Positions 1-64,000 of a stretch of DNA of 64,000 nt are shown here, one piece after another. The stretch lies in the NCBI GenBank assembly GCA_003154195.1, contig PMCS01000024.1, positions 28 through 64,027 on the forward strand. The letters run 5' to 3'. Each line of letters opens with the position of its first letter. Positions within the stretch are counted from its first letter, which is position 1. Under the pieces are notes generated by a model that was not told the origin of the DNA, did not search any database, and was given only the letters and a program-made list of their open reading frames with translations. This stretch comes from Candidatus Omnitrophota bacterium. Its GTDB lineage: Bacteria; Omnitrophota; Gorgyraeia; Duberdicusellales; 4484-171. The translations under genes were made by a program, and so were the position numbers.

Positions 1-9
1 TTTTTGGTT

Positions 10-879
10 CTATGCTTTTTCAGGTTTTACGCTATTCAACTTGCATTGATGTTTTTCAAATTTCTCCAGCGCGCGCTTCTCCTCAGGGATGAACCGTTTT
101 AAGCGGCCGGCCAAGTCATCAAAATCTACCAGATGGCCGTCGAAATCCGGTCCGTCGACGCAGCAAAGCCTTATTCTGCCGTTTTCCAGCAGGCGGCAGC
201 AGCCGCACATGCCGGTTCCGTCGAGCATTATCGCGTTCAGGCATACCAGCGTTTTTATCTTGAAAGGTTTTGTAATGTCGGCGATTGCTTTCATCATCGG
301 CACGGGGCCGACGCAATAACAAAGCGCGAAATCCGTCTCTTCCCTGAGAATTTCTTCCAGGATATTACTGACAAATCCTTTTTGACCGAGCGAGCCGTCG
401 TCGGTGGCGATAAATAATTTATCGCAATATCGTTCGATTTCGTTTTTAAGAATAAGCAATTCTTCGGTGCGGGAGCCTAAAATCGAATACACCATATTTC
501 CCGCTTGCTTTAACACACGCGCGATGGGAAATAGTTCGGCGATGCCGACGCCGCCGGCGATCAGTAAAATTTTTCCGTAATTTTTTATCAACGTGGGATG
601 ACCCAGGGGTCCGGTCAGCGAATAAAGCGAGTCGCCGGCACTTAGCTTAGCCAGCAGTTTTGTCGAATACCCCGCTTCCTGGACAATCAGAGTAATCGAT
701 CCTTCCTTTTTATCGGAATCGACGATGGTAAGGGGTATCTTTTCCCCTTCTTCGTTTACAATCAAAATAATAAATTGTCCGGGTTGGGCGTTAGCGGCAA
801 TAACCGGCGAGTGAATTACGTATTTGGTGATTCGGCTGCCCGGGATATCGGCGATGACTTCCTTGGCGAGTATTTTCAT
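10..879 (-). CDS. FAD/NAD(P)-binding oxidoreductase with C-terminal Cys cluster (PyrK / NfnA / sulfide-dehydrogenase small-subunit-like)
   Basis: FAD/NAD-binding fold motifs (QPGQF, IPLTI, LIAGGVGIAE); C-terminal CxxC...C cluster typical of the 2Fe-2S ferredoxin-reductase-like subunit; 4-nt ATGA overlap with the upstream ANTAR gene. Confidence 0.6.
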   Translation of the reverse strand: MKILAKEVIADIPGSRITKYVIHSPVIAANAQPGQFIILIVNEEGEKIPLTIVDSDKKEGSITLIVQEAGYSTKLLAKLSAGDSLYSLTGPLGHPTLIKNYGKILLIAGGVGIAELFPIARVLKQAGNMVYSILGSRTEELLILKNEIERYCDKLFIATDDGSLGQKGFVSNILEEILREETDFALCYCVGPVPMMKAIADITKPFKIKTLVCLNAIMLDGTGMCGCCRLLENGRIRLCCVDGPDFDGHLVDFDDLAGRLKRFIPEEKRALEKFEKHQCKLNSVKPEKA

Positions 880-1589
880 TTATTATGAAAATCCTGCGCG
901 AGGATTATCGCTTCGGCAATTTCGCGCATCGTTTTACGCATATTCATACTGCACTTACGCAATCTCGTGTAGGCCTCTTCTTCGGAAATCTTTTCCTGTT
1001 TCATTAAGATTCCTTTCGCCCGTTCGATTTTTTTACGCGCTTCAAGCTCTTCCTGAATAACCCGGCTTTGCATCATCAGCTGAGCGTTTTCGATGGCGAT
1101 TGCCCCCTGGTTGGCGACAGTAGTCAACATATTAACTTCGGTTTCGCTGAAATCGTGCGGAGATGTCGTATAGCAATTAAGGACGCCGATTACTTTACCT
1201 TTAACCGCCAGGGGAACGCAAAGAAGCGAACAAAGTTTTTCTTTTTTAGCGATTGAACTGTATTTATATTCTTTTTCTTTTTTTACATCCTTGATGATGA
1301 TCGGCTGGTTGGTCTGCGCCGCCTTTCCGGCAATGCCTTCGCCTGATTTTAACGGGGGCTTTTTGTTGTATTCTTCGCTGATACTTTGAGTGGCGCGAAT
1401 GATCAGCTCATTATTTTCATTGAGGAGCATCAGGGAGCATATTTTTGAATTCATCATTTCCGCCGTGACGGTGACGATGAGACGCAGGATGTCGTCGAGG
1501 TAAAAATCAGAAACGATTGCCTTGCTGATTTTCGATAACGCTTTTATTTGTTCGTCGAAAGGCATGTTATTCATTATTCGCTGCCCCAC
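876..1589 (-). CDS. GAF-ANTAR RNA-binding antitermination regulator
   Basis: N-terminal GAF-like region; C-terminal ANTAR signature (RKKIERAKGILM...AYTRLRK...MNMRKTMREIAEAII). Confidence 0.65.
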   Translation of the reverse strand: MGQRIMNNMPFDEQIKALSKISKAIVSDFYLDDILRLIVTVTAEMMNSKICSLMLLNENNELIIRATQSISEEYNKKPPLKSGEGIAGKAAQTNQPIIIKDVKKEKEYKYSSIAKKEKLCSLLCVPLAVKGKVIGVLNCYTTSPHDFSETEVNMLTTVANQGAIAIENAQLMMQSRVIQEELEARKKIERAKGILMKQEKISEEEAYTRLRKCSMNMRKTMREIAEAIILAQDFHNK

Positions 1590-1730
1590 AGTAACGGTAT
1601 GTGTAAAACGCGGTGGCCGTTAAAAACAACCCGGGTAAAACATTATTGTAATTACCTGAAAGCTAATGTCAATCCTTTTTTGCATCCTTTTCTTAGCGAT
1701 TTTATCCCGGCGTCGGAAGGTAGTAAAGCT

Positions 1731-2639
1731 TCATAGAATCTTAGCGTCTTTAAGGGTTTGGATAAAGGCGTCAGCTAACGCGGGGTCGAATTGTTTCCCT
1801 TTATTTTTTTCAATTTCTCCGACCGCGTCGGGGATGGGAAAAGCATTTTTATAATCCCTTCCCGTAACCAGCGCGTCAAAGACATCGGCGAGAGAGATGA
1901 TGCGCGCGCCTAAGGGGATCATCGTTCCCGCCAGGCCGTGCGGGTAGCCGGTCCCGTCGAATCTTTCGTGGTGGTGAAGGATATCGGGAATGATATCCTT
2001 AAATTCTTCGAGCGGCTCCAGTATCTTGGCGCTGATTACCTCATGCTCTTTTATTATGCTAAATTCGTCATCATTCAGCTTACCTTTTTTATGCAGGATC
2101 CCGTCCGGTATGCCGATTTTTCCCAAATCGTGCAATAACGCGGCTTTCCGTATCCGTTCGATTTCCCCGGCGCTCAAGTTTAATTTTTCCGCCAGGGCTA
2201 CGGCGTATTTGCAAACCCGCTGGGAATGGCCGGTAGTATACGGATCCTTCGATTCCAGCGCCGCGACCAGAGAATTGATGAGCTCAAAGTAGACATTTTT
2301 TATTTTTTGTTCCTGGTTCTTAAGTTTTTCCATTGCCGTAAGCAATTCGCAGATTCTGTCTTCAGCGTCAAGATATAAGGAAGATATCCCGTTTTCGGCA
2401 CTCTTTGTTTTTTGTCCGGAGAGGTAAATGGTATCGCTGGGAAAAAAAGATATTTCCTCCGGCATTTTTTCCATAGTCTCCACAAAAAAAGGCAGGATGC
2501 TGTTGATATCAGCACCGTATTTTAATTCCATCGCCCCGGTTTTTATCTTTAATTTCATCTTTTTTTCAAAAAGAAGCGTTTTGACGGCCTGGTGTATTCT
2601 GATCACGTCGTCTTTATGTGCCAGCAGCCCCAGGATCAA
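1731..2639 (-). CDS. HD-GYP domain phosphodiesterase (c-di-GMP)
   Basis: HD motif (LLHDLGKIGIPD) and HHHERFDGTGYP motif; start overlaps the upstream CHASE2 gene by 4 nt. Confidence 0.75.
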   Translation of the reverse strand: MILGLLAHKDDVIRIHQAVKTLLFEKKMKLKIKTGAMELKYGADINSILPFFVETMEKMPEEISFFPSDTIYLSGQKTKSAENGISSLYLDAEDRICELLTAMEKLKNQEQKIKNVYFELINSLVAALESKDPYTTGHSQRVCKYAVALAEKLNLSAGEIERIRKAALLHDLGKIGIPDGILHKKGKLNDDEFSIIKEHEVISAKILEPLEEFKDIIPDILHHHERFDGTGYPHGLAGTMIPLGARIISLADVFDALVTGRDYKNAFPIPDAVGEIEKNKGKQFDPALADAFIQTLKDAKIL

Positions 2640-4003
2640 GTCTTCTCCCGCGTTTGACCATGTTTAGCGTAAGCGAATAAGGTTTGGGAAACGCTTTGCC
2701 AGAAATCTTTTATTTGCGAAAAGGCGGCTTCTTCCAACAGGGCGCCGCTTCCTTTAATGGTAACCGCGATTAAGTATTTTTCCCGGCGGGGAATCGCTTT
2801 GGCCGCGAAATTCACCCGTTCGCAAAAATAACGTACATTGGCTAAATTGGTCAACGGGTCGGTAAACATTTTATTTTTTATTTTATCAAGATAGGCGCGG
2901 AAACTGAAATATAATAAGATATTGCCGGCGATTAAGTAAAGAGCAAGCAGGGCGATCAGTTTATCTACGGGAAAGCTCCACCCGGCGAATTTTAGCAACA
3001 CGTGAAGCCCCAGGAGAGATGCCGTTATTCCCACTAAGCCGAACCAGGCGCTTTCTAAAAATGAAAAATTTACCATGGCGGTTCCCGCGGCAAATAACGC
3101 CACGGCAAAAATTATAAAGGTAAGGTAATCCGGCAAGGGCTTTACAAACTTATCTTCCAGGATATCGACAATGCCGTTGATGTGGACAAAAACGCCGGGA
3201 GTTCTTCCCAGCGGGGTCAGCATGATGTCATGGATTATTTCCGAAGTGGCGGCCATTAGAACGATTTTTCCTTCAAACGTATTTTTGGGAAAATTACGCG
3301 ATAGCAAATCGGTGAACGATATTGCGGCAATATCCGCTGGTTTTACCAGATAGAGTATGTCCATTGCCCTATTTTTATCGACCGGTAGCTTCTTGTCGGC
3401 GAGCGCGATATGGTTTTCGCCTTCCGCAGGAGATGAATCGTAAAATTGCGCGGCGAGTTTTACCGCGAAAGAAAAATCGGCAAAGTTTCGAAGTTGGATA
3501 TCGGCGTATAGCCGGCGGACGACATTATCATTATCGGCAGGAGCATTAATAAATCCGTTGACGGCATTCGATTTAAATTTTTCGCTGGGATACGCTGGAG
3601 CGCTAACCCCATCGATGTTATCAATACGGTAAGCAAGGATTACTTTGCCGTAGAAGCGCTTAAGGGTTTCGGCTAGTTTTATGTCGTCGTCGCCTGAGCC
3701 GCTTTCTCCGGCCAAGATCAGGTCGATGCCGACGACCTTGGCTTTTTCTTCATCCAGGATATTGAGCGCTTGGGCATATAGCGAACGTAAAAACGGCCAT
3801 TTTTGGTTTATTTTTTGCAGGGAGCGGTCGTCAATTGCGACTAAAACTATATTTTTTGCCGCGGCGGTATTTTTTTTATTGAGCCGATAAAAGATGTTGG
3901 CGGAAAGATTATCGCAAAACCAGCCGTAGCGCGTAAAGGGCAGGGGAAAAATCAATAAAAACAAGCAGCCGGTAATAATGAGGCGGGAGTATTTTTTTAT
4001 CAC
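2636..4003 (-). CDS. CHASE2 extracytoplasmic sensor protein with a truncated (about 75 aa) GGDEF-like C-terminal stub
   Basis: N-terminal TM, about 300-aa CHASE2-like periplasmic region, three C-terminal TMs, then FTDPLTNLANVRYF (GGDEF N-terminal signature) but a stop before any GGDEF catalytic motif. Confidence 0.6.
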   Translation of the reverse strand: MIKKYSRLIITGCLFLLIFPLPFTRYGWFCDNLSANIFYRLNKKNTAAAKNIVLVAIDDRSLQKINQKWPFLRSLYAQALNILDEEKAKVVGIDLILAGESGSGDDDIKLAETLKRFYGKVILAYRIDNIDGVSAPAYPSEKFKSNAVNGFINAPADNDNVVRRLYADIQLRNFADFSFAVKLAAQFYDSSPAEGENHIALADKKLPVDKNRAMDILYLVKPADIAAISFTDLLSRNFPKNTFEGKIVLMAATSEIIHDIMLTPLGRTPGVFVHINGIVDILEDKFVKPLPDYLTFIIFAVALFAAGTAMVNFSFLESAWFGLVGITASLLGLHVLLKFAGWSFPVDKLIALLALYLIAGNILLYFSFRAYLDKIKNKMFTDPLTNLANVRYFCERVNFAAKAIPRREKYLIAVTIKGSGALLEEAAFSQIKDFWQSVSQTLFAYAKHGQTREKT

Positions 4004-4092
4004 AGCAATTGCGTTGATTTCAATCCGTTTGCTGACAGTGTTAATTTAAGAAAACCGGTTTTTTTCTTACAGTATGCCGCGTATTACGGAAA

Positions 4093-4773
4093 TTAATTTA
4101 CAGGATAAGGGGAACAGTAGGAAACTTTCCCACCGGAATCAGCAGCGGTACAATTAAGCTGTTGGTTACCCGGCAATAAGCCTATCGCGTATGGCTTGAC
4201 TGCTCCAGTACCATAGTGTTTATGCCGGTCGGTTAGTTCATCTACTGCGCTAAAAGTAGTACCGGCCGCGTTGCAATCAGCAACCACAGGCACATTGAGG
4301 CCGGGGCTAGCGGCCCAGCTGCGGTATTGAGCGAGAGTAAGCGGGCCGCCAGCTGGCTTGTATACCCCATAGGAGTTTTCTCCCGCCGCCGCCTTCGGGC
4401 ACTTTAGATTTTGCCACCGCGCTCCGGCAAATTTACTTAGCCAGGTCTGGGCATAGGCAAGGCCGCTTTCCTGGATATCTACAATAAAATAAGCCAATTT
4501 AACCTGCCAGCCGGCTTTTTTCATGACTCTGTCCCAGGCGTAGCGGATATCTTTATCGGGAAGCTCACTCAAAGTAGCGGGCATCAGGTTTTTTTCCAGG
4601 GTATAAGCATCTACCGCTCCCGTAAGCACTTCCAGGTTGGTTTTGCAGACTTTGCTCTTGGAATCCTCCAGGACGTTCTGGTAGGTCGGATAAGCGATGG
4701 TAGCCAGCACTCCGACGATGATAAGCGAGATGACTATCTCGACAAGGGTAAAATTATTTCTTTTTTTTCTCAT
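4093..4773 (-). CDS. prepilin-type N-terminal cleavage/methylation domain protein (type IV pilin / pseudopilin-like)
   Basis: N-terminus MRKKRNNFTLVEIVISLIIVGVLATIA (class III signal: FTLVE plus hydrophobic helix). Confidence 0.7.
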   Translation of the reverse strand: MRKKRNNFTLVEIVISLIIVGVLATIAYPTYQNVLEDSKSKVCKTNLEVLTGAVDAYTLEKNLMPATLSELPDKDIRYAWDRVMKKAGWQVKLAYFIVDIQESGLAYAQTWLSKFAGARWQNLKCPKAAAGENSYGVYKPAGGPLTLAQYRSWAASPGLNVPVVADCNAAGTTFSAVDELTDRHKHYGTGAVKPYAIGLLPGNQQLNCTAADSGGKVSYCSPYPVN

Positions 4774-4835
4774 TTTTGCCTCCGTGGTAGAAATAGCTTA
4801 AGATACTTTTGATACTACTTTTTGTTATCACTACC

Positions 4836-4873
4836 CCTGATTAATTATACCATTTATCCGCAAAAGAAACCAA
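4836..4873 (-). promoter_or_regulatory. candidate sigma70 promoter (extended -10 TGgTATAAT) for the pseudopilin gene
   Basis: minus strand reads ggataaaTGgTATAATtaatc; a weak -35-like TTGGTT lies 17-18 nt upstream; SD GGAGG lies just before the ATG at 4773. Confidence 0.3.
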
Positions 4874-4880
4874 AGGATAT

Positions 4881-5633
4881 TTAAGTAATTTGGTTTTCCA
4901 ATTCACCGATGCCTTCAATTTCTACTTTCGCATGGTCTCCTCTTTTCATCGGCCCTACACCGGGCGGCGTTCCGGTGGCGATAACGTCGCCGGGCAGGAT
5001 GGTCATTATTTTCGAAATAAAGGAAATAATGAACGGCGCAGAAAAGATGAAATTTTTCGTAGAAGAGTCTTGTTTGATTTCTTCATTAAGATAAAGGCGG
5101 ATATTCAAATCAGCAGGGTTAATCTTTGTTTCCAACCACGGCCCCAGCGGGCAAAATGTATCGAAGGATTTGGCTCTTGTCCACTGGCCGTCTTTTCTTT
5201 GTAAATCGCGCGCGGTTACGTCATTAAGGCAAGTATAGCCCAGGACATATCCGGCGTAATCTTTTTCTTTTATCTTCCGGCCTTTCTTTTTTATAACGAT
5301 GCCCAGCTCCGCTTCGTAGTCGAGCTGTCCGACGCCGCCAGGGTAAACGATTTTTTCTTCCGGCCCGATCATGGCCGTCGGCGGTTTTAAAAAAATAATC
5401 GGTTCGTCCGGTATTTTCATGCCCAATTCCGCGGCGTGGTCTTTATAATTTAACCCTACGCAGATTATCTTGGAGGGCGTTGCCGGGGCGAGAAGTTTTA
5501 CTTTATCCCGTGGTATTTCTGTTGAGGTCAATATTATCTTTTTATATGGTTCCCCCGTAATCAGGGTGATAGTTTCCTTTTTGACAATCCCCCAATTTAT
5601 TTGTTTTTTATATAGGAACCTGGCGATTTTCAT
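4881..5633 (-). CDS. fumarylacetoacetate hydrolase (FAH) family protein
   Basis: FAH-family motifs (LNYKDHAAELG, YEAELGIVI, TPPGVGP). Confidence 0.7.
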   Translation of the reverse strand: MKIARFLYKKQINWGIVKKETITLITGEPYKKIILTSTEIPRDKVKLLAPATPSKIICVGLNYKDHAAELGMKIPDEPIIFLKPPTAMIGPEEKIVYPGGVGQLDYEAELGIVIKKKGRKIKEKDYAGYVLGYTCLNDVTARDLQRKDGQWTRAKSFDTFCPLGPWLETKINPADLNIRLYLNEEIKQDSSTKNFIFSAPFIISFISKIMTILPGDVIATGTPPGVGPMKRGDHAKVEIEGIGELENQIT

Positions 5634-5732
5634 TTTTATATAATTTATCGAATTGCGCTGTAGGGGCGAGGCACGCCCCGCCCTCTACGATTTATGATTT
5701 GTTTAATTTTTTTACCCAATTAGGGATATCGA

Positions 5733-7145
5733 TTATTTTTTAGAGGGTCGGGCATGCCCGACCCCTACAGGATTGCGCAAGGTATACAAATTACTTACCG
5801 TTGCCACGAATTCGGGAAATGATTTATCGATACAGCTCAAGTCGTCAATCGATGAACCGGATCCGCAGGCCATGGCGAAAACAATCATGCTCATCGCAGT
5901 GCGATGGTCATGATGGCTGACGAAATGAGCCCCGTCATAGCTCTCTTTACCTTTAACAATCATCATCCAATCGTCTTTACCGTCCGGTTTATCGGCAATA
6001 TCCACGCCGGCGCCTCGCAAATTAGAGACCATTGACGCGATACGGTCGGTTTCTTTAATCCGCAGTTCTTTTATCCCCTCGATCCGGGTTATCCCCTGGG
6101 CGAACGCCGCGGCGACGCAAAGAATGGGAATTTCATCAATCATCAGAGGAATCTCCTCCCGCTTAACCGTCGCCCCTTTAAGCCGGGAAGCTTCCGCGAT
6201 AATGTCGGCATACGGTTCGTAGGCCGCTCGTTTATTGACAATTTTTATTTTTGCGCCCATGCGTTTTAAAACATTAAGCAAACCGCAGCGTGTAGGATTA
6301 ATGTTGACATTTTTAATTGTGACCGCTGATTTTTTTAGAATCAGCGCCAGAACAATTAAAAATGCCGCCGAGGAAAAATCCGCCGGGATAAATATCTTAC
6401 CGGGTGTACACAGTTTTTTTACCGGCCGGCAGGTTACCTTACGCCCGGCGATTTTTATTTTAGCTTTAAAAAGTTTCAGCATCCGCTCAGTATGGTCACG
6501 CGAATGGAATGGCTCGATGACTGTTGTTTTTTTATCGGCATAGAGCGACGCGAATAGGATTGCCGATTTTACCTGGGCGCTGGCTATTTCGAGTTTAAAT
6601 GTTTTTCCTTTCAAGTGTTTAACCGGCCGTATTACCAGCGGCGGAAAAATATTATCTTTAAACGGCTCGCCTCGCGGCGTCCGCCTCGGCGAGCCTTCGG
6701 CGAGACGGGAAGCCGAGGGCGAGCCGGAGATATTGGCTCCCATCTTGCGCAGTGGTTCGACAATTCGTTTCATCGGCCGCCGCGCCAGTGACGGCTCGGC
6801 ATCAAAAAGAACGTCGAATTTTTGTCCGGCGAGTATTCCGCTTAAAATTCTCATTGTCGTGCCGGATTCCCTGGCGTAAAGATTTACCGTAGGAACGGGG
6901 GGCAAATAGAGCATCCCCTTTCCTTCGACGATAAGCGTATTGTCGTCGCGCAACTCTGCTGAAATGCCCAGGCGTTTCATGCAATCAAGGGTAGCCAGGG
7001 TGTCGTTGCTGCGTAAAAATGGCTTGATCACGGTTTTGCCCTTGCACAAGGATGCCATGAGCAGAGCCCGGTGGGAGATGGATTTATCCGGGGGTATTGT
7101 AACCGTTGTTTTTATTCCTGAGAGGGGTTTGATTATAAAGGCCAT
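5733..7145 (-). CDS. aroA: 3-phosphoshikimate 1-carboxyvinyltransferase (EPSP synthase) with a 22-aa in-frame GC-rich insertion
   Basis: N-terminal KSISHRALLMASL and overall AroA architecture; about 470 aa; extra segment GSPSASRLAEGSPRRTPRGEPF at nt 6659-6725. Confidence 0.8.
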   Translation of the reverse strand: MAFIIKPLSGIKTTVTIPPDKSISHRALLMASLCKGKTVIKPFLRSNDTLATLDCMKRLGISAELRDDNTLIVEGKGMLYLPPVPTVNLYARESGTTMRILSGILAGQKFDVLFDAEPSLARRPMKRIVEPLRKMGANISGSPSASRLAEGSPRRTPRGEPFKDNIFPPLVIRPVKHLKGKTFKLEIASAQVKSAILFASLYADKKTTVIEPFHSRDHTERMLKLFKAKIKIAGRKVTCRPVKKLCTPGKIFIPADFSSAAFLIVLALILKKSAVTIKNVNINPTRCGLLNVLKRMGAKIKIVNKRAAYEPYADIIAEASRLKGATVKREEIPLMIDEIPILCVAAAFAQGITRIEGIKELRIKETDRIASMVSNLRGAGVDIADKPDGKDDWMMIVKGKESYDGAHFVSHHDHRTAMSMIVFAMACGSGSSIDDLSCIDKSFPEFVATVSNLYTLRNPVGVGHARPSKK

Positions 7146-7461
7146 GGAAGCTATTTTACAGGAAGTAGTGAAATTTGGGAAGGGAAAAATAAAACCAAAA
7201 GCTTTACCACTAAGTCACTAAAACACGAAGACACGAATAATATAAAAACTCATTTTATATTGTTCATTGACCATTTAACGTTTTAAATTTTTAAAAATGA
7301 TAAATGACCAACGTCCAATGATATTTTTAAAATGAATTTGTTGTTTTTCTTTGTGTACCTTGTGTCTTGGTGGTACGATTTAGGTTTTAATTTTTTAGTT
7401 TTTAAAATCCTTTTCTTTACCTGTGATCATCGGCATCATCTAATCAGCGATCATCCGCGTT

Positions 7462-10400
7462 TTACGGTAATGACGCAAACTGTGCTAACGATATAATCTG
7501 CTTCATCGAAACAATCCGAAACGTCAGCCGGTCGAAGAAATCCGGCCCGACTGCCGCAAATTCCATCTTCTGCGATGTGGGGCTGGAGGCCACCTGAATA
7601 CCGGACATCTTGATACCGCCGGGGGAACTGGTAACTTCCACAGGTTTTTCTGCTCCGGCGTTGCTGCCTGCAGCCGTAATCACAAACTTCGGCTGAGTGC
7701 CTGAAGCATCAAGAGTTATCTCCGAGCCGGGATACTCTCCCTTAAGCTGCGCGATATATTCCTGAGCCTTAACTAAATCAAATGTAGACACTCCTCCTTT
7801 AAGAGTAACAGCAATCTCGTAACGGCCGGCAAGGGCCTCTTCAAACTCCTGGTTGGGACCGAAAACGCTCGTTGCGCCGTTAGCTCCGATGATACCTAAA
7901 AAAGTATGGATTGCATCATTTATCCTAATCGCATCAAGAACCGTCAACTTTTGAGCGGGGCTGGCAGCTGAGGTTTCTTCAACTATATTGATTATTCCTT
8001 GCCAATTACCCGCGGTAAGATGCTGAGCGTCTAAGGAATCTATCCTTACTTCTCTTGACTCTTTGCCTGCCGTCAAAGCTTCAAGATTGTTTCGATTGAT
8101 GATTAACGTCCGGTTGCCACCGATGCGCAAAACGTCAATTTCCTGCGGTAGGTCAGCTAAACGCATAATCCACGCGCCATAGCGCATAGCGTTAGAAAGC
8201 CCCTGATAAATTGTTTTCGCCGCGGCGGCAGAAATATCTTTTTCCACATATAAGGTCTTACCGTCTCTTTGTGCATCAACATTTTTATATTCCACTTGGT
8301 TATCGCGGGAGTTTTCAACAATAAGAACTATCTCTCGCCAATTACCCGCGTCAAGATACTGAGCGGATAAGGAATCTATCCTTACCTCTCTCGACTCTTT
8401 GCTTGTCGCCAAAACTTCGAGATTGTTTCGATTGATGATTAACGTCCGGTTGTCACCGATGCGCAAAACGTCAATTTCCTGCGGTAGGTCAGCTAAACGC
8501 ATAATCCACGCGCCATAGCGCATAGCGTTAGAAAGCCCCTGATAAATTGTTTTCGCCGCTTCGCCGGCAATAGCACTTTCGACACCTAAAGTCTTTCCGT
8601 CTTTTTCGACATCAACATCTCGATAGTGAACCGGGCTGGCGGCGCCGGCTGCGGTTTTTGTTTTTCCTGCCGTCAGTTGTCTTATGCCCGATTTTCCCTG
8701 TCCGGCACTGGCCGAACGGGAAACTCTCTTCCCAATCGCATTAATCCGCCAGAGTTCGCCTTCTACCGCAATAGACCATCCCCGCGCTTCAAGAGCTTGG
8801 CGGAAAGGCTCGAGGTCACTCAGTGAATTCATCCTAAAGCCTTCGTCGTTATAGACCACATCCCGGCTATCCGTGATAATAAAACTACTTCTATGGAGAC
8901 GGATAAAACTCACCAGACGCGCAAAGGTAAGATCCTTTCCTACGCCGAGCGCGTTTATCGCCTCGGCTAAGACGCTAAGAAACCTGGCAAAATACTTAAA
9001 TTCGTTGATACGCACTATACTTGGTGAACCTCTCCTGGCGTCGGCGCCGGAAAAAGAACGACCGCGCTTAGCTGCTACCCCGGTCGTAAAAAGTATCTCC
9101 CTGGGAGTGGCGCGATCCCCCGTCCCAAGGTTATGGATATCATCCACCGGGCTGGCGCTGGAGACGGATGCAAGGTCTTCACGTGCTTCTCGGGAAGGTT
9201 GCCATACGTCAATCGCTCTAATGGCATCAGCCAATTGCTTTTGGTAAGTTGTTGTTCCTACTGTTTTGAATATGGCGGCGTTGGCTAAAATTCTTGCCTC
9301 GTCCTGGTATAGTCGGCGTATCAAAGAAAGCCGCGACTGGAATTCTAAAACCAGTGGTCGATGCTGCGTCGCATATTCTCCCGCGGATAAGGCAGTTATT
9401 TTACCAAGCGGCATTATCACAAAAGAGCTCGGGACGCCTTTGTAGTATTCACTTTCTATCGTTGCCATATCCTCTGAGGCCATTCTTCTAACCATCTCAA
9501 TGCCTGCAGTCAAAGCCTTTTCTGGCATAATTCCCCTGGGTAAAACTACATCTACCGGCTGGCCAAAATAAGCCGCAAGGCTTTGGGTATCATAATCTTG
9601 CGCTGATTCTAAAACCGTTATTCTGTCCCCTGATGCTAAAAAAGCAAAGCGCGGCAAGCCGACCGATAACGCTGCGGCTATGCCAAATTTAAAAAGGTCG
9701 GGCCGGTTGGCAAGAAACTCTTCTTTGCTGGAGGCACCTATCCCAGCAACGATCTGCGAAACGGCTGCTTCTTTTATCGTATCGATGGCACTCTCGGAAT
9801 ATCGTCCATCAGCGCGTATCATTTCCCCTGAAGCAGCGATTTGTTCTTGTATTGCTGCTCCGATATTTTCAAAAAGTTTTTTACGGCTGGGAAGATCTGT
9901 TTTGTCTATTCTTGAAGTCGTGTTGACCGGGCTGGCGTTGGTCGAATCCCATAATTTCTTGATAATCATCGCGGCAAGCGTAACTGTGTCTTTTTTATCG
10001 CTATTGACTACCCCGTTCATGGTCAAGCGTTTTAACCATTTAAACATTGGCTCTTTAAATTGGTCTAAGCCTAAAACCATCACCCAGGTAACGGGATTGC
10101 TTTCTAAAAAAGCGGTAGGAACAGCATCGCTCCAATGACGGGGGACTCCTATAGTCCAGCCGCCTCGATGTAACGACATAATCAAATCCCTGCCAAAGGT
10201 TTGTTCTAAAAGGTCGTCCTTTTGGTCTTGTCGCAAAGCAAACCTTAACGCGTACTCGGAAATAAAGACTTTTTTCACTCTTGATGTTGCAATCGGCGGC
10301 AGGAGCTTTACCATTTCCCCGGCCGCGTCATAATTAGCACCCTGGGTTTCTCTCATTGCCGTCTTTATCGCTCTAAGTTCGTCTTTTATTTCTCTCAAGG

Positions 10401-12753
10401 AAGAGCTGTTGGTTATTGCCGGGCTGGGAGAAGACGCCACATAAAAATCATCGATTGGCTCAATTTCGCGGGTTTCTGTTGGGAATAGAGTTACTCTGGC
10501 GACCAGGTTGTAGGCCCCGACTGTATGGGTAAGGGACAAGCTAACTTTTTTTTCCTCGCCGTCAACTATAGCGTCAACCCTCTTCGACCAGGCTATATCC
10601 AACCCAACGGGTTTACTTCCCGTACCGGGTATCAACGCGTTAGCAGCATCGGCAACCAATTCGGGCCGCAGCAAATCAACCCCCTTCGCTCTCAATGCTT
10701 CCAAAAGCTGGGCGGGTTTATTTTTGTTTATCGTGAGAGAGTAGCGAGCAGGTGACGTTTGCTTCTCATCGCCCTCGCCGACCGGGCTGGAAATTGCTTC
10801 GACCCCGATATTCTTTACGCGGCCATTCTGGTAAAGCGCTAAAAGAAATGTAATATACGGTTTGCTCGAGAAAGACCTTCCAAGGCTACCATCACTGCTA
10901 TCAATCGATACCCGTAAATCAAACTCTCCCCTGCGAGTTTGCTCACGAGAAACCGCGATAGAGAGATAACCTGTTTTACCAATTTGTGGTGTATAATCAT
11001 CCACCGGGAGCTGGAGAACTCGGGAAATTAATTCTTCCAATTGAAATTCTGCTGAACCATGCAACGACGAAGCATTAGCCCGCCACCATGTAGGCGTTTT
11101 AACCGTACCCCTATCAATCACGTTTACCGTATCGCGATGCGTTTCCGCAAACCCTAAAATCGCTCCTGTCGCGATTTTTCCGACAGCATCGGCCTCAGCC
11201 GGCGCCATGCGTTGCAAAGGGCTGGCGGCGCGCTGATATGCCGCAAGCCAGTCGTTACCACTTGGCTTCGAAGTCTCGACGGTTAACGTGTAGGTATTAG
11301 TATCATAAGTAAGGGTAGTCGTGCCGCTATGTGAACGCAGTATTATTTTTCCGGGAGTATTTTTATCCGCTGACAGAAAAGACCAGGGAGTAATACCGGC
11401 CGCGGACGATTCGCCGTTTCGAATCGAAAAATTGGCCACTGAGCCGCTATCCGATCCATTCGCAATCCATATGCTGATTACTTTTTTGCCTTCCCTGACT
11501 TCCAGCGATACAGGAATCTCAACTTTTAATTTACCGGGATCGGCGGGAATGTCTTTCGCGATATCATCAGGTCCCCTTTGCCGCGCGGCCGGCGCTGTTG
11601 GCAACGGACTCGCGCCTACCCCTGCTACTGCCAAAGTACTCACATTGACCAGCTTGCCGTTGTGGGCTACGCTATCCAGAGAAGAGCTTATGGCCAGCTT
11701 AGTGACCAGGGGGCTGTTGGCGATAAGGGATTCGATACCGCCGGAGAAGTAACGCCGGCGGACTTGGTGTTTGGTAGAAGGGTCCTGTTCTTTTTTAATG
11801 TAGTTATAGATGCCTTTCTTGAAGGCCTGGGTATAGAGAGAATAGATTTTTTCTTTGGCCTGGGGGTCGTTGATGTCTATGCCTTTGATATTCTTCTGGT
11901 TGATGTAGTGCTTATAGAATGATTCTTTGAATTTATCCTTGAACCACTTGGCCAGGATCAGGGAGTAGTAGATCTGGCGTAACGTAGCAAAATTCTTGCC
12001 GGAATTAATATCATCGGTGATTTTTGGTACTACGACTTCGCGCATTACATCCGAAGCCACCTTGTTGGTTTGCCCTGCTTTTTCATCCTTCGTTCCTTTC
12101 TGCAATGCGAGAAAGTCTTGTTCGAGCATTGCCTTAAGCGTAGCCTGGTTTATCACTACGGTGTTCTTGTATTCATAGACCTCTGACTTATCGGGAGTGA
12201 TCCAAATCTTGTTGAAGGTATTTATCGGTAAATTATCGGTTCCCGCTAATTTACCGATTTGAGAGTAAACCGATTGCCAGTAATTCCTTCCGATAGAATT
12301 TTCCGGATGGGTGAGGCTGGAGACTAATTGCTTTAAGATATAGTCCTGGGCTAACATATCTCTCCCTACATCGGTATGTATCGCTTCATTGGTGATTACC
12401 CGGTCTTTTTCATAAACGGATAAGTTGACCCAGAGGTCGTTTTCCGGGATGGTTAATCCTGCTAAAAAATACCTGATCAATTTATCGGCCTCTTCCTTGT
12501 CTACCGTGTCTTTGCTGGCAGTATCGATGATAAATTCTATCTGCAGGGGGTTAGCCGGGTTAAGTTTTAATCCCTTTAATATAGGAAAGGAGTAGGTTGC
12601 TGAGAGATTCAGTAGCTGGGTCGGTTCGGGCAGGGCCATGGCGGCGTGGGCGTAATTCACGCCTACGCTTGTGCCCAGGAACGAAGACAAAACAAGAATG
12701 AAAACGAGTTTCGAAAATAATTTCTGCTGGGGTTTGGCGAGAAAAATAAACAT
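7462..12753 (-). CDS. giant secreted hypothetical protein (1763 aa) with an internal tandem duplication
   Basis: N-terminal signal peptide; no recognisable catalytic motifs; 2 x about 112-aa near-identical repeat (AAKTIYQGLSNAMRYGAWIMRLADLPQEIDVLRIG.NRTLIINRNNLE). Confidence 0.6.
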   Translation of the reverse strand: MFIFLAKPQQKLFSKLVFILVLSSFLGTSVGVNYAHAAMALPEPTQLLNLSATYSFPILKGLKLNPANPLQIEFIIDTASKDTVDKEEADKLIRYFLAGLTIPENDLWVNLSVYEKDRVITNEAIHTDVGRDMLAQDYILKQLVSSLTHPENSIGRNYWQSVYSQIGKLAGTDNLPINTFNKIWITPDKSEVYEYKNTVVINQATLKAMLEQDFLALQKGTKDEKAGQTNKVASDVMREVVVPKITDDINSGKNFATLRQIYYSLILAKWFKDKFKESFYKHYINQKNIKGIDINDPQAKEKIYSLYTQAFKKGIYNYIKKEQDPSTKHQVRRRYFSGGIESLIANSPLVTKLAISSSLDSVAHNGKLVNVSTLAVAGVGASPLPTAPAARQRGPDDIAKDIPADPGKLKVEIPVSLEVREGKKVISIWIANGSDSGSVANFSIRNGESSAAGITPWSFLSADKNTPGKIILRSHSGTTTLTYDTNTYTLTVETSKPSGNDWLAAYQRAASPLQRMAPAEADAVGKIATGAILGFAETHRDTVNVIDRGTVKTPTWWRANASSLHGSAEFQLEELISRVLQLPVDDYTPQIGKTGYLSIAVSREQTRRGEFDLRVSIDSSDGSLGRSFSSKPYITFLLALYQNGRVKNIGVEAISSPVGEGDEKQTSPARYSLTINKNKPAQLLEALRAKGVDLLRPELVADAANALIPGTGSKPVGLDIAWSKRVDAIVDGEEKKVSLSLTHTVGAYNLVARVTLFPTETREIEPIDDFYVASSPSPAITNSSSLREIKDELRAIKTAMRETQGANYDAAGEMVKLLPPIATSRVKKVFISEYALRFALRQDQKDDLLEQTFGRDLIMSLHRGGWTIGVPRHWSDAVPTAFLESNPVTWVMVLGLDQFKEPMFKWLKRLTMNGVVNSDKKDTVTLAAMIIKKLWDSTNASPVNTTSRIDKTDLPSRKKLFENIGAAIQEQIAASGEMIRADGRYSESAIDTIKEAAVSQIVAGIGASSKEEFLANRPDLFKFGIAAALSVGLPRFAFLASGDRITVLESAQDYDTQSLAAYFGQPVDVVLPRGIMPEKALTAGIEMVRRMASEDMATIESEYYKGVPSSFVIMPLGKITALSAGEYATQHRPLVLEFQSRLSLIRRLYQDEARILANAAIFKTVGTTTYQKQLADAIRAIDVWQPSREAREDLASVSSASPVDDIHNLGTGDRATPREILFTTGVAAKRGRSFSGADARRGSPSIVRINEFKYFARFLSVLAEAINALGVGKDLTFARLVSFIRLHRSSFIITDSRDVVYNDEGFRMNSLSDLEPFRQALEARGWSIAVEGELWRINAIGKRVSRSASAGQGKSGIRQLTAGKTKTAAGAASPVHYRDVDVEKDGKTLGVESAIAGEAAKTIYQGLSNAMRYGAWIMRLADLPQEIDVLRIGDNRTLIINRNNLEVLATSKESREVRIDSLSAQYLDAGNWREIVLIVENSRDNQVEYKNVDAQRDGKTLYVEKDISAAAAKTIYQGLSNAMRYGAWIMRLADLPQEIDVLRIGGNRTLIINRNNLEALTAGKESREVRIDSLDAQHLTAGNWQGIINIVEETSAASPAQKLTVLDAIRINDAIHTFLGIIGANGATSVFGPNQEFEEALAGRYEIAVTLKGGVSTFDLVKAQEYIAQLKGEYPGSEITLDASGTQPKFVITAAGSNAGAEKPVEVTSSPGGIKMSGIQVASSPTSQKMEFAAVGPDFFDRLTFRIVSMKQIISLAQFASLP
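7965..8636 (-). repeat. tandem 2 x about 336-bp in-frame duplication inside the giant gene
   Basis: nt 8001-8200 nearly identical to nt 8338-8535. Confidence 0.8.
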
Positions 12754-12916
12754 TGGGTCAATCCTCCGTTATTTGTGAAAATCTTGTTTTTATTGAGCGA
12801 ACAGGCTTGCCGGTATGACAAGGTAGGAAGATATAACATATTTTTGCGGGAAAAACAAGAGCAGACAGAAATTTTTTTGAAAAGGCTTTCAGCTGTGTAT
12901 TCAATTATTTATAAGG

Positions 12917-13063
12917 GTCTAGGGAGAATAAAGTTTGCGGGTAAAAAATCCGGAAAACTATATGACGCGATGAGTAAGAATCGGTGGGGTATGGATTTAT
13001 CCGCGGGTATTTCGATTGTAGCCTTTATTCCCGACAGCGGCTTAATCGTATATAGCATTTCAA
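12917..13063 (-). pseudogene. duplicated 5' fragment of aroA (promoter region plus first about 30 codons), truncated
   Basis: nt 12975-13105 is about 75% identical to nt 7065-7195; minus-strand translation MLYTIKPLSGIKATIEIPADKSIPHRFLL matches the AroA N-terminus MAFIIKPLSGIKTTVTIPPDKSISHRALL and stops after 49 aa. Confidence 0.7.
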
Positions 13064-13377
13064 GTTACTTTACAGGAAGTTAGGAAGTTTGGGGAGGAAA
13101 ATAAGAAGAAAATTTCTCTCGCTAAAGTCGCAAAAAACAATAATATTTTCACATGCAGAGCACGCAGGGTGTTTCATTGCTGTCCAAATTATAGAAACAA
13201 TAAAACATCTCACATGTAGAGCTTGTAGGGCATGTAGAAAAAAGCATACAAACCCTTTATCTATTTTCTACATTTTCTACATGTCCTACATGTAAAATTT
13301 ATTTTAATCTTCGATTTCTTTAGTTATTTTTGTGCGTGTTGTTGGGGAAAATGTTTGTTTTTATCTGCTTTCTGCTA

Positions 13378-14283
13378 TTATTTTATTTTTCCGGCCCGGC
13401 TGGTGAGGAATTTCGTAAATCGTTCCGGGAGGGGTGCCTGGAATTCAAGCCATTTTTCGGTTACGGGGTGGTTTAAGCCTAAGGAGTACGCGTGCAGGAA
13501 TAATTCGTTATATTCGTCTTTTATACCGTATTTTTTATCGCCGATAATCGGACATTCTAAGAATTTCATATGCACCCTGATTTGGTGCATCCGGCCGGTA
13601 TGGATGTTAATTCCGATATAGGTAGAATCACTGAAATAGTTAAGGACGCGGGCGGTAGTCAACGCGTTCTTGGAATTCAGGAAGCTTATCTTCATCCTAA
13701 GCCGGTTTTTTTCATCGCGGGCTACGGGCATGTCGATTGTTATCTCGTCTTTGGCGATTTTTCCCCAGACAATCGCCCGGTATTCTTTTTTAATCAGGCG
13801 GCGGCGGAATTGGCCGGTAAGATGCAGGTAGGCTCTATTGGTTTTAGCGATTACCATTACTCCGCTGGTTTCCCGGTCCAGGCGATGGACTATCCCCGGC
13901 CGCAGGGGATTGATCGGAGCAAGTTCTTTTTTCATATAAACCAGGGCGTTTACCAGGGTATCGGTCGCGCCGGCCTGGGGCGGATGAGTTGTTATCCCCT
14001 GTGGCTTGTCGATAATCAGTATATCTTCGTCTTCGTAGATAATCGGGATATCGTATTCGAACGGCGGGAGCTCGATCGCCGCCGGTTCGGGTATGTCGAC
14101 GGTTATGGACGAACCGGCGTGGAGACGAAAACTGGCTTTTTTATCTTTGCCGTCTACTTTAACTTTTCCTTCAACGATAAGACGGCTGATTCTTGTCCGC
14201 GAGACCGAATCGAGCGCAGCGCTTAAAAATTGGTCGAGGCGTTTTTTATCGCCTTCGGGAGGGACTCTGATAGTTTGAAGCAT
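13378..14283 (-). CDS. rluD: 23S rRNA pseudouridine synthase, RluA/RluD family
   Basis: N-terminal S4-like region (RLDQFLS); catalytic motif HRLDRETSGVMVIAKT. Confidence 0.8.
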   Translation of the reverse strand: MLQTIRVPPEGDKKRLDQFLSAALDSVSRTRISRLIVEGKVKVDGKDKKASFRLHAGSSITVDIPEPAAIELPPFEYDIPIIYEDEDILIIDKPQGITTHPPQAGATDTLVNALVYMKKELAPINPLRPGIVHRLDRETSGVMVIAKTNRAYLHLTGQFRRRLIKKEYRAIVWGKIAKDEITIDMPVARDEKNRLRMKISFLNSKNALTTARVLNYFSDSTYIGINIHTGRMHQIRVHMKFLECPIIGDKKYGIKDEYNELFLHAYSLGLNHPVTEKWLEFQAPLPERFTKFLTSRAGKIK

Positions 14284-14406
14284 GGCAAGTTGGTTTGGTC
14301 CACAGATTTCTCAGATTTATCGGATTGAAGATTGGATAGATTAATGCAATATTTTAAAAAAATTAATCTTTTTTTTGAATCCGCAGAAATCTGCGTAATC
14401 TGTGGA

Positions 14407-14934
14407 CTAATTGTTTTTTGTTTTTTTAAAGGAATCTATCAGCAGCAATCCTGTTCCGGTGGTAATGCACGAATCCGAAATATTAAACACCGGCCAGACG
14501 CGGAAATCGAAATAATCCACGACGTATCCTAAGGTTATCCGGTCGCATAGGTTGGATATTGCGCCGCCCAGGATCAGGCCGCAGGATACCATAAAAAGGG
14601 CATCGCGCCGCTTTTCGCTTTTCAGGAATAGTAGAAAAAGCAAAATAAAGATAACACCGGTATAAATTAAAAAGTTGGTTTTTCCCGATAGGAGGCTGAA
14701 GGCGGCGCCTTTGTTAAAAACTACGGTTATGTGGAAAATATTTTTTATTACCGGGGTAGAGGTAAACGCGAAGTATTCACGCAGGTAGGTTTTGACAACG
14801 AAGTCTACGACAAAGACAATCGCTGCCGTAAAGAATACCGTTCTATTATTTTTTGCTTTGCTAATTGAACAAAATGAGCTTGCCTCATTTTGTTCAATTA
14901 GACTTTGTTTTCTTTCTCTATCTCTTCCTGGCAT
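14407..14934 (-). CDS. lspA: lipoprotein signal peptidase (signal peptidase II); start codon uncertain
   Basis: NKGAAFS and FNISD/VDYFDF motifs match the LspA family; four TM segments. Confidence 0.75.
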   Translation of the reverse strand: MPGRDRERKQSLIEQNEASSFCSISKAKNNRTVFFTAAIVFVVDFVVKTYLREYFAFTSTPVIKNIFHITVVFNKGAAFSLLSGKTNFLIYTGVIFILLFLLFLKSEKRRDALFMVSCGLILGGAISNLCDRITLGYVVDYFDFRVWPVFNISDSCITTGTGLLLIDSFKKTKNN

Positions 14935-15290
14935 TTTTTGCAGTATTGCACGTAAGGGATGGCATTAAGCCTGGTTGCGTTAATAATTTTTTCGCATTTG
15001 TGGCATATACCGTATTCTTTATCTTCGATGCGTTTCAGCGCTTCTTCTATCTCCAGAAGCATCTTCCTTTCGTCAGATACGATGCCGATATTGAATTCTC
15101 TTTCGTAATTATCGGTAGCGACGTCCGCCATGTGGATGCTGTAGCCGGACATATCTCCGGACATATCTTTCTGTGATTTCATCAGCGTATCCTCAGATAT
15201 GTCTTTTATCTGCTCAAGCATCTCTTCCTTGAGGTTGAGCAATTTTTCTTTATATTCTTTTAGTTTTTTTCTATCCAGACCTTTTTTCAT
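14898..15290 (-). CDS. DksA/TraR-family C4 zinc-finger protein
   Basis: C-terminal CHKCEKII...CKKC zinc-finger and coiled-coil N-terminus. Confidence 0.65.
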   Translation of the reverse strand: MKKGLDRKKLKEYKEKLLNLKEEMLEQIKDISEDTLMKSQKDMSGDMSGYSIHMADVATDNYEREFNIGIVSDERKMLLEIEEALKRIEDKEYGICHKCEKIINATRLNAIPYVQYCKKCQEEIEKENKV

Positions 15291-15569
15291 TTTTTTGAGC
15301 CTCCTTTAATGAGCAGACGATTTACAAATTTTGGTAAAAATTTGTAAATCGTAGGGCGAAGCCCGTCTGCGAATTAAACCCCGCCCTTTTGGCGTTATCG
15401 ATAAATTAAAACATTCTTTTTAGCAACCGCTTTAACCCCGCTTTTTTACCTAAACACTCAGCCAAAAGGGCGGGGCAATAAAACTTGGCCCGGTTTACCG
15501 GGACTTAGTTTTATTGATCCGACTACCGATTTTTTCTGCGCCCCTTTAGGACTTAGAAAAATCGAAGTC

Positions 15570-18326
15570 TCATTTGACCTCCCTTAAAGCGTCGCTGCAT
15601 CGTTTGCAGACGCCGACAAACTCCTTATCGCGGTCAATATCGTTTTTCCAATTCCAGCAGCGCAGGCATTTTTGCCCCCGCGCTTTTTCTATTCTGATTG
15701 AGGGTTCCCCTTCTTCAATGGTTACCCCGGAAACAATAAATACTTCCCTTAAGGCATCGGCGCAATTCTTATAAAAATCCAGCGGCGCGCCATTAAACTT
15801 TAAAAATACTTCCGCTTCAAGAGAACTTCCGATAACCGCTTTTTCCCGCTGATTTTCTATTTCTTTTAGTACCGGCGGCCGCAATTCGAATATTTTTTTC
15901 CATCGTTCGATTACGCTGTTATCAATCCAGTCCTTCCGGTAATCTTCGTCAATCGTGGTCTTAAAAATCGAATCTTTTTTATTCTTTAAATTATCCCACG
16001 CTAAATACCCTTCTTCGCTCGTGTAGGATAATATCGGCGCCGAAAGTTTCAGAAGTATTTTTAATATCTGAAAAAGAACGAACTGGCAGCTTCTTCTTCC
16101 CTGCGAGTTAGGCGAGAAAGTATATAGCCTATCCTTTAAAATGTCAAGATAAAAAGAACTCAAGGAAAGGTTACAGAAGTTAAAAATCGCTTGCCCCGCT
16201 TTGTAAAAACTGAATTCTTCATAGCAGGAATTAACTTCTTCGACCAGCAGCATTGCCTTAGAAAGCATATATTTATCGACATCGCACAGATCTTTATATT
16301 CAAAATTATTTTTTTCGATATCGAAATCATTGATGTTGCCCATGACAAACCGGATGGTGTTGCGGATCTTCCGGTAGATGTCTACCAGTTGCTTGATGAT
16401 GCCGTCGGAGATCTTCACGTCTTCGCTGTAGTCGCTGGACGCTGCCCAGAGGCGTAAAATTTCCGCACCGTAATTTTTGGATATTTCCTGCGGGGCGATG
16501 ACGTTGCCCATCGATTTCGACATCTTGCGGCCTTCGCCGTCGACGACAAATCCATGGGTAAGGATTATTTTAAACGGGGCCCGCTTTTCGATCGCGACCG
16601 ACGGTATCAGCGACACCTGAAACCAGCCGCGGTGCTGGTCGCTTCCTTCTAAATACATATCCGCGGGAAAATTCAGGCCGGGGTTTTGCTTGACCACCGC
16701 TTCAAAGCTCGCTCCCGATTCGAACCATACATCGAGAATATCGAATTCTTTGGCAAATTCTTTTGCCGCGCATTTCGGGCAGGTTAATTCCGGGGGCAGG
16801 AATTCTTTCAAATCAAGAATAAACCACGAGTCCGAACCTCTTTGCTTAAAGATTTCCGAAGCCTTTTCTAAAACGGCGGAATCAAGAGTCACTTCGCCGC
16901 ACTGTTTGCACTTTAGCGCCGGGATAGGTACACCCCATAGCCTCTGGCGCGATAAACACCAGTCCGGCCTGGTCTCCAGCATCCCGGTCATCCGTTCTTT
17001 GCCCGAACCGGGCACCCATTTGACCTTATTCGTTTCCTCTATCGCCAGTTTACGTAAATCCTTATGGTCGATTTTTAGAAACCACTGGAAAGTCGCGCGA
17101 AAGATTATTGGATTTTTACAGCGCCAGCAATGCGGGTAAGAATGCTGTATTTTTTCCGCTTTTATTAGAGCCTGCTTTGCTTGTAAGGTTTCGATGACGG
17201 CGGTATTGGCGTCTTTGATGTTTTTGCCTTTAAATTCTTCCGGCGTGTCAAAAATGCCTTTTTCGTTGACCGGCATAACCATTGGAAGGTCTTTATACTT
17301 ACGCGTCAGCGAAAAGTCTTCTTCGCCGTGCCCCGGCGCGATATGCACGCAGCCCGAACCGTCTTCGTGTGACACAAAGTCACCCAATAAGACTTTACGT
17401 TCGGTATTATCATTTAAGAAAGGGTGTTGCAGGATTACTCCCTCAAGCTCCCGGCCTTCTATTCCTTGTTTGACTACCGAAATATCCCATCCTAATTTTT
17501 CTTTTAACACCGACAGGCGGTCTTCAGCCAAAATAAAACGTTTTTCACCGACCTGCACGATTGCGTATTTTAACGAAGGATTTACCGCGACCGCGACGTT
17601 AGAGATTAATGTCCACGGTGTAGTCGTCCATACTAAAAAATATGTATTTTTAATGTCGGATATTTTATTTTTGGCGTCCAGGACGGCAAAAATAAAATAT
17701 ATTGAATGAGATTCTTTATCGGCATATTCCACTTCCGCTTCGGCTAAGGCCGTTTCGCAGGCCGCGCACCAGTTTACCGGTTTGCGTCCGCGGTAAATAT
17801 AGCCTTCTTTATTAAGCCGCCCCAGCACCTTCATGATCGAATATTCGTATTCCGGATTTAAGGTTAAATAAGGCGCGGCCCAGTCGCCAAAGACGCCCAG
17901 CTTTTCGAATTCTGCGCTTTGCAGCTTGACGTACTTGAGGGCGAATTTTTTCGCCTGCCGCCGGAAATCGACAATTTCCACGTCATGCTTGGTTTTATTC
18001 AGTTCTTTGAACAGCTGATGTTCTACCGGCAGGCCGTGGCAGTCCCATCCGGGAATATAGGGCGTGTAAAACCCGCGCATCGCTTTATATTTGATAATAA
18101 TGTCTTTGAGGATTTTATTCAGGGCGTGGCCGATATGGATCGAGCCGTTGGCATAAGGCGGCCCGTCGTGGAGTAAAAATTGCGGCGCGTCCTTGCGCTC
18201 CGCGAGGAGGCTTTTATAGATATCGATTTGCTTCCAATGGGCCAATATCCTCGGCTCAAGCTGATTGAGGTTGGCTTTCATGGGGAAGTTGGTTTTGGGT
18301 AGATTCAGGGTAGTTTTATATTCCAT
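15570..18326 (-). CDS. ileS: isoleucine--tRNA ligase
   Basis: HIGH (PYANGSIHIGHA) and KMSKS motifs; C-terminal zinc-finger CxxC...CxxC; 918 aa. Confidence 0.9.
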   Translation of the reverse strand: MEYKTTLNLPKTNFPMKANLNQLEPRILAHWKQIDIYKSLLAERKDAPQFLLHDGPPYANGSIHIGHALNKILKDIIIKYKAMRGFYTPYIPGWDCHGLPVEHQLFKELNKTKHDVEIVDFRRQAKKFALKYVKLQSAEFEKLGVFGDWAAPYLTLNPEYEYSIMKVLGRLNKEGYIYRGRKPVNWCAACETALAEAEVEYADKESHSIYFIFAVLDAKNKISDIKNTYFLVWTTTPWTLISNVAVAVNPSLKYAIVQVGEKRFILAEDRLSVLKEKLGWDISVVKQGIEGRELEGVILQHPFLNDNTERKVLLGDFVSHEDGSGCVHIAPGHGEEDFSLTRKYKDLPMVMPVNEKGIFDTPEEFKGKNIKDANTAVIETLQAKQALIKAEKIQHSYPHCWRCKNPIIFRATFQWFLKIDHKDLRKLAIEETNKVKWVPGSGKERMTGMLETRPDWCLSRQRLWGVPIPALKCKQCGEVTLDSAVLEKASEIFKQRGSDSWFILDLKEFLPPELTCPKCAAKEFAKEFDILDVWFESGASFEAVVKQNPGLNFPADMYLEGSDQHRGWFQVSLIPSVAIEKRAPFKIILTHGFVVDGEGRKMSKSMGNVIAPQEISKNYGAEILRLWAASSDYSEDVKISDGIIKQLVDIYRKIRNTIRFVMGNINDFDIEKNNFEYKDLCDVDKYMLSKAMLLVEEVNSCYEEFSFYKAGQAIFNFCNLSLSSFYLDILKDRLYTFSPNSQGRRSCQFVLFQILKILLKLSAPILSYTSEEGYLAWDNLKNKKDSIFKTTIDEDYRKDWIDNSVIERWKKIFELRPPVLKEIENQREKAVIGSSLEAEVFLKFNGAPLDFYKNCADALREVFIVSGVTIEEGEPSIRIEKARGQKCLRCWNWKNDIDRDKEFVGVCKRCSDALREVK

Positions 18327-18385
18327 ATAATTTTTTACTCCGTAAAAAATTATCCGTCATCCGCTTCGCGTGAGTATTTACGGTA

Positions 18386-19288
18386 TCAAAAACAAGTTAG
18401 TTTTTTATATTCGTCAAATCTTTTCTCTATGTCCTTTTTTGTTACTTTCGCCAGCCGGCGCAAACTAAAATCCTCCACGGCAAAAGTTGCCATAATATTG
18501 CCGTAGATGATTGCCCGGCGTAGATTTTCTTCGGTTACCTTGCCGCATTTGGCCAGATACCCGATAAATCCGCCGGCAAAGGTATCGCCCGCGCCGGTAG
18601 GGTCGTAAACTGATTCCAGCAGGTATGCCGGGGCGCAAAATACATGGGCTTTCGAGAATAGCATCGCCCCGTGTTCGCCTTTTTTAACGATCAGCCGCTT
18701 TGCCCCCATTTTAAAGATGGCTCTTACTGCTTTGACCACTCCGGCTTCCCCGGATAATTGTTTGGCTTCTGATTCGTTCAGAAGAAAAATATCGACTTTT
18801 TTGAGCAGTTTGATCAACTCGGCGCGTTTGCTGGAAATCCAATAATTCATCGTATCGCACAGGATAAGTTTAGGTTTATTCACCTGGCTTAAGACTTTAG
18901 TCTGGATCACCGGGTCGATATTGGCTAAAAATAAAAATTCGCTGTCGCGATATTGCGCCGGGATCACCGGGTCGAAACTCGCGAAAACGTTGAGATGCGT
19001 GGCTAAGGTCTTCGGGTCGGCGAAATCCCACCCGTATTCCCCTTCCCAGCGGAAAGTCTTGCCGTTTTTGACGATTTCCATCCCCTTCAGATTAATGCCT
19101 TTAGCCATCAGGAATTCGATATGTTTTTTAGGAAAGTCTTCACCGACTACCGCGACCAGGTTGACCGGCGCGAAATTCGAAGCGCTCGTCGACGAATAAA
19201 CCGCCGACCCGCCGAGGATATCCTTCACTTTGCCGAAAGGCGTTTTTATCGTATCCAGGGCCACCGAACCTACTATCAATACCTTCAT
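18386..19288 (-). CDS. PfkB-family carbohydrate/nucleoside kinase
   Basis: DPTGAGDTFAGGF ribokinase-family motif; ATG at 19288 is preceded by AAGGAG. Confidence 0.7.
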   Translation of the reverse strand: MKVLIVGSVALDTIKTPFGKVKDILGGSAVYSSTSASNFAPVNLVAVVGEDFPKKHIEFLMAKGINLKGMEIVKNGKTFRWEGEYGWDFADPKTLATHLNVFASFDPVIPAQYRDSEFLFLANIDPVIQTKVLSQVNKPKLILCDTMNYWISSKRAELIKLLKKVDIFLLNESEAKQLSGEAGVVKAVRAIFKMGAKRLIVKKGEHGAMLFSKAHVFCAPAYLLESVYDPTGAGDTFAGGFIGYLAKCGKVTEENLRRAIIYGNIMATFAVEDFSLRRLAKVTKKDIEKRFDEYKKLTCF

Positions 19289-19437
19289 GCTATCTCCTTG
19301 CTTCTTTTTTGGCCACAAATTAATCAATGTGTTTAGCCACTGATGCGCACGGATCGAACACGGATATTTTTTGTTTCATTGAAATCCGTGTTTATCCTTG
19401 ATAATCCGTGGCTAAATAAAACCAATGGCGTCGTTTG

Positions 19438-20304
19438 CTATTTAATATACTTTCCGATGATTATTTTCAACTTCTTTTTTGTTTCCACCGGGATGATTTT
19501 GCGATCGGTGATAATTGCGTACTTCAGCGCTTCATGACAGCTGCAAATTTTATCTTTTTCGATTAAAGGGATCGTTTCCTTGATGATTTGCTTGGCGTTG
19601 GCCACGTTTTTATTGAGATTGGCGATAATCATCTCCACGGTCACGGTTTCGTGGGACTGGTGCCAGCAGTCGTAGTCGGTAACCGCGGCAATGGTAACGT
19701 AGCATATCTCCGCTTCTCTCGCCAACCGCGCCTCGCTCATATTGGTCATGCCGATGATATCCATCCCCCAGGAACGGTAAAGCTTTGATTCGGCCAGGGT
19801 AGAAAATTGCGGCCCTTCCATATTGACGTAAGTCCCGCCGAAATGCATGCGAGCCCCGGTCTTTTGCCCTGCCGCGTAAACTTTTTTCATCAAGCAACCG
19901 CAGGTCGGTTGGGCAAAGCCGATATGCGCCACAATACCTTCCTCAAAAAATGTCTGTTTCCTGCCCTGGTTGGTGCGGTCTAAAAATTGGTCAGGCAGGA
20001 CAAAATCCATCGGAGCTAAATCTTCTTTCAACGAGCCGCAGGCCGATACCGAAATTATATGGGTAACGCCTAATTTTTTCATCCCGTAGATGTTGGCGCG
20101 ATAGTTTATTTGCGACGGGTTAATCCGATGGCCTACACCGTGGCGCGGTAAAAATACGACATCACTACCGGCGAGCTTGCCGGTGATATATTTATCGGAT
20201 GGTTTGCCGAAGGGAGTTGTCAGGGTTATTTTTTTTACTTTAGTTATCCCTTCGATATTATATAACCCGCTCCCGCCAATGATCCCTATTTTTGTTTTAT
20301 TCAT
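19438..20304 (-). CDS. mtnP: S-methyl-5'-thioadenosine phosphorylase / purine nucleoside phosphorylase (PNP family 2)
   Basis: N-terminus KIGIIGGSGLY and overall MTAP-like sequence. Confidence 0.75.
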   Translation of the reverse strand: MNKTKIGIIGGSGLYNIEGITKVKKITLTTPFGKPSDKYITGKLAGSDVVFLPRHGVGHRINPSQINYRANIYGMKKLGVTHIISVSACGSLKEDLAPMDFVLPDQFLDRTNQGRKQTFFEEGIVAHIGFAQPTCGCLMKKVYAAGQKTGARMHFGGTYVNMEGPQFSTLAESKLYRSWGMDIIGMTNMSEARLAREAEICYVTIAAVTDYDCWHQSHETVTVEMIIANLNKNVANAKQIIKETIPLIEKDKICSCHEALKYAIITDRKIIPVETKKKLKIIIGKYIK

Positions 20305-20490
20305 ACTTAGCTCCTGGGTAATGGTAAGGGTAACGATGCCCGTATAGGCTAAAGACTTGGTCAGGGTAAAGGTAAGGATGCCAGTATAGGTTAGGGTTAA
20401 GGTAAAGGTTTTAAGATTAGTATCAGCCCTAACCCTTGCCGTAACCCAAACTGGCTTCGTTACCCTAGCCCTAGCCTTAACCGATTTTTA
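20305..20490. repeat. about 170-bp imperfect palindromic repeat (GGTAAGG/GGTTAGG-rich arm versus CCCTAACC/CCTTAACC-rich arm), copy 1
   Basis: reverse complement of 20400-20490 matches 33440-33530 almost base for base. Confidence 0.8.
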
Positions 20491-21285
20491 CTAAGAATAT
20501 ATTTTAGCTATCTCGTCGCCGCGTTTGCGCGCTGCGTCGATTGCCGCGGCGATTATTTTATCCAAATGTTTCGCTTTGAACACTTTGCGGCCGGCTTCGG
20601 TCATCCCTTTTCTGGAGGTCACCTCATCGGCTAAAACGCCAAAATCTTTGCCGCTGATCACGGAAAGTTTCGCCGCGCCAAGAAACACTTGGTTTATCAT
20701 TGCCTTAGCGGTTTCCCGATCAAAGCCCGCCTTCACGGCGCCCTGGTAGATACTGTTCATGATATGGTAAACAAAACCCGGACCACATCCGGCGATTGCC
20801 GTAGCCTTGTTAATCGAGCGCTCATCGATTAATGCGGTTTTTCCTACAGTATTAAATATTTCCCGCGCCAGGCCGATGTCGTTGGCTGAGGCTAACCTGC
20901 CCTTACAGATAAACGATATAGATTCGCCGACACGCGCGGCAAGGTTCGGCATTACCCGTATCACTTTAACCCCGGTTAAATGTTTCTCAAAAAATTTTAT
21001 GTTTAACCCGGCGGCGATGGTGATGAACAAGGGTTTTTTGGCGATAAAAGCATTCTTATGGGTTTCGATAAAAGTCTTAATGTCTTGCGGCTTGATCGCT
21101 AATATCGTAACGTCGCTGTTTTTAATGAGTTCAGCGGGATTTTTTACCTGGTAGAGGTTTCTTTGCGTTTCGGTTTTCGGCGCGATATCGTAGAAACAAA
21201 CTTTACCCTTGTTTAATGCGGCCAGAGCCGTACCAATCGCTTTACCCATATTACCGAACCCGATAATTCCTATATTCTCAATCAT
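20491..21285 (-). CDS. proC: pyrroline-5-carboxylate reductase
   Basis: N-terminus IGIIGFGNMGKAI plus the ProC family C-terminal domain. Confidence 0.85.
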   Translation of the reverse strand: MIENIGIIGFGNMGKAIGTALAALNKGKVCFYDIAPKTETQRNLYQVKNPAELIKNSDVTILAIKPQDIKTFIETHKNAFIAKKPLFITIAAGLNIKFFEKHLTGVKVIRVMPNLAARVGESISFICKGRLASANDIGLAREIFNTVGKTALIDERSINKATAIAGCGPGFVYHIMNSIYQGAVKAGFDRETAKAMINQVFLGAAKLSVISGKDFGVLADEVTSRKGMTEAGRKVFKAKHLDKIIAAAIDAARKRGDEIAKIYS

Positions 21286-21412
21286 ATTTAAGGTGGTGAA
21301 GCCTTATAGTTTTCTGTAATAGTTGGGGCTTCACCCTGAGACAGAAATCATTCATCCACCGCATCACCTTTTGACTACGCGCAGCGCAGGCGTGAATTTC
21401 TGTCGAATGGGT

Positions 21413-21441
21413 AAGATAGCATAAAATATTCGGGGTGTCAA
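21413..21441 (-). promoter_or_regulatory. sigma70-like promoter TTGACA-N17-TATCTT upstream of proC
   Basis: minus strand reads cTTGACAccccgaatattttatgcTATCTTAc; 24 of 31 nt identical to the element at 26026-26054. Confidence 0.45.
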
Positions 21442-21463
21442 GAATTAGCGGGAAAAGAGGGTT

Positions 21464-23251
21464 TTAGGAAGGTTTTATCGTTACCGGGCCGCCTACGGCT
21501 TGCAGCTTCATGGCTTTATTGATTCTCAATGGTTTGTTTTCTCCGGCGCCGTAGACACCGGTTTTTATCGCTACCGTGCCGTAGCTGTTGACTTGGGTTA
21601 CTCCCTGGCTGACCTTGGATAAGGGGTGCTCAGGGGAACCGTCAGCGGTTCCGGAATTGGCTTTATCTACGAATATTTTATTATAGTTTACTCCTGACGA
21701 ATATACTGTTCCTTGATAAGAAAGGAATTCGCTTTTTGTCACTACGATATCATAATCGTCGGATTGAGTTATGATAAGGGAAAATACAGCGTTGCCGGAC
21801 GCGTCGGTAGTAGCCCGCCAGTAATCGCTTGGTGCGTTAACGGTAGAAATGGTAACCATCGCTTCTTCGATGGGGTTATTTTGTTCATCGGTGACGCTAA
21901 TGGTGATGTTTTCATTGGTGTTTATCTTTAAGGAATCAGGCTGCGAGACTTTCAGGTTTTTGGGTACCCCGGTCCAGAATCGGGTAGCGGGATCGCCGAA
22001 CCAGTGCCACTCTTCGAAAGTTATGTTTCCGCCATTCCACAGGCGCGATTTTCCATATAATTTTGCGTAGTTTAGCGCATCTCCCATCCCCCGCGGTGTT
22101 TCAGGGCGGGGATATAACGTATATTCCGAATATTCCGGCCAGAGGTAGTTCATCAAACCCCAGGTTAGAAAGCCGCAGTCAAAAGTTACCGCTACGCGTG
22201 AAGAGGCTACAATGCCGATTGCCCCGCCGTGGGGATTCCTTTCCAGGGCTTCACTAAAACAAGTATCGGCCGGGGTACCGGGGGGATCCATTCCATTGGG
22301 AGTATGAATTAAATCGAAAGCGCCGGTTAAACAAGTCATGCTCCATATCATCGGAAGTTTGTTCCCGTTGGTTAAATTGACGACATCGCTGGTGGAATAA
22401 GGTAGCGAAATAAGCCCCATGGTGCTGCCATGGCCGCTAACGTAGGTCAGCAGGGAACAGCCGGAGTTTATCGCCGATTGGATATCCGTGTTCTTACCGT
22501 CCCAGGCAAATTGGGGTTTTTTAAGGAAGTCCGGGATAGTACCGTTCATACTTCCTGCGGGGCCGGTGTCATTACCCATGTAAATTGGAAAAATGGTTTT
22601 CCATGTCTGGGGTGTAAGAGCTGGGTCGCAGTAATAAATACGCTTAAGGGAATAATTTTTCCGATTTTGCAAAAAGATTGCCACTTCTTCGCTGGTAAGG
22701 GCGCGCAAGTCGTCGAGATTGTCATGATCTTCATCCAGATAGGTCGAAACACAAGCGGCAGTAGTATAGAATGAATCGTCGTTTATTTTTTTAGTTTCAT
22801 AATCAATGATATCATTGACTCTTTTTACGGCCTGTTCGGGGGTGACAATGGAAATCCTGCCGTAAGCCAGGTCAGGGAAATAATCTTGACCGTCGAGGGT
22901 TGCGTAATAGAGATCGGTGGCTACTTGATCAGCCATATAATTAGTGGGGACAAACTGGGTGTCCCCGATGATTAAAAGATAGGCTGGTGCTGGATCCCAG
23001 GTATCATAGGCGTTTTGAACGTAGGCTTTTATCGCATCAGTGGTAGTACCGGTTTCTTCGGTGGTAGCGACTTTACTGATAAGACCGGTTTTTTTTCTCC
23101 AAGCGGCCAGAGTATCCGCTGCGGGCTTAAACTGTTTGTCGCAGACAATCAGATAGTCCGCGCCTTGCGCCAGCACACTGGGCGTAAATAAAGCGGAAAA
23201 TAAAATTATAAGCGGTAAAAATAAAATATTTTTTGGGAACGCTATCTTCAT
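21464..23251 (-). CDS. secreted C25 (gingipain-like) cysteine peptidase family protein
   Basis: signal peptide; YLLIIGDTQFVPT motif; GHGS catalytic-His context and a conserved Cys (SMTCLTGAFD); C-terminal beta-rich domains. Confidence 0.5.
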   Translation of the reverse strand: MKIAFPKNILFLPLIILFSALFTPSVLAQGADYLIVCDKQFKPAADTLAAWRKKTGLISKVATTEETGTTTDAIKAYVQNAYDTWDPAPAYLLIIGDTQFVPTNYMADQVATDLYYATLDGQDYFPDLAYGRISIVTPEQAVKRVNDIIDYETKKINDDSFYTTAACVSTYLDEDHDNLDDLRALTSEEVAIFLQNRKNYSLKRIYYCDPALTPQTWKTIFPIYMGNDTGPAGSMNGTIPDFLKKPQFAWDGKNTDIQSAINSGCSLLTYVSGHGSTMGLISLPYSTSDVVNLTNGNKLPMIWSMTCLTGAFDLIHTPNGMDPPGTPADTCFSEALERNPHGGAIGIVASSRVAVTFDCGFLTWGLMNYLWPEYSEYTLYPRPETPRGMGDALNYAKLYGKSRLWNGGNITFEEWHWFGDPATRFWTGVPKNLKVSQPDSLKINTNENITISVTDEQNNPIEEAMVTISTVNAPSDYWRATTDASGNAVFSLIITQSDDYDIVVTKSEFLSYQGTVYSSGVNYNKIFVDKANSGTADGSPEHPLSKVSQGVTQVNSYGTVAIKTGVYGAGENKPLRINKAMKLQAVGGPVTIKPS

Positions 23252-24027
23252 CCTCCGGTTTCTCCTTGTTTTTCCCGGTCTTTAAGGATAACTTCACCGT
23301 TAATCGCCATGCGGCGCATGGTTTCGTCGGTTTGTTTATTTTTTAATCGCCGTGGTATGCCTTGATGCTTGCCTGAAAAAGACACTCTTACCGTAAGGTC
23401 GGGATAGACCGACAATATCCGCTGTTTGGGATTGTAACGATAAGGGAAAAGCCAGACAAATGTGCATTCCTGCCCGCGGATTTTAGCCGGCGGATCAACT
23501 ACGACAAAGCTATCCGGATAGTCGGCGTCCCGGGAATAGGTTTCCGCGTGTTTAACGAATTTTTGTTTCGATTCTTTGCCGTCGGCCAACGGCGGTGGCT
23601 GGAGGGGCGAGATATCGATGTTATCGTAGGCCAAGGGCTTCCCCGGATCGATCTCTAATTTTATTTTTGTGCCGTTGGGAATGAGGATGAAATTACCGAA
23701 TACCGGTAAATTCGGTTTGCTTATTTCCAGCATCCCGGAGTCCGGAGCGGTGATGGTCGTATAAATTAGGCCATCGTCCATGATTTGGTTTTCTAAATAC
23801 ATTCCCGGAAGAGACACTCTAAGGGTAATCCCGTCGGCGGAAGAATCAAGGATAGTCGCGCCTTTGCCTTCAGGTTTATCTTTATTGCTGTTATCGGCCG
23901 ATTCATCCAAGGGCCTTAATTGTACCCAACGACGGTTATTTTCGGCATGGGCCGAAGAAATCAATAAGATCGTTGAGGCAATACCAACGACAGCAATCAG
24001 GGTTGTTTTTAAGTTCATGTTTTTCAT
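23248..24027 (-). CDS. secreted hypothetical protein (possible propeptide/accessory partner of the C25 peptidase)
   Basis: signal peptide; 4-nt overlap with the downstream peptidase gene. Confidence 0.4.
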   Translation of the reverse strand: MKNMNLKTTLIAVVGIASTILLISSAHAENNRRWVQLRPLDESADNSNKDKPEGKGATILDSSADGITLRVSLPGMYLENQIMDDGLIYTTITAPDSGMLEISKPNLPVFGNFILIPNGTKIKLEIDPGKPLAYDNIDISPLQPPPLADGKESKQKFVKHAETYSRDADYPDSFVVVDPPAKIRGQECTFVWLFPYRYNPKQRILSVYPDLTVRVSFSGKHQGIPRRLKNKQTDETMRRMAINGEVILKDREKQGETGG

Positions 24028-24039
24028 TAAACCGCCGGC

Positions 24040-25881
24040 TTATTGCAGGGTTACCAGTATTTTAACCAGCCCCTTGCCTTTGGCTAAACCGGTTAGCGCT
24101 TTGCCCAATATCGCCCCCCGGGCTTTGTTGTGGTTGGTGACTTTACGGGCGTGACCAGCCGTATTGGATGTAGTCAATAAATCACCCGGCTCGATCGCTC
24201 CGTAATCGGCATCGGCGTAGCAAAATACTCTTCCCACCAGGGCCACGGGTTCTCCGGCGTCACCCCTGTCTTTCTGGGACATTTGCAGTCCGGGTTTGAT
24301 TCCGCCCGCGCCGCTTAAAACGCCGGCAACAGTTTTATCGTATTCCTTAGCGCAAAGTTTTAGATTTTCGCTGTTTGCCGGGTCTATACAGACAACCATG
24401 CCGGGCTCAGCCTTGGGGCCTTCGATTTTGAATGGCTCGGCAACATCCGCTCCGCCGGTAATAGTGATTACCGAAGTTTTAGTCTCGCCGCTGACCTCCA
24501 GGGCGACAGAAGGCTGGCTTGTGCCGATTCCTACTTTGCCGCTGGCGATATAAACATTTGAGCCGGATTGCTTCCATGCTCCCCCGGCAGTGGTTTGTAT
24601 CGAGCCGTCGGGAAATTTAATTCCTCCATTTCCAACATCATTTGATATTATGATTTGCCCTCTCATCGTAAGCGGAGCGCTGATCGTGACACCGGCGTAG
24701 GTAAAGACTGTGCCGGTTGGTTTATCGACCGCCCAACCACATAAGATACTGGGATCGCCGGTAGTAAGTACTGAACCATCGGGGAATTTTACCCCTCCGT
24801 TGGTGGTTTCAATAACGCCGTTAACGGTGAGCTTAGAAGAAGGGTTGACTGTCCCGATCCCGACATTGCCGCCGGCCTGGATAGCAAGGACATCACTCCC
24901 CGCAGCGGTTTTAAATCTTAAATCATTGCCGCTTAAATATTCATACCACTTCAGCGCGTTGGCGGCATTGGCAAAAGCGAGGTTATTGGCATCCGCCCTA
25001 AGCTTCAGACTACCGACAACGTCCAGCCTTGTATCCGGGGTTGTCGTTCCGATACCGATATTTCCGCCTTTTTTTAATATTAGCCCTTGTCCTGAGATGC
25101 CGGAATCGCCGTAATGATATAAACCAAGAATAGAATTGCCACCGGTAAAGTATTGGTAGAAGATCCCCCCGGTTTCATTAACGGCTTCAGCTCTCCCAAG
25201 GTCTATTGTCAAATAATTCGCGTTCGCCAATGAAGGCTTGAAAAGTCTGATCATCCCCGCTGAACTATCTGCTCCCGGTTGCGAAACTTCCAGCGCACCC
25301 CCCGGCGTCGCCGTACCAATACCGACGTTACCGCCGCGGTAAGAAATATTACCCGAAGAGATGGCCCAGGGATTATTGTTGCTCGCCGCCGTAGCCTGGG
25401 TTGTGCCGTCGGGGAATTTAATCCCGCCGTTGGTAGTTTCGATTATGCCCGCTACGGTAAGTTTCGAAGTCGGGGCTGTTGTCCCGATACCGACATTACC
25501 GGAGAAATCCGCGTTGCCGCCAACGGATAATTTGTTCGTCGGAGCGGTTTCCCCAATCCCGACATTGCCGCTCGACTTTAGAGTGATTGCGTAAATATTT
25601 GACGGAGATAAAAACAGCAAGTCATTATTGCTGAAATACTCCCGCCACATTATATTGTTGGCGGCATTAGCAAAAATAATTCCTTGCGAATCGGAGCGTA
25701 GTTTAATACCGCCGGCAATATCCAGCTTTGCCTCCGGAGTGGTTGTTCCTATGCCGACATTGCCGCCGGTATAATAAATCTTACCGGTTTGTTCCAGCCA
25801 TCCGGCCCAGGCATAGGTGCTGATCGTTGTGGAGAAAGCCGCCGTTATTGCCAATCGTGTCAGCCAAATATTTTTTTTCAT
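24040..25881 (-). CDS. secreted Gly-rich repeat protein (GNVGIGTTxPxxKLxV repeats; tail-fibre-like) with a distinct C-terminal domain
   Basis: signal peptide; at least 8 repeats of the GGNVGIGTTTP motif; the C-terminal 150 aa are non-repetitive. Confidence 0.55.
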   Translation of the reverse strand: MKKNIWLTRLAITAAFSTTISTYAWAGWLEQTGKIYYTGGNVGIGTTTPEAKLDIAGGIKLRSDSQGIIFANAANNIMWREYFSNNDLLFLSPSNIYAITLKSSGNVGIGETAPTNKLSVGGNADFSGNVGIGTTAPTSKLTVAGIIETTNGGIKFPDGTTQATAASNNNPWAISSGNISYRGGNVGIGTATPGGALEVSQPGADSSAGMIRLFKPSLANANYLTIDLGRAEAVNETGGIFYQYFTGGNSILGLYHYGDSGISGQGLILKKGGNIGIGTTTPDTRLDVVGSLKLRADANNLAFANAANALKWYEYLSGNDLRFKTAAGSDVLAIQAGGNVGIGTVNPSSKLTVNGVIETTNGGVKFPDGSVLTTGDPSILCGWAVDKPTGTVFTYAGVTISAPLTMRGQIIISNDVGNGGIKFPDGSIQTTAGGAWKQSGSNVYIASGKVGIGTSQPSVALEVSGETKTSVITITGGADVAEPFKIEGPKAEPGMVVCIDPANSENLKLCAKEYDKTVAGVLSGAGGIKPGLQMSQKDRGDAGEPVALVGRVFCYADADYGAIEPGDLLTTSNTAGHARKVTNHNKARGAILGKALTGLAKGKGLVKILVTLQ

Positions 25882-26025
25882 AGCCCCTCCTTGTGCGGTT
25901 TAACCGGAAAACTTTTTATAGTGTTCGAGTATTAATATATAACATGCCAAGTTGTTGGGAACAAGGGGTAGGCATTAGGTAACTGAAAACGATTACAGCT
26001 GCCGGTCAATAAATTCCTTGCTCAT

Positions 26026-26054
26026 AAGATAGTATGAAATATTTGGGGTTCAAG
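26026..26054 (-). promoter_or_regulatory. sigma70-like promoter TTGAAC-N17-TATCTT upstream of the secreted-protein cluster
   Basis: minus strand reads cTTGAACcccaaatatttcatacTATCTTAt; paralogous to the element at 21413-21441. Confidence 0.4.
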
Positions 26055-26090
26055 AATTAGGAGGGTTGATGGAGTATACGAAAAACCAGG

Positions 26091-26591
26091 TCAGTATAGT
26101 TTTTTGCCCGGCAACTTATTCCAGTCACTGAACAACTGGTTACATTCACCAAGCAATAATCCGGGGACGATTTTTATCTTTATTTTTGCCAGCACCTTTA
26201 AACGGACATTACTGATCTTCATCTCATTAAAACCGATTTTACCGGCATCGGCAATACCGGTTCCATAAACAATAGTTCCTATCCTCGCCCAGTGGATTGC
26301 GCTAAAGCACATCGGACAAGGCTCGGTAGTAGAATAGATTATCGAACCGGAAAGGTCGAAGGTTTTGTTTTTGCGCGAAGCGATACGAATGGCATTTATC
26401 TCCGCGTGGCAGGTGGCGTCGTTTTTTAATACTGTATTGCGCGCCAGGGCAATGATTTTTCCGTCCTTGACAACGCAGGCGCCAAAAGGGCCGCCGTCCA
26501 TGCGCTTAAGGTTTTTCCTTGCTTCCTCAATCGCCCGGCGCATGTATTCGGGGTTTAATATATTCTTGCCGAGATTAGACTTGTATTTCAT
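26091..26591 (-). CDS. CMP/dCMP-type zinc deaminase (TadA / guanine deaminase-like)
   Basis: CHAEINAI and PCPMC zinc-binding motifs. Confidence 0.75.
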   Translation of the reverse strand: MKYKSNLGKNILNPEYMRRAIEEARKNLKRMDGGPFGACVVKDGKIIALARNTVLKNDATCHAEINAIRIASRKNKTFDLSGSIIYSTTEPCPMCFSAIHWARIGTIVYGTGIADAGKIGFNEMKISNVRLKVLAKIKIKIVPGLLLGECNQLFSDWNKLPGKKLY

Positions 26592-26630
26592 GCAGTAACC
26601 ACGCTAAAAAATTATACTATAAAGATAAAA

Positions 26631-26850
26631 AAATAAAACCTAAACCTACCACTAAAGCACCAAAATAAAAACAAAACCAAAATATTTACCACCAAGGCAC
26701 CAAGAGCACCAAGAAGATTAGTAGTTGCATTCTTTTCTTTGTGCCCTTTGTGGTAAGTTTTAGGTTTTATTTATATTCTATAGTTTTGACCTATAGTTTT
26801 TACTTTATATTTTTGTGTTTTGGTGGTAAATTTTTAAGTTTTTTTTAGTC
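26631..26850. repeat. four copies of the CTTGGTGGTAAAnTTTTGGTTTT intergenic element arranged as two nested inverted pairs
   Basis: reverse-complement-form copies at 26631-26665 and 26668-26718; plus-form copies at 26735-26775 and 26800-26848. Confidence 0.8.
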
Positions 26851-27837
26851 TTAATACTTCGGTTTATTTCGCCCTGATTTTTTGTAACCTTTGGCGAAAG
26901 GTTTTGGCGGCCGGGTGCTTGTTTTGTCCCAGGTTCTGGGTTTTCCTTTGCCTCTTTGGCCAAAGCCTTGTTTTTCCGCCGGTTTTTCCCAGGGACGGGT
27001 TTTGTGGCCGGCTTTTTTCCATGGCCTTGTCTCCTCCCGGTCTTTTACCCATGGCCGGGAACCATCACCGCTCTTTTTCCATAGCGCGGGGTCAGCGTCG
27101 AATTTTTTTCGCGGCCTTATTCCTTGCTCATCTTTTTCCCAAGGCTTAAAGCCGCCGCCGCTTTTCTTTCGCGGTTCAGCCGGAGCAAATTTTTTCCAGG
27201 GTTCGGTTGATTCCTCTTTTTTCCTCCATGGCTTGAAACCGCCGCCGGTTTTTTTCCACGGCGTGGACGCAGCCGTAAATTTTTTCCAAGGCTGAGATTT
27301 CCCTTTATCTTTACCCCAGGAATCGCGCTGCCCATCTTTTTTATGCCCTTGTTTGGGGCGGCCAGAGCTTTTATGGACAGGCGCGTTAGCGCTACCGCCG
27401 GCGCCTGAGGGGCCGCGGCCGTTCCAGGAATTACGCCGTCGCCGGCTGGTGTCCCATTGTTCATCCTTTTTCACCAAAGCCGAATCGCGGGAAAATTTTA
27501 TCCGGCGCGGCTCCGGCGCGGGACGGGAAATATTTTCAATCGGTGCGCTCCACGACAAAAACGCGTCTTTTTTTACGCTCGCGCGAGGTGCTTTAGGCTT
27601 AGACTGCGCTTTAGCCACATTAAGCGGCCGGTCAATAAATTCTTTGCCGTTTAGCGATGCGATTGCGGCGAGAGCCTGCTGATTATCAGGCATGGTAACA
27701 AAGCCAAAACCGCGCGATTTATCCGTATTCTTTTCCGTAACGATTACGGCGGAAGAAACGTCGCCAAAGTTTTCGAAAAGTTGCTTAAGGTCGTCCTTAG
27801 CCGCGCTGAATGATAAATTACCTACAAAAATTTCCAT
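26851..27837 (-). CDS. RRM-domain RNA-binding protein with a long basic PW[KE]K-repeat C-terminal tail
   Basis: N-terminal RNP-type RRM (IFVGNLSF...RGFGFVTM); about 240-aa low-complexity tail with more than 10 PWKK/PWEK repeats; SD AAGGAG. Confidence 0.75.
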   Translation of the reverse strand: MEIFVGNLSFSAAKDDLKQLFENFGDVSSAVIVTEKNTDKSRGFGFVTMPDNQQALAAIASLNGKEFIDRPLNVAKAQSKPKAPRASVKKDAFLSWSAPIENISRPAPEPRRIKFSRDSALVKKDEQWDTSRRRRNSWNGRGPSGAGGSANAPVHKSSGRPKQGHKKDGQRDSWGKDKGKSQPWKKFTAASTPWKKTGGGFKPWRKKEESTEPWKKFAPAEPRKKSGGGFKPWEKDEQGIRPRKKFDADPALWKKSGDGSRPWVKDREETRPWKKAGHKTRPWEKPAEKQGFGQRGKGKPRTWDKTSTRPPKPFAKGYKKSGRNKPKY

Positions 27838-28046
27838 ATATCTCCTTTAGGCTGGTTGGAATAATTCTACCATAGAAACTTATTTTAGCCACGGATTAAC
27901 ACTGATTTTCACGGATAAATGATGTATTCGTTAAGTTTTTGATAAAAATTCAATAACCAATAATGGTAATTTTTTAAATTTTATAATATTGTTTATCCAA
28001 ATCCGTGTTCCATCTGTGAAAATCAGTGGCTAAATAAACGCATTGG

Positions 28047-29936
28047 CTACTCAGGGAGATTTTCAAGATATTCCCATCGCTCATAAGCGGCGTGAAGCTC
28101 GTCTTCCAAAGTTGTCAGCCGGTTTTTGGCTTTCGCTATGTCTTTGGGATCTTTTTGATAAAAATTAGTATCGGTAAGAGCAGCGTACAGTTCTTTTTGC
28201 TCCGCTTCCAGCTTTTCGATTTTTCCCGGAAACGCCTCAAGCTCGTGTTTTTCTTTAAAGGTGATTTTTCGGCCGGGCAGCTCCGGTTTAGTAATCTTAT
28301 TTTCGGTTTTAGGTTTAGGCGTTACCGGTTTTGGTGCGGCGATTTTTCGCTGGTTAAGCCAGTCGTCGTAGCCGCCGGGATATTCGTTAATCTCCCCTTC
28401 GCCTTCGAAGACCAGGGTAGAAGTCACCACATTGTTTAGAAATGCCCGGTCATGGCTGACTAAAAGAAGAGTTCCCGGATATTCGAGCAGCATCTCTTCC
28501 AGAAGCTCCAGCGTTTCGATATCCAGATCGTTGGTGGGTTCGTCCATTACCAGAAGGTTGAACGGTTTAGTAAAGAGCCGGGCAAGTAATAGCCGGTTGC
28601 GTTCGCCGCCGGAAAGAATTTTAGCCGGGCTTTCCGCCCGGTCCGGAGAAAAAAGAAAATCCCGCAGGTATCCGATGATATTGCGGGGCTTACCGTTGAT
28701 CATTATCGTGTCGCCGCCATCGCATATATTCTGGGCAACGGTTTTTTCGTTGTCTAATTGCTCGCGCAGCTGGTCATAGTAGGCGATTTGAAGATTGGGG
28801 CCCAACCGGGCTTTTCCTTTGGTGGGCTCAAGCTTTTCCAAAAGGATGCGTATCAGGGTGGTTTTCCCGCAGCCGTTGGGGCCGATAATGCCGATTTTGT
28901 CCCCGCGCATGATTTTAGCGCTAAAATCGCGGATCAGGCAGTTATCTCTATAGTTAAATCCCAGGTTGGAAACTTTCATAATCAAATGCCCGGCAACATC
29001 GGCTTTTTGCTGTTTCAGATGGACATTGCCGATAGCTTTGCGCTGGGCCTTCTTTTCTTCCCTTAAGCGCTCCAGGGCTTTAACCCGGCCTTCGCTGCGG
29101 CAGCGCCGGGCTTTTACACCCTGGCGAATCCAGATTTCTTCCTGGGCTAATTTTTTATCAAAAGTATCCCAGTATGATTCTTCCATGTTTAAGGCGGTCT
29201 CCTTGCGTTTCAGGAAAGTTTCGTAATCGCAGGACCAGCTGAAGATTTTTCCGCGGTCCAGTTCGATGATCCGGGTAGCTAAATGCGTCATGAACATCCG
29301 GTCATGGGTGACGAAAAAAACTGTGCCGTGGTAAGATTTTAAAAACTTTTCCAGCCAATCAATTGAGTCTATGTCTAAATGGTTTGTCGGTTCATCTAAG
29401 AGTATAATGTCAGGCTTTAGCACCAGAGCCCGGGCAAGTAAAACTCTGCGCTTCTGTCCGCCGGATAATTTTTCAAAGTCGCTTTCCGGATCGAGTTTCA
29501 TCCGGGAGATGACTTCTTCGACCTGGCCGTTGAGGTCCCAGGATTTAGTGTGGTCAAGCTCCGACTGGACATTACCAAGCCGGCGCATCAGGTCGGGATT
29601 ATTGTCGGCGTGCATCTGGTTAGTAAGGTGGTGGTAATCAACTAAGAGCTGTCCGCGTTTGCCCAGGCCTGATGAGACGATATCAAATACGTTTCCCGTG
29701 ATATCGGTTGCGACTTCCTGGGGTAAATGAGCTACTTGGATATTCTTCTGACAAAATACTTCTCCATCATCAATGCTGGCTTGTCCGGCAATGACTTTCA
29801 TCAGCGTGGTTTTACCTGCGCCATTGCGCCCCAGGAGGGCAATCCGTTCCCCGGCTTCTATATGCAGGGTTAAGCGGTCAAAAATGAGCGGCCCACCGAA
29901 AGCAAGATTTATTTCTTTTAAGCTGATTAGTGCCAT
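28047..29936 (-). CDS. ABC-F family ATPase (Uup/EttA-like, two ABC domains plus C-terminal coiled coil)
   Basis: two Walker A/B sets and signatures LSGGQKRRVLLA and LSGGERNRLLLA; the likely start is MALISLKEINLAFGG rather than the upstream ATG at 29981. Confidence 0.8.
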   Translation of the reverse strand: MALISLKEINLAFGGPLIFDRLTLHIEAGERIALLGRNGAGKTTLMKVIAGQASIDDGEVFCQKNIQVAHLPQEVATDITGNVFDIVSSGLGKRGQLLVDYHHLTNQMHADNNPDLMRRLGNVQSELDHTKSWDLNGQVEEVISRMKLDPESDFEKLSGGQKRRVLLARALVLKPDIILLDEPTNHLDIDSIDWLEKFLKSYHGTVFFVTHDRMFMTHLATRIIELDRGKIFSWSCDYETFLKRKETALNMEESYWDTFDKKLAQEEIWIRQGVKARRCRSEGRVKALERLREEKKAQRKAIGNVHLKQQKADVAGHLIMKVSNLGFNYRDNCLIRDFSAKIMRGDKIGIIGPNGCGKTTLIRILLEKLEPTKGKARLGPNLQIAYYDQLREQLDNEKTVAQNICDGGDTIMINGKPRNIIGYLRDFLFSPDRAESPAKILSGGERNRLLLARLFTKPFNLLVMDEPTNDLDIETLELLEEMLLEYPGTLLLVSHDRAFLNNVVTSTLVFEGEGEINEYPGGYDDWLNQRKIAAPKPVTPKPKTENKITKPELPGRKITFKEKHELEAFPGKIEKLEAEQKELYAALTDTNFYQKDPKDIAKAKNRLTTLEDELHAAYERWEYLENLPE

Positions 29937-29952
29937 AAGGAGAAACAGTATA

Positions 29953-29988
29953 ACCCATAAAATGCATTTGGTAAAATGCATTTTATGG
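29953..29988. promoter_or_regulatory. perfect 15-bp inverted repeat (cccataaaatgcatt-N6-aatgcattttatggg) in the ABC-F leader
   Basis: seen in sequence; lies 16 nt upstream of the proposed start codon. Confidence 0.5.
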
Positions 29989-30046
29989 GTGGATTTGCCG
30001 GGTTAATGTGGGCACGACCGTAAGGTATGGAGTTTCAGAAGAAAAA

Positions 30047-30260
30047 TGCTATAATACCTTGTCAGCATATTTATTGAATTATTTTATTTTCATCCGCGAA
30101 ACGGATGTCTTTTATTTTTTACCCATTCGGCAGAAAGCCGCGTCCGTGAGGGCGCGGATGAATGCTTTCTGCCTCAGGGTGAAGCTCCAGGGGAGCTGAA
30201 TCCTGAATAACAAGAAACCACCACCGTAAGGTGGTGGAGCTTCACGAAGTAAAAAATAAT
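30047..30260 (+). promoter_or_regulatory. extended -10 promoter (TGcTATAAT) plus an about 200-nt highly structured leader of the ROK kinase gene (candidate cis-regulatory RNA)
   Basis: TGCTATAAT at 30047-30055; small hairpin plus U-tract at 30100-30130; nested 10-bp stems at 30139-30170 and 30176-30245, the latter with a competing local pairing and overlapping the only GGAG before the ATG. Confidence 0.35.
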
Positions 30261-31586
30261 ATGAAATCAAGATTATTCATCGGTATCGACATCGGGGGAA
30301 CGAAGATTTCCGGGGGACTGGCCGACGAAACAGGCAAGATTATCGTACGGGATAAGATTGCTACGCCGCTCGATGCTAAACCGTCGGAGATTCTTTTTAT
30401 CGTAACTAAATTAATCAATAGCCTCTCTTCCGGCAGTAAAATTGTGGCGAAAAACATTGCCGGAATCGGCATCGGCGTGCCCGGCATTGTCAATACAAAA
30501 AAAGGTAAAATCGTCGCCACCCCGAATGTCGACCTCGCCGGGTTTGATCTCGTCAAAAAAATAACGAAAAAATTCCGAACCAGGGTATCTATCGGTAACG
30601 ATGTTAACCTGGGGCTGCTTGGCGAATATTGGTTCGGCGCCGGCCGCCGGGTAAAAAATATTATTGGATTATTTCCCGGTACCGGAGTGGGCGGCGCGGC
30701 CATTGTTGACGGCAAGCTTTTGCTGGGCGCCAAAGGCGCGGCAACAGAATTCGGGCATTTAATTATCGATACTCATGGCCCGGAATGCAGCTGCGGCAAC
30801 CGGGGATGCCTGGAAGCGATTGCCGGCCGATGGGCAATCGAACGCGATATTCGCGCCGCGGTTAAAGCGGGCCGGGAATCGGCGCTTATTGACATTTGCA
30901 AAAGCGATTTAGCCGTAATAAAAAGCAAAGCGCTCAAGGAAGCTCTGGCGCGAAAAGATGAATTAACCACGGAGGTCATGGAAAAAGCGGCGGACGCGTT
31001 AGGGTTTGCCTGCGTCAGCCTGCGCCACGCCTTCGACCCGGCGTTGATTATTTTCGGCGGCGGTATCATTGAGGCATGCGCCGGTTTTATTTTGCCGATG
31101 GTCAGGAAAATTGTCGATGACGACCCGTTTTTTGCTAAAGTTTCCCGTTGTAAAATTGTGGAGTCGGAGCTGAAAGACGACGCGGTGATTTTAGGGGCGG
31201 TTGCCCTGGCCCAGGAAGGCTTAGGGATAAAAGCCGGCGAGATAAAAGCCAACCCGTCGGTTTGTATGGTTTTAAAAGACGATAGTGTGCTTATTGATGG
31301 GAAAACTTACAATCGGGGTGTTTGTATCCGGGTCAACTGTAAGGTTAAAAAACGTCCTAAAAAATTCAGCGAAGAAAAAGAAATAAGCGAGCAAGAATTA
31401 AGAAAGTTTTGCAAAAAGAAGCCGGAAGTATTTATCATCGCTTATCGCGACGCATTGCCGGTGTTAAGCGAACAAGCGCAAATATTCCTGAAAGAAAAGA
31501 AAATCAACGCAAAAATCCTGCCGCTATCCCCCGCAATCGATCTATACAACGAAACTACGTCAAAAAAAGCGATTCTTGTGATTTAA
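30261..31586 (+). CDS. ROK-family sugar kinase (glucokinase-like) with an about 130-aa C-terminal extension of unknown function
   Basis: IGIDIGGTK ATP-binding motif and the CSCGNRGCLEA zinc motif; the ORF track begins at GTG 30231; ATG at 30261 (MKSRLFIGID) is more plausible. Confidence 0.7.
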   Translation: MKSRLFIGIDIGGTKISGGLADETGKIIVRDKIATPLDAKPSEILFIVTKLINSLSSGSKIVAKNIAGIGIGVPGIVNTKKGKIVATPNVDLAGFDLVKKITKKFRTRVSIGNDVNLGLLGEYWFGAGRRVKNIIGLFPGTGVGGAAIVDGKLLLGAKGAATEFGHLIIDTHGPECSCGNRGCLEAIAGRWAIERDIRAAVKAGRESALIDICKSDLAVIKSKALKEALARKDELTTEVMEKAADALGFACVSLRHAFDPALIIFGGGIIEACAGFILPMVRKIVDDDPFFAKVSRCKIVESELKDDAVILGAVALAQEGLGIKAGEIKANPSVCMVLKDDSVLIDGKTYNRGVCIRVNCKVKKRPKKFSEEKEISEQELRKFCKKKPEVFIIAYRDALPVLSEQAQIFLKEKKINAKILPLSPAIDLYNETTSKKAILVI

Positions 31587-31620
31587 TAATAAGAAAGTAA
31601 AATGAAATACAAAAACTTTT

Positions 31621-31798
31621 GTCCACAGATTGCTCAGATTTTTATGGCTTAAGAAAAAGATTGGGATATTTATAGATATAAAATAATCCCGCCGTATTTT
31701 GGCGGGATTATCCCGGTAGGCCACCGGCGTGAGCCGGTGGTAGTTCACTTTTTAAATCTGTTTAATCCCAATCCTATTAATCTGAGAAATCTGTGGAA
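31621..31798. repeat. inverted pair of GTCCACAGATT-nCnCAGATTT elements flanking two GC-rich hairpins
   Basis: left copy at 31621-31650; right reverse-complement copy at 31755-31798; internal hairpins atcccgccgtattttggcgggat and ccaccggcgtgagccggtgg. Confidence 0.75.
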
Positions 31799-31820
31799 AA
31801 ATTTTTTGGTTGGTTTTTAA

Positions 31821-32399
31821 TTAAAGATTTTCAATTATTACTTTTCTGTTGGATATCTTCTCGAAAAGGTCGGCTTTATTTTGTGCCGCTTCGCGATCCT
31901 CCGGCGATTCCGATTGGGCATCAACTCGTATGATCACCTGTTCCGGTTTAATGTCACATTCGACATCCTTAACCATTCCGCGATGCGTCCGGTCTAAACC
32001 GTCGGCGATGCGCAGAATAGCCGAGAGTTTATTTACGATATCTTTATTCTTTACGTCCAGATCGCAATAATATTTATGGGACTTTTTGGGCAAGGATTTA
32101 CGGTGATAGCGGGCGATAAGCGCAATGATGGCCCGCGGGATTGGGCCGATAGCTAATTCTTTCGCGTCCACGATGATATCGCGGGATAGTTTATGATGAG
32201 ATTTTTCGTTTTGGCTGAAACCGATATCGTGCAAAATAGCCCCCGCTTCGAGTGATATCCGTTCCTCATCGCCTAAATTGTGCAACGGTTTTAGTTGATC
32301 GAATAACTGAAGGGACAATTTTGTGACTTGCCGGCTATGCCCTTCTTCCCATTTACAGCGCCGGGCCAATTCCAGTGATTGAGTAATTATTTGTTCCAT
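31821..32399 (-). CDS. stand-alone HD-domain protein resembling the C-terminal domain of Ppx/GppA
   Basis: HDIG...H...D motifs; alignable to the C-terminal about 180 aa of the Ppx at 35865-37397. Confidence 0.55.
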   Translation of the reverse strand: MEQIITQSLELARRCKWEEGHSRQVTKLSLQLFDQLKPLHNLGDEERISLEAGAILHDIGFSQNEKSHHKLSRDIIVDAKELAIGPIPRAIIALIARYHRKSLPKKSHKYYCDLDVKNKDIVNKLSAILRIADGLDRTHRGMVKDVECDIKPEQVIIRVDAQSESPEDREAAQNKADLFEKISNRKVIIENL

Positions 32400-32476
32400 G
32401 TATTTGTCTTTATCCTTATGCTCCGCGAAGCGGAGCCGGATAAAGAAACCCTGCGGTAAACCGCAGGGTTTCTTTA

Positions 32477-33343
32477 TTAGGAGACCATTTCGTATATCTT
32501 CTGCCAGGTTTTGGCATGTTTATGCTTTTTCCACAAATGGACAAATTTTTCATACCAGGTTTTGCGGCATTTCTCGCATTCATGGTGATAGTATTTCAGA
32601 AATCCGGATAGCTGCCGGTTATTTTTAAGCGCGCGCGCCTGCTCAAGCCAAACGTCAAATTCGTGGACACTGCCCAGCGCGCGCTGTATTTCAACCAAGT
32701 TTCTGAGGTATTCTTCCGATTCCCCCGGATAAATGGCTTGGAAAAGTTCTAAGGTATAGCGTAAGTGTTTCGCTTCGATACGCATCCGGTGAAGTTTTTT
32801 CCGGGCGTGCGGCTTTTTAACGTAAGGTTCGTAGGCAAGAAGATTTTTAAGGCACCGGGTAACTTTCTTACGCGCGAGAGCGCGCAATCCATGATCATCG
32901 CGCCCGTTATCTTGAGCGACGGCACGCCCAATTTGATCGGGTATCTTTGTTTTATTAAAGCGCTTTACTTCCGCGAGGGCTTTTGTCTGAGCGTCACGTC
33001 GGCGGATTTTATAGATTGTGGCCAGCTCATTAAGCCCCTGCGCTTGTTTTTTTGACAACGCGGCGCCAGGAAAATTTTTCAGGAATTCGATATGGACATC
33101 GAGGTCGCGCGTTTCGCTTAACACGTCAGAAAGGCGGCTCAGGGTTTTTCCCCATTTTTTGCGCTCTTTTTTCGAAAACTGCTTTTTTAAGACCCATAAC
33201 GCGGCGCGCAAACGTCGGGTCGCCACCCGCGCCTCGTGGACATGCTCGATGCTATGGGATTTGGGGATATTATCCAGATGCGCAGCCAGGGCGGTAAGGT
33301 AGCGGAAGATGGTTTGGTTTAAGCGATTATCGATAGTTTCCAT
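32477..33343 (-). CDS. CHAD-domain protein (polyphosphate-granule-associated)
   Basis: conserved His/Arg-rich helical pattern (HEARVATRRLRAAL, KKLHRMRIEAKHLRY). Confidence 0.6.
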   Translation of the reverse strand: METIDNRLNQTIFRYLTALAAHLDNIPKSHSIEHVHEARVATRRLRAALWVLKKQFSKKERKKWGKTLSRLSDVLSETRDLDVHIEFLKNFPGAALSKKQAQGLNELATIYKIRRRDAQTKALAEVKRFNKTKIPDQIGRAVAQDNGRDDHGLRALARKKVTRCLKNLLAYEPYVKKPHARKKLHRMRIEAKHLRYTLELFQAIYPGESEEYLRNLVEIQRALGSVHEFDVWLEQARALKNNRQLSGFLKYYHHECEKCRKTWYEKFVHLWKKHKHAKTWQKIYEMVS

Positions 33344-33349
33344 AAAAAT

Positions 33350-33612
33350 TGGTTAGGGCTATGGCTAGGCTCTCCTTCGCCCTTCGAGCTTTGGAAAAGT
33401 CTCGCCGAAGCCATAGCGAAGGCGGAAAGCCGGTAATAATAATCAGCTAGGGCTAGGGTAACGAAGCCAGTTTGGGTTACGGTAAAGGTTAGGGCTGATA
33501 CTAATCTTAAAACCTTTACCTTTACCTTAACCTATACTGGCATCCTTACCTTTACCCTGACCAAGTCTTTAACCGATACCGGCATCGTTACCCTTACCCT
33601 AGCCGTTTTTAA
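33350..33612. repeat. about 170-bp imperfect palindromic repeat (copy 2, inverted relative to copy 1) plus additional flanking hairpins
   Basis: 33440-33612 matches the reverse complement of 20305-20490. Confidence 0.8.
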
Positions 33613-33613
33613 T

Positions 33614-35617
33614 TTACGTATAGTGCTGGATAAAAAACTCCTGGGCGTTGAATTTATCGCCGGTAATATCAGGTTTAGCGTATTTTTTATCATCCGATAA
33701 AACCCAGGATTTTACATTGTCCTTCCAGCAATTATCCAGGATAAAACGCAGGTGTTCTTTCAGCTCGTCTTTGTATATCTCAAACAAAAGTTCGATGCGC
33801 CGGTCGAAATTACGCGTCATCCAGTCGCTGGAAGCCATGAATATCCGGGGGCCGGCGTTATTATTGAACATATAAATCCGCGAATGTTCGAGGAACCGGC
33901 CGACGATACTTTTTATTTCGATATTTTCGCTTAAGTTTTTAACACCGGGGATAATCACGCATATACCCCGGACAATCAATCTTATTCTCACCCCCGCGTT
34001 CGATGCTTCGTACAGCTTTTCCGCAATTTGCGGGTCTTCCAGGGAGTTCATCTTGGCAAAAATAAAACCATTTTTATATTTCTTATGGTACTCAATTTCC
34101 TTGTCGATCATTTCGAAAAAATATTGGCGTAAATCGTAAGGCGACGAGACAATCCGGTTCCATCTTCCCGGTACGGAATAGCCGGTAATGGCGTTAAAAA
34201 CTTCGGAGATATCTTTGGCGAAATCGTCGTTGGCGGTAAAGTACCCGGCATCAGTGTAAGCGGAAGCGGTTTTTTCGTTATAATTGCCGGTTGACACATG
34301 GACATACCGGCGTATCCTTCCCTCTTCCTTGCGCACTACCAGCGTTATCTTGGAATGAATCTTCATCCCGGCGATACCGTACATCACATGGCACCCCGCC
34401 GCTTCTAAATCCTTTGCCCAATCGATATTGCGCTCTTCGTCGAAGCGCGCCTTGATTTCTACAAGAATCGTTACCTGCTTCTTGTTTTTTGCCGCCTCTT
34501 TCAGGGATTTAATTATGGCGGAATTTTCATCGGTACGGTAGAGGGTCATTTTGATGGCCAGGACGTTTTCGTCTCTGGCCGCGGTTCTGATAAGGTCGAC
34601 GGTCGGCTGGAACGATTGATAGGGAAGGTGGATTAAGAAGTCGCCTTCTTTTATTTTGTCAAAAATATTCTCGTATTCGATTTTTTGAGGAACAAAACTT
34701 TTATAGAGCAATTGCGGCTTATTGAGCTGCGCCGCTAATTCAAATAAATAACTTAATCCCAGCTCGCCGTCAATACCGGTGATCTCTTCCTGGGGAAAAT
34801 CGATACTGGCAAAAAGCGTTTCCAGTATTTCCGCCGGGCAGGATTTTTCTACCTGGGCGCATACGATTTTTGCCTGAGGCCGTTTTTTGACTTCGTTTTC
34901 GATAGCTTTTAAAAGATTGGGCGCGTATTCTTCGTCAACCGACAATTCACTGTCCCGGACTACGCGAAAAAGAGAATTCCCCGCCACTTTATACCCCTTA
35001 AAAAAACCGTCGATATTCTGGCGGATGATTTCATCAATTAAAATAAAATCAAGTTCGTCTCCGGCGGAGGGCAATTTTAAAATTCGCGGCGCAGCTTTGG
35101 GTATCGGCATAACCGCGAGGTGGTTGACATTGTATCGTGACAGCATCACGGCAAAGGCAATGGTTTTTGACGGCAGGACCGGAAATGGCCGGCCCTGGTC
35201 AATCGCCATCGGCGTAATGATGGGAAAAAGCGTTGTTTCAAAATAGGCCCGGCTGTATTTTTTTTGCTCCGCGCTCAACTCCTCGTATTTCCGGATAAAA
35301 ATCTTATTTTTTTCCAGTTCCTTGGCGATTTTATCTTTATAGGAATAAAGTTTTTTATTTAAAAGCTGCACCGTCCCTTTGATTTCCAGGGCGATATCGG
35401 TCGGGAAATAGCCGAAGTTATCTTTTTGGTTATACCCGGAATCAATCAGGCGTTTCAGGCCGGCCACGCGAACCATAAAAAACTCGTCCATGTTATTGGC
35501 GAAAATCGCCAGGAAGCGTAAGCGTTCCGCCAGGGGATTGGACGAGTCAACGGCTTCTTCCAGCACTCGTTCGTTAAACGCCAACCAGCTCAGATCACGA
35601 TGAATAAATTTTTCCAT
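33614..35617 (-). CDS. ppk: polyphosphate kinase 1
   Basis: 667 aa with PPK1 N-terminal, catalytic and two PLD-like C-terminal domains; N-terminus MEKFIHRDLSWLAFNERVLEEA. Confidence 0.85.
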   Translation of the reverse strand: MEKFIHRDLSWLAFNERVLEEAVDSSNPLAERLRFLAIFANNMDEFFMVRVAGLKRLIDSGYNQKDNFGYFPTDIALEIKGTVQLLNKKLYSYKDKIAKELEKNKIFIRKYEELSAEQKKYSRAYFETTLFPIITPMAIDQGRPFPVLPSKTIAFAVMLSRYNVNHLAVMPIPKAAPRILKLPSAGDELDFILIDEIIRQNIDGFFKGYKVAGNSLFRVVRDSELSVDEEYAPNLLKAIENEVKKRPQAKIVCAQVEKSCPAEILETLFASIDFPQEEITGIDGELGLSYLFELAAQLNKPQLLYKSFVPQKIEYENIFDKIKEGDFLIHLPYQSFQPTVDLIRTAARDENVLAIKMTLYRTDENSAIIKSLKEAAKNKKQVTILVEIKARFDEERNIDWAKDLEAAGCHVMYGIAGMKIHSKITLVVRKEEGRIRRYVHVSTGNYNEKTASAYTDAGYFTANDDFAKDISEVFNAITGYSVPGRWNRIVSSPYDLRQYFFEMIDKEIEYHKKYKNGFIFAKMNSLEDPQIAEKLYEASNAGVRIRLIVRGICVIIPGVKNLSENIEIKSIVGRFLEHSRIYMFNNNAGPRIFMASSDWMTRNFDRRIELLFEIYKDELKEHLRFILDNCWKDNVKSWVLSDDKKYAKPDITGDKFNAQEFFIQHYT

Positions 35618-35864
35618 ATTTTTCTTTTTTCCTTCGGAAAAAATAAAAATCGCCTAACCGGAAAATTCGCAAACTCATTTTCCGGTTAGAGAAATAAAAA
35701 ACATAAAATTATTAATATAATGTTAATAATATTCTTTTTTGCTAAGGGGAAGTTTGCTCGCCAAAAGTTGGAAACTTTTGGCGATGTCTCGCTTGCCTCT
35801 CGGCAAAACCGAGGGCCTTCGGCGGAAAAACCGTAGGTTTTCATATATCTAAACCGGCATAGTT

Positions 35865-37397
35865 TTATGCCGGTTTAGGAATGAAACTTATCTTGTTTCC
35901 CGTTATTTCTTCAAAAAAATCTTTCTTCGATGAAAAATCAAGTTTTTCCAGGAGGCAATTATTGTTACTGTAGCCGTAAATCGCAATGTTACCTTTGCTG
36001 AATTTTATCTCCAGCTTTTTCAGTTTTTGCTTGTGGGAACTATCCAGGGAATTGGCGATACGTAAAATCGCGCTCAACTTCTGTACCAATATCTGCTTAT
36101 CGAGGTTAAGCGAGTTATAGAGTAAATGCGTGGCAGCGGGGGGAGCTTTCCGGTGGTAGCGGGCAATGCAGGCGATGACATTTATCTCTTCTTCGGTGAG
36201 GCGAAAAAGATTGAGGCTGTTGATGATGTATTCCGAGTGTTTATGGTGGGAGCGGTTGTGGATAAACGAACCGATATCGTGCAGATACGCGGCTAAGGTT
36301 AAATAAAGCAAATCCTCCGGTTTTAAGCCGAGCATCTCTTTGAAATTTTCAAAGAGCGTTTTCGACAACTCGGCTACGTGTTTTACGTGATTGAGGTCGG
36401 CGTTGAATTTACGGCAGAGAAATGTCGCCACCGAAACGAGCTGATTGGTTTTGTTATACTTTTTCGCCAACTCGATACCTAAGATTACATTGGCTAAAAT
36501 CGCTTCCGCCAGGGACGCTTCAAGGATGTAGATATACTTGATTTCCGCTACGCTAAACAAGCTGTTTAAAAGAAGCGCGTAGGCGGTGATGGTTTCGGCG
36601 ATTTCCGAGGGTATTTTATAGGTCCGGACGATTTCGTCGGTATTTTTATCGCCTAAGCTTTCCAGGATTTTCGCGATGTCTTCCCGGTTAATGCGCCAGA
36701 ACCCGGCTTCTTTATTTTTGTCGGCCAGGATTGCCGCCAGGTACGCGGAGTATTTTTCGTCGATAAGAATAATGTCGTCGATCTGGGTACGCGGCGAGAT
36801 ATTGTCTTTCAGATAGGCCAATTCATGGGTGATAAATTCCTGGACCGCTTCGCAGGTTTCCGAGGAACTTCCCTCGAGCTTGCTCATGAGCTGGCGTATA
36901 CGTAAAGTCCCGATAGGCAGGCCAAGATTGAGCTGGGTAAAGCCTTTGTCCATCAGCGAAACATCGAGGCTTCCTGAGCCAAGCTCCGCGATAAGTACGG
37001 TTTTTTCATGAATGGGATAGGTATTTTTTAGTTTATGATGCAGATAGGAGTCGATGTAGTAGACGACATCGCCGGCGGTCAATATTTCCGCGTTAAGGCC
37101 GGTTTTGCGGGAAATCGTGTCGATAAAAATATCGCGGTTGCGCGCTTCGCGTACGGCGGTAGTGGCAATGAGCATGACGTTGGCGACATCGTATTCCTTG
37201 AGGGCTTGCTGGTATTTTTCTAAAATCGATAATATCTGGTGTATCGTTTCCGGGGTGATGCTTCCGCGGTAGAAGGTATAGTTGCCGATGGGAACGGTAT
37301 TCTTGAGATGTTCTAAAATCTTTATCTCCTCGCCCTCCCCTTCCCCGATAATCAATTTTATGGAACTGGATCCGATGTCAATAACTCCCGCGCGCAT
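35865..37397 (-). CDS. ppx: exopolyphosphatase / guanosine pentaphosphate phosphohydrolase (Ppx/GppA family)
   Basis: N-terminal actin-like ATPase motif AGVIDIGSSSIKL; C-terminal HD domain; the ATG at 37397 is preceded by AGGAGG. Confidence 0.8.
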   Translation of the reverse strand: MRAGVIDIGSSSIKLIIGEGEGEEIKILEHLKNTVPIGNYTFYRGSITPETIHQILSILEKYQQALKEYDVANVMLIATTAVREARNRDIFIDTISRKTGLNAEILTAGDVVYYIDSYLHHKLKNTYPIHEKTVLIAELGSGSLDVSLMDKGFTQLNLGLPIGTLRIRQLMSKLEGSSSETCEAVQEFITHELAYLKDNISPRTQIDDIILIDEKYSAYLAAILADKNKEAGFWRINREDIAKILESLGDKNTDEIVRTYKIPSEIAETITAYALLLNSLFSVAEIKYIYILEASLAEAILANVILGIELAKKYNKTNQLVSVATFLCRKFNADLNHVKHVAELSKTLFENFKEMLGLKPEDLLYLTLAAYLHDIGSFIHNRSHHKHSEYIINSLNLFRLTEEEINVIACIARYHRKAPPAATHLLYNSLNLDKQILVQKLSAILRIANSLDSSHKQKLKKLEIKFSKGNIAIYGYSNNNCLLEKLDFSSKKDFFEEITGNKISFIPKPA

Positions 37398-37596
37398 GAT
37401 CCCTCCTGATTTTCTTTGGTTAATACCAAAAACCAAATACTTTTGTCCACAGATTTCAAGGATTTTGTAGAAAAAACATGGCCCAAACCCATTAATTTTT
37501 TATACAATGGCTTGATATATGCTATTTTGACCGGAGTTAATTATACCGCTATCCCCGTTTTCGGCAAGAATAAAGAAAAATTGTTATTTTTATTGG

Positions 37597-38367
37597 TTAT
37601 TTGGGGTTTACGGTGTTGGCTAAGGTAATATATTGTTTCAGGGAGATATTCTCCGGACGCAGATTGGGGTCGATGCCGCAGGATAACAGGATATCCTTTT
37701 TATCCTCCAGACGGAGAGCATTGATGATTTTTTTCCGGCGGTTGGCGAAGGCTTTCTTGATCAGTCCAAAGAGGAAATCCTCGTTTTCGGCCTTAACTGT
37801 AGGCGCAATCGAGAAATCCAGCATAGCAAAAGTAGAACTGACCTTAGGAATCGGCGAAAAGGCGTTAGCCGGGATATCAAAAATTTTAGTGATTTTAGCA
37901 TAATATTGTAAATAGCAGCTTAAAAAAACGTAATCATCAGTTGAGGGTTTAGCGATAAGCTTATCGATGAATTCTTTCTGGCAAGTCAAGTAAGCGTGTT
38001 TGATAAATGACCGATTTTCAATCAGACATTTAATGATCGGACTACTGATGCAGTAAGGGATATTGCCAAACACAATCACCTTATCCTTGAGACAGGAAAA
38101 ATCAAAAGTAAGAATATTTTTATTCACCAACTCGATATTTTTATAATTAATGAATTGGATAACCAGTAATTCATGTAATTTTGGGTCGACTTCTACGGCA
38201 TAGAGTTTTTTGGCTTCCTGCGCCAGGTATTTAGTTATCGCGCCCTTCCCCGGCCCGATCTCGAGCACAGTCTCCCCGGTAACGTTGATCGAATTTTTGA
38301 TTTTTTCGATATAACTTAAGTTGGTGAGAAATACCTGGCCGAGAGTTTTGCGATTTAGATAGCTCAT
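37597..38367 (-). CDS. rsmA: 16S rRNA (adenine1518/1519-N6)-dimethyltransferase
   Basis: KsgA/Dim1-family N-terminus (LGQVFL...LEIGPGKGAIT). Confidence 0.85.
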   Translation of the reverse strand: MSYLNRKTLGQVFLTNLSYIEKIKNSINVTGETVLEIGPGKGAITKYLAQEAKKLYAVEVDPKLHELLVIQFINYKNIELVNKNILTFDFSCLKDKVIVFGNIPYCISSPIIKCLIENRSFIKHAYLTCQKEFIDKLIAKPSTDDYVFLSCYLQYYAKITKIFDIPANAFSPIPKVSSTFAMLDFSIAPTVKAENEDFLFGLIKKAFANRRKKIINALRLEDKKDILLSCGIDPNLRPENISLKQYITLANTVNPK

Positions 38368-39581
38368 ATTAAAACCTGAATATAAACCAAAAACCTACCA
38401 CCAAGACACTAAGGCACAAAAAACAAAGACTAAAAATAAATTTTCACCACAGAGAACACAGAGCGCACAGAGAAAACAGAACCAAGAAACTTTTCCCCAC
38501 CCGCTCGCTTCGCTCGCTGGAGAGCACGAAGCCCACGAAGGGAAAACAAATTTTTACCGCAAAGGCGGTGTGTAGCGGAGCGAAGCGTAACCTCCCCAAA
38601 AGGGGACAAAGTGCGCAAGGTAAATAATTAAGTACGTGTCCCCGGAACTTCGAACTTAAAATAAGTTTTAATGGTTTTTCATGGAATCTCTTCCGAATAT
38701 TAAAAAAAAGGGATAGTTAAATTGTCTTGTCAAAATTATGAATTTTCCATCCTGAACGGACGGCCCAGACATTAGTTCAATTTCATCTTTATCTTCGATA
38801 TAATAAAAAGCCATACCGAAGATGTCATTCCTATTGGCAAGTTCTTCGGGTATAGGAATTTTTATTTTTATTATATCGTCAGCATATCCGGATTGGCTTG
38901 TGTCTTTACTTATGGGGGAAACTTTAATTACACTGACTTTTCCCCCGTAAGTAACTTTAACTTTAGGATGCTCGAAATAAGCCGCCGCTACGCTTACACT
39001 TATTTTTTGTTCTGTTTTTAATGCATTTTGAGGAAATTCTATTTCTACGCCGTCAAGAGGGTAGTCGGAATTCGGAACAGTTATGAGACCGCCTTTAGGG
39101 CCTATTGTTTGTGAGCATATTTCAACAAAATTAGATTCATACGTTATAATTTTAGCTTGAGCGCAAAATGTTGATCCGGGAAGCATTAATGTAATAAGCC
39201 CAAGATAAAAGATATTAAGGAATTTTTTCACGAAAACATCCTTTTTTATTTTCCTCTGACAAAAAAATCATACGACAATCCTATTTTTTAATATTAGTTG
39301 AAAGTCTTTAGCGGCCGGGGTGTCTTCTAGTTAATAATAACGCGAAAAAGTATTTGTCTTTATCTTTGGAAATCTGCGTAATCTGTGGACAAAAATATTT
39401 TGTATTTCTTTGTACCTTAGCAGTCAGAAATCATTCTTCCAGTTTTTTCATTCCTCTTCCTTATCTCTTGTTTTTTGCTCTTTTTCTTTTGGTATCTCTC
39501 TGCGAACTCTGTGCGCTCTGTGGTGAAAATTTTATTTTTTGTGCCTTGGTAGTAAATTTTTTGGTTTATCTTCTTTTGTTT
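38368..39581. mobile_element. 1.2-kb cassette with about 100-bp imperfect terminal inverted repeats inserted between pdxA and rsmA/ksgA (MITE-like; carries one secreted-protein gene)
   Basis: left inverted repeat 38372-38492 and right inverted repeat 39460-39581 are reverse complements (shared ...attttcaccacagag...cgcacagag... and ttaccaccaaggcacaaaaaa cores); both abut the flanking genes directly. Confidence 0.55.
38668..39231 (-). CDS. hypothetical secreted protein (cassette passenger gene)
   Basis: N-terminal signal peptide MKKFLNIFYLGLITLMLPGSTFCAQA; no recognisable domain. Confidence 0.5.
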   Translation of the reverse strand: MKKFLNIFYLGLITLMLPGSTFCAQAKIITYESNFVEICSQTIGPKGGLITVPNSDYPLDGVEIEFPQNALKTEQKISVSVAAAYFEHPKVKVTYGGKVSVIKVSPISKDTSQSGYADDIIKIKIPIPEELANRNDIFGMAFYYIEDKDEIELMSGPSVQDGKFIILTRQFNYPFFLIFGRDSMKNH

Positions 39582-40520
39582 TTATTTGTTTGAAAGCTTC
39601 ACCGCTAACTTTATGGCTTCAATCATCGACGAAATAAACGGCTTCTTCCCCTGCCGCATCAGGCCGAACGCCGTGCCATGGTCCGGCGAAGTACGGATAA
39701 CCGGAAGGCCGATAGTCAGGTTTACCGCGGTTTCGAAGGCGAGCAGTTTTAAGGGAATCATCCCCTGGTCGTGATAGCTGCAGATGACACAATCGTATTT
39801 TTTTAACGCGTCTTCGGTGAATAATGTATCGCAAGGATATGGCCCAAAAACGCCTTCTTTGAATAAACGCGCCGCGGCCAGAAGTTCTTTTTCTTCTTTG
39901 CCTAAAAACGTATCGACACCGGCATGGGGATTAAAGGAGGCCATGACGAGGCGCGGTTTTTTTATTTTAAATAATTTTTTTAAGGCAGCGCGGGTAAGGT
40001 TTATTGTCTTGGCAATTTTTTGTCGTTCCAGAAGAGCCGGGACTTTTACCAGCGGTACATGGCGCGTCATCAGGACGACTTTCAGTTTTTCCGAGACCAT
40101 CATCATCTCATAGTTCTTTACCTTAAAATAATCGGCAAGGTACTCGGTGTGGCCGCAAAATCCCGGCAAAGTTAAGGCGACGGCTTCTTTGGATACCGGC
40201 GCGGTTACGATGGTGATTTTTTTGTCGCTCGCTATTCCCAGGGCTTTATTGATGTAATCAAGCGAAGCTCTTCCGGTTATCCTTGACGGCTTACCGGGCT
40301 TTACTTTATCGATGCCGGAAGTATTGTTGTCGATAAATGTTAATCGGCCGGATATTTTTTTGAATGTCGCCAGGCGGGTAAGTATCTTTTCGTCGCCGAT
40401 TACGATAAATTTTACGTTTTTAAAGGTTTTCTGTCTCAGCAGGAATTCAATAGCGCGGACAGTAATGTCGGGGCCGCATCCAGCCGGATCACCGGTGGTT
40501 ATGATTACTTTAGCGGGCAT
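39582..40520 (-). CDS. pdxA: 4-hydroxythreonine-4-phosphate dehydrogenase
   Basis: PdxA-family N-terminus (ITTGDPAGCGPDI) and metal-binding His residues. Confidence 0.85.
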   Translation of the reverse strand: MPAKVIITTGDPAGCGPDITVRAIEFLLRQKTFKNVKFIVIGDEKILTRLATFKKISGRLTFIDNNTSGIDKVKPGKPSRITGRASLDYINKALGIASDKKITIVTAPVSKEAVALTLPGFCGHTEYLADYFKVKNYEMMMVSEKLKVVLMTRHVPLVKVPALLERQKIAKTINLTRAALKKLFKIKKPRLVMASFNPHAGVDTFLGKEEKELLAAARLFKEGVFGPYPCDTLFTEDALKKYDCVICSYHDQGMIPLKLLAFETAVNLTIGLPVIRTSPDHGTAFGLMRQGKKPFISSMIEAIKLAVKLSNK

Positions 40521-40692
40521 ATATGTAGTAAGTAGAGGGATGAAAAGAAAATTGTTTTCCGTTGAAAGGTTGCGTAGCTCGTCACGGCGTTCGGCAAAAA
40601 AGACGGTAACCGTATGACGATAAACAATTCGAGTTACGCAACCGATAACCGATTGACGTATTTTTTCTCTTTACTTTTCGCTCTCTACTTCC

Positions 40693-41682
40693 TTAACGGT
40701 ATTCGTCATCCAGTATGTTGATTACGGCGTTTTCTTTTAGTTCCTTAAGCCACGCGTCGAGTTTTTCGACGTATTCTCTTTGCCATAACATGTTGGCTAT
40801 TTTTTCTCTGGCTTCTTCAAGAGGGACCACGCGTTCGGGTATTATTTTTGATAAATAAATCAAATAATCGATACCTTCTATTTTTTGTATCGCCAATTCC
40901 CCTTCCTTGAGTTTTACCAGCATACCACTAATGCCCTCTTTTAATTCATTCGCCGGCGATTCCAGTTTTACCAGCTCGTTTTTATATTTGTCGATACTTT
41001 TTTCTTCGCCGTTTTCTTTTAGAAACGCGGCAATCGCCGTCAGGATATTTTTGTCGGCGTTCTTCGCGAGCAGGAATACATATTTAAGCGGGGCAATCAT
41101 TTCTTTTAAATTGGCATTGTACGCATCGATAATTTTTTGAGGAGAAATATTGATGTTGTACCGGACATGCATGTCGATGGCATCCCTGACGAGTAGTTGT
41201 TCTTTTATACGCTCTCTCAATATTGTCAGGCTTATCCCCTTATCGACCAGGGATTTTTCGAATTCGACTCTTGAAGGGTACCCCGCGGTTATTTCGTCGA
41301 TGCGTTTTTCGATTTCCTCCGGCGGTATCTCCAGCGACTTTTTTCTCTTTTCATCTTTTTCATTCTTTATCGCTTCTTCCCGTTCCCTTTTCGCCGCGTC
41401 AATCGTAAGCTGGTCGTCAACTATATGGCTAAGAATATATTTTTTTAATTCTTTTTCATCTTTAGGCAATTGGTCCTTAACTTCAGGGGGTTGATATTCA
41501 AGAATGATCCGGTAATCCCGGGCATCTTGCGATGTTATCGCCCGGTCGTTTACTTTGGCGATTATTTTTGCAATCGCGTCAGCGTATACCCGGCAAGGCA
41601 TAAATAATAAAACCAGCCCGAGTACCCTAAAGAATACCGTTAAATAACGTTTTATTTGTAACCTTTTTTTTGCATTTACCAT
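40693..41682 (-). CDS. SurA N-terminal-domain-like periplasmic chaperone (no obvious PPIase domain)
   Basis: signal peptide and helical SurA-N-like region; synteny with pdxA-ksgA. Confidence 0.5.
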   Translation of the reverse strand: MVNAKKRLQIKRYLTVFFRVLGLVLLFMPCRVYADAIAKIIAKVNDRAITSQDARDYRIILEYQPPEVKDQLPKDEKELKKYILSHIVDDQLTIDAAKREREEAIKNEKDEKRKKSLEIPPEEIEKRIDEITAGYPSRVEFEKSLVDKGISLTILRERIKEQLLVRDAIDMHVRYNINISPQKIIDAYNANLKEMIAPLKYVFLLAKNADKNILTAIAAFLKENGEEKSIDKYKNELVKLESPANELKEGISGMLVKLKEGELAIQKIEGIDYLIYLSKIIPERVVPLEEAREKIANMLWQREYVEKLDAWLKELKENAVINILDDEYR

Positions 41683-41874
41683 TTTCAATCTTTCTAAATC
41701 CGCTGCGGGCGGATTTACCGATAAGCCTACCATGCGGTTCAGCAGTAGGGTAGGCTTATTCTCCTTCGCCGAATACCCTGTGGTCTTGCCACAGGGATGA
41801 AGGCTATGATCTTCGGCTTCGGAGAAATGAAGCTGGATACCCCGCGGTCTTGCCGCGGGGAGAACATTGGTGCT

Positions 41875-42192
41875 TCATTTTTTAATTTTTAATTGTACCC
41901 GGCTCCAGCCGATGGTGCAATAAAATATTCCTGCCAGAAAAATTGCGGCGACGATTATTATGGAAACAACCGCCGGCGAAACAGAATAGTTAATTATTAA
42001 TTTCACAATCACGCAGAGCAGAATGGTTATCGTGTAGCCGGCGCCCAGAGAAATCATCGGCCAGAATAAAAAATCTCTTGTCCGTACCACCGATTTCGTT
42101 CCGCAGTTGGAACATTCAAATCCGGTCAGCATCGTATGCGTGGATAACCGGTACCACGGGATCGGTTTATTACATTTGGGACATTCCGCCAT
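41875..42192 (-). CDS. small zinc-ribbon membrane protein
   Basis: CPKC...CSNC pairs followed by two TM helices. Confidence 0.5.
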   Translation of the reverse strand: MAECPKCNKPIPWYRLSTHTMLTGFECSNCGTKSVVRTRDFLFWPMISLGAGYTITILLCVIVKLIINYSVSPAVVSIIIVAAIFLAGIFYCTIGWSRVQLKIKK

Positions 42193-42214
42193 GTTGTATA
42201 TTTTTTTAGCACAG

Positions 42215-42390
42215 ATGATCGCTGATTAGAAGATGCAGATTACCGCAGACAGGAACCAAATTAGAATACTCCGCAAATTTTAATTAAGCAAAATTAGTGA
42301 GTATTATAAAGACGAATAGCTTGCAACCGGTTCTTCTAATCTATCATCGCCAATCTTTTTATCAGCGGCCATCAGCATCTTCTAATCAGC
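42215..42390. repeat. inverted pair of GATGATCGCTGATTAGA(A/T)GATGCAGAT elements (family C)
   Basis: 42222-42238 cgctgattagaagatgc and 42368-42384 gcatcttctaatcagcg form a perfect 17-bp inverted repeat; homologous copies at 7421-7465 and 54640-54790. Confidence 0.8.
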
Positions 42391-42394
42391 GATT

Positions 42395-44287
42395 CTAACC
42401 GACTTCTATTTTAAACGCTTCCTTCAAATATTCAACCTCTTTCTTCAGCAGGCGGCAATAAAGGTCAAAGCCGACCATCCAGATGAAACCGTGCTGCTCT
42501 TTACCCAGGACATTCCCCGCCCCGCGTAATTCAAGGTCGCTCATGGCGATATCGAAGCCGGCGCCCAGATGCGAAAACTCCGTTATCAACTCCAGCCTTT
42601 TTCTCGCTTCTCCGGGGATTTCCGCTAACCGGGGGATTACCAGGTAGGCGTACGCCTGGAGATTGAAACGGCCCACCCGGCCGCGTAATTGATGGAGGTC
42701 GGCGAAACCAATTTGATGGGCGTTGTTGATAATGATGGTGTTGGCGCTGGGTATATCGATTCCCGATTCGACAATGGCAGTAGAAATCAGGCAATCGATT
42801 CGTTTTTCGATAAAGGAAAGCATGACTTTTTCTATCTCATGGGAAGGAAGCCGCCCGTGCACGACTCCGATTTTCACTTCCGGCGGCAGGACTCTTCTTA
42901 ATGTCTTTTCCAGCTCATATATTGTTTCAATGCGGTTATGGACGATAAATACTTCGCCGCCGCGATTAATTTCTTTTACGACCGCTTCTTTCAGGAGTGC
43001 CGGCGAGAATTCAGCGATTCTTGTCTTCACCGCGAGCCTTTCCTGCGGCGGCGTCTGAATCAGGGATATATTTTTCATTCCAATCAGTCCCATATAGAGA
43101 GTGCGCGGTATCGGCGTCGCGGTGAGTGTTAAAATATCGATGCCGATTTTCACTTTTTTTAATATTTCTTTATGTTCGACGCCGAATTTATGCTCTTCAT
43201 CGATAATCAGCAGGCCTAAATCCTTAAAGGCAATATCCTGCGAAAGAAGCCGGTGGGTGCCGATGACAATGTCGATTTTTCCTTCGCTTACTTCCCGGAC
43301 AATTCTTTCCTGCTGCGCGGTAGAGCGAAAACGTGACAGCATCTCCACTTTTACGGGAAAATTTTCCAGGCGTTTGCATAGGTTGGTATAGTGCTGGTAG
43401 GCCAGGATTGTCGTGGGAACGAGGAAAGCTACTTGTTTGGAATCCATGACCGCCTTAAACGCCGCGCGCATCGCCACTTCGGTTTTCCCATAACCGACGT
43501 CGCCGCAGATTATCCGATCCATGCAGATATCCGATTCCATATCGTGTTTTACGTCGCGGACAGCATTAGCCTGGTCCGGCGTCTCGGTATAGGGAAAAGT
43601 CAGTTCAAAATCTTTCTGCCAGGGGGTATCGGCCGAATATTTAAAACCGCCGATGATTTTACGCTGCGCCTGCATCCGTAAAAGTTCCAGGGCGAATTCT
43701 TTTATCCCCCGGCCCACTTTCTCTTTCAGCCTGGTCCATTCCTTTGAGCCCAGGCGGCTTAATTTTGGATGTTTCGATGTGAAATTTACGTATTTCTGGA
43801 TCAGGTGGGCGTCTTCTTTGGAAACGTAAAGCTTATCGCCTTTTTCATAATGCAGCTCAAGGTAACTGCCCTCTATTCCTTTAACCGTTAATTTTTTAAC
43901 GCCGGAGAATTTTCCGATGCCATAGCGGTTATGCACCACATAATCGCCGGCTTTTATGCGCAATACCGCGTCGAGCGGAAGGTCTTCGTTGGCGTACTTC
44001 CTGGCTTTTTTGAAATGCGGGATAATAATAAGAAAATCGTAATCGATGATTTTCTTATTCATTATTTTGTCGAAGCTGTAAATTTTTCTGACGGTGTCGA
44101 GCTCCCATTCCAATCGGAGAGGAAAATTGAAATTGACGGGGAAAATCTGCAGAGTATCGCCCCGGACCGAAAAATCGCCTTCTTCGGCGATTTCGTCGCA
44201 GCGACGGTAGCCTAAATCACAAAGAGCTTTCTCGGTATTTACCAGAGAAAGCTCTTTGTTAAGATAAAGTTTTAAAGTATTAAACAT
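42395..44287 (-). CDS. mfd: transcription-repair coupling factor Mfd, short form lacking the N-terminal UvrB-homology domains
   Basis: RNAP-interaction domain (IGKFSGV...), SF2 helicase motifs (DEEH, TATPIPRT, QLRGRVGR) and C-terminal TRCF domain; only 630 aa. Confidence 0.7.
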   Translation of the reverse strand: MFNTLKLYLNKELSLVNTEKALCDLGYRRCDEIAEEGDFSVRGDTLQIFPVNFNFPLRLEWELDTVRKIYSFDKIMNKKIIDYDFLIIIPHFKKARKYANEDLPLDAVLRIKAGDYVVHNRYGIGKFSGVKKLTVKGIEGSYLELHYEKGDKLYVSKEDAHLIQKYVNFTSKHPKLSRLGSKEWTRLKEKVGRGIKEFALELLRMQAQRKIIGGFKYSADTPWQKDFELTFPYTETPDQANAVRDVKHDMESDICMDRIICGDVGYGKTEVAMRAAFKAVMDSKQVAFLVPTTILAYQHYTNLCKRLENFPVKVEMLSRFRSTAQQERIVREVSEGKIDIVIGTHRLLSQDIAFKDLGLLIIDEEHKFGVEHKEILKKVKIGIDILTLTATPIPRTLYMGLIGMKNISLIQTPPQERLAVKTRIAEFSPALLKEAVVKEINRGGEVFIVHNRIETIYELEKTLRRVLPPEVKIGVVHGRLPSHEIEKVMLSFIEKRIDCLISTAIVESGIDIPSANTIIINNAHQIGFADLHQLRGRVGRFNLQAYAYLVIPRLAEIPGEARKRLELITEFSHLGAGFDIAMSDLELRGAGNVLGKEQHGFIWMVGFDLYCRLLKKEVEYLKEAFKIEVG

Positions 44288-44301
44288 CTATGCGGATGTT
44301 A

Positions 44302-46464
44302 CTATACACGGGTCTTGCGCACAAAAAGCACTAGGACCGAACTTACGTAAATCGTAGAATAGATTCCCGATAGAAACCCTATAAGTAATACGAAAGAAAA
44401 ACTGCTCAAGCCTTCTCCGCCCAAAAAATACATCGACGAAGTAACCATTAAAACGGTAAGAGTGGTTATGACTGTTCGGCCAAAAACTTCGTTCATGGCG
44501 GTATTCATGAGTTGAGCGATATTAGCTTTAGGTATACGCGGAGCCAGTTCCCGGATGCGGTCATAGAGAACGATGGTGTCACTGACCGAATAACCGGCGA
44601 TGGTCAGAAGCGCGGTGATGGTGAGAAGGTCGATTTCATAACCCTTGATACAGGTAATGCCAAGCGCGATAAGGACGTCGTAGAGCAGCCCGAGCACCGC
44701 GGCCATGGCGAAATCCCAGTGCCGAAAACGAAATACGATATAAATCAGGATGCCCAGCAGGGAAAAGAGAACTGCCAGGACGGCTTTTTGTTTCAACTGG
44801 GCGCCGGCCGCCGGCCCGACTTTGGTCACTTTCAGGCGTTCGTAATCTTTAAAGTTTTTCTTTAACGAACGTTCGACCGTGGCGGTAATATCCTCCCGGC
44901 TTTTGATGATGACTCCTCCGGGGATACTTTCGATTTCCTGGATCGCTTCGGTGGTAATGCCGTCTTGCTTAAGAGCTCCCCGGACATTTTCTATTTTCGG
45001 TAACGAAGGTATTTTATACTCCAGGACTAAACCGCCGCGGAAATCTACGCCATAGGCTTTTTCACCCCGCGAATGGAAACTGAACAGGCCGACGATTACC
45101 AAGATCATCGATGCCGTGAACATCACGTTTTTAATCTTAAAGAAATTAATCTGCATTTTGGGGAAAAGATGCAGCATGGGAAACTTTTGCATTTTGATGG
45201 TATTAAGCAGGTAAGACAGCATAGTCTTGGAGACGTAAATCGAAGTAAACATACTCACGGCCAAACCCAGGATGAGTGTTGTCGCAAAACCTTTGATCGG
45301 ACCGGTTCCGAAAGTAAAAAGGAAAATTGCGGCGATAACGTTGGTCAAATGAGTATCGAGAATCGTGATAAAGGTGCGGTCATAGCTGTTTTTCATGGCC
45401 GAGCCCAGAGATTTTTTAAGGTTTAGCTCATCCCTCAAACGCTCATAGATCAACACGTTGGCGTCGACGGCCATCGCCAGAGATAAGATTAAGCCGGCGA
45501 TACCCGGTAGGGTCAGGGTAGCATGCATGAGGCTTAAACCGGCTAAGGTAAGCAAAAGGTTCAGGACAAGGCAAAGGCAAGCGACGATACCGCCGATGGT
45601 GTAGTAGATCATCATGAAAAGGAAGACCACACCTACGCCTACCAGCGATGAGATAATGCCGTGTTTGATGGAATCCGAACCAAGCAGGGGGCCTACGGTA
45701 CGTTCCTCTTCGACGGTTAACGGCACAGGTAGGGCACCCGAATTAAGAATCGATACCAGGAGTTTGGCTTCGTCAATAGGGAAGTCTCCGGTGATTTCCG
45801 CGCCGCCGCTTAAAATTGCTTCTTTTATCATCGGAGCGCTCATCACCTTGTTGTCCAGGATGATGGCCAGGCGTTTGCCGACGTTTTCTTCGGTAACCCG
45901 GGCAAATTGTTTCATCCCCTGGGAAGTAAACTGCAATTTTACGTCCGCCGCGCCGTAATTGTCGAATCCGACATAGCTTTCCGCCAAGTCCGCGCCGGTG
46001 AGCGAAGCTTTTTGGCCGACCAGGAGCCAGGAGTTTTGATATTCGAGAAAATCGCAACCCGCGGTCACATTCCCTTTTATCGCCGCCTCGAATTTATCTT
46101 TATCTTCATCGACGATTTTAAATTCGAGTTTCCCCGCTTCTTTCAGCTTATCGATTATGCTCCGGTCGACGACGCCGGGAAGCTGTGCCAGGATCGAATC
46201 GACGCCCTGGACCTGTATCGTTGTTTCTTTAACGCCGTAAGCGTCGATGCGGGTGCGGATTTTTTCGATGGCGCCGCTGATCGCGTCGCCTAATTTGTCG
46301 CTTTTGATACCGCTGGTATCGGCGTGCAGCAACACATACGTTCCGCCTTTAAGGTCGAGGCCCTGGTTTATTTTTTTATCCAGCGGCCAGATTAAATAAG
46401 CGCTGGCGATAGTGAGAGCCAATATTATAACGACCCTTACTTTTAGATTAGCTGTACTGACCAT
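44302..46464 (-). CDS. secDF: protein translocase subunit SecDF (fused)
   Basis: SecD N-terminal periplasmic domain plus two 6-TM bundles. Confidence 0.85.
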   Translation of the reverse strand: MVSTANLKVRVVIILALTIASAYLIWPLDKKINQGLDLKGGTYVLLHADTSGIKSDKLGDAISGAIEKIRTRIDAYGVKETTIQVQGVDSILAQLPGVVDRSIIDKLKEAGKLEFKIVDEDKDKFEAAIKGNVTAGCDFLEYQNSWLLVGQKASLTGADLAESYVGFDNYGAADVKLQFTSQGMKQFARVTEENVGKRLAIILDNKVMSAPMIKEAILSGGAEITGDFPIDEAKLLVSILNSGALPVPLTVEEERTVGPLLGSDSIKHGIISSLVGVGVVFLFMMIYYTIGGIVACLCLVLNLLLTLAGLSLMHATLTLPGIAGLILSLAMAVDANVLIYERLRDELNLKKSLGSAMKNSYDRTFITILDTHLTNVIAAIFLFTFGTGPIKGFATTLILGLAVSMFTSIYVSKTMLSYLLNTIKMQKFPMLHLFPKMQINFFKIKNVMFTASMILVIVGLFSFHSRGEKAYGVDFRGGLVLEYKIPSLPKIENVRGALKQDGITTEAIQEIESIPGGVIIKSREDITATVERSLKKNFKDYERLKVTKVGPAAGAQLKQKAVLAVLFSLLGILIYIVFRFRHWDFAMAAVLGLLYDVLIALGITCIKGYEIDLLTITALLTIAGYSVSDTIVLYDRIRELAPRIPKANIAQLMNTAMNEVFGRTVITTLTVLMVTSSMYFLGGEGLSSFSFVLLIGFLSGIYSTIYVSSVLVLFVRKTRV

Positions 46465-46485
46465 TTTGTTTACCTCCCTGCGAAT

Positions 46486-46770
46486 TTACGATTTTACCAC
46501 TACGTGGCCAACGGCATTTTTGTCGATTTCTATTTTTACGTTATCATCAATGCGTAAAGTAAAAGTTTTATCCTTGATGTTTACGATTGTCCCATAGATG
46601 CCTCCCGATGTTACCACTTCGTCGTTTTTCTTGATGCCATCGAGCATTGCCTGGCGTTTTTTTTGTTCGGTTGACTGCGGCCTGATGAAGAAAAAATAAA
46701 ACATAATAAAAATAAATATTATCGGTAAAAACTGGTAAATCGCTGCGGCAGAGCCGGTATTTGGCTGCAT
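46486..46770 (-). CDS. yajC: preprotein translocase subunit YajC
   Basis: single TM plus a conserved C-terminus; SD AAGGAG before the ATG at 46770; the longer ORF upstream is repeat-derived. Confidence 0.75.
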   Translation of the reverse strand: MQPNTGSAAAIYQFLPIIFIFIMFYFFFIRPQSTEQKKRQAMLDGIKKNDEVVTSGGIYGTIVNIKDKTFTLRIDDNVKIEIDKNAVGHVVVKS

Positions 46771-46925
46771 TACATATCTCCTTTTTATTTGAACCGCAAA
46801 AAAACCGCCGAATTTATTCGGCGGATTGCCTGCCGGTAAGGCAGGCATGCGGGGCAAATAATCCCGCCGCATTTTGGCGGGATTATTTGGGTGAAGCCAC
46901 CGGCGAAGTCGCCGTTGATACACTA
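46771..46925. repeat. cluster of four GC-rich hairpins (REP-like), including an ATAATCCCGCCGcATTTTGGCGGGATTAT unit shared with 31681-31712
   Basis: hairpins ccgccgaatttattcggcgg, gcctgccggtaaggcaggc, atcccgccgcattttggcgggat and cggcgaagtcgccg. Confidence 0.7.
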
Positions 46926-47158
46926 TTCCGATATTTTTTCGCCAGGGACGCCACTGTGTCTGTGGGTATTGCGCCTTTTTTTACCCATGCGTCATACTTT
47001 ACGAGTTCCATCTTTAATATTTTGCTGGCGGGATCATAATGCCCTAAATAATCGACAAATTTACCGTCGCGCGCTTTGCATTTTTCGATAACCACAATTT
47101 TGCTTGCGACCCTGCCCTTAGCTACTTTGCCGGGCCGGCGTAATCTGATTCTTAACAT
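46883..47158 (-). CDS. rpsP: 30S ribosomal protein S16
   Basis: MLRIRLRRPGKV... S16 signature; SD AAGGAGG. Confidence 0.85.
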   Translation of the reverse strand: MLRIRLRRPGKVAKGRVASKIVVIEKCKARDGKFVDYLGHYDPASKILKMELVKYDAWVKKGAIPTDTVASLAKKYRNSVSTATSPVASPK

Positions 47159-47210
47159 GTTTTTCCTCCTTAGCTGAATTCCAGTATATAAAACTAAAAC
47201 AAAAAACTTA

Positions 47211-47338
47211 GTCCACAGATCTCTCAGATTTATTCGGATCCAAAAATTAGTAGATAAATAAAAAAATAAAAGAACTATTTTTCTTACATTTGCTTTATCA
47301 TTTCCGGAAATCCATGAAAATCTGCGTAATCTGTGGAC
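47211..47338. repeat. inverted pair of GTCCACAGATT-nCnCAGATTT elements upstream of rpsP
   Basis: 47211-47241 gtccacagatctctcagatttattcggatcc; 47304-47338 is its reverse complement. Confidence 0.8.
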
Positions 47339-47346
47339 AAAAAGTT

Positions 47347-48819
47347 TTAACCCTGCGCGTATTGCAGCGCTAAAATCTGCGCCCGGGCTTTGTTGACAGT
47401 TTCTTTATATTCTTTTTCGGGGCGGGAATCGTTGACAATGCCCGCTCCGGCCTGGATATAAGCTTTACCATTATTAAAAAGAATAGTGCGAATTATTATA
47501 CACGTATCCATGCTGTTTGTGAAGGAAAAATATCCAATACTGCCTCCGTACAGGCCGCGCGCTTGCGGTTCGATATCGTTGATAATCTGCATTGCCCGCA
47601 CTTTCGGCGCGCCGCTTAACGTCCCGGCGGGAAAACAACTTATGAAGGCGGAAAAAATATCTTTGTTTTTAGCTAATTTTGCCCGCACTTCGCTTACGAT
47701 ATGCATGACATGCGAAAATCGTTCGACATATTTAAACCGCGGCGCAATGACTGTAGCTTTTTCCGCCACCCGGCCGAGGTCGTTGCGCGCCAGGTCTACC
47801 AGCATGATGTGTTCGGCAATTTCCTTGGTGTCGGTGAGTAAATCCTTTTCCAGGGCAATATCTTCGGCTTCGTTAGCCCCGCGGGGACGCGTGCCGGCAA
47901 TGGGATGAGTAACCAGTTCATTCTTTTCGCAGCGCAGGAGCATTTCCGGCGAAGACCCGGCCACGGTTACGCCTTTAAAATCAAGGAAAAACATATAAGG
48001 CGAAGGGTTCAGGATACGCAGGTACCGGTATACTTCGAACGGTTCGGCGTCAAAATCAGCGCTGAATTGCTGGGAAGGCACCGCCTGGATAATATCGCCG
48101 CGCCGGATGTGGCTTTTTATTTTTTCGACGGCGCGCATAAATTCTTTCTTACGGAAATTAGAACGGATGCCGATTTTTTTTAAACAAAACTTAAGCGGCG
48201 GCAATCCCGGCGATGCAGCAATATCTTCGAACAGTTTTATCAGATTTTGTTTTTCTCGCGCGTAGATTCTCCTGATATTTTTCTTTTCCCCGATCGCCGC
48301 AAAGGAAAGTATCTCGATCTGACGCTTGACATGGTCGAAAATAATGAGAAATTTCGGCAGGATGAAATAAGTATCCGCCAGGCCGGCTTTATCCGGTAGC
48401 TCTTTTCCGATCGGTTCATAAAAACGCGCGATATCATATCCGGCATACCCCACAAACCCGCCAAAAAACCGCAAGTTTTCCAGCGGCGCCACGCTGAAAC
48501 GCGACATTAGTTCTTTTAATTCATAGATAGGATCTTGGGCGGTCTGGAAAATACGCGTATGCACGCCGGATAAATTAATCGTCCGGCCTTTACTGCGAAA
48601 AGTCTGGAGCGGCGAGAATCCCAGAAACGAAAAGCGAGAAACCTTTTCTTCCCCCTCTACCGACTCCAAAAGAAAACTTTCGCCCTTAAAACGTTTACGC
48701 AGCCGCGCGTAAATCGACACCGGCGTCAACCAATCGCAGTAGAATTTATGCGACAGGACGATCAGGTTATGCTTTTTGGCTAGTTTTATAAATTGGTTTA
48801 TGTTGGGATTAATGTCCAT
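47347..48819 (-). CDS. chorismate-binding enzyme, anthranilate synthase / aminodeoxychorismate synthase component I family
   Basis: TrpE/PabB C-terminal catalytic domain motifs (GAGIV, PKVRAMQII). Confidence 0.7.
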   Translation of the reverse strand: MDINPNINQFIKLAKKHNLIVLSHKFYCDWLTPVSIYARLRKRFKGESFLLESVEGEEKVSRFSFLGFSPLQTFRSKGRTINLSGVHTRIFQTAQDPIYELKELMSRFSVAPLENLRFFGGFVGYAGYDIARFYEPIGKELPDKAGLADTYFILPKFLIIFDHVKRQIEILSFAAIGEKKNIRRIYAREKQNLIKLFEDIAASPGLPPLKFCLKKIGIRSNFRKKEFMRAVEKIKSHIRRGDIIQAVPSQQFSADFDAEPFEVYRYLRILNPSPYMFFLDFKGVTVAGSSPEMLLRCEKNELVTHPIAGTRPRGANEAEDIALEKDLLTDTKEIAEHIMLVDLARNDLGRVAEKATVIAPRFKYVERFSHVMHIVSEVRAKLAKNKDIFSAFISCFPAGTLSGAPKVRAMQIINDIEPQARGLYGGSIGYFSFTNSMDTCIIIRTILFNNGKAYIQAGAGIVNDSRPEKEYKETVNKARAQILALQYAQG

Positions 48820-49176
48820 TTAAATTATCTTTCTAAAAAAACAACTCCGTTCTCCCGTGTGACAGGCTTTGCCCCCGATTTGCTCGACTTCAACAAGCAA
48901 AACGTCGGCGTCGCAATCATAATGAATATGTTTCACTTTCTGGACATTTCCCGACGTATCGCCTTTGCGCCATAATTCCTTGCGCGAGCGCGACCAAAAA
49001 CAGGTGCGGCCTTCCGCTAAGGTTATCCCCAGCGATTCTTTATTCATCCAGGCGACCATCAGGACGTCTTTCTTTTTATAATCCTGGATGATCGCGGGAA
49101 TCAATCCCCGGTCGTCAAACTTCAACTCCGGTGTCGCAATTTTTGCGGTATTTTTCTTCTTCTTCACGTCTTTCAT
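48820..49176 (-). CDS. hisI: phosphoribosyl-AMP cyclohydrolase
   Basis: GLIPAIIQD ... CDADVLL ... CHTGERSCF motifs. Confidence 0.8.
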
Positions 49177-49292
49177 GCTTTTTCCCCTCGTTTTTTCAAG
49201 TTTTGTCAAAACCAACCACAAAATCCTTATCGATTACTAATGCGAGCAATCCCGGCTACTGCCGGAATTCTAAATAAAAGTTTCTTAGTTTT

Positions 49293-50135
49293 TTATATCC
49301 TAACCCCTATTCCCTTTTTAGCCAGATAGTCTTTTATTTCTCTGATTTTAATTTCCCGGTAATGGAATATTGAAGCCGCCAGGGCCGCCGTAGCTTTTGT
49401 CTCGGTGAAAACATCGTAAAAATCAACGATGCTCCCCGCGCCGCCGGAAGCAATCACGGGGATTTTTACCGCGTTCGAAACCGCTCCGGTAAGGCCAATA
49501 TCAAAACCATTTTTTGTGCCGTCGGAATCCATACTGGTCAAAAGTATTTCTCCCGCTCCCAGCTTTTCCGCTTTCTTCGCCCACTCGACCACGTCGATCC
49601 CCGTAGGGGTTCTGCCGCCGTTGACATAAACTTCCCATTTGTCAGAAGACGCTATGGGTGATTGATGAAGGATGATGGATGAGGGATGATAAAAATATTT
49701 TTTTCGTCCTTCGTCCTTCATCCTTCGTCCTTCGCGCTTCTTCGCGTCGATTGCTACTACGATACACTGGCTGCCGAAAATCCTGCTTGCCTGAGTAATC
49801 AATCCGGGGTGATTTACCGCGGCGGTATTAATCGACACCTTATCGGCGCCGGCAATCAGTAATTGGCGTATATCCCCGGCGGTACGTACGCCGCCGCCTA
49901 CGGTAAACGGCATAAATACTACGTTGGCAACCTTTTTTACCAATTCCACGGTTGTGGCGCGCCGCTCGTGGCTGGCGGTGATATCCAGAAAAACCAGTTC
50001 ATCCGCTCCCTCTTTTTCATAAATCAGGGCGTTTTCCACCGCGTCGCCGGCGTCGCGCAGGTTAACAAAATTAACCCCTTTTACGACTCGGCCATTATTG
50101 ATATCTAGGCAGGGAATAATCCGCTTTGCCAACAT
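49293..50135 (-). CDS. hisF: imidazole glycerol phosphate synthase cyclase subunit, with an about 28-aa in-frame palindromic insertion
   Basis: HisF (beta/alpha)8 motifs ([31 protein letters not shown]); the extra segment [28 protein letters not shown] is encoded by the dyad-symmetric stretch 49655-49745. Confidence 0.8.
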
Positions 50136-50233
50136 AAGGCAAAATTATACCACATTATTTTTTGCGAAGCAACAAATAGCGGCCTTACGGAGATAACACG
50201 CGGGCAGGCATCGATTGATGAAAACGTTCAAGA

Positions 50234-51016
50234 TTATTTCGTTGTGTTGCCGATTTCGACAGCGGCCGGAGATTTAGTTTTGATCATAGACACAAAGTCC
50301 ACCGGTATAACGTCTTTGGTTTGGACTTTGCCATTTTTCTTTAGAACCATTTTAAGTTTTTGTCCGCCGGAGGCGTTTTCGACTGGAATTACCAGCCTAC
50401 CGCCTTCTTTGAGTTGTTTGATTAGTTCTGGTATTATGGAGTCGGCGGCAAACCCTACGATTATCGCGTCAAAAGGAGCCTCTTCCGGCCAGCCGAGTGT
50501 CCCTTCCCCTAAACGGAAGTGAATGTTGGGGTATTTCAGGCGCCCAATCCGCTCTTCAGCCTTGGCTTTCATCTCTTCCTGGATGTCCACCGTATAAACG
50601 TCTTTGCATAGCAAGCTTAAAATCGCGGCGTGGTAACCGCTGCCCGTGCCCAATTCCAGCACTTTTTCCTGTCCTTCCAGTTTAAGAAGTTCGGTCATCA
50701 TCGCCAATACGTACGGCCTGGCCGTAGTCTGGTTCTGTCCGATAGGAAGCGTTTTGTCTTCGTAGGCCTGCGCTTTGTACTCGGGTAGTACGAACTCATG
50801 GCGCGGCACGGACAAAAACGCCCGGATGACTTTTTTATCGTGCATCCCATACCCGATGATATACTGTTCAACCATATTCCGGCGTTTTACGGCATACGCC
50901 GTGTCGACGGCAATATTTTTCTGAGCGGCAGTATCCTTATTTTGTTCTTGAGCGTAGGAAAATAAACTTAATATGAAACAAAACAAAACCAGCAAAAATA
51001 TGATTTTATTATTCAT
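50234..51016 (-). CDS. pcm: protein-L-isoaspartate O-methyltransferase with an N-terminal signal peptide
   Basis: SAM-binding motif VLELGTGSGY; PCMT-family pre- and post-motifs; hydrophobic N-terminus. Confidence 0.75.
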   Translation of the reverse strand: MNNKIIFLLVLFCFILSLFSYAQEQNKDTAAQKNIAVDTAYAVKRRNMVEQYIIGYGMHDKKVIRAFLSVPRHEFVLPEYKAQAYEDKTLPIGQNQTTARPYVLAMMTELLKLEGQEKVLELGTGSGYHAAILSLLCKDVYTVDIQEEMKAKAEERIGRLKYPNIHFRLGEGTLGWPEEAPFDAIIVGFAADSIIPELIKQLKEGGRLVIPVENASGGQKLKMVLKKNGKVQTKDVIPVDFVSMIKTKSPAAVEIGNTTK

Positions 51017-51282
51017 AATTTTTCCCCTATTCCCCGATGGTTGGCGATTGCGCGAAAAATAAGCATTGTTTGCTTATCCCGCAAATCGCATTCTGTTACA
51101 TTGTATTATTTGCATTATATCATTTATGTAATTATTTGCTAACAAATTATTTCGCGCAAAAATTGCGAAACGATCCGCGCAAAATTTTCCTTGTCGGCAC
51201 AGCGCATTGTTGATAGACTATGCCCAGGTGATTAAAAAAGAATAAAACTGTAACCACATGATTACAGTGCGTAGCGAAGCAT

Positions 51283-51335
51283 TGAATTTCTTTGTGACTT
51301 AGTGCCTTGGTGGTAAAGTTTTTGGTTTTTACCTT
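51283..51335 (+). repeat. solo copy of the CTTGGTGGTAAAgTTTTTGGTTTT element ending at the TPR-gene start codon
   Basis: tttctttgtgacttagtgccttggtggtaaagtttttggtttttacc. Confidence 0.75.
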
Positions 51336-51908
51336 ATGAAAAATAAATTATCAGCGGGATTGATGGGCTTATTGATTATTACCGCGGTTTGCCCGGCCGG
51401 CAAAGCTTTTGGCCAGTCATCCCTGGATTATTATAATCAGGGAATCGAATATTTAAGGCGGGGATTTGTTCAGGAAGCCGCGAATAACTTCGAAAAAGCC
51501 GTTTATCTCAATCCTCAATATGCCGCCGCTTTCGCCGCTTTAGGAACGGCTTATCACGCCATGGAAAGATATGAAGAAGCGGTTAACGCCTGTAAGAAAG
51601 CGATTGAGCTCCAGCCCGGCATGGTCGACCCATATATCACCATGGGTTCTTCTCATTTTCTGCTGGGGAATCCGGACGAAGCCATGACTGCCTACAAAAA
51701 AGCGATAGACCTTAATCCCAATATCCCCGAAGCATACTATGGTTTGGCGCAAATCTACCAATTATTCGGTAACCCCAAACAGGCTAAGGAAAACGGGGCT
51801 AAAGCGATAGATTTGTTCGCCAAACGAGGCAATAAAGCAGGGGCAGAAGAAGTGGAAAATTTCCTGCAGACGATCCGCGGAAGCGGTGCAACCTCGACCA
51901 CGGAATAG
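51336..51908 (+). CDS. secreted TPR-repeat protein
   Basis: signal peptide plus about 4 TPR units. Confidence 0.7.
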   Translation: MKNKLSAGLMGLLIITAVCPAGKAFGQSSLDYYNQGIEYLRRGFVQEAANNFEKAVYLNPQYAAAFAALGTAYHAMERYEEAVNACKKAIELQPGMVDPYITMGSSHFLLGNPDEAMTAYKKAIDLNPNIPEAYYGLAQIYQLFGNPKQAKENGAKAIDLFAKRGNKAGAEEVENFLQTIRGSGATSTTE

Positions 51909-52017
51909 CCCGCTCGGCTTCGCCAGGGATGTTCGATGGATAGTGAGTCCCTGCCGCTGAATAAATGGTAAGTTAAATCAATCTATGGCAGTTATATTAG
52001 ACCCGGGATATCTTTTG

Positions 52018-52395
52018 CTATTTCGTTCCTAAAATCCTTTTTGCGGTTTCGATCACCCTTGAAGGTTCGAGGGGCTTGGTGATAAAATCTTTCGCGCCGT
52101 TCTTGATCGCGTCAACGACCAGGGCATTCTGGGTCATCGCGGAAATCATAATTATTTTTGCCTTAGGGTCAATTTTTATTATTTCTTTTACTGCTCCGAT
52201 ACCGTCAACTTCCCTCATGCTGGGCATAATAATATCCATGGTAACCAGGTCGGGTTTTAATTTCTTATACTTCTCGATAGCTTCTTCGCTGTTTCCTGCT
52301 TCACCGCAAATTTCAAAACCCTCCTCCTTGAAGATATCAATAAGATTCTTGCGGGCAAAAGACGAATCGTCGACGATTAAAATCCTTATTGGCAT
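52018..52395 (-). CDS. single-domain response regulator (CheY-like receiver)
   Basis: DD...D...K receiver motifs (LIVDDS, DLVTMD, KPL). Confidence 0.8.
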   Translation of the reverse strand: MPIRILIVDDSSFARKNLIDIFKEEGFEICGEAGNSEEAIEKYKKLKPDLVTMDIIMPSMREVDGIGAVKEIIKIDPKAKIIMISAMTQNALVVDAIKNGAKDFITKPLEPSRVIETAKRILGTK

Positions 52396-52486
52396 ATTAT
52401 CTCCTTATATTGATGGAAATATCTTATACCTTTTAATAAATTTGACAAGGAAGACTAATCCAATATGCTTTGAAAACCTTTTTAGC

Positions 52487-53311
52487 TCATTCCTTAGCCC
52501 CCGCCTGCTTCAGTAAAGTGGCAATTTCTGCATGCCCGCTCTGCTCTGCCCACGCCAAGGCTGTCCTGCCACCGTTATCTTTCACATCGGTGCTAGCGCC
52601 ATTGCTCAATAAAAGCCCGACGGTTTTAGCATGTTCACTCTCATACTTCTGCGGCGAGGAAATGTAATAGCTCACCGCCCACATTAAAACTGTCTTACCA
52701 TTGTTATCTTTCGCGTTGATGTCAGCGCCGTTGGCCAACAAAACCGTGACGGTTTCTGCATGCCCCCCTTGAGCTGTCATCATCAAGGCAGTCCGGCCGT
52801 TATGACCCCTGGTATTGACCTCGGCGCCCTTAGCCAGCAAAAGTTTGACGATTTCAGTATGTCCGATACCTGCTGCCGACATCAAAGCGGACTGGCCGTT
52901 GTAAGCTTTAGCATTAACCTCGGCGCCGTGGGCTAACAAAATAGTAATAATTTCAATATTTCCCGTGTTCGCCGCCAAAAGCAAGGCCGTAAAATTATAG
53001 TTATCTCTGGCATTGACGTCGGCACCGAGAGCCAATAAGACCTTGACGATTCCGGCGTGTTCCTTTTCACGCCCATCTTCTACATACCATAATTGCGAGA
53101 AGGAATATACCTCACGCATCAAGACCGTCTTGCCATTACGATCTTTCGCGTTGATACCGCCGGCCTTGGCCAAAAGGGCCGTGGTGGCTTCAGCATTTCC
53201 GGCCTCTACTGCCTCAAGCAACTGCCGGCCCAAATCCTGCGCGAAAATGGTAGCGGAAATCAATGACACAAACAATACAATTCCACTGCCTATTTTTATT
53301 ATCCGCGGCAT
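52487..53311 (-). CDS. secreted ankyrin-repeat protein
   Basis: signal peptide; about 6 ANK repeats (TALMxAAxxGHxEIVKLLLAKGAEVN). Confidence 0.8.
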   Translation of the reverse strand: MPRIIKIGSGIVLFVSLISATIFAQDLGRQLLEAVEAGNAEATTALLAKAGGINAKDRNGKTVLMREVYSFSQLWYVEDGREKEHAGIVKVLLALGADVNARDNYNFTALLLAANTGNIEIITILLAHGAEVNAKAYNGQSALMSAAGIGHTEIVKLLLAKGAEVNTRGHNGRTALMMTAQGGHAETVTVLLANGADINAKDNNGKTVLMWAVSYYISSPQKYESEHAKTVGLLLSNGASTDVKDNGGRTALAWAEQSGHAEIATLLKQAGAKE

Positions 53312-53629
53312 TCCTTCATCTCCTTATTTTTCCCCTGCCCGCAAGAGTACTTGTTTTCAAACTTTTATATATTTATTTTTATGGGTAAAACTCAGTAAAA
53401 GTAATGTCTTTTTTTACTTAATGATTTTATTTTACAACTTTTTGTCAATCCAACAATAGAAATAAAACCTTAAGACTTTATACTATAAAACTGTCATACT
53501 TTTGGCAATTTCTTCGGGAAAATACGGACGTATAGGGAAAATTGTATAAAGAGGTATAAACGGCAAAGACGGCTTTTTAGATAAATTTAATGCGGGATTT
53601 TTCGAGGATTGGAAAAGAGTAAGAAAAAG

Positions 53630-53704
53630 CAGCCCCAAGGGGATTCGAACCCCTGTTACCTGGTTGAGAACCAGGCGTCCTAGGCCAGGCTAGACGATGG
53701 GGCC
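53630..53704 (-). tRNA. tRNA-Glu (anticodon CUC); 3' CCA not encoded
   Basis: cloverleaf GGCCCCA-TC-GTCT..GGAC-G-CCTGG-TTCTCAA-CCAGG-TAAC-AGGGGTTCGAATCCCCT-TGGGGCT-G; closely resembles bacterial tRNA-Glu; followed by a T-tract. Confidence 0.8.
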
Positions 53705-53867
53705 ATATAAAGTAGCGAGTAGAAAGGAAAAAGTAGAAACGAAAAGTATATTAAGGAATAATCGTTTATGATTTTAAAGGATAAAGCAGTTTTGTCAATA
53801 ACCATCGTTTTTATCTTTTGTTTTTGTATTTTCTTTCTACTTTCTCATCGCTACTTTATACTTTTTT

Positions 53868-54632
53868 TTAGATTTCCACGCTCATCCCGTCCCGCGCGCA
53901 GACAATATCCATTTTCAGTTCTTCTTTTAATTTTTCTTCCAGGATGTGTGGTTTGGCTTTAAGCATTGACATGCCGAAATGCGTGAGGATAGTTTTTCCG
54001 GGTTTAATTTTTTTTATAAGCTGGATTGCTTCTTGGAGGCAGAGATGGTCAATGCCCGGCCTTTTCTCAAGAAACACCACGTTCAGGACAAGAATATCCG
54101 CTCCCTTATGCGCTTTGGCCAAACCGTCGAAATATTTGCTGTCCCCGGCAAAAGAGACGATCTTGCCGTCGAAATCAAATCTCAATCCATAAGTCTCGAC
54201 CTGTGTATGGATATTCTTTACGGGTACAGTAAAATTGATATCGCCGATGCTGAATTGGCCGGGGCTCAGGAGAGTTATTTTTTCGGGAAAATTCCCGGCA
54301 TACTTAAATACAACATTATTCTCGCCGAACGCGTCCGAAGGCACGAATAATGTCCCTCTTTTTTTAAAACCACCTTCGGTCATCGCTTCAATCATTACAT
54401 TGATGTCACCGGAGTGGTCAAGGTGTTTATGGGTCAGGATGATGGCGTCTAATTTAGAAGGGTCAAGCTTGGGCCGACTGCTGTTTACCCGCACGATCGC
54501 GCCCGGGCCGGGGTCGATAAGGATGTTGGTAGATTTCCAATTCAACCAGATACCGCCGGATGAACGCAGTTGCCTGATCATCACAAAACGAGCGCCGGCG
54601 GTGCCTAAAAATTTTATAAATCCCATGCTCAC
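53868..54632 (-). CDS. MBL-fold metallo-hydrolase
   Basis: HKHLDHSGD (HxHxDH) motif. Confidence 0.65.
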   Translation of the reverse strand: MSMGFIKFLGTAGARFVMIRQLRSSGGIWLNWKSTNILIDPGPGAIVRVNSSRPKLDPSKLDAIILTHKHLDHSGDINVMIEAMTEGGFKKRGTLFVPSDAFGENNVVFKYAGNFPEKITLLSPGQFSIGDINFTVPVKNIHTQVETYGLRFDFDGKIVSFAGDSKYFDGLAKAHKGADILVLNVVFLEKRPGIDHLCLQEAIQLIKKIKPGKTILTHFGMSMLKAKPHILEEKLKEELKMDIVCARDGMSVEI

Positions 54633-54639
54633 TCCGTTC

Positions 54640-54790
54640 GCCGCAGATAATCGCTGATTAGATGATGCAGATGATCACCGATAAATACTATAAACCTCGA
54701 TAAAAAACGGAAATCGTAATTTATTATTTTGAATTTAAACGTTATATTAATATCTGTGATCATCTGCTTCTTCTCATCAGCGATCATCGG
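54640..54790. repeat. inverted pair of family-C elements (ATCGCTGATTAGATGATGCAGATGATCAC and its reverse complement)
   Basis: 54648-54680 and 54750-54790 are reverse-complementary; related to 7421-7465 and 42215-42390. Confidence 0.8.
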
Positions 54791-55298
54791 CGCCGGCGAG
54801 CCAAATCTTGCGCATTTCTTCGGTTATTTCCTGTTGTAAAGGATAGCTTATCTCTTTTTCGTTGCCGTTGCCGACAATATTTTTATTTTTAACGGCGTCT
54901 TCCTTAAGAAATTCTTTTATGTGCGCGCAGGGCACGCCATTAGTTTTGGCATAATCGCGGATGCTGCGGTCATCGGTTACGACAATTGCTTCGGAGGCAG
55001 CGCATGGTTTTTTAGTAGTCTTTATCTGGTAAACAATATTTTTTATGATATCGTCCGCGCTTTTATCGGAACTGAAAAGTACCTGGAATTGCGACTCTTT
55101 TTTTACCTCGGGATTAAAATTTCCGTCAAAAACTATAATCGCTTTATTATTTTTACTTCCCGTAAGGGAATAGCGGTGTATATAATTTATCAGGTCGGTA
55201 TGGATGGAACTCGAATTATTAAGCTGGGGGATTTTGTGGGCCAGATTGAAAGCATCGATTATATAGACCAACATAGGTAATTCCTCCCAGGATACCAA
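54777..55298 (-). CDS. NYN-domain (YacP/Rae1-like) putative ribonuclease
   Basis: LVYIIDAFNL ... IIVFDGN ... AIVVTDD pattern of PIN-like NYN domains. Confidence 0.45.
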   Translation of the reverse strand: MVSWEELPMLVYIIDAFNLAHKIPQLNNSSSIHTDLINYIHRYSLTGSKNNKAIIVFDGNFNPEVKKESQFQVLFSSDKSADDIIKNIVYQIKTTKKPCAASEAIVVTDDRSIRDYAKTNGVPCAHIKEFLKEDAVKNKNIVGNGNEKEISYPLQQEITEEMRKIWLAGADDR

Positions 55299-56184
55299 GG
55301 CTTATGAGAAAAACTAAATTTATTAAAGATAAATTGAGCCCGATTGCCTTATTGATCCCTACCAGGGAAAAAAAATAAACCGCCGCGCCTTCGCGTAATC
55401 CCGCTCCGGCAATCGTGATCGGGACAAGAGCAATCGACATGATGATCGGCACAAGGATCAAAAAATAAAAAATGCTTACGTTTATGTTAAAAGCTTTTGA
55501 GCAGACGAAGAACCCGAAGGAACTGAAAAACTGGACCAAAAACGAAAAAATCATCGTCGTTAAAAATGCTTTCGGATTCTTTTTAAAAAAATATAACTGG
55601 TCATGGAAATCGACGATCTTAACCCGCAACGGCGAGCCTTCCTTCAGTACGCCGACACAAAACGTGAATACTTTTTTGCTGAAAATCAGAAGCGCGGCGC
55701 AAAAATAAATCGAAAACATGATGAGCAGGGAAACGAAAATCTGCGGCTGGGGGAAAAGTTTTCTTCCCAGCAGGTAAAAAAATACCGCCAAGATGATTAA
55801 CGCCATTCCCCCGCTGAAGCGATCCATCACGACGCTTGCCGCAACTTTTTTTGCGTTACCGTAATGGCCGGTTATGCTTACCGCCCGGAAAACATCGCCG
55901 GCGACGAAGGAGGGAAAAAAAAGATTGAGAAAATAACTGGAAGTATAAACGCCGAAAAGGGCGCACGCGGTAACGTTTATACCGACGGCAGCCAGGACGT
56001 ATTTCCAGCGCAACGCGCAGATAACAAAGGTCAGGTAAAACACCCCCAGTCCCAACAAGATGTAAATTTTATGAGAATTTCGATAAACTGCGGCTAAATC
56101 TTTATAGGGAACAAATTTAAACAGCGCGAAGATCAACCCGGCCGTCGCCAGAAGCTTTAAGACGTAGGAGAGTTTATTTTTCAT
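55219..56184 (-). CDS. polytopic membrane protein, lysylphosphatidylglycerol-synthase-TM / flippase-like (UPF0104) family
   Basis: about 8 TM helices; N-terminal pattern typical of the family. Confidence 0.45.
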   Translation of the reverse strand: MKNKLSYVLKLLATAGLIFALFKFVPYKDLAAVYRNSHKIYILLGLGVFYLTFVICALRWKYVLAAVGINVTACALFGVYTSSYFLNLFFPSFVAGDVFRAVSITGHYGNAKKVAASVVMDRFSGGMALIILAVFFYLLGRKLFPQPQIFVSLLIMFSIYFCAALLIFSKKVFTFCVGVLKEGSPLRVKIVDFHDQLYFFKKNPKAFLTTMIFSFLVQFFSSFGFFVCSKAFNINVSIFYFLILVPIIMSIALVPITIAGAGLREGAAVYFFSLVGINKAIGLNLSLINLVFLISLGILGGITYVGLYNRCFQSGPQNPPA

Positions 56185-56204
56185 ATTTTTTATTTTTCGC
56201 TTCG

Positions 56205-56375
56205 CGAAAATAAATTAAGGAAATTGGGGTATCGGAAAATCATGATTTGGTGATTTGGGTATTGGGATACTCGGCCATCGGTTATCGCCTCTTTGCCGTT
56301 TCCCCTAATTTCCCAGTCTCCCAATCCCCGAATCCTGATCCCCTAATCCCCTGATATCCCAATTTAAAATTACCC
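56205..56375. repeat. 165-bp internally palindromic repeat (GGGATA/TTGGG-rich arm versus TATCCC/CCCAA-rich arm), copy 1, immediately 3' of trxB
   Basis: direct repeat of 57306-57480 (about 85% identity). Confidence 0.8.
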
Positions 56376-57305
56376 TTAAACACTAATATAGCCGCCCTTC
56401 AGATATTTATAGGCGCTTAGCGCGGCAACCGCGCCCTCGGCGGCGGCGGTGATCAATTGCCGCAATGGCCGTTTTCGGCAATCGCCGCAGGCCCAGATAA
56501 ACGGCTGCGATGTAGTCAAATATTCATCAGTGACGATAAATCCCCCTTCGTCCAGATTCACACAATCCCTAAAGACTTCCGTAGCGGGCTTTACACCGAC
56601 CGCGACAAATAAGCCTTGGACATCGCGGGTATGGGTTTCTTTTGTCTTTAAGTTTTCAACAATAAGGCGTTGGAGCGATTGTTCCCCTTTTAATTCCCTG
56701 ATCGCGCTGTCGTAAATGACCTCGATGTTATTTTTTCCCGATACTTCTTTTCGCAGGTATTCCATGGCCCGGAAGCTGTTCCGGCGGTGGATAAGATAAA
56801 CCTTACGGCAAATACTTGCCAGGTACAAGGCTTCTTCGAGGGCAGTGTTGCCTCCGCCGGCCACAGCGACATCTTTATTCTTAAAGAAAAACCCGTCGCA
56901 TACCGCGCAGTAAGAAACGCCCTTGCCGAGAAATTCTTCCTCGCCCGGGGCGCCGAGTTTTTTGAATGAAGCGCCGGTAGCGAGGATCGCGCTTTTAGCG
57001 CGGTAGGTTGTGTTTTCCGAGTGAAGGGCCAGCGCTTTATCTTCGACGCGAACCTTAGTGATTTCTTCCTGTGTAATTTCGATATCCAGGTCCTGCAAAG
57101 TTTTTGCCAATTCGGCGGCAAGTTCCCGGCCTTTTGTCCCTAATTTTGTCCCGATGTAATTATCGACGGTTTCCATGAAGAAAAGCTGCCCGCCCACGCC
57201 TTTTGATTCGAAAAGAATAAAATCAAGACCGGAGCGTTTAGCGTAAACCGCCGCGCTTATTCCGGCTATCCCTCCTCCGATAATCGCAAGGTCTGTATTT
57301 GTCAT
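56376..57305 (-). CDS. trxB: thioredoxin-disulfide reductase
   Basis: FAD motif GGGIAGISAA, redox-active CAVCDG and NADPH motif GGGNTALEEA. Confidence 0.85.
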   Translation of the reverse strand: MTNTDLAIIGGGIAGISAAVYAKRSGLDFILFESKGVGGQLFFMETVDNYIGTKLGTKGRELAAELAKTLQDLDIEITQEEITKVRVEDKALALHSENTTYRAKSAILATGASFKKLGAPGEEEFLGKGVSYCAVCDGFFFKNKDVAVAGGGNTALEEALYLASICRKVYLIHRRNSFRAMEYLRKEVSGKNNIEVIYDSAIRELKGEQSLQRLIVENLKTKETHTRDVQGLFVAVGVKPATEVFRDCVNLDEGGFIVTDEYLTTSQPFIWACGDCRKRPLRQLITAAAEGAVAALSAYKYLKGGYISV

Positions 57306-57480
57306 AATGATTTTTAATTAAGGAGATTGGGGTATTGGGAAATTAGGATTTGGATATTAGGATACTGGGATATTTGCCTATCGGTTATCGCCTCTTTGCC
57401 GATCCCCCTAATTCCCTAATTTCCCAATCCCCAAATCCCGATATCCTGATCCCCTGATATCCTAAAAGGAGATCCCGATA
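57306..57480. repeat. 165-bp internally palindromic repeat, copy 2, immediately 5' of trxB
   Basis: aattaaggagattggggtattggg...gatatcctgatcccctgatatcc. Confidence 0.8.
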
Positions 57481-57517
57481 CTTTTAAATTAAGTCGCCAT
57501 AATATTACAGGCAGCCT

Positions 57518-57760
57518 TTAGTTCTTGGTTGTTTTTATAAAATATTCGACGGAACGGTCGTAAGTTTTTTCTGCTTGCGGCGTAAAAAAGCAACCGGGTA
57601 GTTCGCCGCTGCGGCGATGATATTCAACGCACTGGCAGCATACACCTTTACGGGGACATGGACTATAGGTACATGTGCAGTTTTTTATATTCTGCGGTTT
57701 ATTAAGGCAAGCCATTTTATCCCGCACCCTATCAGGAAAACCGCCGGCTTCCGTCGACAA
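57518..57760 (-). CDS. small Cys-rich hypothetical protein (9 Cys in 80 aa)
   Basis: CTCTYSPCPRKGVCCQCVEYH pattern. Confidence 0.4.
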   Translation of the reverse strand: MSTEAGGFPDRVRDKMACLNKPQNIKNCTCTYSPCPRKGVCCQCVEYHRRSGELPGCFFTPQAEKTYDRSVEYFIKTTKN

Positions 57761-57764
57761 AGCT

Positions 57765-58259
57765 TCACTTTTTCACCAGTTGTTTTAATTGATTTCTGAG
57801 CTTTATCTTTTGAAAGAAACGCACCCGGTCGGTAAAAACAATCCCGTTGATATGGTCTATTTCGTGTTGAAAAATGACTGCCAGTGTATCATCAGCTTCA
57901 AGCTCTATCGGTTCGCCTTTTTCGTCAAGCGCGGAAAGCCAAACCTTTTTCGCGCGTTTTATTTCCAATTCGATTTCGGGAAAGCTGAGGCAGCCTTCAT
58001 TAAAAATTGTCCTGCCTTCCTTTTTAACGATAACCGGATTTATCAGCTTGAAGACACGGTCTTTTCCGTCTACGACAATCAGGCTTAAATCCACGCCGAC
58101 TTGATTTGCCGCTAAGCCAACGCCCTTGTTGATAACCATTACCGACCGCATTTCGTCAAGCAACTGTCTTATCCGGTCGTCGATTACCGTAACTTTCCGG
58201 CATTTTTTCTTTAAAATCTTTTCAGGCCAGGTGTGTAGTTTTAATTTTGTTTTCTCCAT
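57765..58259 (-). CDS. def: peptide deformylase
   Basis: GVGLAANQVG, EGCLS and HEIDHINGI motifs. Confidence 0.85.
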   Translation of the reverse strand: MEKTKLKLHTWPEKILKKKCRKVTVIDDRIRQLLDEMRSVMVINKGVGLAANQVGVDLSLIVVDGKDRVFKLINPVIVKKEGRTIFNEGCLSFPEIELEIKRAKKVWLSALDEKGEPIELEADDTLAVIFQHEIDHINGIVFTDRVRFFQKIKLRNQLKQLVKK

Positions 58260-58584
58260 CGAGTTCGATGATTTTAGGTTTTAATTTTTTTATTTCTTTT
58301 TTAGAATAAAGGCCGTAAGAAATTATGATTATTTTATCACCTTTGTGGCCCAGCCGCGCGGAAGGCCCGTTCAAGCATATCACGCCGCTGTTTTTTTTAC
58401 CTTTTATCGCATAAGTTTGCAGCCGCGCGCCGTTATTGATATTCAATACGTCTACCCTTTCGTCTTCGGCCAAATCGGCGGATTTCATTATTGCTTCATC
58501 AATCGTTATACTACCGCGGTAATAAAGCTGGGCATCGGTTATCACCGCCGAGTGTATTTTTGATTTAAGCATTATCCGCAACAT
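58222..58584 (-). CDS. panD: aspartate 1-decarboxylase (pyruvoyl-dependent)
   Basis: MLRIMLKSKIHSAVITDAQLYYRGSITID with the GSIT self-cleavage site. Confidence 0.85.
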   Translation of the reverse strand: MLRIMLKSKIHSAVITDAQLYYRGSITIDEAIMKSADLAEDERVDVLNINNGARLQTYAIKGKKNSGVICLNGPSARLGHKGDKIIIISYGLYSKKEIKKLKPKIIELDGENKIKTTHLA

Positions 58585-58609
58585 GCGTACCTCCTAAAAA
58601 CGAAAATAA

Positions 58610-58805
58610 TTAACCACGAGATTCTATTTAAAAACCTAATCTAATACAATTTTAACCACGAGATTACACTGATTACACTGAAAAATACAAATTCCGATGC
58701 TCAAAAACCATCTGGAAACCAGTGAAATCTGTGTAATCATGTGGTTGCAGTTTTATTGTTTTTTTCAACCGCAAAATTATATCTAGAAAATCTGTGGTTG
58801 ATTCT
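58610..58805. repeat. variant copies of the CCAC(A/G)GATT element: two direct AACCACGAGATT copies and two reverse-complement copies
   Basis: 58625 and 58668 aaccacgagatt; 58725-58750 aaatctgtgtaatcatgtggttg; 58785-58805 aaaatctgtggttga. Confidence 0.6.
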
Positions 58806-58841
58806 CTATTTTTCCTTATTTTATTTAACAGTACCAATTTT

Positions 58842-59921
58842 TTACTTATTAATTAACGCGTGCGTCAACGACGCAATCATCAGTTCTTCATCGGTAGGGA
58901 CAACCATGACTTTGGTTTTGGGCGCTATTTTACGTATATCTTTTTTAAATCGCTGGATCAGCCAGGGATTATTCTCCCCCACCCCGGCAGTAAAGCAAAC
59001 CGCGTCCGCTCCACCTAAGATAAGAAGATACGCTCCGATGTATTTTTTTATGCGGTATACATACATATCGATCGCGAGTTTCGCTCTAATATTACCGTTG
59101 GCCATTTCTTTGGTTATGGCGCGCACATCATTACTTACCCCTGATATGGCCAACAAACCGCTTTTACGATTGAGAATCTCATCCATCTGGCTTACGGATA
59201 ATTTATTCTTTTCCATGATGTGGAATACCGCCGCGGGATCGATATCGCCGCAGCGCGTCCCCATAATCAGCCCTTCCAGGGGCGTAAAACCCATTGAGGT
59301 GTCGATAGATTTTCCTTTATTGACCGCGGCAATACTGCAGCCATTTCCCAGGTGGCAGGTAATAATTTTAAGTTTATTCAAAGGTTTTTTGAGCCGTCTG
59401 GCCGCGGCATGCGCGACAAATTGGTGTGAAGTTCCATGGAAACCATACTTGCGGATACAATATTCCTGGTAATATTTCAGCGGTATCGCGTAAAGATAAG
59501 CATACTCCGGGATATTGTGGTGGAATGCCGTGTCGAAAATCGCAACCTGGGGCGTATTGGGCAAAGCTTCTTTGCAGGCGACGATCCCCGCTAAATTTGC
59601 GGGGTTATGCAGCGGCGCCAGATCCGAACATTCTTTGATCTTAGCAATGACCTCATCGTCGATCAAGTGAGGTTTTCTAAAGAATTCCGCTCCGTGCACG
59701 ACGCGATGGCCGATGGCGGAAATTTCCTGCAGGCTTAGAATTATTTTTTCGTTGACCAGCCGGAAAAGTAATTCGTTTATGCCGTCTCGGTGGTTGGCGA
59801 TGGGAGAATCTTTTTCGCCGATTTTTTCGATGACGCCTTTAAAAATAAATTTTTCCCTGGGGAATTCGTAGATTTTATATTTTATCGAGGAACTGCCGCA
59901 GTTGATGACTAATATTTTCAT
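58842..59921 (-). CDS. ackA: acetate/propionate kinase
   Basis: N-terminus MKILVINCGSSSIKY and acetokinase family motifs. Confidence 0.8.
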   Translation of the reverse strand: MKILVINCGSSSIKYKIYEFPREKFIFKGVIEKIGEKDSPIANHRDGINELLFRLVNEKIILSLQEISAIGHRVVHGAEFFRKPHLIDDEVIAKIKECSDLAPLHNPANLAGIVACKEALPNTPQVAIFDTAFHHNIPEYAYLYAIPLKYYQEYCIRKYGFHGTSHQFVAHAAARRLKKPLNKLKIITCHLGNGCSIAAVNKGKSIDTSMGFTPLEGLIMGTRCGDIDPAAVFHIMEKNKLSVSQMDEILNRKSGLLAISGVSNDVRAITKEMANGNIRAKLAIDMYVYRIKKYIGAYLLILGGADAVCFTAGVGENNPWLIQRFKKDIRKIAPKTKVMVVPTDEELMIASLTHALINK

Positions 59922-60016
59922 ATATTTTTTTACTCCGTAAAAAAAATATCCATATCCGCTTCGCGGATAAGAATTAAACTTTTAAAAATTTACATCTTTG
60001 AGGTAAAAAACAAAGT

Positions 60017-60979
60017 TTAAGAAACTTTTTTTTCTTGGGATTTTTTCTGGGCGCGGATTACTGTTATCGCGGTGCAATCAATTACGTCGTCGACGTCGCA
60101 ACCGCGCGAAAGGTCGCTGCAGGGCTGCACTGTGCCCAAGACTATCGGGCCGATTGCCCGGGCGTTAGCGAGACGCTGAGTTAACTTATAACAAATATTG
60201 CCGGCGTCAAGATTAGGGAAAATCAAAACATTCGCTTTACCCGCTACCGGGCTGTCACCCAATTTCTTTTTCGCGACGTCCGCCACCAGGGCCGCGTCGG
60301 CTTGTAATTCGCCGTCGATGGGAAATTCGTCGGTTTTCGATTTAGCGATGTCGACGGCTTCCTTTATTTTGTCCACCCACCTTCCTTCGGCGCTGCCTTT
60401 AGTGGAGAAACTTAACAGGGCGACGCGCGGCGGGTTAAACCCAAGGACATCCCTTCCAAAACGGGCGCTGGATATGGCGATGCCGGCCAGTTGCTCGCTG
60501 GTGGGATAAGGAATCACGCCGCAGTCGGCGTAGATAAAAACACCTTTTTCGCCGTAAGGGCAATTGGGAACGGCCATTATAAAGCAGCTTGAAATAAGGC
60601 CGACCGAGCGGTCGATTTCCAGGCAATTAATTGCCGCCTTAATGACCGCGGAGCTAGTCGCCACGGCGCCGGCGACGAAACCGTCGGCATAGCCGTAACG
60701 CGTCATCATCGAAGCGTAGTACAGAGGGTTTTCCATCAATTCTCGTGATTCTTCGATGGTCACGCCCTTCACCTGCTTGCGCTCGTAAAAGATATGGGCG
60801 AATTCGTCCTGTTTTTTCGGGTCAAGATTATCGTGGGAAAGGACAAGCGGTTGGGCGATTTTTTCTTTTTCGATGTATTTTATTGCCTGAAGGACCCGTT
60901 CGTCGCCGGCTTCAGGAAAAACTATTATTTTAGGATTTTTTTTTGCCGCCTCGCGTAAATTTATTGCAATCTCGTCCAT
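60017..60979 (-). CDS. pta: phosphate acetyl/butyryl transferase (Pta short form)
   Basis: PTA_PTB family sequence; adjacent to ackA. Confidence 0.75.
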   Translation of the reverse strand: MDEIAINLREAAKKNPKIIVFPEAGDERVLQAIKYIEKEKIAQPLVLSHDNLDPKKQDEFAHIFYERKQVKGVTIEESRELMENPLYYASMMTRYGYADGFVAGAVATSSAVIKAAINCLEIDRSVGLISSCFIMAVPNCPYGEKGVFIYADCGVIPYPTSEQLAGIAISSARFGRDVLGFNPPRVALLSFSTKGSAEGRWVDKIKEAVDIAKSKTDEFPIDGELQADAALVADVAKKKLGDSPVAGKANVLIFPNLDAGNICYKLTQRLANARAIGPIVLGTVQPCSDLSRGCDVDDVIDCTAITVIRAQKKSQEKKVS

Positions 60980-61050
60980 GATACCTCCTTATAGCGAACA
61001 TTGGGAAAATTTCTGCTTATTATATCACCGGAAAATAAAAAATCCAAAGC

Positions 61051-62472
61051 TTATATTGAAAGCGCCGCCAAAATCGCTTTGTCTTTGATGGTTAAATAGG
61101 TGGCCCGGCTTATTAATTTTAAAATTTTTATGTTTTCGTGAAGCCTTTCCGGCATTATTCCGGATATATTTTCCCGGTATGCCGGTGACAACAAGAGAAG
61201 AAAAAACGTGTTTTTATCGCCGAACGCTGCCTGATAGGAATGATGATTCCAGTCGCTGCCGATAAAAACAAATATTTTTTTATCTTTAAACGCTTCTTGA
61301 AAAGAATCCCTGATTGATTTTATGACTCGGGCGTCGGGATAAAAATATAGTACGATCTCGATGAACAATGTGTCTTTTTTAATTTTTTGTTTTACCCGGT
61401 TTATCGTATCACTTAAGCTTAATGTTTCAAGCGCGGTTCCTTCTTCATTTTCCAATTTTTTCATTTCTTCTTTATATTTTTCCACAAAATCCTGCGTAAC
61501 AAAATTTATCCTGCGGAAAACCGAATAAAAAACTAAGAAAGACTGGAAAAAATACATTTGCGCCATGAGTTCGCTGACCGGGCTGGAAAAACGCATCCCC
61601 AGTTCAAGGGGCAAAAATAACGGCTCTTTTTTTTCGAACGGCTCCAGCGTCTTAACCGCCAGATTGCTTTTTGAGCCGAGCGATTCCTGAAATAGTTGCA
61701 CCACCCACGTGGTGAAATCCTCGGCGATTTTTTTGTTGACGAGCGGGTGGACAAACGCCCTATCCTGCTCATCGCATTTTTTTGCGAACTCGTATCCTTT
61801 TTCCCGAATGGCTTTTTGATTTTTAAAATAATTTTCGTATATCGCCTGCATTTTTTTTATATTTTTATTTAAGAGCAAATATAACGGGAGGTAAAATATC
61901 AAGGTATGCGGGCAGGAGAATCTTCCGCCAATATCACTTTCGCCATCCAGCTGGATGGGGTACTTCGCGGCTTCTTTCCAACCCAGGGAATCCAATTTTT
62001 CGAAAGCCTGCGGATCGGACAACCACAGGTAATGACTGTGCCAGTCCCGGCCGAAGAGTTCCTTAAGGGTGAGCGCGATAAGCTGGGTTTCTCTGGTTGT
62101 GCCTGATTTCGAGATGGGAATAACCAGGGTTCGTTCCCGGTCTTTTACTTTTCCCAGTAATTCTTCCAAGGCCTTAGGATCGAGGCTGTCGAGGGTATAT
62201 AACGAATGTTTTCCGAACAGTGGGAATAACGATTTTATCCCGTTAATCGAACCGCCGATTCCCACAAAGATAAAATTCGTTTTTCCTTCCAGGATGGGGT
62301 CGAGTTTTTTCAGGGCATTAACAATCGTCCCGAACATCACCCGCTTTGCCCATCCCAGCCGTTTCTTTTCGCCGTCAAACCCGATTATTTTATAAGGGTT
62401 GTCGATAGAAAGGTCGTTTTTTTCCTTTCCAATCGCGTCGCCGAGATATTTGTCTAAGATTTTGAATTCCAC
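61051..62472 (-). CDS. glucose-6-phosphate isomerase-like SIS protein
   Basis: GIGGSINGIKSL and ISKSGTTRET PGI motifs; GGRFS motif in the C-terminal half. Confidence 0.55.
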   Translation of the reverse strand: MEFKILDKYLGDAIGKEKNDLSIDNPYKIIGFDGEKKRLGWAKRVMFGTIVNALKKLDPILEGKTNFIFVGIGGSINGIKSLFPLFGKHSLYTLDSLDPKALEELLGKVKDRERTLVIPISKSGTTRETQLIALTLKELFGRDWHSHYLWLSDPQAFEKLDSLGWKEAAKYPIQLDGESDIGGRFSCPHTLIFYLPLYLLLNKNIKKMQAIYENYFKNQKAIREKGYEFAKKCDEQDRAFVHPLVNKKIAEDFTTWVVQLFQESLGSKSNLAVKTLEPFEKKEPLFLPLELGMRFSSPVSELMAQMYFFQSFLVFYSVFRRINFVTQDFVEKYKEEMKKLENEEGTALETLSLSDTINRVKQKIKKDTLFIEIVLYFYPDARVIKSIRDSFQEAFKDKKIFVFIGSDWNHHSYQAAFGDKNTFFLLLLSPAYRENISGIMPERLHENIKILKLISRATYLTIKDKAILAALSI

Positions 62473-63030
62473 TGGAGCCCCACGGGATTACCCGTGGTAC
62501 CTCTAAATGCGCCCCCGTGGGGCGACGTCCCGTTCCGCTTTCCTGCCTCGCCGATGGCTCGGCAAGGCGGGCATCCCCCGCCTACCGGCGGGGGATGCCC
62601 GCTACGGGATAATAATTATTTTCCCCGCAAAGTTTCGCGGGGAAAATAATTATACCGCAAAAAACAAACCGCGCAAGATATAGATTAACTTTTGACAAAA
62701 TTGAAACTGTACCCTTGCGCTATGTTTTTACCCCTTCGCTATCGCTTCAGGGGTTCACCGCCTCCCGGGATAATTATATCAAGGAAGCGGGATCCCGCCG
62801 AATCCGACGAAGTCGGATGCAGGCGGGAAATTCGACTACCGCCTCACCATTCGCCCCCGCCATCCCATAGATGGCGAGGTCTCGTCAATTCGTTTAACGA
62901 ATTGACGGACTTCGCGCTTTGGCTCGGCGAAGTCTCATTATAAAAACATGGGGAATCCCGGTAACAATTTTTTGCCAAAGAGCGGTTTACCGTATTGCCG
63001 GGATTCCCCCACCGGCAGGGAGACTTCAAG

Positions 63031-63948
63031 CTAATATTCGATACCATAACGAGCCGCCTCGGTTTTGATTGTTTCGCCGACCACGCTCTCGAAAGAAGCG
63101 ACGGCAGTATTTTCCGCCGGTTTTTCTTTCAGGTAGAGATTACGTTGCGCGCTGAGTTTATCGATTTCCTTTTTAATTGTTTCGCGCTGCTCTTGCTTTT
63201 TTTCCAGATATTGCTTCAGTTCCCAAGCGTCCATACCGCGTAAATCCTCTGGAAGCTCGGAAACCCCTAATGTTTCAACTTCAACCGCGTTAGTATGATG
63301 CTTATCCACGAGGTCGTAATCGGCCGTTATTTCGCTGTCCGCCTTATATAATGCCCGTTCCGCGGCAGAGGATGCCTCCATCTTGCTTGCGAGTTCGGTC
63401 CGAGCCGCGGCTTTACTGCGTACCGACGCAGAACCGTAGGCGACAATCGTTCCCTCCAATTCCCGGTTGAGCCGGGCCAAGCCAGTATCGAACGGCGTAG
63501 CAACAACGCGCATGCCCCCGTCTTGCTGAATACAGGCATACCGGCCTTCGCTTAATTTAGCGATTTCCTGCCAGAACGGCGTTGTTTCCGGGACACTGCC
63601 GCATTGGACAGTGTTGATAACGATGTTATCTGTCGCGGCCTCGCGGCATATTGCTTTATAATCGTAACCGTCACTGTAATCGGTATGCGGCGGACAATCT
63701 CCCACCAGAAAAATTATTTTAAGCGTCGTACGATCGTTACTCCACCTCATGCTATGCACCGCTTCATCCAGCGCCTTATTGACATGTTCCGGACTGTCTC
63801 CTCCGCCCTCGGCTTTAAACGACACCAGGTTTCCGTATACGGCGTCAATATCGTCGGTCAAAGGGAAAGTTTTGGTAACATAGGCATCTCCTTTATCCCG
63901 GTAGCCTACCAAGCCGATACTTATCCGTGGCGCTGGCTTTCCTTTCAT
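63031..63948 (-). CDS. vWA-domain protein with a C-terminal coiled coil; N-terminus extends past the window edge
   Basis: vWA fold pattern (IIFLVGDCPPH..., TVQCG); the reading frame is open to nt 64000. Confidence 0.5.
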   Translation of the reverse strand: MKGKPAPRISIGLVGYRDKGDAYVTKTFPLTDDIDAVYGNLVSFKAEGGGDSPEHVNKALDEAVHSMRWSNDRTTLKIIFLVGDCPPHTDYSDGYDYKAICREAATDNIVINTVQCGSVPETTPFWQEIAKLSEGRYACIQQDGGMRVVATPFDTGLARLNRELEGTIVAYGSASVRSKAAARTELASKMEASSAAERALYKADSEITADYDLVDKHHTNAVEVETLGVSELPEDLRGMDAWELKQYLEKKQEQRETIKKEIDKLSAQRNLYLKEKPAENTAVASFESVVGETIKTEAARYGIEY

Positions 63949-64000
63949 AATCTGGTTGGCAATTGACCATATTTTTTGCTTGGCGCCTTCAATGAGCCCG

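Follow-up and report, generated by a model that had tools for sequence, protein, structure and literature searches.

What lies between pdxA and ksgA in this Omnitrophota genome, and how did it come to be there? The sequence studied is a stretch of 64,000 nucleotides, referred to below as the window, of a MAG from Stordalen Mire. In it the two genes are 1,214 bp apart, and both ends of the intervening segment touch the flanking genes: the start codon of ksgA (ATG, 38365-38367) and the stop codon of pdxA (TAA, 39582-39584) directly adjoin the repeat arms. An earlier note on this DNA had described this contact at both ends, as well as an insertion splitting a conserved gene pair, and on both counts it was right. 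The features of the locus are as follows (repeats are given without strand).

37437-37466: half repeat of family B, gtCCACagatttcaaggattt, between ksgA and ppx, complementary to 39370-39407 (38 nt, 82%)
37597-38367, minus strand: ksgA/rsmA, 16S rRNA adenine dimethylase (PF00398, E 2.5e-48; N-terminus in agreement with relatives), downstream of the insertion
38384-38429: left arm, outer module, family-A half repeat aaaccaaaaacctaCCACcaagacactaaggcac... (repeat alignments)
38441-38481: left arm, inner module TTTTCACCACAGAGaaCACAGAGcgCACAGAGaaaaCAGAA, tandem 9-nt units, pair-specific (repeat and motif comparison)
38497-38606: GC-rich dyad cgctcgcttcgctcgc...gcggagcgaagcg, limits approximate (fold scores, Rfam)
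38668-39231, minus strand: passenger gene for a 187-aa, predicted exported protein with a ZU5-like beta-sandwich (ORF, homologues, model, fold search, composition)
39239-39243, minus strand: Shine-Dalgarno-like AAGGA, preceding the GTG start of the passenger gene by 7 nt (read from the sequence)
39370-39390: solo family-B half repeat aaatctgcgtaatctgtggac within the segment, upstream of the passenger gene (repeat comparison)
39496-39529: right arm, inner module tCTCTGCGaaCTCTGTGcgCTCTGTGGTGAAAA, mirror of 38441-38481 (repeat alignments)
39535-39567: right arm, outer module, family-A half repeat tttttgtgccttggtagtaaattttttggttt (repeat alignments)
39582-40520, minus strand: pdxA (PF04166, E 5.9e-79), upstream of the insertion

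Comparison with related genomes shows the pdxA-ksgA junction to be ancestrally tight and the segment to have been inserted into it. Four relatives were compared, with PdxA proteins only 50-56% identical to that of the window. The nearest relatives in the collections have a PdxA identity of 55-58%: among 5.8 billion proteins searched with PdxA none was above 58%, and a scan of genome contigs gave 55% at best. The order mfd-surA-pdxA-ksgA is kept in these relatives. In two of the four (L010 and L014), the gap between pdxA and ksgA is about 0-4 nt, with no spacer. In the other two (L011 and L012), it is about 105 nt and consists of a compact stutter hairpin unlike the arms in the window, with a z-score of 8.4 in L012 and recognised by eye in L011, where the score is not significant. 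The same gene with diverged flanks, as would be expected of a gene conserved in the lineage, was looked for at this junction, and at the family level of this comparison none of the relatives carries the passenger gene there.

Although contigs can be mis-joined at repeat-rich spacers, and N-gaps occur at other repeats in some scaffolds of the same population, a repeat-driven assembly artefact or chimera is highly improbable given a 3.4-kb region that is collinear and 99.6-100% identical in nine contigs, three of them 20-159 kb long, that come from independent assemblies (ENA, NCBI, Logan). Twelve contigs of independent assemblies carry the passenger ORF in identical form; all 12 are 99.6-100% identical, with scaffold Ns as the only differences, and no presence/absence polymorphism was found among them. 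In practical terms, such repeats break assemblies, leaving N-gaps, and yield spurious small ORFs, e.g. at 38430-38618 and 39354-39593 in the window.

Inverted repeats at the ends of the segment

The inverted repeats at the two ends are genuine and far above chance, with a local alignment score of 59 between the two spacers compared to 22 +/- 2.7 (maximum 38) in 500 dinucleotide shuffles. The core of the arms (38432-38473 and 39497-39538) is 83% complementary over 42 nt, and the arms share a 16-mer without mismatch, CACAGAGCGCACAGAG, as well as other collinear blocks. When 38368-38500 is aligned, with gaps, to the reverse complement of 39450-39581, 75% of the columns are identical. The earlier note had proposed terminal repeats of about 100 bp. 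The repeats themselves are real, but they do not form a single unit of that length: the arms are composite, with an outer "A" module and an inner "cacagag" module. The outer modules are generic, being 81% alike mutually and 73-90% identical to A copies elsewhere in the window, and they belong to a family with at least 8 copies that occupies many spacers of the genome. Only the inner module of about 40 nt, of the pattern TTCACCAC(AGAGnnCAC)n, is specific to the pair within the window. Its CACAGAGnnCACAGAG unit is confined there to the two arms, save for one degenerate family-A site, and no further copy of the module was found in the window or in the 6 kb beyond it (70 kb of contig).

Half repeats and hairpins are frequent elsewhere in the window, and no window gene other than the passenger has matching halves on its two sides. 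The upstream spacer of the passenger has halves of the R type only and its downstream spacer halves of the F type only, and neither contains an internal inverted repeat, whereas many other window spacers do. In the ksgA-ppx spacer, neither a partner for the half at 37437-37466 nor an internal inverted repeat was found. A 153-nt hairpin unit occurs twice with 95% identity, which indicates that hairpin units have been copied within this genome. A systematic closeness of family-B right arms to one another rather than to left arms was considered and not borne out.

As RNA, the arms pair on the sense strand with a ddG of -90 kcal/mol, compared to -36.7 +/- 5.9 kcal/mol in shuffles. At this locus the sense strand is favoured, by 14 kcal/mol, a difference not regarded as significant, and 16 compact hairpins of the window display no asymmetry (G-U) between sense and antisense folding, hence no sign of selection at the RNA level. 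Variable "nn" positions of 61 hairpins gave no usable indication of compensatory change (a match of 0.41 within locus and 0.33 between loci, with imperfect anchoring of the register), and scans for promoter and terminator consensus sequences gave counts equal to shuffle expectation.

One may ask whether there is an element here at all. The halves could be gene-end signals, placed after stops and, in mirror type, before starts all over this genome, with a passenger that is simply lineage-specific and either landed or originated between the signals of pdxA and ksgA, and a pairing that is functionally meaningless. Many spacers indeed have an F-type half by the downstream start and an R-type half by the upstream stop, heterologous pairs (e.g. 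51017-51335) and solo halves occur, and both the generic A modules and the folding without strand asymmetry agree with such an explanation. We nevertheless consider it unlikely, since the cacagag module is found at two sites of the window only, in mirrored order and together with A, since the same module makes tight palindromes in many other organisms, and since arms of this kind are conserved at the orthologous GxxExxY loci described below.

Passenger gene and interior of the segment

A passenger of 187 aa with a signal peptide had been proposed from the sequence, and the ORF at 38668-39231 is real and intact, with a GTG start of the GVG type and an N-terminal hydrophobic helix. Its GC content is 0.349, compared to 0.465 +/- 0.032 for the genes of the window, and its GC3 is 0.283, compared to 0.524 +/- 0.047; both values are the lowest among 46 window genes. 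As the strongest compositional outlier of this set, the passenger is probably foreign and horizontally acquired. It has 87 homologues; in a set of 1.8 billion cluster representatives, identity to the passenger does not exceed 34%. The nearest stand-alone homologues (30-34% identity) adjoin HicB, HTH/ORF6N and Nmad3 genes, and in larger homologues the ZU5-like domain is N-terminal to other modules such as Lcl_C.

According to structural modelling, called for by the earlier note, the passenger has a ZU5-like fold. The model (pLDDT 83; a single-sequence AlphaFold model, at pLDDT 41, was of no use) matched the ZU5 structure 3ud2_B in Foldseek with an E-value of 4.6e-6, a probability of 1.0 and a TM score of 0.50, other matches being 4d8o (E 2.4e-4) and 7crw_A (E 1e-2). 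Searches with the passenger yielded no Pfam family at E<=0.1, hence no match to the ZU5 profile, and no NCBIfam match. A GG-x-[LI] ... P-x-GA motif pattern is nevertheless present, and in this pattern and its beta-sandwich fold the protein resembles the ZU5 domain of ankyrin, UNC5 and the NLRP1 FIIND, from which it differs in being bacterial, exported and without Pfam ZU5 match.

The rest of the interior is repetitive. Within the dyad at 38497-38606 lie a ccgcaaaggcgg hairpin and a solo CACGAAGccCACGAAG half repeat, after which comes tccccaaaagggga; the dyad has no second copy in the window. The suggestion that this stretch is a structured RNA fares poorly. The dyad exists, but its fold z-scores are weak (-1.0 on the sense, i.e. 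minus, strand and -2.5 on the plus strand, with -0.16 when the 300-nt spacer is taken as a whole), Rfam gave nothing meaningful in the segment even at E<=5, and at gathering thresholds the whole window has a match to tRNA-Glu only. Probably the dyad represents debris of nested palindromes or a hairpin, resembling a terminator, past the end of the passenger gene; it is not a demonstrable RNA gene. On the other side of the gene, the solo family-B element noticed earlier near the right repeat was found at 39370-39390, and it is 84-87% identical to the window's other B copies of the R type.

Related hairpins in other genomes and the origin of the segment

From comparison of motifs, the inner module belongs to a hairpin class present across many phyla. 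A motif scan yielded at least 120 metagenome stretches (685 kb), with a GC content of 36-73% for the contigs with pairs, and 66 of the 120 listed stretches have a convergent motif pair within 450 nt. Among the matches listed, such pairs lie between convergent genes in 15 cases, tandem genes in 23 and divergent genes in 3. Copies of the class are mostly bare hairpins of 40-200 nt downstream of genes, a form far commoner than the gene-bracketing one, in which a single small gene, typically GxxExxY, is enclosed between co-directional housekeeping genes. Both GxxExxY genes present in the 685 kb of listed stretches lie exactly inside such loops, and other loops of the class contain a GNAT-like ORF (L110) or an IS3-type transposase (L075). 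The motif class of 38441-38481 and 39496-39529 is shared with Bacteroides L147, L048, L061, L156 and L163, and the same repeat type brackets GxxExxY genes in Bacteroides finegoldii, Bernardetia, Sphingomonas parapaucimobilis and the metagenome locus L163. Against Rfam, hairpins of other organisms gave generic miRNA-precursor models only, below threshold.

Empty sites were seen at fabD/fabG in Sphingomonas paeninsulae and at radA/FAD protein in Parabacteroides distasonis, with arms and gene both missing. At orthologous GxxExxY loci the arms are about 90% conserved and the adjoining spacer has diverged; some GxxExxY genes of this large family (at least 7,998 of 8,000 scored candidates at E<=1e-10) have flanks with direct repeats or with no repeats. 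A burst of GxxExxY paralogues indicating recent mobility was considered and rejected, as proteins 83-99% identical all lie at one orthologous locus. Published accounts of the repeat string, of intergenic repeats in Omnitrophota and of GxxExxY gave nothing relevant, and a published association of GxxExxY with stutter repeats was not found, so that this link rests on the comparisons made here.

The explanation that we favour, with a probability of roughly 0.55, sees the segment as inserted at the tight pdxA/ksgA junction and bounded by the halves of a stutter hairpin, the loop of which holds a foreign ZU5-like gene together with half-repeat debris. The boundaries would be the two halves of a single hairpin, with the common family-A module outside and the pair-specific module inside. 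The most likely order of events is one of nested insertions into the hairpin loop, and the segment may not have come as one piece. With a size 2.5 times the canonical one, a cargo that is neither GxxExxY nor S23p, and additional half repeats of resident type (B, plus an A-like half) in the interior, the unit looks more like a mosaic assembled in situ than like a clean element. The alternative raised in the earlier note, insertion into a palindromic hotspot, is compatible with the hairpin at the same junction in L012 and with the mosaic of half repeats inside. In a transcript reading through surA-pdxA-ksgA, the arms may pair to form a long imperfect double-stranded stem. Such a stem could be a substrate of RNase III, by analogy with the intervening sequences (IVS) of 23S rRNA. 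Cleavage would excise the passenger mRNA and leave the genes of the operon expressed.

Alternatively, the whole unit of 1.1-1.2 kb could be a mobile cassette inserted in one step, i.e. a GxxExxY/IVS-type element with swapped cargo, mobilised in trans by, for example, a GxxExxY nuclease. Canonical sites have arms and gene together or neither, and their arms adjoin neighbouring genes as in the window. The varied cargo of loops of the same class (L110, L075) and the restriction of the cacagag module to this locus within 70 kb also suit such a cassette. This origin is nonetheless improbable in our view. The passenger has no further copy anywhere (34% identity at best among 1.8 billion representatives), the passenger is foreign in composition yet its neighbouring family-B halves are of resident type (84-87%), and no target duplication is visible. 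Neither the segment nor the window contains a GxxExxY gene, remnant or pseudogene, and GxxExxY units appear to be stably inherited rather than actively moving.

It is tempting to go beyond the favoured insertion into a hairpin loop and to regard CCAC-stutter repeats as the ends of a widespread, unnamed class of "operon-safe" cassettes, including both 23S rRNA IVS and GxxExxY units, with a stem cleaved by RNase III and exchangeable cargo. The insert would thereby leave the host transcript and the host genes would be unharmed; the PD-(D/E)XK protein GxxExxY would serve as mobilising or homing nuclease, and the bare hairpins of Omnitrophota, Acidobacteria-like and other genomes would be MITE-like derivatives of the cassettes. 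This is a speculative extension that we hold to be quite unlikely; if true, the present locus would be the first with an exported ZU5-like cargo. What the locus adds is a case in which the stutter-repeat stem, found around GxxExxY in several phyla, brackets a different foreign gene in a conserved operon. This may represent one architecture by which a gene can enter a transcription unit without polar damage, and the locus offers concrete sequences that bear on RNase III processing and on nuclease-dependent mobility.

Comparison with known systems

Miniature inverted-repeat elements (MITEs) such as Correia/NEMIS, RUP and ERIC are non-coding, 70-300 bp long, and have terminal inverted repeats of 15-30 bp and target duplications (PMC3733652). 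The segment shares with them terminal inverted repeats, insertion beside coding sequences and a plausible co-transcription with neighbours, but it is 1,214 bp long and has an intact 187-aa ORF and composite arms of about 100 nt. Among MITEs, Correia hairpins are substrates of RNase III. The bases outside the arms (CTCAT / TTATT) are not direct repeats, and no target-site duplication is visible. The description as MITE-like therefore does not stand in the strict sense for a coding unit of 1.2 kb without target duplication, and the search for further copies of the ends, also proposed in the earlier note, revealed no second inner module in the 70 kb. As had been stated, no transposase or integrase is found among the Pfam matches of the called genes of the window. 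An integron cassette (attC) was rejected by reasoning only, given repeats at either end of the segment and the absence of integrase families from these matches.

REP, BIME and REPIN sequences are, like the repeats described here, intergenic and present in high copy number, often as inverted dimers folding into larger hairpins, and they are enriched between unidirectional or convergent genes, downstream of ORFs (Di Nocera et al. 2013, PMC3733652). REP units are palindromes of 20-40 bp with a GTAG/CGTC tag at one end (PMC3733652), whereas the half units here are non-palindromic tandem stutters of 7-9 nt that start at CCAC and lack GTAG/CGTC. No RAYT (Y1 transposase) gene is found among the Pfam matches of window genes.

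GxxExxY units (TIGR04256 / PF13366 PDDEXK_3) have the same end motif, TTCACCAC(AGAGnnCAC)n with its mirror ...GTGGTGAA. They have the same orientation as the flanking genes, end about 1-20 nt from their neighbours and split conserved pairs (fabD/fabG, radA/FAD protein, amidase/HAD). The segment likewise has one small ORF in its loop, co-oriented with flanking housekeeping genes that lie close to its ends, but its cargo is unrelated to GxxExxY, and its loop is larger with additional repeats.

The closest described analogue is the IVS of 23S rRNA in Coxiella, Leptospira and Salmonella, the origin and mobility of which have been debated since about 1990 (Warrier et al. 2016, PMC4990558). In Coxiella, the IVS is a selfish element of 428 nt: terminal inverted repeats form its 28-bp stem, GACAGAT heptamers occur in tandem, the loop contains an ORF, and RNase III excises the element (PMC4990558). 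In both cases, a short insert with terminal inverted repeats giving a long stem, and with one small ORF in the loop, lies within an essential transcription unit without destroying it, and the repeats contain tandem units (the GACAGAT heptamer in Coxiella, a CACAGAGnn nonamer or CACAGAT-type unit here). The two differ in site (helix 45 of the rRNA compared to an operon spacer), in size (about 0.43 kb compared to 1.2 kb) and in cargo (the four-helix bundle S23p compared to a predicted ZU5-like exported protein). RNase III excision has been demonstrated for the IVS, and by analogy it may also act on the stem between pdxA and ksgA.

The pdxA-ksgA segment and its terminal repeats

The 1,214-bp cassette between pdxA and ksgA is an insertion bounded by a pair-specific inverted repeat of a widespread class; it carries foreign cargo and has no mobility enzyme nearby. 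The window lies within a 159-kb contig (ENA ERZ27256924 k141_131175) of an Omnitrophota population from Stordalen Mire metagenomes, and the region is also carried by MAG GCA_003154645.1; its relatives are named Candidatus Omnitrophota. Nearly all window genes are on the minus strand, in the local order mfd, 105-aa membrane protein, surA-like, pdxA, 187-aa ORF (hereafter the passenger), ksgA/rsmA, ppx and ppk. The features concerned are:

37597-38367, minus strand, ksgA/rsmA
38368-39581, cassette
38668-39231, minus strand, passenger, 187-aa ORF
39582-40520, minus strand, pdxA

Nine independently assembled contigs carry the cassette region in collinear form, at 99.6-100% identity, which rules out an assembly artefact.

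A repeat finder identified an arm core of 42 nt (38432-38473 and 39497-39538, 83% complementary), together with a perfect 16-mer and three more collinear blocks shared by the arms out to 38378 and 39573; by gapped alignment the full arms are 75% identical. The Smith-Waterman score between the two spacers of the passenger was 59, against 22 ± 2.7 and a maximum of 38 in 500 dinucleotide shuffles. The inverted repeats described in the earlier note are thus where it placed them, and they do abut the flanking genes, reaching the ksgA ATG and the pdxA stop codon. As it also stated, no transposase or integrase family is represented among the window's genes. Each arm is a composite of an outer module of repeat family A and an inner cacagag module. 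The outer modules are generic, as the two share 81% identity with one another and 73-90% with other A copies, and no other copy of the inner module was found in the window or in the 6 kb beyond. No target duplication is visible at the cassette ends. Two complementary halves of family B, one beyond ksgA (37437-37466) and one inside the cassette (39370-39390), are interleaved with the A/cacagag arms, and one simple insertion does not account for them.

To the same note, a GC-rich dyad in the passenger-ksgA spacer looked like a structured RNA. The dyad is present and contains another solo half repeat, CACGAAGccCACGAAG; an RNA gene at this position is not convincing, given fold z-scores of -0.16 (whole spacer, sense), -1.0 (161 nt, sense) and -2.5 (antisense), no Rfam match, and no second copy within the window. 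The claim of a structured RNA is thus not supported, but as a whole that earlier observation was largely right.

The repetitive arms also give rise to spurious low-complexity ORFs (38430-38618, minus strand, and 39354-39593, plus strand; peptides …SVFSVRSVFSVVK… and …LCELCALCGENF…). At the metagenome locus L061, the reading frame of a GxxExxY gene (TIGR04256, see below) is likewise open through the arm (…TTEVTEITEK…). Many of the "hypothetical proteins" in databases probably originate from such repeats.

Repeat background and probable assembly of the insertion

Many spacers of the window are built alike. On the plus strand, a half repeat starts at CCAC near the downstream gene and stutters inward in units of 7-10 nt, followed by an AT-rich centre of 60-120 nt and a mirror half ending in GTGG beside the upstream gene. 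Of 40 spacers, 13 have an internal inverted repeat at z ≥ 4, and inspection by eye adds several more. Unit families include A (accaccaaggcac) and B (gtccacagatttctcagattt), others being based on GAT, GTAGAAA, GGGATA or GGTAA. The clearest sign of recent copying of bare hairpins in this genome is a 153-nt palindromic unit (ggtaagggtaacgatgcc...) with two copies 95% identical, which lie in different spacers 13 kb from one another and are oppositely oriented (20323-20475 and 33446-33598). A 150-nt palindromic unit (ggggtattgggaaattagga...) is present in both spacers flanking the gene at 56376-57305 (56213-56362 and 57316-57465, 83% identity). On another contig (L078, 3144-3645), 3.4 copies of a 147-nt unit (84% matches), each containing a CACTGAG/CACCGAG-type stutter hairpin, form an array, indicating that hairpin units can also amplify in tandem. 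Repetition within a gene was seen in a 1,763-aa ORF without Pfam match (7462-12753), with two 300-nt direct repeats 87% identical (7978-8277 and 8314-8613).

By contrast, no internal inverted repeat (z about 0) is present in the three spacers next to ksgA and the passenger: that between pdxA and the passenger holds right-type halves only (B, an A-like fragment, cacagag, A), and that between the passenger and ksgA left-type halves only (A, cacagag). Only for the passenger, among the window genes, do the two flanking spacers carry matching halves; the next-best gene scores 43, from two complete palindromes.

Junctions in relatives, which the earlier note had proposed to compare, could be compared at family level only, since the closest PdxA proteins in the collections are 55-58% identical. 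In two relatives (L010, L014) pdxA and ksgA overlap or lie about 4 nt apart, and in two others (L011, L012) the gap is about 105 nt and consists of a compact stutter hairpin with a different type of unit (gaagatggagaatggaagataga...; z of 1.0 in L011 and 8.4 in L012). Other, unrelated genes occupy this position in more distant relatives (L015, L016, L020), which identifies it as a recurrent insertion spot. The passenger has the most deviant GC content (0.349 vs 0.465 ± 0.032) and GC3 (0.283 vs 0.524 ± 0.047) of 46 window genes. We hold with high confidence that it arrived later at an ancestrally tight junction, and its arrival was probably horizontal. In L016, an Omnitrophota/Planctomycetes-labelled MAG, two genes, one of them encoding a TPR protein, lie between pdxA and ksgA, and a copy of about the first 19 nt of ksgA (atgaaaccacgcccaccac) stands on either side of the TPR gene (7722-7745 and 9208-9235), resembling a long target duplication.

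In this lineage the spacer probably first held a family-A hairpin, like many spacers here; hairpins occupy the same junction in L012 and, less clearly, in L011. An element of the cacagag type would then have entered the loop of that hairpin, and the passenger would now fill the loop of the cacagag element, with the GC-rich hairpin behind it and the B and A-like halves in front. The passenger could have come together with the cacagag arms or have entered later; stepwise assembly is favoured by its foreign composition and by the half repeats of resident type within the cassette. The arms can pair into an extensive duplex in the sense transcript (ΔΔG of -90 kcal/mol vs -36.7 ± 5.9, minimum -60, in shuffles). 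By analogy with the intervening sequences (IVS) of 23S rRNA genes, we propose that cleavage of this stem by RNase III would free the passenger mRNA, part the pdxA and ksgA messages and limit polar effects. Across 16 other hairpins there was no sense/antisense asymmetry, and hence no independent support for this step.

The passenger protein

A word-indexed search with the passenger returned only itself, and it has no match in Pfam, NCBIfam or PADLOC. An exhaustive HMMER search yielded 87 remote homologues, four of them stand-alone proteins of 172-187 aa and many others large proteins (570-1,100 aa) with the domain at the N-terminus, one of which carries Lcl_C. Their alignment conserves IGPxGG...PLxG..I.VP.GA...SPLI...GYAD...FAMAFFYD...TRHF, and their N-termini are signal or lipoprotein-like sequences. 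Structure prediction, as the earlier note had suggested, gave an AlphaFold model of pLDDT 83 when supplied with this alignment, with Foldseek matches to ZU5 domains (ankyrin 3ud2_B, E 4.6e-6; 4d8o; NLRP1 FIIND 7crw). The passenger is a predicted exported beta-sandwich module. The closest stand-alone homologues adjoin HicB, HTH/ORF6N and Nmad3 genes, which is accessory-gene territory.

Related repeats elsewhere and known systems

A scan of metagenome contigs for the motif CACCACAGAGNNCACAGAG returned at least 120 stretches; among the matches listed, 66 of 120 had the mirror within 450 nt, on contigs of 36%-73% GC. They take the general form TTCA-CCAC-(AGAGnnCAC)n, loop, mirror, with the unit variants CACGGAG, CACTGAG, CGCAGAG, CACGAAG and CACAGAT, the last being family B of this genome. 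Rfam has no family for these hairpins. Among the matches listed, pairs lay between convergent (15) or tandem ORFs (23) and seldom between divergent ones (3), and most loops measured 5-200 nt. Five were longer. Two of them contained a GxxExxY gene (L048, E 5e-44; L061, E 3e-31), and no other such gene occurs in the 685 kb retrieved; the rest contained a GNAT-like ORF, an IS3-type transposase pair or ordinary genes.

GxxExxY genes were also gathered without reference to the motif, by tblastn against PLSDB. Inverted pairs bracket the gene in Bacteroides finegoldii (TTCACCACAGAGGACGCAGAGGACACGGAG and CTCTGTGACCTCTGTGTCCTCTGTGGTGAA, between radA and a gene for a FAD-dependent protein), Sphingomonas parapaucimobilis (TTCACGCGAAGGCGCGAGGACGCGAAG and mirror, fabD | fabG) and, at metagenome locus L163, between ubiD and acnX (TTTACCGCAGAGATCGCAGAGTTCGCAGAG and mirror). 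Bernardetia has a related repeat pair (ade | guanylyltransferase gene), Treponema a short CACGGAT-type inverted repeat, and Gemmatirosa an adjoining compact CGCAGAG hairpin; no flanking repeats were found in Persicobacter. In the Fusobacteria ZRK30 plasmid (L149, 666-785 / 1161-1280) and Prevotella nigrescens (L151, 633-752 / 1179-1298) the repeats, of about 50 nt, are direct rather than inverted, an alternative layout for what may be a unit of the same kind. Empty sites lacking both gene and arms exist in Sphingomonas paeninsulae (fabD|fabG) and Parabacteroides distasonis (radA|FAD protein), so that canonical arms and gene behave as one inserted unit. After radA, at the position of the GxxExxY unit of Bacteroides finegoldii and of the empty site of Parabacteroides distasonis, Phocaeicola massiliensis (L155, 1502-2149) has a 215-aa cysteine-rich ORF.

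Proteins 83-99% identical to the GxxExxY protein of L048 are all encoded at one orthologous locus, amidase | GxxExxY | HAD hydrolase, with GT20 following in marine metagenomes (L156, L170-L173). The units are not obviously active and appear to be stably inherited. At this locus the adjoining spacer has diverged but the arms have kept about 90% conservation, which points to selection on the arms.

A literature search found no published link between GxxExxY genes and such repeats. The broader lead worth following up is that bare hairpins, GxxExxY units, rRNA IVS and this cargo-bearing insert may have one stutter-repeat architecture in common. REP elements are palindromes of 20-40 bp that are tagged by GTAG or CGTC (Di Nocera et al. 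2013, PMC3733652); the half units described here are not palindromes and lack such tags, although their genomic distribution is REP-like. The description of the cassette as MITE-like was partly right: it belongs to a recognisable class of insertions bounded by inverted repeats, and is no more than a candidate mobile element. As a MITE proper, a non-coding element of 70-300 bp (PMC3733652), it is rejected on size, coding capacity and the lack of a visible target duplication. Among described systems the IVS of 23S rRNA genes comes closest, exemplified in Coxiella by a 428-nt "selfish" insert with an ORF (S23p) in its loop, which is excised by RNase III (PMC4990558).

Follow-up and report, generated by a model that had tools for sequence, protein, structure and literature searches.

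Two hairpin repeats flanking trxB in an uncultured Omnitrophota bacterium belong to a class of palindromic elements at gene junctions

Results

The thioredoxin reductase gene trxB of an uncultured Omnitrophota bacterium from Stordalen Mire lies between two long palindromic repeats, copies A and B, which belong to a repeat class found across the window (i.e., the whole 64-kb stretch of DNA that was analyzed). The two copies are probably neighboring members of one dispersed, noncoding palindromic family, similar to MITE or REP(IN) elements, rather than a device of trxB.

The bracketed gene is indeed trxB. It is intact (56376-57305, minus strand) and encodes a protein of 309 residues that matches Pfam Pyr_redox_2 (E = 2e-51), while its homologs, which carry the name thioredoxin-disulfide reductase of Omnitrophota, agree with the window protein at both the N and C termini. 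All genes around the two copies are on the same strand, with a DUF6485 gene (57518-57760, minus strand) on one side of trxB and, as the next cistron after copy A, an LPG_synthase_TM gene (55219-56184, minus strand) on the other. There is no Shine-Dalgarno sequence ahead of trxB. Copy A (56205-56375) adjoins the trxB stop codon (56376-56378) with no base in between and lies ahead of the LPG-synthase gene, which starts at 56184. Copy B (57306-57480) is located in the gap that separates the DUF6485 stop codon (57518-57520) from the trxB ATG (57303-57305), with one or two additional units in its outer arm that reach ~57497. The cores of the two repeats (56213-56362 and 57316-57465) are in direct orientation and can be aligned over 150 nt with no gaps, 124 of the 150 positions being identical (83%); 10 nt separate the copy B core from the trxB ATG. 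The 26 mismatches comprise 19 transitions and 7 transversions, and a profile built from both copies widens the homology to 56205-56375 and 57308-57478. Both copies are long imperfect hairpins on either strand, with minimum free energies of -56 to -64 kcal/mol and z-scores of -2.6 to -4.2 when compared with dinucleotide shuffles. The preliminary description of trxB as a gene bracketed by direct repeats, each of them a long hairpin, is therefore borne out.

Each hairpin is composed of short tandem units. One arm of each copy (~65 nt) consists of about eight degenerate units of the form GGGGAUY(A), 6-9 nt in length, and the other arm is its complement. TRF finds TCCCCTAA repeated 6.8 times at 56301-56352 in copy A, and 8-nt units at 57406-57462 in copy B. 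Units seen in the trxB repeats include GGGGAUUA, GGGGAUCA, GGGAUUU, and GGGAAAUUA, with 67-78% of positions matching. Each repeat is imperfectly palindromic over its entire length, with the ends ATTAAGG...CCCTTAA in copy A, and is thus a short noncoding element bounded by terminal inverted repeats, as MITEs are. As for the center of the repeats, which had been described as conserved, the longest stretch of perfect identity between the two copies (22 nt) is located there. However, it is statistically unremarkable, since 27% of simulations that distribute 26 mismatches over 150 sites contain 22 or more consecutive matches (P = 0.27). We considered a small ORF or a promoter as the content of this center and rejected both: a 12-codon ORF is present by inspection in copy A only, with ATG in place of ATA, and a promoter consensus is absent. 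The sense-strand 5' arm of each copy contains a predicted canonical G-quadruplex motif (G3+N1-7 pattern; 56302-56329 in copy A and 57414-57439 in copy B, both on the minus strand), and only one other such motif occurs on either strand of the whole window, which has three. The G-rich arm on the sense strand could alternatively fold as an RNA G-quadruplex.

Copies A and B show only 0-2 SNPs in ~10 independent assemblies, too little variation to be informative, and near-identical copies in so many assemblies show that the repeats are real sequence. Indels of 75-210 nt in WOOD18 scaffolds, which might have been taken for population variation, are artifacts of N-gap scaffolding. We rejected two further identities for the elements. 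They are not a known Rfam RNA family: at gathering threshold, Rfam detects only a tRNA in the whole window and no family that matches copy A or B, the trxB region yielding only subthreshold plant miRNA precursors (21-23 bits vs. thresholds of 63-120). Nor are they intrinsic (Rho-independent) terminators, since no terminator-like site is present inside either copy; the same holds for sigma-70-like promoters.

Related genomes reveal the history of the locus. The gene order pta-ackA-panD-def-DUF6485-trxB-LPG synthase is kept in five related Omnitrophota genomes, in which TrxB is 61-65% identical to that of the window. The stop codon of DUF6485 overlaps the start codon of trxB by 4 nt in four of these five genomes, whereas the two genes are separated by 212 nt in the window. 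Likewise, the gap between trxB and the LPG-synthase gene is 50, 15, 30, 8, and -8 nt in the five relatives vs. 191 nt in the window. Comparison of trxB flanks in related genomes, which had been put forward as a check in the preliminary description, finds copies A and B absent from the trxB locus in all five. This compact, repeat-free gene order indicates that both copies are lineage-specific insertions relative to these genomes. As judged from the same comparison, trxB is ancestral at its position. The gapless alignment of the two copies shows that they have a single common origin. The termini of TrxB and DUF6485 are unaltered with respect to relatives, and the flanking genes have been left intact by copies A and B.

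The trxB repeats are not isolated in the window. We found ~16 long hairpins in ~38 intergenic gaps (i.e., at roughly 40% of gene junctions), most of these inverted repeats scoring well above composition-preserving shuffles, while relatives have 0-1 per 20 kb. The window hairpins represent at least seven unrelated sequence families, with two to five copies each in both orientations, and their neighbors are unrelated housekeeping genes. All of them have arms made of degenerate tandem units with a period of 6-9 nt, the unit being specific to each family, and other families of this design are without G-runs. The likeness of the trxB repeats to the GGTAAGG palindromes, which had been pointed out previously, is real. 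These palindromes, a different family with the same design and another sequence, are located between the PNP_UDP_1 and proC-like genes (20323-20475) and between a CHAD-domain gene and ppk (33446-33598), and the two copies are 95% identical and mutually inverted. Three more families share the design: the ACCACCAAGGCACC family (26604-26838, with related arms at 7185-7394, 38381-38444, 39487-39567, and 51288-51331), the TGTCCACAGATT family (14295-14410, with related copies at 31594-31811, 37428-37466, 39367-39418, and 47189-47348), and the GATGATCGCTGATTAGA family (54639-54795, with related copies at 7416-7459 and 42210-42394). In addition, a heptamer palindrome (49654-49734; ATGGATG x5.3 / TTCGTCC x4.6) lies within a 29-codon in-frame insertion in hisF that is missing in a homolog, which suggests selfish behavior of the class.

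Both copies of the trxB family that were identified are at trxB: a search with the A+B profile of 67 kb of the source genome and 95 kb of relatives revealed no third, and the family may conceivably be confined to the trxB flanks. When the conserved center was searched against collections that do not contain the source genome, a 20-mer gave 5 matches among genome contigs and an 18-mer gave 49 among metagenome contigs, all of them fortuitous and located in coding regions of unrelated taxa.

These findings bear on the proposal, made in the preliminary description, that trxB forms a specific cassette. In the form considered here, recombination between the direct repeats, either homologous or site-specific, would excise or amplify trxB, as in an integron cassette bounded by attC hairpins. 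The direct orientation of the repeats around a single gene is what one would expect, attC sites are similar in size to the imperfect hairpins that the repeats form, and two short population contigs break at the elements. Nevertheless, we consider the scenario very improbable. The copies are 83% identical, and their longest perfectly matched run, 22 nt, is no longer than the shortest homology that supports efficient RecA-dependent recombination. Among the matches listed (10 places in 20 population contigs carrying the LPG-synthase gene), there is no excision or deletion junction; trxB and copy A are upstream of the LPG-synthase gene in 9 of the 10 places, the tenth being a contig break (L078). 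An integron attC site or gene cassette was rejected because no attC-like core sites (GTTRRRY / RYYYAAC) are seen by eye at the ends of copies A and B, and the gene order around an ancestral trxB is a housekeeping synteny conserved in five genomes. There is also no integrase among the window ORFs scanned. Specificity for trxB fares no better, with the same design present in ~16 gaps beside unrelated genes and trxB devoid of repeats in five relatives. Repeats around many unrelated genes had been named at the outset as the observation that would speak against such a cassette, and this is what is observed at the level of the class.

Alternatively, the repeats might have been selected to regulate trxB and its neighbors in cis, tuning expression of a redox gene as a hairpin/G-quadruplex switch, as a terminator-antiterminator, or as a stability element. 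This would be consistent with the placement of two of the only three canonical G-quadruplex motifs of the window in copies A and B, both on the sense strand, and with the G-rich arm just past the stop codon and the C-rich arm just ahead of the start, as in the heptamer repeats of Xanthomonas and Nostoc (PMC4692102). It would also fit a trxB gene that lacks a Shine-Dalgarno sequence and has the end of a hairpin 10 nt from its ATG. However, the elements are missing at all five related trxB loci, terminator and promoter consensus are absent, and families of the same design without G-runs adjoin unrelated genes. Folding energies, compensatory changes, and substitutions reveal no structural selection on the elements: there is no consistent sense-vs.-antisense difference in folding energy among 17 elements, and a covariation test, which is limited to two sequences, finds 0-1 compensatory changes between copies A and B. 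Rehm et al. were likewise unable to assign a regulatory role to their repeats (PMC4692102). We therefore view a regulatory role for trxB as quite unlikely.

Discussion

If copies A and B are dispersed palindromic elements rather than a trxB device, the locus would have evolved as follows. Many palindromic families would have spread into gene junctions of this Omnitrophota lineage. One copy would have inserted where DUF6485 and trxB originally overlapped, and a sister copy at a distance of 1.1 kb, at the junction of trxB with the LPG-synthase gene, by a local copy-and-insert event. The two would then have drifted to 83% identity. Several observations count against this reading. The two copies of this exact family are both at trxB, and neither 67 kb of the source genome nor 95 kb of relatives yielded another. 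No target-site duplication is detected at the borders of copies A and B or of the GGTAAGG pair, where AT-rich flanks leave duplications of 2-3 nt unresolvable, and there is no transposase among the ~38 window ORFs scanned. Moreover, many families with few copies each would be unusual for transposase-driven MITEs, and at one orthologous site, compared between L067 and L069, arms that lengthened in place seem a better fit than an insertion.

In another explanation, the palindromes grew in place. A short seed hairpin at a gene junction would lengthen as slippage duplicates 7-9-nt units in one arm, a change mirrored in the other by intrastrand template switching (i.e., quasipalindrome correction), and the likeness of copies A and B would be due to local duplication or gene conversion and not to transposition. 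Template switching in quasipalindromes is an established mechanism (PMC7202029). Growth in place would account for arms that are all degenerate tandem units, with an own unit for each family, and for the many families, several of them singletons, with neither transposase nor target-site duplication. At the orthologous gap of L067 and L069, the outer ends AAATTCCAAATC / GGAATTTAT are common to both, and long arms of TTCCAAAT units lie between them in L067 only. The arms of the hisF palindrome also differ, one being far more homogeneous than the other (92% vs. 76% unit matches). On the other hand, the trxB junctions of relatives offer no spacer in which growth could be seeded. Copies at separate loci align over their full length without gaps (83% for the trxB pair and 95% for the GGTAAGG pair), so a copy-and-insert step is required in any case. 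Furthermore, arm-to-arm complementarity within an element (~73%) is lower than the identity between copies (83%), which implies that no arm homogenization has occurred since the copies split. On balance, we think it unlikely that the palindromes grew where they now stand. A bolder version, to which we give similarly little credence, is that this lineage creates palindromic families de novo, junction hairpins growing by unit slippage mirrored via template switching before copies of them reach nearby junctions and, on occasion, the interior of genes. If true, this would explain dozens of unrelated low-copy families with one architecture, and would represent a live example of the birth of REP/MITE-like elements, with the trxB pair as a young local duplication.

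If copies A and B are inserted elements of a dispersed family, as we favor, their consequences would be those of intercistronic RNA. In a formerly compact row of genes on one strand, and with no promoter or terminator consensus inside the elements, copies A and B are most likely cotranscribed as intercistronic hairpins. The earlier suggestion that the trxB cistron lies between two large RNA hairpins thus holds if the operon is read through. The elements might then act only as RNA hairpins that uncouple translation of trxB from that of DUF6485, and could offer entry sites for RNase III or RNase E, or 3'-end protection, and so alter segmental mRNA stability. Such RNase processing or 3'-end protection could occur here as it does for Correia, ERIC, and REP elements, and we infer that it would not serve trxB specifically. 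For trxB itself there would be little consequence, the gene being intact and accompanied by two hitchhiking hairpins. More broadly, the filling of gene junctions with hairpins has broken ancestral translational coupling in this lineage, which may offer a natural system for studying how palindromic repeats originate and spread without an obvious transposase, and how a small genome tolerates large intercistronic RNA structures. A practical lesson is that, in genomes of this kind, a gene with direct repeats on both sides should not be taken for a cassette.

Our search of the literature on Omnitrophota together with hairpin, palindromic, or inverted repeats found no description of these elements. 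Among described systems, the GGGNATC heptamer repeats that Xanthomonas carries as inverted pairs come closest. G-rich heptamer repeats have been reported as GGGAATC in Xanthomonas and GGGGA(C/T)T in Nostoc/Anabaena, the former including 70-75 cases per genome of convergent pairs able to form stem-loops (Rehm et al. 2015, PMC4692102). The unit is nearly the same at trxB (GGGGAUY(A) vs. GGGNATC / GGGGAYT), and both systems are tandem arrays in noncoding DNA between ORFs of the same direction, G-rich on the coding strand within 50 nt past a stop codon and on the noncoding strand just before a start codon, with predicted G-quadruplex potential (PMC4692102). Accordingly, at trxB the G-rich arm lies 0-50 nt past the stop, the next start follows the C-rich arm by 10-28 nt, and each copy has at least four G-tracts. 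In contrast to the near-perfect simple sequence repeats of Rehm et al., however, the trxB units are degenerate (67-78% matches) and vary from 6 to 9 nt, whole 150-nt elements have been copied between loci without gaps, and many families that are not G-rich are present in the same genome, which belongs to another phylum.

Other systems are more distant. Heptamer repeats of the STRR/TAACTGA type, known in cyanobacteria, Beggiatoaceae, and Bacteroidetes, similarly comprise several 7-nt units amplified in intergenic DNA near start codons, but nearly all of their arrays are direct (169 direct sets vs. one indirect in the BOGUAY genome), whereas the trxB repeats are palindromic (PMC4679880). Hairpin MITEs, such as Correia/NEMIS of Neisseria, ERIC of enterobacteria, RUP, and BOX, resemble the window elements in being 100-200 nt long, noncoding, present in more than one copy and in both orientations, and inserted at gene junctions inside operons. 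When cotranscribed, their hairpins can be cut, Correia by RNase III and ERIC by RNase E (PMC10969869). They differ in forming one abundant family each, whereas here there are many small families whose arms consist of short tandem units, and neither target-site duplications nor, among the ~38 window ORFs scanned, a related IS or transposase were found.

Rickettsia palindromic elements (RPEs) insert in frame into genes (PMC10969869). Several palindromic families of ~100-150 nt coexist in one genome in both systems, some in frame in housekeeping genes, the hisF case being comparable. The two systems are unrelated in sequence, and copies A and B lie between genes. Unlike the window elements, RPEs contain no short tandem units and code for a conserved peptide.

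REP/REPIN elements are RAYT-mobilized, tagged with GTAG or CGTC, and 20-40 nt in length (PMC3733652). The window elements are like them in being extragenic palindromes, which for REPs are often inverted dimers that fold into larger hairpins, and in occurring mainly between same-direction and convergent ORFs with no target-site duplication (PMC3733652). However, by eye there is no GTAG or CGTC tag at the ends or center of copies A and B, their arms are ~65 nt, and no RAYT gene was seen. Separately, the relative L065 has GTAG-tagged, REP-like GC hairpins that are very different in appearance.

trxB lies between two copies of a long hairpin-forming repeat

The gene between the repeats encodes, as first described, a thioredoxin reductase: trxB (56376-57305, minus strand) has a Pyr_redox_2 match (E=2e-51). 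TrxB is 65% identical to its best homologues, and the named matches lower in the list (59-62%) are thioredoxin-disulfide reductases from Candidatus Omnitrophota. All the genes around it are on the minus strand, the sense order being ackA, panD, def, DUF6485, copy B (57306-57480), trxB, copy A (56205-56375), LPG_synthase_TM, a YacP-like gene, and a metallo-beta-lactamase-fold gene. The copies form an ungapped direct repeat of 150 nt (56213-56362 and 57316-57465) with 124/150 identical positions (83%); 19 of the substitutions are transitions and 7 are transversions. With a profile built from both sequences, the homology can be followed over 56205-56375 and 57308-57478, and the coordinates in the preliminary description are essentially right. 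Both copies form long imperfect hairpins whichever strand is folded, at -56 to -64 kcal/mol; relative to dinucleotide shuffles, the z-scores are -2.6 to -4.2. This bears out the proposed direct repeat and hairpins, and at the DNA level the trxB cistron has such an element on either side. The supposed "conserved centre," 22 nt perfectly identical between the copies, is not statistically special, because simulations with an equal mismatch count give a run that long 27% of the time.

Three parts make up either copy when read on the sense (minus) strand: about eight GGGGAUY(A) units (for example GGGGAUUA, GGGGAUCA, GGGAUUU, and GGGAAAUUA), a centre of 20-30 nt, and a C-rich arm of complementary units. 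Copy A starts directly after the trxB stop codon and ends 28 nt upstream of the LPG-synthase ATG, while the homology core of copy B stops 10 nt 5' of the trxB ATG, which has no Shine-Dalgarno sequence. Their G-rich arms hold, on the sense strand, two of only three canonical G-quadruplex motifs in the whole window (56302-56329 in copy A, 57414-57439 in copy B). Neither copy contains a sigma-70-like promoter or an intrinsic terminator, or matches an Rfam family.

The copies are insertions into an ancestrally compact gene row

The sequence comes from a clonal population of an uncultured Stordalen Mire bacterium (GCA_003154645.1; several ENA, JGI, and Logan assemblies). Copies A and B are the same in about 10 assemblies, except for 0-2 SNPs, and are therefore not assembly artefacts. 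Five Omnitrophota genomes at a greater distance keep the gene order with tight packing: in four, the stop codon of DUF6485 overlaps the ATG of trxB, and the trxB-to-LPG-synthase gap measures 50, 15, 30, 8, and -8 nt. The window gaps holding copies B and A measure 212 and 191 nt, with TrxB and DUF6485 termini the same as in homologues. Long inverted repeats number 0-1 per 20 kb in the relatives versus 2.5 per 10 kb in the window. The compact relatives, the intact gene ends, and the few repeats there together show that copies A and B are insertions, the hairpins having entered in this lineage a row that was ancestrally compact and in part translationally coupled.

With 83% identity and a longest perfect stretch of 22 nt, the copies are probably poor recombination substrates, which speaks against the excision or amplification of a trxB cassette envisaged in the preliminary description. 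The LPG-synthase gene is present on 20 population contigs; among the matches listed, nine of 10 have trxB and copy A upstream, the tenth has its first base at the boundary of copy A, and none shows a trxB deletion junction. Two short population contigs, L074 and L078, have their position 1 within the elements flanking trxB or at their margin, indicating that assemblies break at repeats. Apparent indels in the WOOD18 scaffolds (L005 4160-4282 and 7675-7885; L004 5919-5920) were rejected as polymorphisms, being N-gap scaffolding artefacts. Nor did trxB arrive as a cassette, since it is ancestral at this position in relatives. We saw by eye no attC-like core sites at the ends of the copies, and there is no integrase among the window ORFs scanned.

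Elements of the same build occur throughout the window

When every intergenic gap of the window was folded, many yielded a long imperfect hairpin. A local-alignment scan of the 64 kb gave about 16 long inverted repeats with a span of 80 nt or more, the majority far above composition-preserving shuffles. All-against-all comparison sorts the elements into at least seven families and several singletons. The families are ACCACCAAGGCACC and TGTCCACAGATT (five gaps each), GATGATCGCTGATTAGA (three gaps), and TTTAGCCACGGAT, TGTAATCATGTGGTT, GGTAAGG (20323-20475 and 33446-33598; 95% identical, inverted), and the trxB family (two gaps each). TRF finds degenerate tandem arrays, with a period of 6-9 nt, in the arms of almost all of them. 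Their neighbours are housekeeping genes unrelated to each other: aroA, pseudouridine synthase, lspA, pfkB kinase, phosphorylase, proC, deaminase, RRM protein, ABC-F ATPase, ROK kinase, ppk, ppx, mfd, rpsP, trpE, ksgA, pdxA, and tRNA-Glu. Copies A and B are thus not peculiar to trxB in design. A third copy of the trxB family is present neither in 67 kb of the source genome nor in 95 kb of related genomes, and two contig-collection scans returned chance matches only.

trxB is not the sole gene so bracketed, since same-family arms in inverted orientation (38432-38473 and 39497-39538) lie on either side of an ORF without a Pfam match (38668-39231), located between pdxA and ksgA. Arms of a second family (37428-37465 and 39370-39407) enclose both this ORF and ksgA. 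The same build also occurs within hisF (49293-50135, minus strand), where a palindrome (49654-49734; ATGGATG x5.3, TTCGTCC x4.6) lies within an in-frame insertion of 29 codons (87 nt) that leaves the ORF open and is missing from one 66%-identical homologue. A short GC hairpin, AAATAATCCCGCCGnATTTTGGCGGGATTAT, which looks like a bidirectional terminator, occurs twice (31681-31711 and 46856-46888; 97% identical), one of them within the loop of a long TGTCCACAGATT-family hairpin that separates convergent genes.

Copying and growth in place may both act

The elements could be classical MITEs, but there are no target-site duplications at the trxB or GGTAAGG pairs, a feature setting the trxB copies apart from MITEs, no transposase among the window ORFs scanned, and many families, each small. 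Some kind of copy-and-insert process is suggested by ungapped full-length copies at separate loci, by the tendency of same-family copies to be close (1.1 kb for the trxB pair), and by the further same-family arms around the single ORF between pdxA and ksgA. Alternatively, arms could lengthen by growth in place, which is consistent with their tandem units and with quasipalindrome template switching, an established route that mirrors changes from arm to arm (PMC7202029). In two other Omnitrophota, the orthologous gap between NTP-transferase and nitroreductase genes (L067 5874-6042; L069 2118-2211) has common outer ends, better conserved than the coding DNA alongside (~74%), enclosing a long TTCCAAAT-unit hairpin in L067 only; the L069 interior is a short GC hairpin. 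Here the arms may have grown in place. The trxB junctions have no ancestral spacer, and insertion is therefore needed there. We think that both processes act.

Possible roles in RNA and relation to known repeats

Most likely, transcription of the gene row runs through the elements, which would act as intercistronic RNA hairpins. These would end DUF6485-trxB translational coupling, with trxB initiating from an AU-rich, unstructured 10-nt leader. They may also alter the stability of mRNA segments, by analogy with Correia (RNase III), ERIC (RNase E), and REP (3'-end protection) elements (PMC10969869). A G-quadruplex would be an alternative fold in the trxB family only. We found no evidence of selection on hairpin structure: compensatory changes between the copies number 0-1, across 17 elements the more stable fold is sometimes that of the sense and sometimes that of the antisense strand, and within-element arm complementarity (~73%) is lower than between-copy identity (83%). 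The picture is more like neutral decay of inserted elements than like maintenance. Hairpin elements also flank both sides of the gene for a 328-aa protein with an N-terminal RRM_1 RNA-recognition motif (26851-27837), a conceivable RNA-binding partner, although nothing links them.

The closest description is that of the GGGAATC and GGGGA(C/T)T heptamer repeats of Xanthomonas and Nostoc, intergenic between aligned ORFs and with no function assigned; 70-75 cases per Xanthomonas genome are convergent pairs able to form stem-loops (Rehm et al. 2015, PMC4692102). Copies A and B obey the same rule as to which strand is G-rich after a stop codon and before a start codon. However, the window elements have degenerate units of variable length, are copied whole from locus to locus, and include many sister families that are not G-rich. 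The hisF insertion resembles Rickettsia palindromic elements in keeping its ORF open. The trxB copies, inspected by eye, lack the tag of REPs. The literature searched contained no paper on such elements in Omnitrophota.

Other structures

A tandem array in a relative (L065 100-1545; period ~210 bp), with GC-rich hairpins after GTAG (e.g., TGTAGGGGTCGACCCC...), resembles GTAG-tagged REPs and is a repeat type other than the window's. Unlike the AT-rich, unit-built hairpins in the rest of the window, those clustered at 62473-62691 (-116 kcal/mol over 219 nt) and 62874-62915 are GC-rich and near-perfect, in a 57% GC gap. Neither they nor the strongly structured 279-nt gap 3' of the ileS-like gene (15291-15569; -100 kcal/mol, several perfect stems) have an Rfam match. 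A 1763-aa ORF without a Pfam match (7462-12753) contains a 336-nt tandem duplication (7978-8277 and 8314-8613; 87-89% identical). The ileS-like gene and ackA are preceded by a leader motif, TTTTTTACGGAGTAAAAAA(T)TAT-ATG (18321-18370 and 59916-59965; 88% identical), a small AU hairpin with a GGAG ribosome-binding site in its loop. Finally, two short motifs common to otherwise unrelated upstream regions (21324-21357 and 30156-30189; 21412-21448 and 26025-26060; 89-91% identical) may be regulatory sites; they are not hairpin elements.
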